From Bugula neritina (Eukaryota; Animalia; Bryozoa), in NCBI GenBank assembly GCA_964035545.1, contig OZ037765.1, forward strand, positions 17,298,995-17,362,994: a stretch of DNA of 64,000 nucleotides, given 5' to 3'. Positions 1 through 64,000 of this stretch are shown piece after piece (the stretch's first letter is position 1; each line of letters begins with the position of its first letter). The position numbers were made by a program, and so were the translations under genes. The notes under the pieces are model-generated. The model saw only the letters and a list, made by a program, of their open reading frames with translations. It was not told the DNA's origin and did not search any database.

Positions 1-38
1 GCCCCAATACCAACAGCACCAACAACAGAGTCAAGGGT

Positions 39-276
39 TTTGAATGAGAAATGTCAGAGGTAGAAGTGGTGGATGGAGAGGAATAACAAACCGGGGAAGA
101 GGACGAGGTGGATACTTCAACCAGGGGAAGCCTCAACCCTACTACCAATCTTCTCCCTTTGAATGAGAAATGTCAGAGGTAGAAGTGGTGGATGGAGAGG
201 AATAACAAACCGGGGAAGAGGACGAGGTGGATACTTCAACCAGGGGAAGCCTCAACCCTACTACCAATCTTCTCCC
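39..276 (+). repeat. Exact 119-bp tandem duplication in the gag 3' region
   Basis: 39-157 and 158-276 read identical (tttgaatgagaaatg...tcttctccc); the period is not a multiple of 3. Confidence 0.95.
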
Positions 277-590
277 CGGTACCCTCATCCACCACCACAA
301 CTTCCTTCCTGCCCACCTCAACCACCCTCTCACCAGCAACCACAATGTAATCAGTGCTCTGGTCAACAGAGCAAAACCAAAGATTACAGTGGGACGCGAC
401 CCATCAATGCGATTGAGAGCCTAGAGGGTGATAAATTTGCCGAGGCACTTCTGACTCAGCCTCCTCGAGATAAGATAACTGATGAATCAGTGAATTCAAT
501 TCAAACCTTTCCAAATGAATTCCTCTCTGACAGGAAACCCAGAGGAAAAAGAAGCAGCGAACGGGGGACTGGTTTGTCAACAATACAAAC
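163..590 (+). pseudogene. gag: Gag C-terminal (nucleocapsid-like) region, in frame with the env-like ORF
   Basis: RGG-rich tract (RGRSGGWRG..RGRGRGG), Pro/Gln-rich tract, CNQC (possible degenerate zinc knuckle) and INAI motif; no capsid domain inside the window. Confidence 0.6.
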
Positions 591-591
591 C

Positions 592-2690
592 TACATGTTG
601 GCACTAGTGGCAATGTGTATGCTGAGCAGTAGAACCGCAGCCACTGCACCAGTAAAAGGCACAGCTTTCCTGGGACCAGTGTTGGCCAGTCAGAGTCTCA
701 CCAGCATATTATCTGTGTTAGTGTTGACAACAGTAGTGAATGCATTGTCCAACACGCCGGTTTTTAACACTACACAGAAGGCACAGCCACAGTATGCCAG
801 GTATCCTTTGGTGTATAGTTCCAGTGAAGTGAGGCGACCATCTATTTATCAATTGAATCATGACTTCCAATGTGATCCGACTCCAAGACCCAATAGTACT
901 CATGTGCCAACCCCTGTGAAGGCTATGGTTTACAGAAAAAATGTAGCGGAATGGCGTACAGCAGCATACCAATGCACTAAAATGCTGTACACCATCTCCA
1001 CACAGATATCACTTTTTACGGACGTGAAAACTAAGAAGGAATCTCACCGGTCACTGCCAGTTAGCCGCAGCAAATGTGAAGATATGGTACTAGAGAAAAG
1101 ATGCAATGAAGGTGCCCTATCTGGAAGTGATAGTGTATACACTACAAAAAACAAAGCTGCAAGATTAGCTTATGTTTGGTGCTGCAAGTGGATTGACTTT
1201 GAAGTGAAACAATGCAGTTATATTACAGCTTCGGTATACAAGACATTTGAGAAAAGTTCTTTTGAAAGCACCGCAGGCGACGTTTCTCATTGCAACTCAT
1301 ACTCTGATGGCTACTGCAAACTCAGAGATCAATCTATGCTGATATGGGAAACAGAACGAGAAGCTAATTGTCCATACAAAAAGTGGTATGAAGTTGAAGG
1401 AAGTTTCCTTGATGGCTATTTTGTTAGTAATCAAGAAGACTTGACTAACATTCCGCAAGAACTCCTTTGGAAATATTACCACTTGTGACGGCAAGTCCGG
1501 CACAATGTCGGACCAAGGTTTGCTTGTCGTTTTTAATACTTCAGACCTGTTCAACACCACTCTAACGCAACATGTTGAAAATGCTCCTGGATTAGAATGG
1601 GACAGCAGGGATCGTTTGAGTTCAGCATAGGCTGTAATTGACGTTACAGCTCAGTCCCTAGAAGTACAGATTCTTGGAATCGAATCGAAACTGTATTGGA
1701 CATCTTATCAATATACCTGTAAAAACATAGTTCAAGTCCTCAAAACCGTAGCCCTACTCGCAGAGCAGCATGCGACGAGTACAGCCAGATACTTACTAGG
1801 GGTAAGCAATATCCGTCCGAGTCTGGTCCTGGGTTTCTGAAGATTTACCCATGTGCGGAAATAAAAAGCTACAAAATGCTCCCTATGCCAGAGAATAACT
1901 GCACCATGTTTATTCCAGTAGAATTGGACTTAGTGGGGAAACGCACACTGGTTTCATAGATCCAATGGGTAACATTATTCACACACAAAGTGCACAAGCA
2001 CCATACACGTCCAAATCAGCAATTGCATTCCAGATGAACGATGAATTGTTTTGGTACAACCAAGATGGTAACGTAGAAAAGGTTAATCTTGGAGAAGACC
2101 TGAATTTACCTGGAATTTCTCTAGGTGTACACCCTCTTAAAATCCATGAAAAAATCTACAGCCGTGCCCATCACCTAAGTTGGCCTGACCTGTCAGCACA
2201 CTCTGACTTGAATGAATTGCTGACTACTTTGTCAAGACAGAAACAAGTTTTAGAAGCGATGGGAATTCAGTCCAACAGACATGTTTCCTTTAAAAACAAT
2301 GTCGTTGAGTTGAAAGAGAACTTGATAGGAAACTCTTGGTTTGCTTTCCTGTTTGGAGGACATGTGGTGAGTGCATTCGAATTGTGGACTTTGATATCCA
2401 ACTGTTTAGTCACCATATTGTCAGTTGCATTGCTAGGTATTTTCCTATATAATCGATGTTGCCAGCGAATGAGAAATATTGTAGCAGCTATTGACATTGA
2501 GGACACAGAGGACACATCTGACAAGGATGTTGAGGCAGGAGAACAGGATGGGCTCCTGGACGCTTCCGATCAGACTAGCTTCACAGAATTTGTAGATATG
2601 GTAGAGATGGACACTAGACCAACACCTAGTGCTCCTTCGCCTGCATATTCAATTCAGCAATATCGCCCCCTCTATCTGAAACTGCAATGA
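592..2690 (+). pseudogene. env: Env-like class III fusion glycoprotein (rhabdovirus G / chuvirus G / herpes gB-like), disrupted
   Basis: Hydrophobic leader segments at 592-627 and 703-744; Cys-rich ectodomain with several N-x-S/T sequons; C-terminal TM at about 2382-2450 followed by RCC and an acidic tail; ORFs 163-1488 and 1965-2690 join through frameshifts near 1445, 1815 and 1945 and one TAG near 1628. Confidence 0.8.
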
Positions 2691-3375
2691 CTAGAAGCTG
2701 ACACACCCAGTACTAGTAGCCGTATTGAAATAGTAGCAGGAATAAATGGTAGTCAATGTAGGAGTGCATTAATTGATGTCAAAATAGCAGGAAAGCCGTA
2801 TCAAGCATTAGCTGATGCCGGGGCTACGGTGACATTGATGCGCTCTGACATTGCTAAAAGATTGAGTTTACCGTTATATTCAGGTACCTTGACTCAAAAG
2901 GGGTTAACAGCTCTAAACTTCATATAATAGGACGCAAGGCTGCTGAGATTACAATTGGATCAAAAGTGTTTAAGCAGTGTTTTCATGTAGCTGAAGATTT
3001 TGGCCATGAGGTACTGCTTGGAACTGATTTTCTTAGCGAACTGAGTGATGTCATCTACAATTTTGCAAAAGGAGAAGTAGTGGTACTTACAGAGGTAAAA
3101 GATACAGAAAAGGATGGAGTATTTATGACGAAAGGTCACATGTCTAATAAACCAAAACCCTTACTGATAGGCAGAGCATTGAGCAAGTCAAAGGAAAAGA
3201 GAATGCCGACACCTATCATTAATACAGGAGGTGAAACTCTGAAAATACAAGTGAACACTGTAACAGGAGAAGCTTCGGAAGTAGATGAAGACGAGATATT
3301 GATGACCAATATCAGTGAAACAAAGCCTGGACCAAAACGTGATCTTGGAAAACCCTCGATCAAAGCAAGACTATC
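2691..3375 (+). pseudogene. Aspartic protease and spacer (frameshifted)
   Basis: In frame after TGA 2688-2690: IDVKIAGKPYQALADAGATVTLM (Asp codon at 2814); VLLGTDFL motif in ORF 2966-3379. Confidence 0.85.
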
Positions 3376-4760
3376 TTGAACGATGATGAAATGAACCAGC
3401 TTAGAAATCTTGTCAACAAGTTTTCTGATATCGTCGGGGAGGGCATATCAGAGCTCGGCCGAACAGATATAGTACAACACATTATTGAGACAAAACCTGG
3501 AACTTTCCCTATAAGAAGTCGTCCCTACAACATACCAGTTGGATTGAGAGCTGAAGTCAAGAAACAAATTGACAATCTAGAACAGGGATTGATTGAGATG
3601 TCTTCTGGACACTGGTCATCTCCGATAGTGCTAGTGAAAAAGAAAGATGGCTCATACCGATTTTGTGTCGACTACCGCAAATTAAACGGCGTAACTGAGA
3701 AGCAGTCTTTGTGTTTGTTTTCGATCGCGAATGCTATGGAGATAATGCATGGAAAAAAATATTTTAGCACTATAGATCTCTGCTCCGGATTCTTTCAGAT
3801 TGGGCTGCATGAAGATTCACAAGAAAAATCTTCTTTTATTACTCCATGGGGCTCATATAAATGGAAGGTAATGCTACAGGGCGCGCATCTGGTAGTCCAA
3901 GCACTTTTGCCAGACTATCAATGGCAATTATGGCAGATCTAATCAGCGCTGGTTCTAGTGTTGTGTACTTAGATGACTAGTTACTGGCGCCTGAAGACTT
4001 TGACTCTCAAATTCGGCTGATACGTACCGTGTTCAAGAGACTACACTTTGCCGGACTAAAATTTAGACTGACAAAGAGCCACTTTTTCCAAAAGGAAGTT
4101 GTCTATCTGGGACATGTCATTACTCAGGATGGTATTACAGTGGCACCCCACAACGTTGAGAAAATTCAAAAGTTCCCTCAACCAACAAACAAAACTGGAG
4201 TAAGGAGATTGCTAGGACTTTTTGGATTCTACAGAAGTTTCGTAAAAGGGTATAGTCAGCTTGTCAAGCCATTGACAAGGCTGACAGCTGACGACACAAA
4301 GTTTGAATGGGATAGTGTCTGTGAAGAAGCCGTGAAAAAGCTCAAGGACATCATAACATTGGCACCCATCTTAGTATTCCCGGATTTCAGTTCTACTTTT
4401 ACATTGACAACTGATGCATCTTCAACCGCGATAGGAGCCGTACTCTCACAAAAGAAAGAAGAGGGAAAGCAACACCCAGTGTCTTTTTATAGCAGAACAC
4501 TGACAACAGCAGAAAAGAAATGGGAGCCATGTGAGCAAGAACTTTATGCCATACTCTGCTCTGTTAAACAATACCGTGGGTACCTCATGAACACCTATTT
4601 CTACATACAGACAGACATGTCTTGCCTCTACTTACTGAAGACTGCTAACCTTTCTGGCCGCCTTGCCAGATGGGTAGCACAACTATCCGACTATGACTTT
4701 ACAGTAATTCATACTCCAGGAAAAGAAAATGTTGTCGCAGATGCATTATCACGTGCAGAG
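3376..4760 (+). pseudogene. pol: Reverse transcriptase and RNase H (disrupted)
   Basis: PIRSRPY, SSPIVLVKKKDG.YRFCVDYRKLN, IDLCSGFFQI, VYLDD at 3963-3977 followed by TAG, YLGHVI, TDAS, ELYAI, ADALSR. Confidence 0.95.
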
Positions 4761-5886
4761 TTTATAAATATGGTATCTGGAGACCGAGGAAAATCGGCAG
4801 ATGAATTTGCAACAATCCAAAGATTTTTACCTAGGACCAATTCTGCTCTATAAACATAAACAGAAGTTTCCAGCAGTTATGTCAAAAAGAAATTCAATGA
4901 TAGTTGCTAAGGAGAGTGAAAGCTTCCGACTGATTAAAGGTGTGCTCTATAAGAAAATTGATGGAAACTGCAAACTGGCAATACCCGTTTCCCAGAGGCG
5001 TATTATTATATGGACCGCTCACGACTCTCTGACAGCATTACACCAGGGTATTACCAAGACGCGTTTGAAATTGCAGTCACAATACTAGTGGCCTCACATA
5101 AATAGAGATGTCACAGACTATATCAACCAATGCAACTCTTGCCAAAAGAAGAAAAATCCTAAGCTACCCATGAGAGTTCCACTCAAAAATCAAATGGCAA
5201 CGGAGCCCTTTGAGATACTGTCTGTTGATTTCCAAGGACCATTTGTTTTGTCAGACAGTGGAAAGAAACACATCTTGGTGTGGACAGATCATTTCACAAA
5301 ATGGATCGAGATGGAAGCTACAGCGGACCAATCTGCATTGACTGTAGCACAGTCATACATAAATCGCATATTTTGTCGGTTTGGAGCCAGCAAAATAGGG
5401 GGGGGATGGGGGCACATTGAACAGTGGGACACATTGAGACTTTGAATTTTTTTGAAACTGTCTTTCTTTAGAAACTAAATTTTTTGGTCACATGACAGGA
5501 AACACCATGCTTTGTCATCCATCTTGAAATTGGGAACCTAGGAGCAATTCCAAAGGATTGGTGAGTAAAAGTTGTTTTACTAGGTAAAAAGTAAATTTTT
5601 GGATACTTTGATAAATTGTGTTGTTTTTAAAATAATGCAATATGCACTAGTTTTCAAGTAAATATGTTCTCACAAGTCAGTACTAAGCATATTAGTGTTA
5701 ATATAAGTAAAATACCTATGCAAATTTTTATAGCACCATCATGTTCACAAAATTACCCATTGGGGCTGATTGAGACGCACTGGAGGGGGCTGATTGAGAC
5801 ATGTCTCAATCAGCCCCTTAAATATAAAATATTGTCAGTAACATTATATTGTGTTACTTCTATTCTAATTTTAGTACAGTAGCACT

Positions 5887-8652
5887 ATGGTGAGAAATAG
5901 AAAGCCAACTAAAAGAACTAGACCAGATGACTCCACCATTGCTGACGCAGTTGAATGTGTGATGAACAACACTATGTCCATTAGAAAAGCTTCCGCAATG
6001 ATTGGTATGCATAGAGCCACCTTGCATCGCGCTATTGCAAAAAGAAGGAATGCACCCAATGGCAACATATTATTATTTTTCCAGCCTCAATATGGTCACC
6101 AAAAAGTGTTTACTGAAGAACAAGAGAACAGTTTGAAAGAATATATTATAACAGCATCCAAGATGCATCAAGGAATGACTAAGAAAATGGTTCGAGAGTT
6201 TGCATATGAGTATGCAAAACCTCTGAGTAGTAAGAGACCTGTATCCTGGGATAAAAATGAAATGGCAGGTATGCTTTGTGACATTGCATTGAGATCAAAG
6301 TTTGGAATATAAAGTTTGAAACATGTGCAGGTGCATAAACACAAATATTAAGGTTGGGAATAAGGCTATTCACCAATATAATGTTAATTGATGGTCATCA
6401 TTTACGTTTTACCACTAGGAAGTAGATAAATAAAGATACTTTAAGTATGCTTGCCACCTGCTAGGTAATTGTACCTTATGGTTACCGATTATAATTTTTA
6501 TTTCAGGAGAGGATTGGATCTATGGATTTAAAAAGCGTCACATCACTTTATCGGTTAGAACACCGGAGGCGACAAGCCTTGCTCAGCCTTGCATCGCGCT
6601 ATTGCAAAAAGAAGGAATGCACCCAATGGCAACATATTATTATTTTTCCAGCCTCAATATGGTCACCAAAAAGTGTTTACTGAAGAACAAGAGAACAGTT
6701 TGAAAGAATATATTATAACAGCATCCAAGATGCATCAAGGAATGACTAAGAAAATGGTTCGAGAGTTTGCATATGAGTATGCAAAACCTCTGAGTAGTAA
6801 GAGACCTGTATCCTGGGATAAAAATGAAATGGCAGGTATGCTTTGTGACATTGCATTGAGATCAAAGTTTGGAATATAAAGTTTGAAACATGTGCAGGTG
6901 CATAAACACAAATATTAAGGTTGGGAATAAGGCTATTCACCAATATAATGTTAATTGATGGTCATCATTTACGTTTTACCACTAGGAAGTAGATAAATAA
7001 AGATACTTTAAGTATGCTTGCCACCTGCTAGGTAATTGTACCTTATGGTTACCGATTATAATTTTTATTTCAGGAGAGGATTGGATCTATGGATTTAAAA
7101 AGCGTCACATCACTTTATCGGTTAGAACACCGGAGGCGACAAGCCTTGCTCAGGCTACGAGTTTCAACAAAAGCAATGTATCAGCGTTTTTTGAGAATCT
7201 TCAATCTGTTCTTAAGAAATATAGATTCACGGTCAGTGATATATATAACGTGGATGAAACTGCTTTGACCACCGTTCATAAGCCTGAAAAGATTCTGACG
7301 AAAAAAAACTTAAAGCAGGTTGGCCTTCTGACTTCGGCAGAAAGGGGTAATCTAACTACACTTGTGGGTTGTATTAATGCCCAGGGTGGGTCTATACCGC
7401 CATTCATGGTGTTCCCACGAGTTTATTTCAAAGATTCTATGCGAAGTAGGGCTCCACCTGGCTCAACTGGAACAGCCCAAATATTTGGTTGGGTTAACAA
7501 AAAGATATTTCAACAGTAGTTGAAGCACTTTGTGGAGTCAACTAGATGCTCTCTAGAAAAGCCTGCCTTACTGCTACTAGACAATCATATGAGTCGTTTG
7601 TCAATTGTAGCCATCAATTATGCAAAAGAAAATAAAGTGATTTTACTCACATTTCCCCCGCATTGCAGCCATAAGCTCCAACCTCTGGACAGGTCTGTCT
7701 ACGGCCCCTTGAAAAGATATTACAATGACGCCTGTTCTAGATGGATGTTGAACCATCCTGGTCGCACTATCTCTATTCATGATGTTGGTGGTCTTCTTGG
7801 AGATGCTTATCCAAAAGCTTTTACACCATGCAATATAACATCAGGATTTCGCGTTGCAGGAATTTATCCATTTAACCCGGATGTTTTTGGAGAAGATGAG
7901 TTTCCCCATCAGCTGTCACAGATCGGCCTGATCCCAACATTGGTAAGCCGCTGAACAGTCTCGGACCTGGCCGATCAAGTACATCACAGCCATCAGCACA
8001 CATGCTTACTTCAAATGGTCCTTCTACAAGTGAGGTACATATCACCACTAAACAACAACCTACTGCAGAAGAAATCAGAACTTTTAGTAAAGCGCTGCCT
8101 TGAAAACAAAACACCTATAGAAAAAAATCCAAATCCCAAATACTTACAAATACACCAGTCAAACTGCAACTTGAGCAAGAGGGGCTAGCAAAGATGAAGA
8201 AACCTAGAATGAAGCAAAAGCTAGCGAGAAAAAATTAATTTTCTTCAGAAAGTGAAGGAGAGTCCGCGAATGAAATTCTTGCTAAACAATTAGCGAATGA
8301 GGACAGCTCAAGTGATGAGTTGATACCTGAGGACAATAAAGACATTTTGGCTATGTCCGAGAAGGCAAAAGTTGGCTCAAACGTTCTTGTTAAATTTCAA
8401 AGTAAACGGCGAACATGCCACTATGTTGGAACCATTACTGAAACAGATGGTGTGATTAACAAAGTGTCATTTTTTAAAGCTATTGAAGGGGCAAAGACTT
8501 CATTTGTCAAACCTGATGAAGAAGATATTGCAAAGGTTGATAATGAAGATTCTGTTAGGATCTTGCCCACACCTAACATCACCGGTAGAATAAACCGACT
8601 CGCTGAGAGAATAGTATTTGACATAGATCTCTCATGCTACACTACTCGGTAA
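5887..8652 (+). pseudogene. Transposase (HTH_psq + CENP-B-type HTH + DDE_1) with an intron, disrupted
   Basis: MSIRKAS..IGMHRATL, FTEEQE, GT-AG intron 6269-6506 giving [39 protein letters not shown]; stops at 7517 and 8101, frameshifts and an internal duplication. Confidence 0.9.
6020..7153 (+). repeat. Exact 567-bp tandem duplication within the transposase, including its intron
   Basis: 6020-6586 and 6587-7153 read identical; duplicated ORFs appear in the track. Confidence 0.95.
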
Positions 8653-10577
8653 TATCAGTCATGTGTAACACTACATGTTGGTACAAGCCTACCAAATTGT
8701 TTTACAATCTAATGCCAATAGCCACAATTTGAACCAAGTCTGTAACCTTTTTGCCAATATTTTGCGGACACACTCGCTAAGAATTGAGAAAATTACGCAG
8801 AGGTTCATGTCATTTTAGCAGTTGCCCCATTTGATAATCTGTGTTTTAATTGACCAACTGTTTTTGTAGTGGACAGTTATTTTATAACCTTTCTAGCAAT
8901 ATTAGAGAAGTATGCAAATGTTCACATTGCTGTGAATTGCCGTATTTTATCTGTATTTGTTTACTTTAGGCAACTTATTCTACATTTATTGTCGTTTTCA
9001 TGCTTTTAACACTCATTTTGTGCCACCAAAGAATGTTGCTGTAGCTATAAGCCGTCATAGAATCTGTCTATCAATAAATTGTAAAACAAAACAAAAATCC
9101 CACTTACAATGCTTTGCTATAAGGTCACACGAGAGTTGGTTAAGCATCAATATATGTGGACTTAAGTATATTTTTGAAAAATTTTGTTTTATAATTTTTG
9201 TGTTCTAGTCATTGTTATAATATAGTCTCAATGCGCCCCGCCGCATGTCTCAATGTGCTCCGCTATAGGGGCACTTTGAGACAGCAAAAAAAAATGTAAC
9301 GGCCACAAACACATTCTTTTACTAAAAGATAGAGGTCTGAAATTTACAAATTATATACGCAAAGGATGAGAGATTAGTAGTCCACATCCAAATTTTATAC
9401 TAGTGAAATACTTTTTGATTTACACTGAAAAATGCTAAAATTGTCTCCATGTGCCTCCATCTCTCCTACTTATAAATGACCGTGCTAAAAACTTCTTAAG
9501 CGACGTTGTTAAAGAAATCAACAAGCTACTGAAAGTTGATTATCGGTGGACTACCCCTTACCATCCACAGTGTAACGGACAAGTTGAGGTGTACAATCGA
9601 TCCATAGCCCACATGATCTCTCACGTTGTCAACGACACTCACACTAGTTGGGACACCTCTGTCCCTTTTGTCCATTTGGCACACAATAGCTCGCGCCATA
9701 CTATTATCAACGCATTTCCTAGTATGCTTCTTTTGTGCAGAGAACCAAGAATTCCCCATGAGCTGACACTGCCAACAGTTTCGGGCCAGACAGCGCCGGG
9801 TACATATGCGGCAGAGCTGCATCACAGAATGACTAGTGTTTGGGCAGCAGCACGGGAAGCTATTGGTCACTCAAAGAGACTACAAAAGAAGTATTATGAC
9901 AAGAACACAACACCATCTAACATTATGATGGGTGATGCTGTTCTTTACTAAATAAAATAGGATACAATAACCGCACATCTAAATTGATTAAGAGATGGCA
10001 GGGCCCTTATATTGTCAAAAGTGTGACAGAAACCAATGCATTCATCCAACTTTTTGATGATCCCGATTCACAGCCTCAGCAAGTTCATTTGAACAACCTA
10101 AAAATGTATCTTGGACCCCTAGTTCGCGGAGCTGAAAGCCCTTATCTCGACATTGATTTGGAATTAAGTGCATCAAATGGAGAGCCTGACATTGATAAGA
10201 ATGATGGAACGAATGCACATAGTAGTACGAGCGAAGAAGCGGGTAGTTCAGGACATATATCCCAACACAGCGAGTCTGAACCAGACTTAGCTGAGCCCGT
10301 TCAACCTAAAACCAAGCCTGACACCCCTTTGAATGAACGAAGGCTCGGACTGCATAACAGACCTAAAAGGAAAAGGGACCCGCAGTTTGTTTATAGTAGC
10401 AGCATTCAGTAGCTCATCTACTTCACTTTTACATACTTAATAACATGATACATAACCATATTCACACCCGTTTCATTACTTTACATAACCATGCAGATAT
10501 ACCAGATATACTAATATTTACTGCCATATTAATAATCAAGTTTTTCAATAGGACACAGGAGTTTTCCTCTTGTTCAC

Positions 10578-10586
10578 AGGGGGGAG
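10578..10586 (+). promoter_or_regulatory. Polypurine tract candidate of the Gypsy element
   Basis: AGGGGGGAG about 170 bp downstream of the integrase stop. Confidence 0.55.
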
Positions 10587-10919
10587 CACTTCAACATATT
10601 TTTCAGCATTACAGGTTAACATCCTCTACAGTTTTGGCTTCTTATAAAACAAACTTACTAAAAAATTGCAGATATCAAATTGACTTTTGATTAAAATAAA
10701 ATTGAGTAAGTATTGGGGAAATTGAATCAAATCAAGCGGAAATTTTAAATATTCAAAGTTGGGTAAAATGCGGAGTCGATTGCTATCACCACTTCCTGTG
10801 ACTTATGTCTATAATATTCATAATTAGTATATTTTTAGTAAATGTTTACTTATAGCTAAAGTCTTGTTTTTTTAATTTTATCAACAGAAATAGTTCATCA
10901 AAAAAAATAATGAAAATAT

Positions 10920-13365
10920 GGTATAGACTGGTCAGCAGGTATAGTAAGACCAAACGCCCATTATAAATCATCGCAACAACAATTTATTAACATACTCCAT
11001 GAAAACTGTCTGACCAATGTTATTGAAGAGCCAACACACACATTCGGTAACACCCTAGACATTATCTGTACCAGTGACACCTCCATAATAGATTCTATAA
11101 ATGTAATTAGGCCGGGGCTCAGCGATCATTACATCATCGTAGCTAAACTATTAATTGAAAACCTACTTTCCCAAGATGTTAACCACAAAAATCATAAAGA
11201 CATTCTCATCCATCACAAAGCTGATGTCATTAAATTTAGAAACTATATGAGCTATGCATGTGAAAACCTTTCACAGATGGATAATGTCCAGCAGATGTGG
11301 GATACTTTCTCTGTCGCCTTCAAAGAAGCTATTGAAATATCTGTACCAAAAAAGACTATAAAAATAAGAAACAGTGGCCAACCACCTTGATTTTCTAAAG
11401 AGGCTAAGAAACTTCATGACATGCAGATGTCATTATATAGAAAATTCAAGAGAACAAATAACCCATACTTTTTGCAGGGATACCAACAGCAAAGAAGAAA
11501 CAATAAAAAAGCCTTCAAGTTAATCAAGAAGGAATACATAGTGAACAAAGTCTGTAAGCCTCTGCTAAAAGGAAACAGCAAACTCTTTTACAAGCATCTG
11601 CGACACAAACGGAAGTGCCAACATCCACTTACAAGTATTAAAATCAAAAATGGTAATATAACTACAGACAGTCTGGAATGCGCAGAAACTCTAAATAGCT
11701 ATTTTCATAGCCAGTTCTGTATTGATGAAGCCATTACTGATCTCCCCCTTCTCCCTACTAATAGCAGGACTCTTGAGATCAACCCTGAAGGAGTCAAGAA
11801 ATTAATTCACGATCTGAAGAACAATAAATCTCCAGGACCTGACCAGATACAAAAGTGTGAGCTTTTAATAGACCCTGGTATAGTAGCTCAATGTCTTACA
11901 TATGTCTTTCAGGCCTCAATAGACTGCGGAGTGCTCCCAGCACAATGGAGAACTGCCAATGTGACACCAGTCCACAAAAAAGGTGCCAAAGACGAGCAAT
12001 CAAACTATCGTCCAATCTCTCTCACCAGCATCCCCTGTAAAATGTTAGAACACATTGTCCTACATTATTTAAACAAATTACTTGACAGCATGCTCTACAA
12101 CAGACAGCATGGTTTCAGGAAAGGCTTAGGCTGTGAAACTCAGCTTTGTGCTACCTACCACGACATAGCAAAATCTGTGGAGTAGTCCTTGATTTCCGTA
12201 AGGCGTTTGATAAGGTCCCCCACACCCTACTCATGCAAAAAGTCCGTTGTATTGATGGCATTAACCCAAGCATAGCAAATTGGATCCAAGGGTTCCTAAC
12301 AAAAAGAAGTCAGAGAACTGCCATACGCGGTGTATTATCATCAGATCTTCCTGTCTCCTCGGGGGGTGCCACAGGGTTCGGTACAAGGGCCAACATTGTT
12401 TCTTATATACATAAATTACCTACCACAAGTGATAACATGCAAAGTGAGTCTCTATGCCGATGACACCCTGATTTATGCTGCTGTGAATAGCAATGAGAAC
12501 AAGCAGCTTTTCCAGACAAATATAGATGCTCTACATAAGTGGTCCATGAAATGGAAAATGCCTTTTAACACGGAAAAGTGCGAGGTAATCGTCTTTAGCA
12601 AAGCCCCAAAGGCATATCCAGTGTTTGACCCCAGCCATGCACTTGGTGGAACTCTGCTCAAATGCAGACAGGAGATCAAATATCTTGGCATAATTCTGCA
12701 GTCCAACTTAAAATTTGAGCAACGTATTACATCTAAGATCAAAAGTGCCTCCAAGGTCCTAGGTTGCATAAAATACTCGCTTTATGAAGCCCCTGCCAAT
12801 AGCAAACTACTCGCATACACCAGTCTCTGCCGACCAATTCTAGAATACAGCGATACTCTTTGGGACACGGCGGATTCAACTAATATTGATGCCTTAGAGC
12901 GTGTACAGTCCCAAGCAATCAGGTTCATTAACAATATCAAAGGAAGACAAGGCATCTCAGAAGCTCGAAATAAACTCGAACTACAACTTCTCAAAGACCG
13001 AAGAAAAACACATAGGTTGTCACTGTTAATGAGAATCCTCTCAGATGAATCTAAACACCAAACCTTAGCCTCAGCTTATGATGAACTGACTAAAAATAAA
13101 AACAAGTACACCATGTATACGCGAGCTGCACAGAGAGGCGAGCCAACATCTATCTATGCTGCGGGCAAGGTCTATTTTAACAGTTTTCTCCCATGCAATG
13201 TGAGAGATCTGAAGCTAAGGTCAACAAACACACAACAATAAACAGCTATATGCTGCTATACTAACTCATACTGACATTTATCACTAACCAAAGAGGCGCT
13301 CCATGTTTGCACCATAACGGTGACATTGAGTGCTCTATCGTCTACGAGGTGAGTTAACAAAAAAG
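10920..13365 (+). mobile_element. 5'-truncated non-LTR retrotransposon (LINE; CR1/L2/Jockey-group-like ORF2), disrupted
   Basis: Endonuclease tail (GIDW, EPTH..GNTLDI, GLSDHY); RT motifs KSPGPD, NYRPISLTS, QHGFR, LDF.KAFD, GVPQGS, YADD, YLGI; stop at 13241; A-rich tail. Confidence 0.9.
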
Positions 13366-14116
13366 AAAACAATGTAAGAAATGAGTGAAAAAAAATATGT
13401 GACCAGAAATAAAAAAAAAATACTCACTCTAATCAATGAACTCACTAGCACTAATAGTATACATATATACAACAGCTAGTATACATAATTTTCAAATTTT
13501 ACTCATTTTATTGTGAAAGGTTTTTCTTCGTTTTTATTTCTGAGTAGTAATGCTTGATTGTTTATGTTTTCAACTAGCATAAGCCACCGGAGGTGTCTTT
13601 CTCTAAATTGGGGAGGATGCTATAGATGTATTCAAGTATTATTTTATATTTGACATTTTGTATGCATACCCTGTGTTATATTAGGTACTTAGTAGTTGAA
13701 AACCCCAGTACTCAATATAACATGAGTATGAGTATAATTACAAAGTCAAATATTACATGGGTATAAATAATAAAAATAATGATGATGATGCCTATCCAGC
13801 TGATCAGATAAGAAAGAGTGCAGCAGAACCAGAAGTTCATAGGCTCATTTAATCATTTTACTTTCGTACTTTGATACTATTACTAATCTAATGATACAAA
13901 TATATTACTTTAAAATATACACATCTAAATCAGTAAATGCTGATTTATATTTAGCTAGAAATATAACAATATATAACTATAAGTATAAGCATTGCCATTT
14001 GATTTGCATAAGATTAAGTGATAAAATTATCATTAAGTCTAAGAAGTAAGACTAAAAAGTAAAAATAAAATGAAGATAAGTCTAACTCTAAGAGTAAGAC
14101 ATTTCGTCATATTTGA

Positions 14117-14280
14117 GTAATATTTATATTTCTATTACTATTAGTAATACTAATAGTAATACTATTACTATTAGTAATACTATTACTATTACTATTAGTA
14201 TTAGTATTACTATTAGTATTACTATTAGTAATACTATTACTATTAGTATTACTATTACTATTAGTATTACTATTAGTGCT
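14117..14280. repeat. (ATTACT/ATTAGT)n-type degenerate hexamer repeat
   Basis: Direct reading; gives a spurious ITISIT ORF. Confidence 0.9.
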
Positions 14281-14744
14281 AGCAGCTATACATATTTACT
14301 TTTATTCATAACTATAACTGTTGCTTCTATATCTAAAGATGATATATCAACTTTTATATCTAGTTCTACCATGCTAATGATAATAATAATAATATATATT
14401 ATTTTTTTTATTTATTGTGGCGGTTCAACATAGGAGTTCCCCCACCTTACGGATTATTCCCAACTTTTTGATCTCTCAATGCTAAGAATAGACATAACTT
14501 GACTCGACCACTCAGAGCCAAGAATGAAATCGTATTTATCGAGTTATTTTTCCTATCTATCGATATAAACATGTTACAGACCCTACTTCCCATTTATTGA
14601 AGGTACAATTTCAATTTGTTTATGCCAAGCTACAGGCACTGCACTTTGAATTTTATGTTTAACAGTCGCAGTCCTGAATAATGTTCGACTCTAACCACTA
14701 TATAGGGCTGCATTACTGTTAGTGTCACGATGGATAACATTTGC

Positions 14745-14975
14745 AGTATTACTATTATTATTAGTATTACTATTACTATTAGTATCAGTATGAGATTGAG
14801 TATTACTCACTATTACTATTAGTATTACTATTAGTATTAGTATTACACTATTACTATTAGTAATACTAATACTATTACTATTAGTATTACTATTAGTATT
14901 CGTATCAGTATTAGTATTACTATTAGTATTAAGTATTAGTATTACTATTAATATTAGTATTAGTATTACTATTAG
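14745..14975. repeat. (ATTACT/ATTAGT)n-type degenerate hexamer repeat
   Basis: Direct reading. Confidence 0.9.
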
Positions 14976-17900
14976 CATAGTCATATTGATATTCATATTG
15001 ATGTAATTATTATAATAATTTATATGACTATGTATTCATAATATTAATTGATAATGGCAATCTTAAAGTTAATCATAATGATAATTGATAGTGATTATGA
15101 TTATCATTTTATCATTAAAACTAAAAGTAAATTAAAATATCAGACTAAGACTCGGTATCAAACTTAGAGTTAGTATGAATATGATAACCATAATGTAAAT
15201 GGTAACCATAATCATAATGATAAAGTCATAATGATATTGATAATCATAATGAAGATCATGAAAATCAAAATGAGAATGAAATTCAAATTAAAATTCTCAT
15301 CATGATGATGACCATGATGATGTTGATAATCATAATCATAATGATTATCATTATTATAATTTTTTTAATTTTATCATTGAATCATAACGGTAACCATAAG
15401 GCATAATGATGATGATAATGTTTAATTTTATTGTTATAATTGTAATAACGATACTAATAGTAGTTAATTTAAATTAGGCTAATAAGTATAACTATAAGAT
15501 TAGGTGTAAGATTAACTTTAAGTTAAAACTTATAGTTATAGTTATAACTAAAACTTTAAGTATAAGTTATAAGTAATGGTGATTTATATTTAACTTGAAA
15601 TATAAAAAAGGCATTTCAGCTTAATAATTATGACAGCTTTCTATCAAAGTAGGGACTGGTGCAAAGAGACTTTAATTGGAAAAGTTGGAAAAGTGTTGTC
15701 AAGTTAGGGCTTTTTAAACTACAATAATTCTTAGACTGTATTTTAGTTTTATTTTACTCATTACAGGCTGGGATTTGGTAATGAAACAAATGTGAAGCAC
15801 TAAGAATCAGTCTCTGCCAGCTCCTGTTGGTGTTGTATTGCAGAAAATACAATTTTTAGGAGTCTTCCCTCAAAAATAACTGGTAAGACTTAGTTTCACA
15901 CATGTATATTTTTTGTTGTTCAAAAGCAGGTGTAATAATAGAAGTAGCCTGATGCATACAGTGTTAAGTCTTAGCAAATAGCAAAGCAAATTTATAACAG
16001 ATTTAGAAAAAAATCTTTGCCCTCTGAGATAAATTATTACGTAAAGTTAAAAGTAGTTGTAGCACTTTGACAACTTTAAACGTTCAAGACACTTTCAACA
16101 TGAGATCATTTTAAAATGTGCATTATAGTGGTTTCCAATTGTTCTGGCCTGATTTATGCCCTTTTGAGTTCCACCCTTTTGTTTATAGTAGTATCATTGG
16201 GTTTAATGGTGGCAGCTTAAGTTATATCATATATTTCAATGAAAATGGTGGATAAAAATGGGTATTTGCCTTTCAAAGTTACCTTATTAGTAGAAGTTAA
16301 GAGAGAGCTTTTTTACAACTTCCTCCACATTTGAGAGGCTGCTGAAAATAACTATAGAACATTTACATGAGAAGACTATTTTTATTTACATAAATTATAA
16401 TGCCCTTGCTCTTCTGGTGTATTTGGTTATGTCCAGCTAGCAAAAATTTACTGCTAATAACCAAAATTAACCTGAAACAGGAAGAAACAGCAAATCCTTG
16501 TAGATCGAATCTGAAAGCCATGACCATATTGTAAGCAGTAGAAATACAGCCCAACTATATTCTTAAAACCCATAATTTTGTATTTGATAGAATGTAGTCA
16601 TCTGGTCAACTAGTGCACTTGCACTTTCTTTAGGATATATAGTCTGTATTCCATTTAAAAGAAGCAAATCATAATTCTTATACTGTAAAACTCTTATTTC
16701 AACTGGAAAACCAAAACCACTTTGTCTTAGTTTAATAGGACAATTCTCAATAGGCCCTTTTTGTCTCTAACTTTGGTACAGAGAACATTGGTAAATGAGA
16801 TCGTATACTGCTGTACTATATATGATATGCTATGATATGAGAATATTACACCCGAGTAATAGTTGAATCATTCCATGGCAACTAATAGTAATAAAGGTAT
16901 ACTGCGCTTTGTCATGAAACTATTCATCCACAACATGTTATGGCAAATGTGTTCCTATTAATAGTGGCTAAGTATCATATTATCACGCCAGCTAGATATC
17001 AGCTGATCATTTTTGAAATATATGAACACCTATTACCATAGAAACTGAATAGTTAGCAGGCTTAATACTAGTATGCTTATAATGCTAAGCAATATTTACA
17101 CCTTTTCTGTAAGCACCTTAGATCATAATTATGAATATACTATTGCATATTGCATAATTGAATAAATTGCAATGGAAAGAATGTATGATAAGGTCTATCC
17201 AACTCTCAAGTATTTCTAACTTCTTTTAGTTTGCTTCAATCATAAAATGTTACTTCTTTGAATTCTGAAATGTGAAATAGGCAATACACATGTGCTTGGT
17301 AGTAAGTATAGGCAACATCAGCATTACCATCATTTTAATTCGAAATTAGCTTACTTATTAGTTTTATTTATCTACCAGTGCCAAAGGATAAAACAAACTA
17401 AAACTTGAACTTTCAAGTGCGTTGTGTGAATGGGAGATGTTGCTGATTTTAAACATTTAAAAAGAAATAATTTTTTGGCAAGACAATTTCTCGGTCAGCT
17501 CTGTTTACAAATAACATTTGAGTGCTGACCGCTGCGAGTAGCATAAGCGCGAAAGCAGAGGTCATTAATTAGCACTGCTTCAGCTGGCATCACGTGTTTT
17601 GGCATGCGCTCTTTGTTAATGCTATATTGGACAAGGTCGCGCGAATGCACTCCCACTTAGGTGGCCAATCACGCTTGGGCAAATGACACCATCAGTCAAT
17701 GGCCTTATTCAAGCAAGGTTTAATGAAGAGTAAATAAGGCCACTGAAATTCCCCAGTTAAGTGTGTATAATATCCTTGGATGTAGTCATGGTGCAACACT
17801 TTTGATTTACAACTTAGATGGGAAGCATAATGCACATAAACTGAGTAAATGTTTCGTACAGTTTATAGAATGCTAATCAGTTTCATTTGCACATACTAAA

Positions 17901-18450
17901 TGTTACTGGATATCAGGTAATGTTTTGATTGTATTTTTTAAGAACAAGTGACTGCTTTAATTTGCAATATTCAGAAATGCATTCATTTTGCTACGGTCAA
18001 TTTGCTATATATGCATCACCCATGTTGGAAATGCATACTGTGTATATGCGTGCTATATCTATATAGTTAATACAGAGCAGCTGTGGCATAGACTGTAAAA
18101 TATTAGTCTTCCCAAGTCTAACGCAGGAAGATTTCAACCAAACACTACTACAAGTTATTTTTGCTTAGTACTGAGTGTTAGTACAATCTAACTTTTTACT
18201 TAATGAAGAGTGACTCTGTTCGCATATAATTGAATTTTATAGTAGGATTCCCATAGGGAATCATTTTCTCTGTAGAACTAAAGCATTGAACTTGTAATAT
18301 CTTTTCTATAATACTTATAAACATCCTAGGCCTGTCAATACTGCTTTTGGTAAACAATTAATATCAGTTGATATTTATACTCTGCATATAATATGATGTA
18401 TATGTGGCTATTGATCACATGCTGTGTATGATTGCAGTGTTTGTGGAGAT

Positions 18451-21400
18451 ATGTTTGCCGGAGCTGCAAAGTTTTTCAGTAATGTTAAATCATACTACAA
18501 TGAGATCAACTCTGCAACTCTCACTGGTGCTATAGATGTGGTGGTGGTAGAGCAGCCTGATGGCACCTACCAGTCTTCACCATTTCACGTGCGATTTGGT
18601 AAACTGGGAGTCATTAGATCCAATGAAAAAGTCGTGAGTATATTGCCTAGTTCTCTTTTATTAACTGTAAACCTAACTAGAGGGTGGGTTGTAATAACTC
18701 TTGGAATTCAAGTGGTGGCTGACTAGCTAAGGCAGGATTGCAAACTTATCTTTATGGAACTAATGGATCTAATATATAAGTTTGAGCTAGTTTTCCCAGA
18801 AGCTTGCTTGCATTATGTAGTTTCCAATATTTAAGACTAGTGGTTGAAATAAAATCAACTGAAACCCATTATTGACCATCTCATAACTTTGAATACATCT
18901 GATTCAATTTCAAATACTGCTGACCTAGAATTTCAAGTCACAGCCACTTTACATAAAGTTATTTTCCTGAATTGTTGTGGTTATATTTTAGTCCCTTATA
19001 GTAGAGTAGTGCTAGTATAGTAGTGCCAACTATTTCATTCATTATAATGTTTGCAAATTAAGGTGCCTGGGCGATAAGTCAAATAATATAATCTTTGGCA
19101 GGTATCCAAAATTCAATTTGATTATGTAAAGCTTCGAGGTAACGTGACCTTGGTTAAACAGGGCTGTAGTTGCCAACTAGAATTTTGTTTGCTCTGGTCT
19201 TGCCTAGTCCCTACTTTCAAATGTTTGAATTACATTCTAAAATGCCACACAACTGAAGGCCTGTTGCCTGTTTTTATTCTCACAGCAGTAACCAACACAA
19301 TTTAATCTCTTTTGTTCTGACTAGGTGTACATAGAGATCAATGGTGAACCCACAGAGCTGCAGATGAAACTTGGTCCTGCTGGAGAAGCTTTCTTTGTTC
19401 AAGGAGTTCAGGAGCAATGGGAGGTGTGTTGCTACTCATACAGCTAGTATACTAAATCATGAATAATTTTTGTTTTGGAACAAAAACATTTAAAAATAGT
19501 TACAAGTGCCTATCAGTACGTGGGTAAAAGTGGTCACACCACCTGCCTGTATGATTAATTTGTTTGTGATCTACATTACATATCTAATACATTCAGTTCT
19601 GTCTCAGGGTCCAGAATATATGGCTACGTCTCCAATTCCTACATCACCGATCTCGCAGGCCATGGCACTGCGGCCTAGCAGGTCAGACTCGATGTTGGAG
19701 AGCAAGCAGACGTCTAGTTGTGAGGAACGGAGACTGAGACGAGACACTGCCCAGAGCTCTTGCTCCTCAAGTGCATCTGATCTCAGCTCTAAAGACAAAA
19801 CATTCGCCTTCAAACCCATTAGTCAGGAAGATGATGAATTGCTTGAATCTGGTGGCATGTTTGAAATTGAAGTGCGTGTTTATATCATGTATATACTATA
19901 TAGTAGAGTAAAAATATTGTATTCTATGTGTAACTGTTGGTATATAGAACTGTGTTGTCCTCTATATTTACTAAGCTCTACAACTAATTCGATGTATTAT
20001 AATATAATAGAAATTCTGTTGACTTAAAATACTAAATCTTTGGAATAGCTGGAAAGAAATTTTGGTATTGGGGAAAGCCCTATTGATTTTTTATCTTTCC
20101 ACCCTGTTCTTTCCTTGTTTTTATTTCTTGATCTATTCAACTACTAGTTCTAAGGGTTCATAGCTGGATTTAATTACTGGAATATGCAGACACAATTGTT
20201 GGTTTGGATCCTGTTGATATAATACTAGTGTGTGTGACCCTTCCAGGTTGATGAGGGTGAAGCGCCTGTACCAAATATATCGAGTAGCATGTCTAAAACT
20301 GTGAGTCTTCCAATTGTACATGAGAGCAGTATGATAAGGACTGAGAGCTGGGCCATTAACTCTTACCACAAGCAATCACACTTCCATCCTTTTAGTGATA
20401 CTGATATCACACCTCTAGTGAGGTGAGTAGTAGCTCTAGTTAGGTTTGCAGTCACACTAGCCTTGTGGGCTGTCATGACTCAAAAGTCTATAGTTGATTT
20501 ATGTAAGGGTTTTCTACATTTCATATTGTATTAGACACTTTTTTTGCTTATCAGCAGCTAATGGCTGGAATGCTCTGTACATAATTTTGCAAATCTATGT
20601 CACTCAGTAGGCAGGCATAATAATAGTATTAAATTTTTTATAACCTTTGTTGCTGTGTTAGTAAGGTTTTGGGTCCTCTAACTGTAGAAATTTTCAGCAA
20701 GACAAAAAGACTTTTGTTATAGTTATTTTAGCTTGCTTGGGCTGCAGTAGATACTGTTTAGAGTTTAGACTTTAGAGTAATCAATAGTGAACTATATAGC
20801 TATATGTATGTTGACATTACCAGGATACACCTAAAATTTTCTGCTCTTATAAATCAATAACAACTTATTTACTCAAACTTGATGCAAATATGAATGAATC
20901 AATAAACATATAATCTTTGCAAGTCCAATTTTCCTTGCATAATATAAAACACTGACCTTCCAAGCGTTGTTGTTATTATAGTATAACATTGATCTAATAA
21001 AAAGAAACTTTGTGCTAATTTACTACTCAACAGCTTTCTATATATAAATGTTGTAATATTCAAGTCTGATGACTCATGTGTTACACCAGGACGTAACATT
21101 ACATTGTAGCCCTGTCGGGTCCCGTCCTCCAACACCAAAGAGTGATACTGAGTGTGAGTACGTTGACAGAAAGGCTAACGTAGCCTCAGATTCAGAAGAG
21201 TTGCAGCAATGGAACTGGGGCGAGCTACCAGATAGCAGCCAAATAGTGACTCAGCACACAGATGACCCTGAAACTGAGAATATGACACAGAACCCTCAAG
21301 GTATGTCTCTGCTCATAACTCTTCAAGATGGAGTCAATCTCCTGTAGTTCGAATAGCTAGTGGCTACTCACATTGACTGCTATAGTTGTTTGCATTTACA

Positions 21401-24400
21401 TGACATCATAAAACAAGTTTGTTTCACAGTCTTTGTATTTCAATTGATTGAAATATGTAGGTTTTTGTATGGAAATATAGAATGAGGAGTCTGTTTATGC
21501 AATACCATAAAGTTATTTGATCATTATACAGGATAGTGCTAAGTACAACTCTATGTAAATAATACAGCACATTGTATATATAAAACACAGTGTAAACATG
21601 CATCATTTCTGTAGCAGTGATCGTAGCTAGTTCTCAAAAGTGTGTTTACACAAAATTTTAGAAGAGTCTAAGGGCATGTGGTCATTTATGAGAAGAACAA
21701 AAACTATTAGGCACAAACCAGAAGAAGGTGGGATCTATTTAGATGATATCAACCTTCAAGAAATGGAACCAGAAGTAGCTGCACTCTATTTCCCAAAAAC
21801 GTGAGCTTTAAATTTAACTCTACTGCACTAGGCACAGGTATAGACCCAGTAACTTCAGCAATTAGCATTGCATCAGCTTCAGTAATTTGTTATCTCAAAA
21901 TATAATACTGATAAAAGCTAGAAATATGAGCCATCAGACATGGTCAATGATTTTTATTTTTTCACAATAAGTCAGCAGAAGTTATCTAAAACTACCATCA
22001 GTAAGTCCCATGTGATTGACATGCCTGACGACGATGTGGAATCAGGTAATGGGCGGTCTCTCCCACATTCTCCTGATCTGACAGAGAATGTAAGAAACCT
22101 GAGCACACCTACAAGTGAAACTGGCACCATGAGAGATAATGATTCAGGGTTAGTCAACAATCATGTTGCAATTTGTCCGAGTAGTATTTTTGTTTTACTA
22201 AAACTTTCATGGACAGTTATTATAAGGTAAAGGAGTTTTTCTGCACTTGTTGGTTTTGAATGTATGTTACAACTTGATAATGATGCAAGCTGTTGTATGG
22301 ATTTGTTGACTCATCTGATAATCACTCCTTCAACAGTCTTTCATAGACCAGGAAGACTCACAAACCTTCAGCTGGGAGCTGTAATTAAATTGTAGTTTTG
22401 CTTTTGCATAAGGTTTTTTACTGTTGGGCTTTCCAATCGACAGAATGACTTCTCAAATAACAAACACATTATCCCTCAGGTTTCTATGCTTGGAAAATGT
22501 GAAGCTATTATGTTCCATTAGCTTAACAAACTGACTCAGTGCCTATGTACAGTTTCTAGTCAACACCAGAGTGTTATTGAAGTTCTCCAAATTATTTGGT
22601 TTAACATTCCATGCTGGCACCTAATTATAAAATTAAACACATTTACCTGCAAATGTTTCCTGATATACTCTTATTTAAATAGTTATTTAGAGATCTTTAT
22701 TTCTCTACATACATTTGGTTTTAGTGGAATGTTGCCTGATTTGTTTTAGTATATATGGAGATGTGATGATGTCGTTATGTGGTGGAGTTATAGAAAGTTA
22801 CAGCGCTGTTTCAGAAGAGATTTTTGACAACCATCGAGTTGATTATCAAACATTTGTGAAGAAGCCAATAGAGATACTTCAAAATGACAACTTGGTTGTA
22901 AAGATTAGCGGCAAGTGAGTTGGGTTACCGTGCATTCAGGAGTATTACATAACTGTTACATTGTGAATTTGAGTCAAACTGGAGCTGTAGTAATAGATTG
23001 CAAGTTCACTTTTTCTGTTTTTTAGATATTATAATTGGGCGACAGCCGCTCCCATGATTATGTGCATGATGTGCTATCACCAAACTCTCTCTGAAGAAAC
23101 TCAGGAAAACCTAACCAAAACCATGATTAGCAAAAAGGCTAAACTATCTGGCCGAAGCTCTTGGTGGCCATTGCCGTTTGGTAGAAGTCGGGGATCTACT
23201 GCGGATCTGGTAAGTGGAGGAGTATATCAACATCTCCACGGTATAAGTGCAGTTGTCTTTAGAATTGTAGAGCCTGTTGAAGTTATTAATGCTACTCTAA
23301 TGTAATATTTTAGGAATCCTCTAGTTCGACTCCCAATGGTAGTCCAAAAAAGTCTACGCCTGTGTCACAGACTCTACCCTCCAGGGCTGACAAACACAGG
23401 TAGGTGTAGAACCCATTTAGACCACTTTCTATGTGGAACTTGAATAATAATAAACTAATTTATTTATTGAAACTTTGTGATTTATTTGCTTGAAAGCCAT
23501 CTAAAGCTGCATTTTGAAAATATTATCTTCATTACTTTTTCATGCTGACTATTTTATTACCATTCTCAATTTTGATTAGAGTGAGAAAAAGGAGCAAACC
23601 AAAGATTATTATTAATCTCAGGTAATATCAGTGTGTTGAACTGGGGTTCTTTTTCGGGAGAAAATCATGTTTTTTGTATCATAAAAAGGTATACCAAATA
23701 GCTTGGTTGAAATCCAGTTTTATGGTTTTTGAACATCAAAAATTGTCCACAACCTCAAAAATATAGATGCAAATTCTTACAAATTTGTAATAGGTGAAAG
23801 CATAAGATAGTTGTTATTTATAGAATAACCTCTTTTAACCCACTGTTGAAAGACTGCATGCAAAATTCAAATCATATCCCAGCACTTATCCCCAGGCCAT
23901 CTGCAAAGACAATCCATTGGCTAGAATCTAGATCTAATGAAGCCAGTCATGGCTTAAGCTGGCAAATTTCGTATTCAAATACTTGATGGAAATTTCCTAA
24001 CAGTATGTCAACTTCGGACACTATTTAGCTGGTGCCGTGATACATTAGAGTTAATGACTTTACAGAGTATAGAGGCAGAGCACTGAACCCTCAGCATAGT
24101 TTATTAGAAGTTTATTTACTGATTGCTTATGATTAAAGCATCTGGGATAGTAAAACTGCCCATTTATTTCATCATTCGAATAACTTGTTGATTGTAGGAA
24201 ACTTTAATATTAGTTCCTGCAAACATACTCAAGCCCTGTTTTATTTGCTGTATAGTTTTTTCGTCTTACAATTGAATGAAATTATTAGTTTTATCTTCAA
24301 ACATATGAAAAAACTGTTCAAATAAATTAAAAAATAATGTTTTTATTCCATTAAAACCAAGTCAACCTTTGTTTTACTCACCCTACTTAGTTCTTTGGTA

Positions 24401-27400
24401 AATTAATGCATCATTTAAGCATAGATACTAGTAATGCAATTTTTATATTTTTACAGTATGTTTGCTGTAAATTTTTGCTAGTAAAATTCTCCTCAGTTTC
24501 TGCATATGTAGTGTAATCAACCATATTGTTTCTGAAATGTCCACGTGGTGCAGATTATTTTTTCTGTAGCCAAACCCTACTAGTTTAGTACCATGATATT
24601 TTATGTATGACTCAGGCTGGTTGGAGTTGTCGTATGCAGTGTTTGAGCACCCAATAGGCCAATGGGTGTAGTATGTTTCAATTGCATGCAGCATGGTAGC
24701 TTTTATAGCCTCTTTGGTTTTATCTCAGTATATATATACTTGTATATGTCCATCATACTTGTTTATACTGCAACATTTTTATCGAGCTCCTTTTTAACTA
24801 ACCAATTAGTTTTTCCTCTCTATGGCCAATGTATTAATCAAGTCTCGATGTATATATTTATCAAGTTTTGGTGCCAAACAAAAGCCAAGAATGATTTTAA
24901 GCATGTTGTTGGGCGGTACTGAACTAAACACATATTTAATAGCCATGTATCCTTAGCGTATTCAGCATATGATTGGTATGATATTGTATTATATAACTGT
25001 AGTGAGAGTGGTGACGACGCAGATGATGAGAAAGAGAAGCTCTCAACTCTTGAACCTCTGACTGTAGAAACTAATACTAACACTCTGGCTGTGTCAGATG
25101 ATGCTAATGATAAACATTATGTGAAAGCCTTGCGTCTCACATCTGAAGAATTAGTAAGTAAATTGTATAGCCTATAGATTGAAATGTGTGCTAAATTTTT
25201 TCTAGCCTCAAAACAAAAATGTATTGTTTTACAGATCTATGCTTTTGCCTTCTAGTTTGATTTTACAAATTTGTGGCAAGTCGCTTGTTTTAATGTATTT
25301 TATTGGTAAACATTGTGTAAAAGTGTTGAATTGTCACCGTTTTACCCTCTTCTTTTGGTCTTGTTTAGCACAAGCTCAATTTGCACGAAGGAGAAAATGA
25401 AATAGAGTTTAGCGTGACAACAGCATTTCAAGGCACAACTCGATGTGTTGCTAAAATCTACCTCTGGAAGCATACCGACAAAGTCATTATCTCTGATATT
25501 GATGGAACAATCACCAAGTAAGTAACCAGTAATTTAGTTAAATGTTATTTAATGAAAATTGCTTTGCCTATAAGAGTTAGTTCCTAAAGTGGGTTTGGGG
25601 TGACCAGACTTTCATTTCCTTATAACTTGAAAATGTTTGGTGAATTTCCTCTTCATTAGTAACCTTATACAACTCAACAAATTAGCACTATTTGCATACT
25701 TGCAATTTTAACAGCTTCACCCACTGTTGCAGGTCGGATGTGTTGGGTCAGTTACTACCCCTATTCGGCAAAGAATATGCCCACTCAGGTGTCACAGATC
25801 TCTTCACTAAGATCGCTGCCAACGGTTACAAGTTTGCATACTTGTCTGCTAGAGCTATTGGCCAAGCTCAGGTGACCAGAGACTACCTGAAGAGTGTGAG
25901 ACAGGGGAAGTCAGTTCTGCCCCCAGGTCCTATGCTACTCAATCCTAGCTCACTCATCAATGCTTTCCACAAGTATGTACAATACCTGACCATTAATCTC
26001 ACACAAGTGGGCCTGCGTTATGTTTCAGTGAGTATTCTGGTAACCGTAACCAATAATCCTTTGAGATAAACCCAAAGTGGAAGTGCTAGTCAGTGAGGTA
26101 ATATATCGCACCATTGTCCAGGTAGTTATTAGAGCGATGAGTACAGAAACTGATGGTTATTTATATGCTGATAATGCTTGTAGCGACTCAGCCATTATCA
26201 AGTATTTCGACATAAGCTGGACTAATCATATTTTTATTATGAGAAAGCATTTATCTTCTTGTAAGCCCACCTCTAGAGTTTAGCCTGTATGATAGTATCA
26301 ACACGTGAGGTCATTATTCTATTATCATTCTTTACAACATGAAGTGTCATATTAGGAATACCAAAAACATCACATGATGATTTTATTGCTCAACACTGCT
26401 GTAATTTTCCCTTTATCTCTGTAAACATTCTACTAAACAAACATTCCTATACCTAAATGCACAGTAACTAGGGCTAGTTTACACCAACTATGGAATTTAA
26501 TTTAAAGGGATCGAAATGTTTTGTAGAAGTTCTGGAATCCATTCCTAATTAACCAGAACAGCATTATGAGATTATGTTCTTGATAGTGTTGATTGTATTA
26601 TTTAAAAGAAGGGCTAGCTTAGTGCTTTAGTCTAATGGGAATCAGGATTTTACATTCAAGTGCAGTAGTGGAACAGTTTTATTAGCCTAGGTCTCTTCAT
26701 TTTCTTAATAAACGTTGATTTGGAGCCTGGGTTGAAATTCTCACAAAAACATAACTTCTTTTGCTACATTTTCAGTGTAGGCCTTTTTAAGTTTCTCCTT
26801 GTATCTACATCAGATTAAAGTAGCTGTGCATGATGCCTCTGAAGCCATAATGCAATTCACCAGTTTAAGGCTGCATTTTGATATAGCAACTTGAGGCAGT
26901 TGCAATGGCAAATTTATGTCAATGTTTATAGTTATACTTACTAGTTCTAATTGATAATCATTTTTTTAGTTTTAGTTAATTGTATTTTTCCTGTACTTAC
27001 ATGAAGTAGTTGAGTATGCTGTTGAATGAGAGGATGATATTTGATACTATATAAGTATTAGCTACCAATATTTAGGTTAGATAAGGTAACGATAATATCA
27101 ATCAAGACAGTCTATAGTATCTAATTTAAATTCACTGCCTCTGAATTATTTTTAGTATCTTATTCAACATGTCCAATATTCAATTCTTTTGAATATTACA
27201 ATTTTTATTCAAAGAATTGGAAATACTTGCAGAGAGGTGATAGAAAAGAAGCCAGAAGAGTTCAAGATTCGCTGCTTGAGGGATATCAAGTCTTTATTTT
27301 CTTCAAAAGAGGCCCTCTGTGCTGGTTTTGGTAACCGAGTAAATGTATGTACCATAACATCATTCAGTCACATATGTAATTACATGATCAGTCTGCAATG

Positions 27401-28304
27401 CACAGAGATCAAGTGTTATAATTACTATTCTGTGACTATTTTCTAGTCTAGTCTAGTCTGCTGGTGATGGTCAAAGAGAAATCTTCTTAAAAACTGATAA
27501 ATGATTATAATGTTTGTTATAGATTAAGAAAAGTATTTTCAAGGGATAAATGTTTGCTGTGTTAGTCATTAAGGCTTTACTTGGGTAAATATTGTGGACA
27601 ACAGGAAGCTGTCATAAGCAGCATAGACCAATTGGATTCTAAACTTGTGATTTGTTGGTCTGTTTGACAGGATCTCATTGCCTACAGAGCTGTTGGTATT
27701 CCTAAGTCAAGAATGTTTCTTATTGACCCAACTGGTAAAGTGAAGTCAGATTTTACAGAGACCTTTCAGACCAGGTTTGTGTGTTGCAGTATAGAACCCA
27801 GCCTGAAACATTTGTATAGTGGATTCATTTTAATTTCATAGCTGATGCATCATTACAAAGGTTGAATTATTAATCATACTGGATATTAATTTAAATTAAA
27901 TCAATTAAAACTTCAGTCAGATTATATCTGGGGAAATGTATTTTTACATAAGCATTTCAAATTTGTCAACTTCCTATAAATTATAAATGATTGAATTTTA
28001 TTATAATATCTAGTAGAGGTAACTAAATTCTTTACTTGTTCTTTATAGCAGTAACATGGAGTTTCATTATAAATTACAGAATGACCCTTGATTCAGCACA
28101 TTGTTTGACTATTTTGTCCAGAATACTGAACCCTCACTCTGTACTTGTTGCAGTTACTGCCTTCTGAGCTCTGTCACGGACCATTATTTCCCTCCTCTTC
28201 ACGAAGAAGAAGGTGAAAGCGAATTCCATGCCCCTGCTGAGTACAGTAATTTCACTTACTGGAGGGAGCCTGTTCCAGATGTACCACTCACTCTTCCAGA
28301 CTGA
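18451..28304 (+). CDS. LPIN: Lipin (phosphatidate phosphatase), 16 coding exons: 18451-18633, 19325-19423, 19608-19871, 20247-20422, 21110-21300, 21662-21800, 21972-22148, 22750-22914, 23026-23209, 23314-23399, 25003-25153, 25369-25517, 25733-25972, 27233-27344, 27671-27774, 28154-28304
   Basis: NLIP domain ([26 protein letters not shown]), WNWGELP, GIYLDD, catalytic [32 protein letters not shown]; GT-AG junctions are phase-compatible. Confidence 0.96.
23580..23621 (+). CDS. Candidate 42-nt cassette microexon of lipin ([14 protein letters not shown])
   Basis: TAG acceptor, AG/GTAAT donor, symmetric phase 2-2 matching the flanking exons, open frame. Confidence 0.55.
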
Positions 28305-30537
28305 TATCTCCATTACTACAGTCATATATGCTCCATAAACTCAGGACTTTAATATAATCCGATGCTGCAGCTACTGTTATATTCAGCAATTTGAATTATA
28401 CCTAGTTGATTTTTTTAAGTTTAATTTTTTTAGTTTCATTATTTGATTTTAAACTTGAAGCTTAATGATTTGATCATCAGCTTCCCTGTAAATGTTTGGG
28501 CATTTACACACCGTGCAGTCATTCTAGATTTATTTTTGCTGTATTAGTTACTCTATATTGATATTAGACTTGCCCTTGGCCAAGCCCTTTTGTGCTGTGT
28601 TTCAGTTAACAATTTTAGGACAGTATAGTCATTACTATTTGGCTTTACAGTTTTAATTGCAATAGTGGACTTAGGTTACTTTAAAGTTCTTTAATATTTG
28701 AATATGTTATATTGGTATTATAGCTAAAAATTGTATGCTAAAACATGATTGTCTTTTTACTCAATTAGCGTTGTATGTACTGAACAGGGACTAGCCATTG
28801 CTTATGTAGTATTCAATCAACTGCATTCAATCTTGTTTGTATGACGCAATGTCAAGTGTAACAGATGTATTCATTTATAATTCCACTTGGAGTTTTGTAT
28901 ATAAATTAGTCAGTTACATACTTATAGATTCTTTGCTTTAGTGACCTAATCTACATGCAGCAAAATTAGTTGCCCTGTTGTTTACTTTGCATTTTTGAGT
29001 ATACTGTTAGTGATGATAATCTAAATTAAAAAACACAAACTATTTTTTTATCAATTTTATTATTCTTTATGCTATCGATTTATTGATGTGGCTTTTATGG
29101 TTGTAAATATGACATCTAGTCTAAAATTAGCCATAAAAATAAATGTTATGATACACCATATCTGTTGTGTTGATTGAAATTCGTCAAGTGCTCTTTTTAT
29201 TGGCTTTATTGTTAAATCTTGAAACCATAAGTTTTGGAACTACTCTCCAGTCAACAAGTTCACTTTTGTCAACAAAAATAGCTTATACTTCAACTATGCA
29301 GTTTATAACATTGTTGTTAATATTATTATAATGTGCAAGTAGTAGAATAAATGGCCTTTGCAGTGAAATTGGCGTCCTAACTTTGACAAACATAATATTT
29401 ATCTTTTCACTGTTAGGGTAGGATAATTCCAAAATCTGCTGGGCACATATGATAATGTTTTGGCTGTGAAATATTGTTGCTGAGTAATTTTATAATAGCG
29501 CCATGCGTCTGTAAAATAAACTATCACTGGTTGCCACTGCCCAATAAAAGCGTTGACTGTATGCCAACGTAAGAACAGCGATTGCCATTAAATTAGTTAT
29601 ATCAGAGACTTTTGGAAATTCGATCATGATTGCACGATTGTCAAAATATTTATACTATAAATGCATAATAATAATAATAATATATTCATTATTTTATAAT
29701 GATAAGAATGAATATTAAAGCACGTTGCAAGCAACTTTTGTTGTTTACTGAAATATTAAAGATGAATAATTAAATGCTAAAACTAAGTCTAATTAGAGTA
29801 ATTACTGTTAGAACTTTGCGGTTGCCTACTTGGCCTAAGCATTCTGCATTGCCATGTCCATTGCTCATACTCATAAACATTCACATTCACATTGGCATCA
29901 GTTTTGGATTAAGTTTAACTCAATGATTAAGGTTTAATTTTAAAACGACTAGCATGAGCATCACCAAAGCATGTCAACACCTTTGAAGTTTGAATAGCTT
30001 TGAGTACTTTTACTTAGGAGATATCGAACACTTGGGCACACTTATGACTATATTTATAGGAGTGCCTCATAGTCATAATGATAATGAATACCAATATGAT
30101 CATCATGATGAGTTCAAACTTTAATCATAATGATAATGTCAGCTTAAAGTTTAAGTTCTACTCCATAACTTAGAGTTTCAGTTACTGTTAGTGTTACACC
30201 ATTAAATTAAACATCCAATTAATCATTATTGTTTTACACTTATAGTTATACTTTTGTAGTTAGACTTAGTAGTGATTCAAATTGTTACTGGCTACAGCTC
30301 TTGCATAGTGTTCTAGTTTTAACAGTAGTAATTTTTACCTAATTTTATGTTGATTTGCATTTTAATTTTGTTTTTAGCTACAAAGATGAAAATTTATGGT
30401 CACCCACACTGACAATCACAATGTTGTATATCAATACCATAGTGATAGTAATACTCATACTGACTGATAGTTTAATTTTAAGTTATAGATTTAATAATTA
30501 TGCTGTTAATGTTATACTTATACTTATAGTTATAGTT

Positions 30538-31031
30538 GGGTGCAGGTCATTTTGTACACAAGTCGCTTCATACCCACTTTTTCAGGTCGTTTCGTACACA
30601 TCTGATAGGTCATTTTGTACAGATCTGATAGGTCAATTCGCACACACCAATATAAGTTGACTAAAATACATATTTTTTGATATTTATTTCTTATTTGATG
30701 TATGAGACATACAGCACTGCTTACAAGTAACTTGCACATTTTATATTGCCGCATGCTTATTTATTATTGTAATATGTAGATATTGGCGGAACTGCTCTTT
30801 TGGTTTAGATGGCAGATGGCAGCACATATTTAATAAATATATTTTTAATGCCTCGAAAGCATGCTGGGAGAGAGAGCGGGGATGCGATAAATAAGTAAAC
30901 TAGTATCATTCGAGTGATTATCCAGTGGATTAATTTATTATTTCATTTTTGTGTATGACATGGGTAGCAGTTTGTGTGCAAAACCACCATTTTGTATACG
31001 AAGCGACTTTTGTATGAAATGATAGTAATCC
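30538..31031. mobile_element. Degenerate MITE-like element
   Basis: Imperfect terminal inverted repeats (tcattttgtacacaagtcgcttcatac versus gtatacgaagcgacttttgtatgaaatga) with subterminal repeats of the same motif. Confidence 0.55.
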
Positions 31032-33859
31032 TTATAGTTATACTCCAAGTGAGTGCTAATACTTAAAGTTAATAATAATAATAATATTTAATATTGTATT
31101 TATATTATTATCGCTATTAGATTCAGTACCAATATTTATATAGTACTAATGAAATTGTACATCAACGTATTTTGTTTTCATTGACTTTGAATTTATAAAC
31201 TGATACTCCCATTCATGATTCACAGACTTAGACTTAAAGCCATACTCATAGGCAACCCTATTAGTATCACCATTGCTGCAATGAAGATAGGTTTTTAGAT
31301 CACATAATTACATTTTATGATGATAGTATTAGTTAATATTAAATAACTATTGTTATGGCCATAGACACAGTGTTAATTGGAATTATTATTATCATCATGT
31401 AGGCCTATAATCTATATGGATGTGGCCACTTTGACTGTTTGTCAGAGTGGCACTGTAACTGTAATCAAACTTGCATTTGGTAATATTAAATTCTGCAAGT
31501 TAATAAGTTAAATTGGAAATATTAGATTAAGATTTATTATAAAATTTAAACTGCCTTACTGGCAGTAAAAATACAACTAAATCACAATTACTAAATGCAG
31601 TAAATATAATCAAAGTGTCACTAAGACTTGACAGTAGCTGAGTGAGATTAGTCCTTATGATTATAAGTCAACTAGCATTGACAATGAAAAAAAGTGAAAG
31701 TGTTGTGAAAAATAATGTTATTTTGCTTATTAAAAATTCAATCAACAATTACTCGAACATTCAATCAAGTTTGTATTATTTGTTCATGTGTTTTGTAATT
31801 ATTATTGTGAGTGTGGGTAAGATTTTGGCTCAAATTTTTTATGCCATTTATTGGTACCAAAACATTCCGATTGTCACAAAATCCATGATAATTCACTGTA
31901 GTTATCGAGAGCAAAAGTTATAGATGACTAATATAAACGTTACTTGTCAGTGATAAAATAGTAGTTTGATTAAAAATAAATGTTCTCCATTATTTAGAAT
32001 TTAAGTAATTATAATATTTATTTATAACAAATGTATAACAGTAATTGGTTACAATATCAATACAAGTATATTCAAGTTTATAGTACTAAATTGAAAATAC
32101 TTTTACATATACTTAATAAGTCACTAGTTTGAAATTCACCCCATCGAAGACTCTGTTCCAAAGTTCTTTTTTAAATATATCAAAAATTGTAAAAATTGTT
32201 TAAAAGTGAACAATCAAAATTATGTTAATGTGTTGCTTTTGTCAAGTTTTAATGAAGGTTTTGCTCTTAGTGGCTTTAATTCTGAAATCCCTTTTTATTC
32301 TTCCCATTGTCCTTTTTCACAAACCTCTTTTTATTTCTGATAAGTCCTGCTCTGTATTATCTTTAGCTTTACGTAATTTTCTTCTTGGGCTTTTTCTCTG
32401 ATTCAACTCACATGTTTCTATCGTTTCATAAGTTAAAGTTATATTCGTTCCTCCTGACATCTGTAAGATAATGTAGTATAGGGTATGTCATGGTCATTTT
32501 AGCAACTTAGAGATAGTTTTTCAGATGTTACTCTTCCATTTGCATATATGCAATTGCTTTTGAATGCGTAGTGTATTATTGAGTAATCACTTATAAGTGT
32601 TGACCATAATACTGTCTTCAAATTTTCCCCTCTCCTACAACGTGTGATTTAGCCTCTAACCCCAGCCATTGAACTACAATTACTGAGGAATTAAAAGTAT
32701 CGGCTTGTATAACTCAAAAGAATTTTCAACAATTATAAATAATTGTAAAGGTTGCAGCTGGGAAGAATTTTTATCCATGATAGCAAGTTTATTTTACAGT
32801 AACTTTGACATTTTTATGTAATGTTGAGGTATTATTATCTTTGCGGTCAAGATTGTATGAGAACGACTGCTTTTTTGAGGTTGAAAATCTGGATTTTCTT
32901 TGAGCAAGAAGAAATTTCTCTGGCCAATCAAATTCATTCCTTACTTTTTATCCAATAACGAATAAGAAACAGTAGTTTTGCTATCATTAGTTATCTTTAG
33001 TAGGTGCACAAAACAATGAGTAAAGTGCACATCAAATCCAGTACTGCTAGTGAACACCTAGCACAATCATATGATTTATAATATTTGGTCGGTGTTTGGT
33101 TACAATGATGATGATCTACATATTATTAAATTTTACACTATAGAAAAAATTTACATTAAAAAAAGAATAAATTCCCATAAATATAAAAATACAACGAAAA
33201 ACAAGTAAAAATGTAATTAGTTTTATTATTTTATACTCTACGTTTTACATTCATTCTAATTTGCAATAATTAAATTTATTTATAATCCTAGTTCCTACCA
33301 AAGATTTTAATTGTTATAACATGTTTTTGCCATTTTATATTGTTTTCCTGAATGAATAATATTAAATTATGTTTTGCTTGTTGCAAATCATTTCAAATTC
33401 TGAACCAGAAAATAAATGCTCCAGCTCTAATATTTACTTTTTGTACAAAATTCTTAGTACAGATATTTATGTTTTATATTGGCACCTAATAAAGTTGATC
33501 AGTTCACATTATATAATACAGAGAGAAGGCAATTCCAAGGTTATGTTGTAATGCTGAAAACAACTTTTGGCCTGTCCACATAATAAAAATTTGTCTGTCA
33601 AAACTGACTGTCACAAAGACAAATGGTGATAAAAAGTATGTCCGAAACTGCAACATCTTAACATAAATATCTTTTGTCCGCGAAAATTTAATAGGACTAA
33701 CAAAATGTATTGCCTATCATTTGCTACCTTAGGTTTACAGGGAGGTCTGCAAAGACATGTATAAACTCCTTAGTCAATCAGAAAAAATATCAGATTATTC
33801 AAATGTTTGTTAACATTGTTTTGATGTTTTCAAATTTTTAGGTAATCGTTAAGAAGAAA

Positions 33860-41328
<7,469 letters not shown>

Positions 41329-44300
41329 GCACCATCAGCTGTTTCCTGCCATCATACTCTATTGTAAATTATCTTGCTATATTATTCTTATGCTCTAGTC
41401 AGCAAAATATCATTTCAAATAGTTCTGGCTGATTTATGAATTTTGCTGAATGCACTTTTTTGTTTTGAAATTTTCCTCTCAGCCATTACTTAATTTTATT
41501 GATATGTATTTTAGTGCCCATTTTTGGCCATAGTAGTCAAGCAGATGAACATTACAATAAATTTATATTTTTGTATACATTGTTACTAGACTTTAATGCA
41601 GTCCTTCCAACCATCTAGGCTTACCTTTGAATGATACATGCATCTTATATACTATGTTTATAACTCAGTAATAATTTCGTTCGTTGGCTGGTTAACATTG
41701 CTCTTCTGGTTGGCCGTGTAATAGTATTATGATATGATGGTCTTTAATATGTTATGTGGTACTTCCTTTATTGACTTGATCTAATATTGTTCATGAGAAA
41801 AATATATGATTATATAAAATATGCATATTATTATAAAAATTAAAAAATATGGTAAAAGTGCAAACTTACACCTGTTAGGGCATTCATTGATTGCATGTTA
41901 GCTCTGTTGTCAAGTTTTAGGGTCTTTTTACGCACAGAAATTAAATAGAATTTAGTGCAATTAGCAACTTGAGTATTTCTGTAAAACCAAGGTAAATGAG
42001 TAAACAATGCAGTTAAACAGAATATACCTAGACAAACCACATAATACCAGCATGTATGCCTTAGTGGAAGAGCTAAACCCTTTAGAATTCTACTTGATGG
42101 TAAAGGACCACTACTTATCATGTGTACCTCCAGGTGAAAATTTGGATATTTTTCTGTATAATGATGCTTTGACAAGTTGTCTCTAATGTCACCTTTACAA
42201 GCTGCAAAAAGTGTACATTTTTTATTTCAGTACAATTTCCTATAAAATCTTTGCTGCTCATAAAGCAGAATAGGTACCAGTAATTGCTATCCAATTGCAA
42301 AATGTAAAGCTATTTTATTTCCAGGTTTTTCTAAGTATTATATCTACTACTTGTGTACGCCTGTTTACTAGTATGGGATAGTTGAAATATAGTAGCAGTT
42401 TGTAGTGTGCTAGAATCAATCTTCAGTTGCAGCAATCTACCCATTTTACAAAGTGTGAAACATAAATAATTCACCTTCATCTACGTAATTATTTGATCAC
42501 AAATAGCAAATAATTTCAATTTCAAGTTTATTCAATTGAAGTACACATTAGAAGAGCTAATTTATTTAAAAACTTGTATAACTTTACAAATAAGTGTAAG
42601 TATCTGTACATAATAAATACCTTCTTTCTCAGTTTTGATTGGACGACATGTTTAAACCGATTCATTCACATAGCCACTTCTATAAGCTCTCACCAATCCA
42701 AATGCAGAGCTCTACCCAGACACCCACCAAGGGTTGATGGTATTTATTTATGTGGACATAAATGACTCAATGATGTGCAGACACTGTGCACAGATGATCT
42801 TATACACACTCTGTGCACAACGCCTACGCAACACTTTACATTACCACAAGTGTGCGTGTATATGCTTTAATTTCATTTCAAAAATCTAGTAAAAATGACT
42901 ACATAGCACCCTGTTGACCAGCAGGTAATCCACATCAACGCTCAACTTCTCTCTTGCCTCACTCCTAGATCTCAAGAAGCCAGAGCCTCTGATTCGAAAT
43001 AGTTGCAAAATATTTGATGCTACTAATCACTCTCATTGACTAACTAGTATATCTAATTCAATCGCTCCAGAACACTGATGCTATTTGCTGCAGGAATACT
43101 CTCTTATATACTGCTCTCTTAAACTCGGTTTCTATGCATATATGAATGAACAAATCCATTTTGTATTCATGTACAAATTCAGTGCAGGGGTCTTCTTTTG
43201 TGTCTGTAAGTATTCTGTAATCCTTGCTACATAAAACTATATTCAAGGTGTCTAGTATTAGCTGTTGATAGTGACTGGTGCTCTAGCAACCTAACAAAAC
43301 TTACAATACTGTTGCTACTCTATTAAACTCATATAATTGTGTATAAATCCTTGTGAATAAAAGTTGTGAAGTTGCACACAATTAGTTGCGTTGGCATACA
43401 TGGTTATTTAAAGTTACTGTAATGCACTGATGGTGGCCCAATATCTCCATTAATTTTGCTGATAGGCTACCAATGATTGTATGATGTGGAAAAAATATTG
43501 CTGCACGTCCAAAAGTATTTCACCATGTAAATAATTGACAATTTAATATAAAAAATTGAGCAGAAGCAAAGCAACTTTTAGCACATGCAATGTACATATA
43601 AATGCACATGGAAAGTATGCAAATATTCATCTAATTTTTTTATTAAGGTATTTATATATTGCACAGACAGAATATATAAATGAATTAAACTATATTGTTT
43701 ATATTTGATTTCGCAAACCTCTTGTGTGATATATAGTGAATAGACATTCTAGGCCATGTGAAATGGTATGCAATTATAGTCATTTGTTGGAAACTTGTAT
43801 CAACATGCTAGACATATGCACATGCTATTGACATTCGTAAGTGCATGCTGGCTATTGCTTAGAATCAACTACTGAGTGTTTTTTCTTCATATCAAGTTTT
43901 TGTGCAAATGGTGAGCAACATTGAAGAGCCATGCAGCTGTAAATTAGCATTTCTAAGGTTATGTACTTCCAATGCTGAATCAAAACTTTGACCAGAGGCT
44001 TTTCATTACAGAGGTGCATGTATTTTGATAGTATATACTATATATTATATACTTTGTAAGTGGCAGGAAATTCTGTAAGCGTGTGAATTTATTCACTGAA
44101 ATATTTCAAATTTATCGTCATACATTAAAAGTAGTCATCAGTTATAAAAACCACTTGTGAATAAGGGAGCTGGTCGCCAGACCAGGCTTAGCTTGACATT
44201 CACTTTGTATTAAATCTTGCATGTAGCACTTCTGTGACAAAAGGCTGGGAACACTGTATTTCTGTTGTTCAGGTACATAGGCTACCTGTTGTTACCTTTC

Positions 44301-44939
44301 AGCAACTCAGTTTATCATTGATTGACATTTCACTGTTTGAAACTAGCATACTTCAAAAGTTGATTCAGTTATTTAAATATTATACTTGCTATGGCATGAC
44401 AAAATAATACACCAGACACTAATGGATACAAAGATTCTTTGTACAAATATATACAACTGCAGTGTGTTCAACTAGCATTATCATATGGACACAAAGCTTG
44501 GCAGCTAGCACAAGTAAAACATTATTAAACTTGGTTCACAATCAAAAATAGGTACCAGAAATGTAGAAGTAGAGCTACAAAATGCAAACTATGTGTTGTC
44601 TTTTTGAATGCGAAAAAAGCTAAAAATTTAAAAATATACACAGTATAACTCCAATGAGAAAATCTAGTCACAAAATAAGTAAAAGATCCACTTAAGGCAT
44701 ACATTTTTAAAAAAAAAATACCCAAATACATGTACATTGACTGTAATATAATTAGTAAACATAAAATTCACGGCAGATTGAAAAAAAACACAAAATGCTG
44801 CAAAAAAGGTTCAATAATTATTTACAATGGGGAAGAAATAATGCAAGCACAAGCAATTTTGACCGTATAAGTATTACATTCAACGTAACTTGATAAGACT
44901 CATTCAGAATATGCAGTGAGGAATTTTTTACAGAGGTGG

Positions 44940-47159
44940 TTAATGGGAGTTGAGCAATGATCGAGGAGATGGAAGAGATATGGTCAGACAGTCCTCAGCC
45001 TCCTCCCCATCATTAGCATTGTTGGTAGCTTCGTTGGTGGCTTCTGAACAGGTGGCTGCTATCTGATTGGATGGGGCTGCCTGCTCACTCGTTCGTAAAA
45101 ACGCATCAACAAGCAATGATTTTGAATCTTTGCTTTCCTCTAGAGACTTTTCACATGGCCTGTCTTCTTTAGCTTCAACAATTGACTGATTGGGTTGACC
45201 AATGCTGGACAGATTCTCACCACCCACGCTATTTGCTTCATCCTCATCTTGATCAGAATCATCCTGGAACTGGGCATTCAAAACAGCATCCTGCTTAGCT
45301 TCATTAATGGCCTTAATATAACTCTTAGATTTCTTTTTCTTGTCAAATCTACAGCATAAGGACCAATAATCTAGGATTATAGACAAATACAACAGTCAGA
45401 ATCTTCTGCTCAACTGCTTTGTTACGACATAAGTTGTGCAACAAGAAAAGAGTAATGCTTATTATTCACTCAACCAAACAGCTTCACTTGTCATAACTTG
45501 ATTACAAAGATCCTAGGAGAAAAAGTAGGGCTGAGTGAAATAATGAGTTGTTCTCTCATGTTTTTTATTTTTATAGGAGCAGTGAATAGCTGTCAATTTT
45601 CCTAAAACCTGTCATATGATAATAAAAACATAAAGCCGTTTCCTAAGAGCAACACAATGTTTACCTTTTAGAGAATTCTTCAATAAATGGGTAGATAAGA
45701 GAGCAAGATAAATGTGACTTTGTAGGTGATGAATACCAGTCAATATCTGCAGTGTGACCCAGGATCATGCCGTCTACAGTCTCATCCACTGTGATTGTAC
45801 ACACCCTACCAGGCCACCATGGGAATCCTATTATTTTGCCCCAGATTACATCACCAACACAGATACGTTTACCACTTGAGCTTTCATATTTTGATACCAA
45901 TCGTGATTTCACTTCAGATGTTACACTGGCAGATTTATCAAGAGTTGGTTGGGATTTGCTAGATACTGTAGTAGAATTTTTTGCTATCTTAGGAGTAATC
46001 TTCTGTCGCCTCAAACGAGCCTTAGTTTTGGTTATTGGCAATACCGGATCAGCATTGATATCTGATGTGGCTGAAGGCGGACTGTCTAAACCTAATACTG
46101 TGTTTGTTGCTAAAGTTGAAGGAGTCAATTTTCGTCTGCGCTTTGTAACGGGTTCACCGGGAATATCTATGACTAGGTCGTTGCATTCAGAGTCATCATC
46201 ATTCGTATCAGCTAAGTTTTGCAGTTGAGTGGGATGAAGCTTTGCCAACACTTGAGGTCCTACAGCAATATCTGGTGATTGGTTAGGTTCCATCACAGAC
46301 TTAGCCAATGACGAGTGCTCCATATTTCCAAAATCTGGTTCTCTATTACTACTGTCTTTCAATCTTTTTGAATGCTTTTTACTTTTATGTTTTCTTTTGT
46401 GAGAAGATTTCTTATATTTCTTAGGCTCTATTTCCATAACACTATGCCCATTTGGAGCTTTGAAAGAGATCTTGATGGGTGGTGTTGTTAGGTTAGCACC
46501 AGATTCTCTGTCACTATGCTCATCAGAATCTATGCAATGAGTTTTGCACATGGAACACAAAAAAAATTTAGGCTTGCTAATTCTTTGTCTTAACCTACGG
46601 TTGTCATGAAGCCGTCGTATTGAAGAAGTTATGCTGCGACTAGGTGCAACACTGCTGTAACTGTCTTGATCTCCCTCGGACAAGTAAGTCTGCCTAAATA
46701 CAACAAAAACAGATCAGATTAAATTACCAAATTTCAAGCAACACAACCCTGTACATGAAACTTCATAGACAACACCAAAATAAATGTTTTATCTTTGATG
46801 ATGAGATAATCCCGTTACCTAAATTGACATGCTGACGTAGATATCTCAGCCTCAGGAATCTCAGTGTCATCTGTATTAACAGTTACAATGGAATGTTTTT
46901 CATCATCTTTTGACGACTTCGGCTTGGGTAGAGTCACAACTGAAGGACAAAGGCTAAAAAATAAAGAATTTAATTTTGAAATAATTTTTGCCAACGTCAC
47001 ATATAATCATTTCTGGGGCTCTAGACGTGAATTAACATTGCTAACTTTGGGTGCTTACACAGGGCTAATAAATCCAACAAATAACACATTGAATTTAAAT
47101 TTAATGTCATATTACATTTGCAGAAATGTATTGACTGCAATTTCATTACAACTACAGGG

Positions 47160-47230
<71 letters not shown>

Positions 47231-50200
47231 ACCAGATTGATTCTATGATGAATTTAGTTGATGTTATGTATTCAATTAATTCCGAAGCTGTGGTGTGGTA
47301 GTCAGTGGAGAAGATGCACAATTAGCAAACGTTATCGCTAATGAGAGATTAAAAAACACAGTCAATAAGAAATTTAACAAAAAGCTTGGTTTGTTAGTAT
47401 TGTTTTACAGGACACCTAACAGACTGCCTTTCTAATATTATTAGTGAATCTTACAGTACAATGAATTACCCATCAAGTCATTCATAATGACTATGATCGC
47501 TGTTATTAAGTTTATTGGCATATTGCAGTAAATTAATAAACAGTCAAATGTTCAAGATTTGACAACATCTAATACAGCTACTTCAAAATTAATTCCAATA
47601 TCAGCAAGCTTACCAGAGTAATCAACTGTAGTGAAAACTTTTGTCTCAAGGCATTACTTTAAATGCAAACTATAGAAGACCTAAAAAGGCAATCTTCATT
47701 TGGGCAAGTTTTAGATTTTTCCACCATGTGATCTTACCAATGACTAAAACTAGGTTGGTAAGAAAAGATTAAAAGCAGTTAATACTAAAAGTTAGTATGT
47801 AGTTGCATACATTTAACATTTCAAATATGAATAATAACTTGGTAGCTGTAGCTTAAGTTATTTATAAATTTGTTCAATTATTTACATTTGATAGATATTA
47901 AAAACTAATATACCATCACATAATAAGAAAAATTTTATAATCGCCCTAAAACACTAAAATATTTGGCCGTTTAAACTATATTGAGTAAACTCCATTGAAT
48001 ACAATTAAATAAATATGATTGAACAAATCTACCTGACCAACTACTATAATGGTAAATGTCTAGAACTTAGGTAAATGTTGCTTAAAATATATATGAGGAG
48101 TACCTTCAAATGAACACTGAATTACATACATATAAATTTACACTTGCAATTGGTTCATGTATTAATACAGATAACCAGTTACAAACATAAATGCCTATGG
48201 ATGTAAGAGTTGTTTAGTTTTGCTTAGGTGCACCACTTGTACAAGCTTGAATTACTGCTTGCAGCAAGTCAATTAAAATTAAGATAATTAACAATTGATT
48301 TAAAAATGTATCAACTCGAGGTAGCAAAATTCAAGTGCTCAAGTCAACCCTTGCCTTGTCTTAATTGAGCTTCAAGACTCCAGATAAAGGAAAGGTGGCG
48401 CTATCAGCGCTACAAATCTTTTATTAGTCCACTAACATTTCTTCCGTTGGTAGCTCATGGCTGTTCTAGTGAGAAAGCTGTGTAGGAACTTATTACAGGT
48501 CAACAAATTGAAAGAGTTATTTACCCTAGAATTGAGATTGTGGATAGATTTCATTGAACTAAGAGTTTTTGTTATGTTAGGGAAAAAAGATTCATGCTGT
48601 AGCACTTTAGAGAATAGAATGAGTCTATGATCTTGTCTGGATCTTTTTAAAGTCGGCAGTTTTAGCTAGGCCTTTGCTTCAGTTACTTTCAATTACTTTG
48701 CTTTCAGTCTTTCATGTTTGTTTACAAAACATACTGTCTTAGTTTGTACTTTCTGTTATTCAATGTGAAATGTGCAGGGTCCCAAATCTTGCAGGCGTAC
48801 TCTAAAAGCAGTCTACACAAAGTAGTTTACGTTATGAACTTAACTTTGGCTGGTGCATCACAGAGCAAGTTTTTAATTAGACCTAGAACAAGCATTGCTG
48901 TATTCACCGCTGAGTTAATGTGATAATCGTAGGTCTAGTAACAAATATATTCATAAGTACTTTAACAGATACTTTGAGCTAATTGTTTATTGGTCAAAAA
49001 GTATGTGTTGTTAACTTGAGGATTTATTACACACAATGATGTTGCTTTTCGGTGTTGAAATTTATGTGGTTTTTAATACTTCAGTTATGTAAAAATCATT
49101 AAGGCCAACCTGCAAAGTTTTAGTATGAGAGTGATTCGAAAAGTAAAGATCATTTTACCATAAGTTAAGTTGTAATAGAGTTAGACTTAATGATTTTTAT
49201 TTTTCCACATAATTTCCTGCTAAGTCAACAAATTGCTGCCATCTTGGTGCTATCTTCTGGATTCCATCACCATAAAATTCAGCAGATTAACTCAACAAAA
49301 AATCGCTCACAGTAGCTTTGACCTTGCCACGAGTCTCCGTGTGAACGAATACCTCTGGTGTAGAACATTAAAGCACCAAAGAGATGGTAATCAGTAGGTG
49401 CAAGAGCAGGACTGTAAAGTGGATGCCTCAATAGTTCCCAACTTAAGGCCTGGCCACACACTCAAGAGAATCACATCAAATCGTCTATTTTACACGAAAA
49501 CACAAGACGTACGATCAAATTTAAGAGAATTCATACGAAATCGTGTTTGCTGGGTGCACTCACCGAAGATGATGGACGAAAGAGCACAATTGATAATAAG
49601 CACTACTTGATTGGTCAATAGAATTTTTAGCAACAGTGATTATTTCAGTTCTACTTTGTTTCTGTGTCTGGCAATCTTTTGCTGTTTGTATTTTGTGCAA
49701 GGCCCATTCACGGACTATTTAGTATGTGTTTTGTCTGACGAACGTGTGGCTGGTCATAACGAGAGGATAACTCACCAAAATATTCACACAAATTATGTGT
49801 GATTTTCATAAGTGTGTGGTCAGGCCTTTAGTCTGTTGATAGTCTCAATGATTGGAGTGACAGTGTGGCCTTGCAGGTTCTTGGTGGATATCGATACCAT
49901 GAGATTGCATACTTATTCTTCTTAATTTCTTTCTAAACTTAGATGAATGCACTGTTCCAATAAAATTTCAATTAACTTAGCAATTTTCTCCTACACTGTT
50001 ACCCTCCTGACAACCCCTAACAAAAGTTTCTACAACATTCAAATTGGCTGGTATAGCCACCTCTTTTGATTTTGGCCTACCTGACCTAGGTCTATTCTCC
50101 AAAAAGGCTGTCCCCCCCCCCCCCTTAAAACTGTTGGCCTATTTGAAAACTCTGTTTTGTTTAAAACAACTGTCACTATATTGAGCTTTCTTTCCCCTAT

Positions 50201-52109
50201 AAAGTTCACTTGGTCTGACTCCCTCACTTGACAAAAACTTTATTACAGCTGTCTGTTAAACATGTGAGCGAATTTTGAGTGGGAATGCCATATCAATACA
50301 GTCTCAAAAAAACAGTATTGCCTCAAACTATTGAAATTTTTGCAGTATGAAGACAACACCTGAAATGACATAATTGTAAAAAATAGGCATGTATTACAAT
50401 TGTATTCTGTTTGATAAAGAGATTATCTTTATTTTTGTAGATAGGGGAATAAGCTATAAGGTATGGCATCATCTGGGAAAAGCCTAATAATGCTATGTTT
50501 TACCCATTCGGAAATGTAATATTAATTTTGCTAATGCACAGTCTGAAACCAACAACCATCATGATTATAAATTTATTTACCGTTAAAATCAGTAATACCA
50601 ATAGTTATATGTATAGCATAACATGATTATATCCAATTCGGAATATCAATCTCAGAGTAAGACTACATCTAACACTTGCCTAAATATAAAATTATTAACA
50701 TTTAAAATTAGCATTTAAATGTAGCCTACTACAACTATTAATGTTTTACTCATATATGTTTGACTGTGTGAATGTCTTACACCTACAGTTACAGTCAACA
50801 TAAATATTCGATAATTCTCAAAATTAGGCTTATATCAACATTTAACTTAATATTTCTAAAATTAGTTTATTGAAGTTATTGTTAATGACAGTGTCATAAC
50901 ACTCCAACAGTGTTACAGAAAAATACTACTAATAGTAATACCAACAGTAATACTATTGAATAACAATGTCATTGTCTGTAACATATATATTATTTATTAA
51001 CTTCAATTTATAGTTTACGACTAAGTTATCCTATTAGTATCACCAGTTACTGTCAGGCAGTCAGTCACTCTTTCATTAAATTCAAAATGTTGAGAGTCAT
51101 GATTTGATGATAAAATCACAATGGTATCCGTATTGATAATCACTTAATCAAATGAATAATCATAACCACTTTATCATAATGATGTTTAAAGTTAAATATT
51201 CATTATCATATTCACTTATAGATTATTTGATATTCAAATAATTCATATGTTAAAATTAATTTACATCATTAGATTTACTTTTAGTAAATCACGAAATCTA
51301 AATGTAATAGTTGAACTTAAACTTTAGTTATAAATATATTATTATAATTATTAAATTTAACTTTGAACTAAAATAATAATAAGTAAATATTAATAATAAT
51401 AATGAATAATCAATAACAGTATTAGTAACACTAATAGCAATAATTATATTGAATTTTGTAATAATATATTATCAATATTAACACAGTGAGTGAGTGACAA
51501 TTAATTTACAATAAATAAATAATTATAATGATAATCATAGTGATAATCACGATCAGATTCAGATTGAGAGGTCATTAGTTCAGTTCAGTTTGGGGGAGTT
51601 TCCCACTAAGAACCCCTGGAGGGTGAATGCATGGGAACTCGATATATGCATATACATAATATTAATGCATATATTATATATTAATACGTATATACTCTTT
51701 TTTATATTAGATCGTTCATTTATTTTATTTTATTTTTCTTTAGTTAGAATAACTGAATTGAAGTGATTAAATTTAACTGAATTTTAACTAATAAGTAATA
51801 AGTAATACTAATAACTAATGAGTAATAACTAATAAGTAATAACTCAAACCCAAGCTCAAGCTCAAAGTCAAGCTGTCTTCAAGTTAAAAGTTAAAAAGTA
51901 ATACTAAAATAGCACCTCAAGTTCGAAACTTCTAAGAGAACTCCTTTGAATATTATATCTTTAATGGCTAGCTTGACAACTAACGCTCCTTTTGTGGCAG
52001 TAAGAATTTCTGCTAAATGACTTGTTCCAGCTAAATCTGTTGCGTACAAGTCGGCTGACCTTTCAGAAGGAGAAAGCTTCGAGTTTTCTACCATTTTGCA
52101 TCCGGTCAT
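44940..52109 (-). CDS. PWWP domain protein (PWWP2A/2B-like), exons 52109-51916, 46953-46819, 46693-45665, 45348-44940
   Basis: VGDVIWGKIIGFPWWPGRV PWWP domain near the C-terminus; N-terminal LVVKL...IFKGVLLE segment recalls PWWP2 proteins; GT-AG junctions. Confidence 0.85.
47161..47226. repeat. (TA)33 microsatellite
   Basis: Direct reading. Confidence 0.98.
49195..49900 (-). mobile_element. Mariner transposase remnant (C-terminal part) interrupted by a MITE
   Basis: ARPH, WELLRHPLYSPALAPTDYHLF (mariner HPPYSPDLAP.DYHLF), GIQKIAPRWQQFVDLAGNYVEK*. Confidence 0.85.
49446..49827. mobile_element. PIF/Harbinger-like MITE
   Basis: TIR AGGCCTGGCCACACACT / AGTGTGTGGTCAGGCCT, TTA on both sides (49443-49445, 49828-49830), no coding capacity. 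Confidence 0.85.
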
Positions 52110-52379
52110 CTGACTTTAAAGAGCCAATTATATTACGCATTATATTGTTTGCGGAATCTCCCTAATGGGTGGGCTTATATAGGAAGTATCAATAATTTTT
52201 CGATTTTATTAATTTTCTTAATTTACTTTTACTCATTGAGCACTACGCAGTAATTTAGCCATCTTGATTTTTGAAAAGATAAATTATTTAGTCACTTTAT
52301 CAAATGGCTTCGTATAAATACTGAAACTTTTATCTTTCAACTTCAAGTGGGAGTTAAATTGTGAGCATGCAATTGTAAT

Positions 52380-53110
52380 TGTTAATGTTAGGTATAGTTA
52401 AGTCTTAGAGTTAGTTATAGTAATAGTTAATGTTATAGTTATACCGTTATACTTATACTTATAGACTTATAGTTATACTAATACTGAGTATAACTTATAG
52501 TACAGAGTAATAAACTATAACTGTTATAGTTATTCACTTACTCTGGTTATTGTATTACATTTACTATTACTATTAGTATTAGTATTACTAATACTAAGTC
52601 TAATAGTAATAGTAATACTAATACTAATAGTCATAGTAATAGTGATTACTAATTACTATTAGTAATAGTAATTAGTAATCAGTAATCACTATTACTATGT
52701 CTATTACTATTAGTATTAGTAATAGTATAGGCATTGCTATTAGTATTACTATTACTAAATCTAATACTAATAGTAATAGTAATAGTAATACTATTACTAT
52801 TTTTATTAGTATTAGTATTAGTATTAAATTTAATATCATAATATTAATTATTGATAATATTGTTATAAAATTAAATGTAAATATATTATAATGAAAATTA
52901 GTATTGGTTGGTCTTATGACCTAATCTTATCACAGTCACTTGTACACTTATAGACTATAGTTATACTTATAGTTCTACTTACAATAATAGTTATACTTAT
53001 ACTATTACTAATAGTAATACTAATACTAATAGTATAAGTATAAGTAACACTTAATCTTATAGACTATAGTCTATTAGTATTAGTATAGTTATAGATTATA
53101 CTTATAGTTA
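52380..53110. repeat. Degenerate hexamer low-complexity tract (TATAGT, ATTACT, AGTAAT)
   Basis: Direct reading. Confidence 0.85.
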
Positions 53111-53733
53111 TGCAGTATCAGTCATGTATCAGTATGAGTATGCCTATTGGCTGTCGCTATTGTTATACTTGTTCTAACTCAGAACTCTCAGACTTGGGCA
53201 GTTAGCCCAGGCTGCCGTACCCTTTTCCCTTAGAGTTACTGTTAGAGTGTTAGGGCCTTACGGCTTGCAGTTACACTTACTGTCACTGTTACTGTTAGTG
53301 TTATTCCTTAGGCTTAGAGTTGTAAGTTGTGATATTCATACTTGTTTTGAATTTGATTATGATATTAAGTTTGATTTTAAAATACTTTAAAACTTAGTTT
53401 AATAGCTCAATTTAAATTTTACTAAAATTTAATATGAATGTGAAATTGAATACTATGACTAACAGTGTGAGTTCGACTATGGTTTATGGCTATAAGTATA
53501 ATAATTATTATAATTAAAAATAGTGGTATTAATATTATGAATATAAATACTGATAGTAATAGTAATACTAATACTAATAGTATTTAGTAATAATCTTGTA
53601 TTAAGGTCAAATTGAAATTATTAAATGTGAAATTATTCATTGTTTTATTTTTATAGATATAGATATCTCAACTTCAATTTGAAGATTACGTTTACCCGTT
53701 TAAAGTTGAAGCCGAACCTCATCAACATTAAAA

Positions 53734-56700
53734 ATGTCGTTAGCTGGTCTAAAAAAGCAGTTCAACAAAGCAAACCAGGTTAGTAAGTATAAAGCTAGTA
53801 ACTGTGTCATTTATTGAGTATAAACAATAAGATTAAAACTACTCGTAGTAGTATTATAGTAATTGGTGATAGAATAGCAAAACTCTTACCCATATAATAT
53901 ACTATATAACTTCGTTCTCTATTACTACTCAGAACTGTATCAATGTTGTCACTATTATAATTTTTATCATGATTATTAAAATTATTACTCAACTCTACTA
54001 ATTTTATTATAGCACTTTAACTCAGTAACAAGCTTTAAGGTAGTATTGATATAAAATTAGTTACACAAGAAAATATAATATTTGTTTTCCACATTTTTGT
54101 GACTATCAACTCATGGTCACACTAAAAATAATGGAACAAAATTATAGTTCATGGCCATTATGATTATATTTATACCAACTTCATGTATAATTTGAGGTAT
54201 TTAAACTATATGGTATAGTTTACATATAGAAATTGTGTATTTATGTTGTATTTTAATACAGTTCTCAATTACTTCATTGTTTTACATGTTAATACATTTT
54301 GTCAGTTAACAAGAGTTGTTGGATCTAGTTCTGGGTAATTGGTCATGAATAAAATAATTATGTGTGCATCTTATCTTCAGTCTTTTAGGCATCTAAAATG
54401 TTCTTCAATATTACCTACAAGAAAAACAGAATGCCTTAGGTGTTGCAGTTATGAAACAGTACAATAGACTCTTTTCAGAGGTCCTTAATATCCCCCTTAC
54501 AATTGAGAAAATTGTTGAAGAAAATAAACTTGAACTCATTTTTGTGGTTTTGGTTGCTGAGTAACCAAAACCACAAAAACGCCTTTAAGTTTATTTTCTT
54601 CAAAATTTTTCATGAAGACATATTTTTAAAAATAGTTTTGAACTGCTAATATGTGTGTTTATACATCTCCTAAGAGAACAATTCTATAAACTCATGCAAG
54701 TTTATAGTCGCTATCCCTGTGAGAAACCCCTGGCGGAAAGAAAGGGTTTTTGTTAAAGCGGGCTAAGGACATATTTAAATGAGGCACAGGAGCAACTATT
54801 ACTGGATACTTTTCCTAACACCACCAATGGCCTTTGTCTGGGCTTGAACCCATGACATATTCACGGGCTTTCCATGTACCGATCTCAGATCGATCTCAGC
54901 AAGATCGATCTGAGAAATGTGCTCAGATCGATCGTTTTTCCATCACCGGCTTTCCATGTACCGATCTCAGATCGATCTCTGCGAGATCGATCCATGGAAA
55001 GACGCCAAAGATCAATCTCCGTCGATCTGAGCTGGTCGGTCTGTGGAGCTCGAACTCAGGTCGATCTCATGTCAATAAGACCATGGAAAGACGCCAGATC
55101 GATCTGAGAAGCAGAAAAAGATTGTTCGCTACAATGTTGTCTGCTAATAAAAATGATAACTTATTGATAATTACTAAGCAAAGTGTTAAATAATTATGAT
55201 AGCCACCTTTTCAGATGCCAAAACTTTGACTTTCAGTACAATGATTAAGAAAACTCAATTATATGCAGTAGAAGTTAAAAAATATGGGAAAATTTAAATT
55301 GAGTTTAAATGACTATCAAAACTCAGTTTCATTAGCTATTTTCTTTGTAATTTTAAGCCTAACAGTCTTGTAAGTTTATTAATAATCTGCAAGACAGCCA
55401 TTAATTTTATATAAGCTGTCAAGCTATAAAATCAAAATTAATTATTTTAAATTGGCCAAATTACCAAACACTGAGAGCTTTACTGCGTATAGTTTATAGC
55501 TGGGATTAAATTTTAGACTACGACCATCTTGTTTTCAACAGTAGTAGCTTTAATCACTCAAATAGGTGAACAAATTGTACTTTTAAAGTATGCTTCATTT
55601 AAGAGAAGGCAACTTCGCGGATCGATCTGACACTCTCATGGAAAACCGATCGATCTGAGCACATTTCTCAGATCGATCTCAGCGAGATCGATTTGAGATC
55701 GGTACATGGAAAGCCCGTGCATGAGAGTGTCAGATCAATCTCGCGAAGTTGCCTCCTCTTAAGTGAAGGATACTTTAAAAGTATAATTTGTTCACTTATT
55801 TGAGGGATTAAAGCTACTACTGTTGAAAACAAGATGGTCGTAGGCTAAAATTTAATCCCAGCTATAAACTATACGCAGCAAAGCTTTCAGTGTATGATAA
55901 TTTGGCCAATTTAAAATAATTAATTTTAATCTTTTAGCTTGACAGCTTATATAAAATTAATGGCTGTCTTGCAGATTATTAATAAACTTACAGGACTGTT
56001 AGGCTTAAAATTACAAAGAAAATAGCTAATGAAACTAAGTTTTAATAGTCATTTAAATTCGATTTAAATTCTCCCAATTTTTTTACCTTCTACTGCATAT
56101 AATTGAGTTTTTTAATCATTGTACTGAAAGTCAAAGTTTTGGCATCTGAAAAGGTGGCTATCATAATTATTTAATACTTTGCTTAGTAATTATCAGTAAG
56201 TTATCATTTTTATTAGCAGACAACATTGTAGCGCGCAGTCTTTTTCTACTTCTCAGATCGATCTGGTGTCTTTCCATGATCTTATTGACATGAGATCGAT
56301 CTGAGTTCGAGCTCTACAGACCGACCAGCTCAGATCGACGAAGATCGATCTTTGGCATCTTTCCATGGATCGATCTCGCTGAGATCGATCTGAGATCGGT
56401 ACATGGAAAGCCGGTGTTTGTTTACTGGGCAAACACTCTAACCCCTAGACCACGGCTGCTCCCTAAGAGAACAATTCTATAGCATAATTAGAATTTTAAG
56501 TAGCAGCCAGAATTTAAATTTTTAATGAGTTTGCTCTTGATACAAAGGTTCAACCTATTCACTTTGGGAGGACACAATTCTTAATTGTGGAAGAGATATT
56601 GGGGACCTCTAAAAAGGGTTTATTTTTTTGCATTATACTATTTTAAGTTTCAAGATCCAGCTCTAAAGCATCATATAGTTTTTGGCAAGAGCCTATTGTG

Positions 56701-59700
56701 ATGAGCACAGGATGTAGTACTAGCTTAGGTCGGTTTCTTTCTGGTGGTACATGTAGCTTGAGTTGTCATAGATTTCTGAAATTTATAGTTTCACTATATG
56801 CTAAGGAATAGCTTTGTATTTTTGTGATAAAATTTTCATTAGTGGTGTATGCTGGTGTGTTTTCCTTCTGCCCTTTAATCCTGAGTTTTAGAGTCGCACT
56901 ATCATTTATCAATTTTAGAAAAAAAATTGATGCTTTTTGTTACTAAATTTTATTCATACCAGCATCTGTAGGGTCCCGCAGCACATCAGCATGCTTGCGT
57001 TTTAACAGAAATGAGCTTTTATATGTTGGGACTTTGCAGTGATGATGTATCTGGAAATTTTCTTAGCTTTACTCAATTGGTTAGATAGGTGACTGAAGAA
57101 CTTCAATGGTCATAGTAATATATGTCATTTATAGGAGGGCTATTAGTTGTTTATTTTTCCACTTGGTTTTTCAGTTTCTTCTGGGCAGCAGGGGTTAGCC
57201 ATGCTCTTATATTTACCATACCTGCATTGTTTACAAGGTTTTTGGCACTAATGAAGTCATGAGTGATTTCAAATTATTTCCTTTTGCAGTGACTGCCTTT
57301 TTGATTAACCTACAAAAGTTGCTAAGCTGTCAGTATTTTTGGTGTTTTGGTTCTGTGTGGTTGTAATTTTCGTTACTTTACGTTTTTGGTACAGCTTGTG
57401 ACCTATCAAACGTGTTCACTCATCACCTTGTACTTCTTGAGACTATATGGCATAGTATCAAAAACACATGTTAGAACTGGAGATGCGAGTGATTCAAGTA
57501 TCTATACCAGAAAACTGTATCATTACCAAAACTAAGCACTTCTCTCAAAGTGAAATTGTTTGGCAGTTTTTTTATTGTTTTTGTCATCACATGCTTGAAC
57601 TTATTTTTCATAAACTTTTACTCTCGAAGATTTTACAAAGCAAAATAAAAATTTTCAATAAATATTGGTAAGCCTGATGAATTGCAGAGTTAGGTGTGTA
57701 TGCTGACAAATATCTTCTGTACAGCATAAAACTCTGTGCACATAAGATTTTTGAAATATTTTCATTAAAATTTCTTTCTTTAACTATTAAATGTAAATTA
57801 CAAATGGCTTTAGGCTAAGTAGATTAGTAAATGGTACACTCTGAAATTAATAAGCAGGTTTCTGTAAAAAAATTGTAATTCTGTCAGAATCTTTCTGTCA
57901 AGCTGTAATTTTCACAAGCTTGTGGCTGCAGAAATGACCTCCTGAACTTTCTTATACATAAAATCTGAGCAGTCTTAGCTGACTAGAAAAATTTTCTGAA
58001 GAATGTTAGAAAGTACGATTGTAATTATCTCATTATAGGCCAACAACATGTATTGGCCTTTGAGAACAACTCTACTCTATCTTATCTTATCCATGCTCGC
58101 CATTCTTTATATATAACCAATTGTAGGGCAGTTGGCTTTTGACTATCTTATCTAGATATCTCATATCTTGGAAGGTGTAGAATAATGCCTATTCCAGGTC
58201 TCTAAGATAGATCTTGATGTATGCCTTGGTCTTGATATAACCTAGATAGGCTGGTAGAACTCCTGGACAACCCTGTTGTAATTTTCCAATTTGTTTTTTT
58301 GAGATTTGCTAAGATTTTGTATAATGACCACATACAACAGATTTCTGTGAAATGTTTGCAGATTGTGTTGGTGGTTTACCAGTTCACTCGTTTAGCCTAA
58401 ACAAAGCTGAGTGTACTAGCAGCTAGTACCTCATTCTTGGTGTTCCTATTCACAGTGATACTCATACAATTATATTACTATTAGGGTGTAAATGTGGCAT
58501 ACTACTATTTGTAAAAATATTTCATATGGCATTTAAATACTGTTCAACTGTACATACTAGTATTTGGTATTTATAGTTTATGAATGAAAAAATTGGTGGT
58601 GCAAAAGGGACAGAGCTGGATGAAGATTACATAGAAATGGAGCGGGTATGTTAGGGTGATTCACTCATGTGGAGTGAGTCGGACTGAAGACCGCTCCTAA
58701 TTATTAATATATATTGTTTTCACACATTTTATCTTAATTTGATGCCATTGTGAAATAGTCAGGCAGCGCTTTGTAACTCAGAGTTCTGCATGTATTTTGG
58801 AAATTAGGTAGAGAACTAAATGCAAGAATATAAGACTATTTTAATTGTCGTACCAAAGAGCATATGCTATGCATTAAGTAACTGCGTTTCTACTCTTGGA
58901 GACCACTTTATGTTGGCATTAACTTATTGTAAATCAATACTGGTCATCAGGAGTTATTACTAGCCACTACAGCATTAGTTGATGCTTATGTACATTAGTA
59001 CATTGATTTTAGAAAACTGATGTCACAGAAAAGTTGGTTTCAGAAATAACTACCAAGACTCAAGAATACCTGCAGCCGAATCCTGGTAGGCACCTTGATT
59101 ACAATCTTGCAGTGTAACTTGTGAAACTGAATTAAGGTCAATGAAGGTGGTATGCACCTCACTAATGGATGCTCCCTAGCAGTTGCTGTCAATGAACTCA
59201 CCAATGCAGCAATTTGTATCCTAGTGTTCTGATGATTGTTAGCTTATTGCTATTGATTCATACTCTCCATTTCATATTCTAGTTTCTGCTTTTTATGGTA
59301 TAGCAAAGGCTCTTAATAATAAACCACTAAAAAAATCAATGTACCTTACTAGTGTGGAGCATGAGAGAACTAAGTGTTGGTGAGGGTTGTTAGTAGTGTT
59401 GGCTCAACTATCAGCATGAAAGTTTAGCATTGGTAAATTCTAATTTGTAATTGTCTACAACACTAACTTCTATATATTATGATACTCTTGCATTTCAAGC
59501 CACACAAATGAAATCCCGTAGCTGTGTTGTGGCTTGCATCACACTGCAGTTTGTATTCCTTCCATAAAAGTAGTATAACTCTGCAGCAGATTCTATTTGC
59601 TTCTATTCACGCACAAGCAGTCACATTTCCACTGAAGAGGACTAAACTTTTAGTTATTATTTTTTATCTATCACTTGCTCTGCTAAATATTAAGAGAAAT

Positions 59701-62700
59701 AGTTCATAGTATAACATGTAAATAACTGCCTTTTAAAGCTGCCCAAGGGCCGCTTGATGTTTCCAGAACTTTCAAATTATTTTTTGCTTAGAAAAGCATG
59801 AAACCCTTGCATAGTTTTAGGTGAGGTAATGCATGTTGCTCTGTCATTATTGACACACTGAAGAATTAGTCTTGGAATAGTTATAATATTTACTAGGATT
59901 TTGCCGCGTGTGGTTATGGAAACCTTAATTTGTTTGCATTATTTCCACAGGCAGCGTTGGTAAAGCCTTTATTTACATGTTGTGTTTACACTGATTGCAC
60001 TCTAGTTTGCTGCTATGCTTTTATAAAATATTCTAGTTTATTTCTTGAGATTGTTTTCAGTAACAAATCTAGTGCTGGCTAGCAGACTCATCTTTGTACT
60101 TCTACTGATTGTGTTTGTGATATGCTGCCAAAGAAAGCTGCCTCTCAATGTAGTGGTTGATGTTCCTGGTTTCTTATGCTTTGCCTCACCTTTTTGTGCG
60201 TGTAACCTTCTGTTTGTGAGTAGCTTGCCTTGTCGTGCAACTTTTGATTATCATTTCTTGCAAACCTCATAGCTTTTGGTTTTGTTTTCTTATCTTTCAC
60301 TCACCCTAATTCAATTTTTTGTAGACTTAATGGTTCAGACTCATTCACCAAGACTATAATTGAGTAACTTAGTATTTGGTGATTCTAGGTTCAAGGGCTT
60401 TCTTCCCCTTTTTTTTCTGCTCCAATTTTCTTACTTAGGTGCAGAAGTTGTCAGTTTCTAGTGGAATTTATGGAAAGCAACTATTTTTGTGACAAATTAA
60501 GTAACAGTTGATAATTGTCTTTACAGCTTGCTTTAAGAATTGATGAAAATTCGTTTGACTTGAATAAAGTTTTGTAATTGAACTATGTTTATGGTTTGTT
60601 TGTTATATTCATGGAGACATTTCCAGAGAACTCAATCAACATAGCTTACAGCTTATGACCTTACTTTGCAGATCAATTTGTCGCAATATTGCAAAATTAA
60701 AAACAAGTGAATATTGCCAAGCCAAATTTATTATTTAGCCCATCATGTTGAACCTATTTAAGAAATAGAACATTTTAATTTTACACAGCGGTTACCACTT
60801 AGGGCAGGGAAACAATCTTTGCATTATTCACATAATATACTTGTTACTAGAACTGGGGGCTTCAGAAACAACAACATTATGCCTACTTGACTATGTGATA
60901 TAATTTCAAAGGGGTAGTTTTTATTTGAGAATTTGCCTCTAGTTCCTGGGATTATCGGTGAGTCTGAACCGGTTGGTCTGTGCATTTAGAAATTGTAAAA
61001 TTGTAAACTAGCAACAGTTTGGGTTAATTGTAGCAATGCGTGCTAAGCTGATGACTCAGGCAGCTTGGTCTAAAGTTAGACGACAGCACATGAACACTCT
61101 GTATCCTCAACCAGAAGGCACTCTTGGGGAAGCTCTCACTACTCATGGTAAAGATCTTGGCTACGATTCTGGCTTTGGTAAGTAGCAAGTCTCTCCTGTA
61201 TAAGGTCAATCAGTCTCTTTATTTAGGTTAAGAAACCTATGTGGTTTGTAGTTTAATGTTTTGTATCAACATTTTAATAATTCAACACTTGACTTGCTGT
61301 GCTATTAGGATATTTTTTACCAAGACTGTTGATGCTGTAGAGTGTAGAGTATTATAAAAGTTTGATGTTTTGAGGAGTTGTCTGTTTTTGAGTACTATGC
61401 ATTGTGGAATCTTCTTTCTGAATATTCATGTATTGAATATAAATTGGAGTTATTTTTATGCATATCTAAGAAGAAAGGAAGATATCAACTTTGAAAACTA
61501 TAATTTTAATAAATTAAGGTAGCCTACACAAAGTTGTGAAAAAGTATTAGATATAAATTCTAAACGAGTTTATTGAATTCAGGACAAGCGTGTGTTGAGA
61601 CAGGAGAGTCTTTCAGTCAGCTGGCTGATGCCAAGTATGCCCTTGAAGACAGCATCAAACAGAACTTCCTCGAGCCACTGCATCAGCTGCAGAGTAAAGA
61701 CTTGAAGGAAATTGCTGTAAGTGTGTTGTACATCATTGTTATATTTCTGTGTTGTAAAATTTTGGAATTACAGAATACTTTTGAAGTCTATAATGCCTAA
61801 AATGTCACACTATCAAAATATAGAGGACAACTCTTCAAAAAGAATTTCAAACTGTGAACTACACTTGCATGTCCAAAACTGTGATACATAGCCGTCTTGT
61901 TTACTTCAAAGAAATGAAAATTCCAAGTCTGAAAAAATCTACATAAACAGATTTTGATGTTGATAACATTTTTGTTCTCTTTGTCATAATTAGTAACGCT
62001 AGTACAGCTACACTCATCTCTGGCCATCTACTCTAATTCATGTATTTGGACAGCCAATCAATTTTTTCATCCAATTGTTTAAAGTCAATGTGCATACTTG
62101 GTGTTTTTTTAGCATCATAGAAAGAAACTTGCTGGCCGAAGATTGGATTATGACTGCAAAAAAAGAAAGAAGGACAAAGGTTAGATAAAAGGGACTTTAT
62201 GGTCCAAGTAGTACCATGTTTTGGCTTGTATAGTACCAAGGCTTGCTACTATAACTTTACATAAATTTAGATTTATAGTTTATTCTGGATTACAGTCTAC
62301 TTTTAGCTTGTCAACCTTATGTTTGTAAGCATTCACAGTTAATCTTAAATAAAAGTTAACCATCTGCTAATAATGAATAGTTTGACACTGGATTACTGAA
62401 ACTGCTATTGCACCTTACCATAGCCAGCGTTCTACTCATCATAATATATAGCCTGAGTTCTACTCATCATAATATATAGCCTGAGTTCTATTATCATAAT
62501 ATATAGCCTGAGTTCTACTCATCATAATTTATAGCCTGAGTTCTACTTATCATAATATACCCTTATTCAGGGGGTGTGGTTACAGATGATGAATTGTCCG
62601 TTGCTGAAGAGAAGTTTGAGGAGTCTAAAGAGTTGGCTGAGACTGCTATGCATAATCTGCTGTCCAATGATGTCGAGCAGATAACTCAGCTTAGCGCATT

Positions 62701-62775
62701 TGTAGATTCTTGTTTAACTTATCATCAGCAGGCTGTGGAAATTCTCAACTCTCTCAAGTCTTCTTTAGATAACAA
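53734..62775 (+). CDS. SH3GL: Endophilin A (N-BAR), partial; exons 53734-53778, 58577-58645, 59013-59085, 61034-61177, 61583-61716, 62113-62179, 62571-62775; SH3 exons presumably lie beyond the window
   Basis: MSLAGLKKQFNKANQ, EKIGGAKGTELD, EYLQPNPA, YPQPEG.LGE, KQNFLEPL, HHRKKLAGRRLDYDCKK, AEEKFEESK. Confidence 0.95.
54862..56416. mobile_element. Outer copy of a GATC-rich MITE (CAC...GTG ends), interrupted by an inverted copy of itself
   Basis: TIR CAC(G/C)GGCTTTCCATGTACCGATCTCAGATCGATCTC; 54862-54943 plus 55723-56416 approximates the reverse complement of the inner copy. Confidence 0.88.
54944..55719. mobile_element. Inner copy of the same MITE, 776 bp
   Basis: Complete TIRs; CAT duplicated at 54941-54943 and 55720-55722. 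Confidence 0.9.
62429..62558. repeat. 28-bp minisatellite, about 4.6 copies
   Basis: Unit gttctactcatcataatatatagcctga, read directly. Confidence 0.92.
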
Positions 62776-64000
62776 GTTAGTTATTGAGCCTTTTTATGAC
62801 ACTTAAATTCTTAAAAAGAAGTAAGAATAATAGTATTAGTAGCTGATTATTTAATCGTGACAGTAGAAGTGGTAGAATCAGAAGTAACTAGCTGGCAGCA
62901 GTTGTTGTGGTAGCAGTATTAATGGTAGCAGCAATAGTAGTTCACTGGCAGCAGTAATAGCATTGCCTACTATAACACTGCAAAGTGCTATACTTGTATC
63001 CTATAAATGCATCCTTAAAGTCTCAATTTTGGTCTTCATCAAAGTCTCCACTCTATTTCTAATATTCAAGCTCCTTTAATATGTAGGTTTGTGATATTTG
63101 CCTTACGAGATTTTACCATACTGTTACAATATGCTAACTTGGACTTCATTATTCTTGTGGAATTAGTTTCTTCTGATTTTCTCCATTTTCTAGATTAACA
63201 CCTTTTTATGCAGTAAACCTATTAGGTTAGTAAATGATAAAATGTTGTATAATGTTGATCTAAGAGATATTAATCACTAAATACTGTATTGTTTTATTAG
63301 AAATGCCGTGTGATACTAACATCTTTTAGTTATAATTATACAATGACTATAATATTGCTTGCTTTCCATTCTAGCTTGTAAGTGGTCTACCAGCAGAGTG
63401 CTGTTACATTCTCAGTGTTAAGTATATTATTGCTTGTTAACTGTTACTATGTTAGATGCTTGCTATTAAGGTATTACAGTTTACCACCCTTTCCTGTTAC
63501 ATTTAACCTCACACCCCTAATAAATCATAATAATAATTTTGGGTTTTGCAGCACTAAAAAAAGGCTCAAAATATGTAATAACATAGAAATTAAACACAGT
63601 TTTAATCCTCTTTTAGTGATATATGGCTACAAATGCTGGTTTAACCTCAGCAAAGTTATTCTACAAGATGTAATTTTTTAAAATTATAAATATAAATTAA
63701 TTTCAACATAACTCAATTCAGTTCAACATAGCAATCTGGCTTAAAAATTGTAAGATAAACAACGGGTTTATAATTAATAACTATTTTGTAATAAATTTTG
63801 AAATAATTTATGCACAAAATATGACTTGGTTCTTAACAATATAAAACATGCACAAACTAGTTTTTTTCAAAGATTTTAATCAAGTCAGACTTGGCGTTAT
63901 TCATGCAAGTGTTTCCAAAGTCTAAACCATTACTCTGCAAGATACTGTTGCAAGGTTTTATTTTTTGTAAATTATCAAATTACATAACCTATACACTTAT

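Follow-up and report, generated by a model that had tools for sequence, protein, structure and literature searches.

A decayed Ty3/gypsy retroelement of Bugula neritina with a gB-type env between gag and pol and a conserved UGA predicted to allow readthrough into Pol

Ty3/gypsy elements with the order GAG-ENV-POL and an envelope of the herpes gB type have been described from Bryozoa, Nematoda, and Platyhelminthes by Chary and Hayashi (eLife 2026, PMC13524379), who credit Sacco et al. (2022, J Gen Virol) for the nematode elements and whose ORF filter tolerated up to five stops. The gene order itself is thus already published. A preliminary description of the locus presented here had known of no family with this layout and had proposed an independent env capture; the layout is already contained in that paper, and our env is close to the published bryozoan elements, within a wide gB-type group. 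Two further systems bear on the junction between env and pol. Type II readthrough sites of viruses have UGA-CUA or UGA-CGG, with CGC in one pomovirus, potato mop-top virus, and display a conserved A before the stop and a stem after a spacer of 7-8 nt (PMC3159437). For the retrotransposon Tca2, a reporter showed no readthrough directed by the UGA junction alone, and how the stop is bypassed was left unresolved (PMC2194720).

Layout and state of the element

The window, a stretch of 64,000 nucleotides of B. neritina, carries, all on the forward strand, a gag tail, hydrophobic leaders, a Cys-rich ectodomain, a transmembrane (TM) segment, a tail, protease, reverse transcriptase (RT), RNase H, and integrase, in this order (Table 1). 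It is a decayed copy of a Ty3/gypsy (Metaviridae-type) retroelement with a gB-type env between gag and pol, and the gag-env-protease order of the preliminary description is borne out. The Pfam scan revealed a PR-RT-RNase H-IN pol with gypsy-type domains (PF17917, PF17919, PF17921, PF00665) and, among the matches to the element, no BEL/Pao families including the peptidase, in agreement with the Metaviridae assignment made before.

Table 1. Features of the element and its insertions, with positions in the window
Feature	Position	Strand	Evidence or remark
gag 3' end (RGG repeats, Pro/Gln tract, CxxC without full CCHC knuckle)	1..567	+	aligns to gag tails of L001, P0001
Perfect 119-bp tandem duplication (39-157/158-276)	39..276	+	contains ATG at 163
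Two hydrophobic segments (about 568-654, 679-735), predicted internal signal sequence(s) for env	568..735	+	hydropathy scan
Herpes-gB/nyamivirus-G-type (class III) env ectodomain, three frameshifts and one stop	736..2390	+	L001 identity, L001 model
env transmembrane segment	2391..2447	+	hydropathy 2.4 over 19 residues
env cytoplasmic tail, ends in Gln	2448..2687	+	V-A-A-I protease-site-like motif near membrane, acidic tract, PSAP, degenerate Tyr motifs
CAA-TGA-CTAG, in-frame stop TGA 2688-2690 between gag-env and pol, predicted type II readthrough site	2685..2694	+	
Aspartic protease, frameshifted	2691..3070	+	PF13650, PF13975; DAG at codon 42 past stop
5' arm of predicted long-range stem, starts 8-9 nt past stop	2699..2711	+	
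3' arm of predicted stem (+350 to +363)	3040..3053	+	same alignment columns as L002 partner
Reverse transcriptase and RNase H, Ty3/gypsy type, broken	3343..4700	+	PF00078, PF17917, PF17919; 70-75% identity to L002 pol
Integrase 5' part	4783..5394	+	PF17921, PF00665
pogo/Tc5-like DNA transposon inside integrase, foreign to element	5395..9466	+	HTH_psq, HTH_Tnp_Tc5, DDE_1
Integrase 3' part and pol C-terminus	9467..10412	+	69%, 42% identity to L004 pol residues 942-1105, 1111-1288
Polypurine-tract-like run	10578..10586	+	similar G run 91 nt past pol stop in L005

The element was formerly delimited at 163..5397 and has to be extended at both ends, as gag leaves the window at its 5' edge, with the capsid part lying upstream, and integrase resumes past the pogo/Tc5-like transposon. 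That insertion of 4.07 kb has TA at both sides and imperfect inverted ends, and contigs from four of four runs join across it. Behind the true end of integrase we found a polypurine-tract-like run and then a LINE, with no env; the earlier statement that env is missing 3' of integrase therefore holds, while the reason given for it does not, since 5397 is not the integrase end. The search of the window for an LTR match and for a target duplication of the LINE yielded nothing convincing.

The copy is dead, as had been concluded, with multiple frameshifts and stops besides the pogo insertion. Instead of the uninterrupted frame once described, its first open frame comprises 441 codons (163-1488); env is damaged by frameshifts near 1444, 1820-1837, and 1930 and a stop at 1628, and pol by frameshifts at about 2890-2909, 3320-3350, 3885, 4790-4800, and 9950 and stops at 3978 and 5086. 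The env tail and the protease do share a reading frame, as claimed, but the protease does not begin immediately, for the intervening TGA had been overlooked.

The upstream sequence had been called gag, and this agrees with the gag tails of the relatives L001 and P0001, whose single gag-env ORFs contain PF03732 (Retrotrans_gag), PF00098 (zf-CCHC), and Monjiviricetes_fusion together; these open frames also speak for the Gag-Env structural polyprotein suggested earlier. The Pfam scan of relatives covered 30 long proteins out of 150 listed, and an IMG/VR scan using P0001 gave no match. Wherever a relative keeps this region open, its env is fused in frame to gag. It sits at the same position in other copies of the window family and in two further families, and is thus not a separate insertion that other copies lack.

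Concerning transcripts, one RNA-like contig of another copy skips the 119-bp duplication (joint 41-161), its run not being recorded as RNA, and one RNA-like contig runs unspliced across 563-4123, bearing in mind that contigs show presence, not absence. None of the sequencing runs with matching contigs is on record as RNA, and expression is therefore not claimed.

The env of the window shares 42-46% identity with the gag-env of L001 over three pieces. A PDB sequence search with P0001 returned zinc knuckles and weak unrelated matches, with no fusion protein, and for this reason a fold search was needed. The model of the L001 ectodomain (pLDDT 83) matched gB at E 5.8e-18 and Nyavirus G at E 6e-28, and, as read from the model of this relative, the env fold is class III of the HSV/gB type. 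PF24664 was matched in the env of relatives, and the window's own env pieces gave no meaningful Pfam match. The fold alignment comprised 76 sequences. With an env tree of 39 rows, namely the window and the matches running at least 380 residues past domain II (105 domain matches, 151 proteins), sequence comparison places the window env in a wide gB-type group. By hydropathy, the window and L001 each have two hydrophobic leaders and P0001 has one; the pair fits a simple topology poorly.

The junction between env and pol

Judged from the copies and families compared, the TGA at 2688-2690 is a family-wide feature and not decay. In all five listed bridging contigs (four studies), two of which (X2 and X6) carry the same variant, positions 2678-2698 are free of substitutions and indels, compared with 17 variable places elsewhere in 2590-2800. 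Two further families, at about 66% nucleotide identity, likewise have gag-env, a single CAA-TGA-C, and then an in-frame pol; five of their six loci reveal the single TGA followed by a long in-frame pol, L006 being without the junction. Where complete, this pol extends over 1289-1290 codons past the TGA with all domains present. CAATGAC is identical across the three families inside a poorly conserved spacer, and even in RT-RNase H invariant runs of 7 nt make up 0.23% of all windows of that size. The first Met of pol lies at codon 50, 66, and 67 in the three families, compared with codon 42, 41, and 41 for the catalytic Asp. These three are the only independent families with DNA, and loci within a family are more than 99% identical. 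Among near-clade Gag-Env proteins, of which P0140-P0147 are known as proteins alone, the terminal residue is Gln in seven of eight and His in one. In 12 of the 30 long relatives, env continues into protease without a stop, and the same holds for P0157, which lies inside the clade of the window (100/99); a fusion of Env and protease is therefore a natural architecture.

The TGA is followed by CUA in the window and L003/L004 and by CGC in L001/L002/L005, so that the context fits a Type II readthrough site, as a prediction from sequence. Our literature searches, with subscription journals mostly outside their coverage, found no paper describing such readthrough or the tail motifs treated below.

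A long-range RNA stem is predicted as well (Table 1). Across the three families, 27 of 30 cells are paired, with three double-sided changes, whereas controls made by sliding had 23-43% paired. Of 500 column shuffles, 19-20 attained the observed pairing and covariation, the structure having been derived from the same sequences. Synonymous shuffles gave P 0.002 for the duplex of L002 and 0/3000 for that of L004. The stem is strong in L004, moderate in L002, and weak in the window alone, where 24% of control sites match or beat it (5.6% for L002). The strongest stem of L004 uses a different partner at +213 to +251, and the shared partner at about +350 was seen solely in 420-nt folds. Neither the 60-200 nt folds nor the alignment fold contained a conserved local 3' hairpin. 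A distal partner first taken from L004, at about +205 to +250, was rejected, failing to reach significance both in the window (21% of controls) and in L002 (43%; P 0.17).

The cytoplasmic tail ending at the TGA carries putative assembly signals. PTAP, PPxY, and YPxL are classes of late domains (PMC8952333), and late-domain-like motifs numbered 12 in near-clade tails against 0.5 in shuffles; they occur in seven of eight of these tails and in 4 of 23 outside the clade. The eight omit P0139 (same family, a fragment) and P0157 (no stop past TM), PPxY was widened to [PL]PxY, and the protease-site motif was defined after the tails had been seen. All three classes lie together within the last 15 residues of L001, and classes swap between families. 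The tail of P0147 is without such a motif, and five similar motifs lie upstream of the tail in four of seven proteins.

Proposed expression of Pol and other explanations

We consider it likely that the window family makes Pol by occasional readthrough of the conserved UGA which ends the env tail, as predicted from these comparisons. In relatives, gag and env together make up one reading frame of about 1200 codons. An internal signal sequence would thread Env into the ER, as happens in rubella virus, and signal peptidase would sever Gag from Env, with Gag staying membrane-anchored until the viral protease releases it. A single CAA-UGA-C then precedes the in-frame pol, and no Met lies ahead of the protease Asp; the UGA-CUA/CGC context and the long-range stem are predicted to let ribosomes through at a rate of a few percent. 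Since Gag would already have been removed upstream, the minority readthrough product would be Env-TM-tail-Pol, so that the enzymes may enter particles tethered to Env, to be freed by the protease at a V-[NA]-x-[VI] site adjoining the membrane. Budding or Gag recruitment would be the role of the PTAP/PPxY/YPxL-like motifs that close the tail. We give about even chances to the broader proposal that this bryozoan clade rebuilt its assembly around Env, with Pol produced on the Env tail by readthrough (stem of ~350 nt) and packaged by Env rather than as Gag-Pol, and with budding motifs in the tail rather than in Gag.

Pol could instead come from a separate message or a bypass, be it by splicing env out of a gag-pol RNA, from an internal promoter, or by a non-AUG start just past the stop. 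Tca2 is a precedent, having a promoter at the junction and a flanking sequence which alone gave no readthrough (PMC2194720); YAG triplets occur near the stop in all three families, and a spliced gag-pol would bring back ordinary Gag-Pol packaging. However, the candidate splice acceptors just past the stop vary in position and phase between families, none of them being conserved, no joint skipping env is listed in the four runs (contigs again showing presence, not absence), and the conserved frame, CAA-TGA-C, and terminal Gln would be left unexplained, which makes this origin of Pol rather unlikely. Termination-reinitiation at the AUG within CAATGA was rejected, since translation from there would be in the -1 frame instead of that of pol and, in two of three families, would end after a few codons. 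It is quite improbable, in our view, that readthrough holds while the role of the tail motifs is Gag binding or the intracellular sorting of Env, not ESCRT recruitment, with Pol packaged via Gag or RNA after release from Env. The Tyr of PPAY in rubella E2 does recruit capsid, budding there being not ESCRT-dependent (PMC11481484), and the tail of P0147 and the motifs upstream of the tail point the same way; the co-location of three late-domain classes in L001 and their interchange between families are, on the other hand, as expected for ESCRT motifs.

That the TGA is a normal terminator, or else a mutation that disables the element, either in non-autonomous gag-env donors or after a later insertion of env into a gag-pol element, might be thought from the many other stops and shifts of the window copy. 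As far as the compared sequences tell, this reading is already largely refuted and very improbable, because the stop is common to all bridging copies and to two distant families with pol open over its full length and all domains, and because the in-frame fusion of env to gag argues against a later insertion. Decoding of UGA as selenocysteine via a SECIS would suit a stop that is UGA in all three families, but we regard it as scarcely credible, given that the codon sits in a non-catalytic spacer and in a context matching viral Type II readthrough.

For gag-env-pol elements, with a membrane protein between Gag and Pol, the predicted readthrough of a leaky stop ending the Env tail would be a concrete and testable answer to how the enzymes are dosed and packaged, the stop-less relatives offering a natural comparison. 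If true, Pol of this retroelement would be carried by Env, with an unusually long-range stem at a readthrough site in an animal mobile element. For annotation, a lone stop at an env-pol junction need not signal decay.

Comparison with known systems

The nematode non-canonical ERVs of Sacco and colleagues are said to carry a nyamivirus-like glycoprotein, which agrees with our best BFVD match (Nyavirus G), and reportedly consist of one continuous gag-env-pro-pol ORF without a stop. Like our element they have env upstream of pol in a metavirus, in a different host phylum (as cited in PMC13524379). Closest are the bryozoan GAG-ENV-POL errantiviruses of the HSV/gB type, especially Cpal_errantivirus_4/5/6 of Cryptosula pallasiana, with the same gene order, a Ty3/gypsy pol, and a gB-type env (PMC13524379). 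In domains I-II, 81 of about 171 positions of the window env (about 47%, counted by eye) are identical to Cpal_errantivirus_4, and, also by eye, the first frame contributes nine cysteines matching Cpal_4 in the bryozoan C2b alignment, and the following piece one more. This env affinity supports a bryozoan host; the best named match of lipin, from Watersipora subatra at 120 bits against 114 for a centipede, is weak evidence by itself, and a PWWP search was uninformative. The window element is not identical to any of the 10 bryozoan elements listed there; the main text and seven supplements of that paper make no mention of readthrough or frameshift, nor its supplements, figure supplements aside, of a late domain.

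Tca2 of Candida albicans, with its gag-UGA-pol, resembles our element as an LTR retrotransposon whose pol is preceded by one in-frame UGA, but it belongs to Ty1/copia, has no env, and its stop joins Gag straight to Pol (PMC2194720). The structural polyprotein of rubella virus shares capsid, internal signal sequence, and envelope in one ORF and a Tyr motif in the envelope tail; this is an analogy only, as rubella is an unrelated RNA virus with no polymerase past the envelope (PMC11481484). The Type II readthrough sites of alphaviruses and Virgaviridae (Firth et al. 2011, PMC3159437) share with our junction a UGA followed by CUA or CGN and an A before the stop, and have a stem past a short spacer, as is predicted here. 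In the clade of the window, by comparison, the partner arm is predicted some 350 nt downstream, published conserved regions spanning 100-200 nt, and the stop ends the cytoplasmic tail of a membrane protein.

Gene order and decay of the window copy

The + strand of the window opens within a Ty3/gypsy retroelement: behind a gag tail come a pair of hydrophobic segments, an ectodomain rich in Cys, a TM segment and a tail, and after these the protease, RT, RNase H and integrase. The preliminary description had seen one uninterrupted frame and placed the end of the element at 5397; in fact, the first ORF closes at 1488 with multiple frameshifts and stops downstream, env carrying three frameshifts and one stop and pol five further shifts and two stops. 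The ATG at 163 lies within a perfect 119-bp tandem duplication. The integrase is split by a pogo/Tc5-like DNA transposon (an insertion spanned by joining contigs in 4/4 runs), picks up at 9467 and finishes at 10412, followed by a polypurine-tract-like run and then a LINE, which probably cuts the 3' LTR. The reported lack of an env 3' of integrase holds past this true end, too.

The transposon contains HTH_psq and DDE_1 domains, a weak C-terminal Tudor-like match and an internal tandem duplication that is perfect and has a spacing of 567 bp; internally deleted derivatives are present among the contigs. At 340-360, the window shows CxxC alone where the related locus L001 and the related protein P0001 carry a full CCHC knuckle, and because contigs X1 record 1 and X10 record 9 have no indel there, the window's family may be without a complete nucleocapsid zinc finger. 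The beta-rich spacer between protease and RT, which may be dUTPase-like, as in gypsy elements, gave no Pfam match in locus L002, and about 100 nt of it are missing from the window relative to contig X2 record 17.

Features of the window
Feature	Position	Strand	Remarks
gag tail	5' end of window	+	RGG repeats, Pro/Gln tract, CxxC
Tandem pair of hydrophobic leaders separating Gag from Env	568-735		L001 gag-env frame residues 343-394
env TM segment	2391-2447	+
env cytoplasmic tail	after TM	+	~80 residues
Beta-rich protease-RT spacer	about 3070-3320		L002 pol residues 145-235
pogo/Tc5-like DNA transposon	5395-9466		4.07 kb; TA on both sides; inserted in integrase
Broken non-LTR (LINE) element	10914-13241		with RT; just 3' of retroelement
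AT-rich TATTAC/TATTAG microsatellite-like arrays	14067-14985, 52526-53597
Lipin (LNS2) host exon	25686-26069
RtcB tRNA ligase host exon	40694-41044
PWWP-domain protein host exon	44940-46713	-
Long inverted repeat	54859-56416		arms 370 nt at 94%, 309 nt at 95%; GATCGATC-rich units; foldback- or MITE-like

The stop codon between env and pol

The gag-env-pol layout is real. The proposed position of env between gag and pol is borne out by P0001 (1200 residues, 46% identity over env domains I-II) and L001, each of which unites Retrotrans_gag, zf-CCHC and Monjiviricetes_fusion in a single ORF, and within the family of the window itself, a contig (563-4123) covers the stretch from the env leader into RT. 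The protease had been described as following the env tail immediately and in the same frame; the shared frame stands, but a TGA at 2688-2690, which ends the tail, had been overlooked. Of 19 contigs aligned on 2590-2800, 15 are listed, and among these matches five from four studies bridge the TGA with no difference at 2678-2698, while 17 other places in 2590-2800 do differ. The TGA is not decay.

A metagenome scan provided six loci, five of them with the junction, forming two further families with about 66-68% nucleotide identity to one another and to the window. Each displays gag-env, a single TGA and an in-frame pol that has every domain and, in the complete copies, 1289-1290 codons. The stop contexts are CAA TGA CTA G (window), CAA TGA CTA T and CAA TGA CGC G, CAATGAC being the sole long invariant run inside a poorly conserved spacer; even in RT-RNase H, invariant 7-nt runs make up 0.23% of windows. 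In all three families the first Met downstream of the stop falls past the protease catalytic Asp. Gag-env in one ORF is followed by a conserved stop and an in-frame pol that lacks a start of its own.

In the env tree, the window falls inside a clade of nine rows (100/99), eight of which end about 70-120 residues past the TM, seven in Gln and one in His (for five of the eight, protein sequence alone was seen). The ninth, protein P0157, has no stop and runs into protease-like sequence, as env does into protease in 12 of 30 long relatives scanned. So env and protease do occur fused in nature, and the window's clade keeps a stop in the path of this product.

Folds of 60-200 nt downstream of the stop revealed nothing common to the families. 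With longer folds, an arm at +8 to +28 from the stop of locus L004 pairs with +213 to +251 (0/93 control sites, 0/3000 synonymous shuffles), +10 to +21 of L002 with +348 to +360 (probability near 1), and +9 to +21 of the window with the homologous +350 to +363 (~0.6); 24% of control sites are at least as strong as the window duplex and 5.6% as the L002 duplex. A register shared by the three families, derived from the same three sequences on which it is tested (n=3), has 27 of 30 cells paired and three double-sided changes (slid controls 23-43%), values attained by 19-20 of 500 shuffles. A long-range stem 3' of the stop is predicted as probable.

We propose that an internal signal would thread Env into the ER and that signal peptidase would separate it from Gag, which would stay membrane-anchored like rubella capsid (PMC11481484). 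Most ribosomes would halt at the tail end and a few would read through the UGA. As Gag would by then have been removed on the N-terminal side, reading through would yield Env-TM-tail-Pol; Pol would therefore enter particles on Env, from which the protease would free it. The main rival is that pol is expressed from a spliced or separately started RNA, or by a non-canonical bypass as in Tca2 (PMC2194720); however, the junction shows no conserved splice acceptor, and the listed contig joints include none that skips env, though contigs cannot show absence. A literature search did not find the readthrough junction and tail motifs in print; the nematode study (Sacco et al. 2022) and the figure supplements of PMC13524379, outside that search, may bear on it.

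Env features and comparison with known systems

The L001 ectodomain model, built with 76 sequences (pLDDT 83), matches nyamivirus G (E 6e-28) and herpesvirus gB (E 5.8e-18; highest gB TM-score among the matches listed 0.49, to a prefusion-like form), and is a class III fusogen fold. The window and L001 families have two hydrophobic leaders, P0001 a single one. With an even count Env would come out inverted, unless one of the leaders lacks a membrane span; as the rubella E1 signal was found not to span the membrane (PMC11481484), one of the two might, by analogy, not do so either.

P[TS]AP, [PL]PxY or YPxL motifs occur in seven of eight clade tails, 12 in all versus 0.5 in shuffles (0/20,000 reached), with all three types in the last 15 residues of L001, and in 4/23 tails outside the clade. 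These are retroviral late-domain classes, usually found in Gag (PMC8952333), but the PPAY in rubella E2 acts in capsid recruitment, independently of ESCRT (PMC11481484), which calls for caution in reading the tails this way. V-[NA]-x-[VI], a motif defined after the fact once the tails were seen, lies 10-27 residues past the TM in 8/8 tails and recurs at Gag junctions and at the RNase H/integrase border of L004; it is a putative protease site.

Proteins P0171 and P0183 place an aspartic protease upstream of a gB-type env in a single ORF, a further gene order (gag-PR-env) within this env group; in P0183, protease matches flank env on both sides. In P0165 (1441 residues), the env N-terminal segment is matched by 11 stretches, and there is a PreP_C match as well. 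Locus L006 carries an env fragment of the L001 family at 1-1650 (87-90% identical), whose frame enters unrelated sequence before the TM, and is rearranged or chimeric.

The preliminary description knew of no described family with this layout, while allowing that one might exist; GAG-ENV-POL elements are already published (PMC13524379), where the nematode ones are credited to Sacco et al. 2022. Env domains I-II of the window match the Cryptosula pallasiana element Cpal_errantivirus_4 at 81 of ~171 positions (counted by eye), with the cysteines in common. For the lipin exon, the top named match is the bryozoan Watersipora subatra, though its lead is slight, and a bryozoan host is likely. None of the 10 bryozoan elements listed there is identical to that of the window, which is a new member of this published group.
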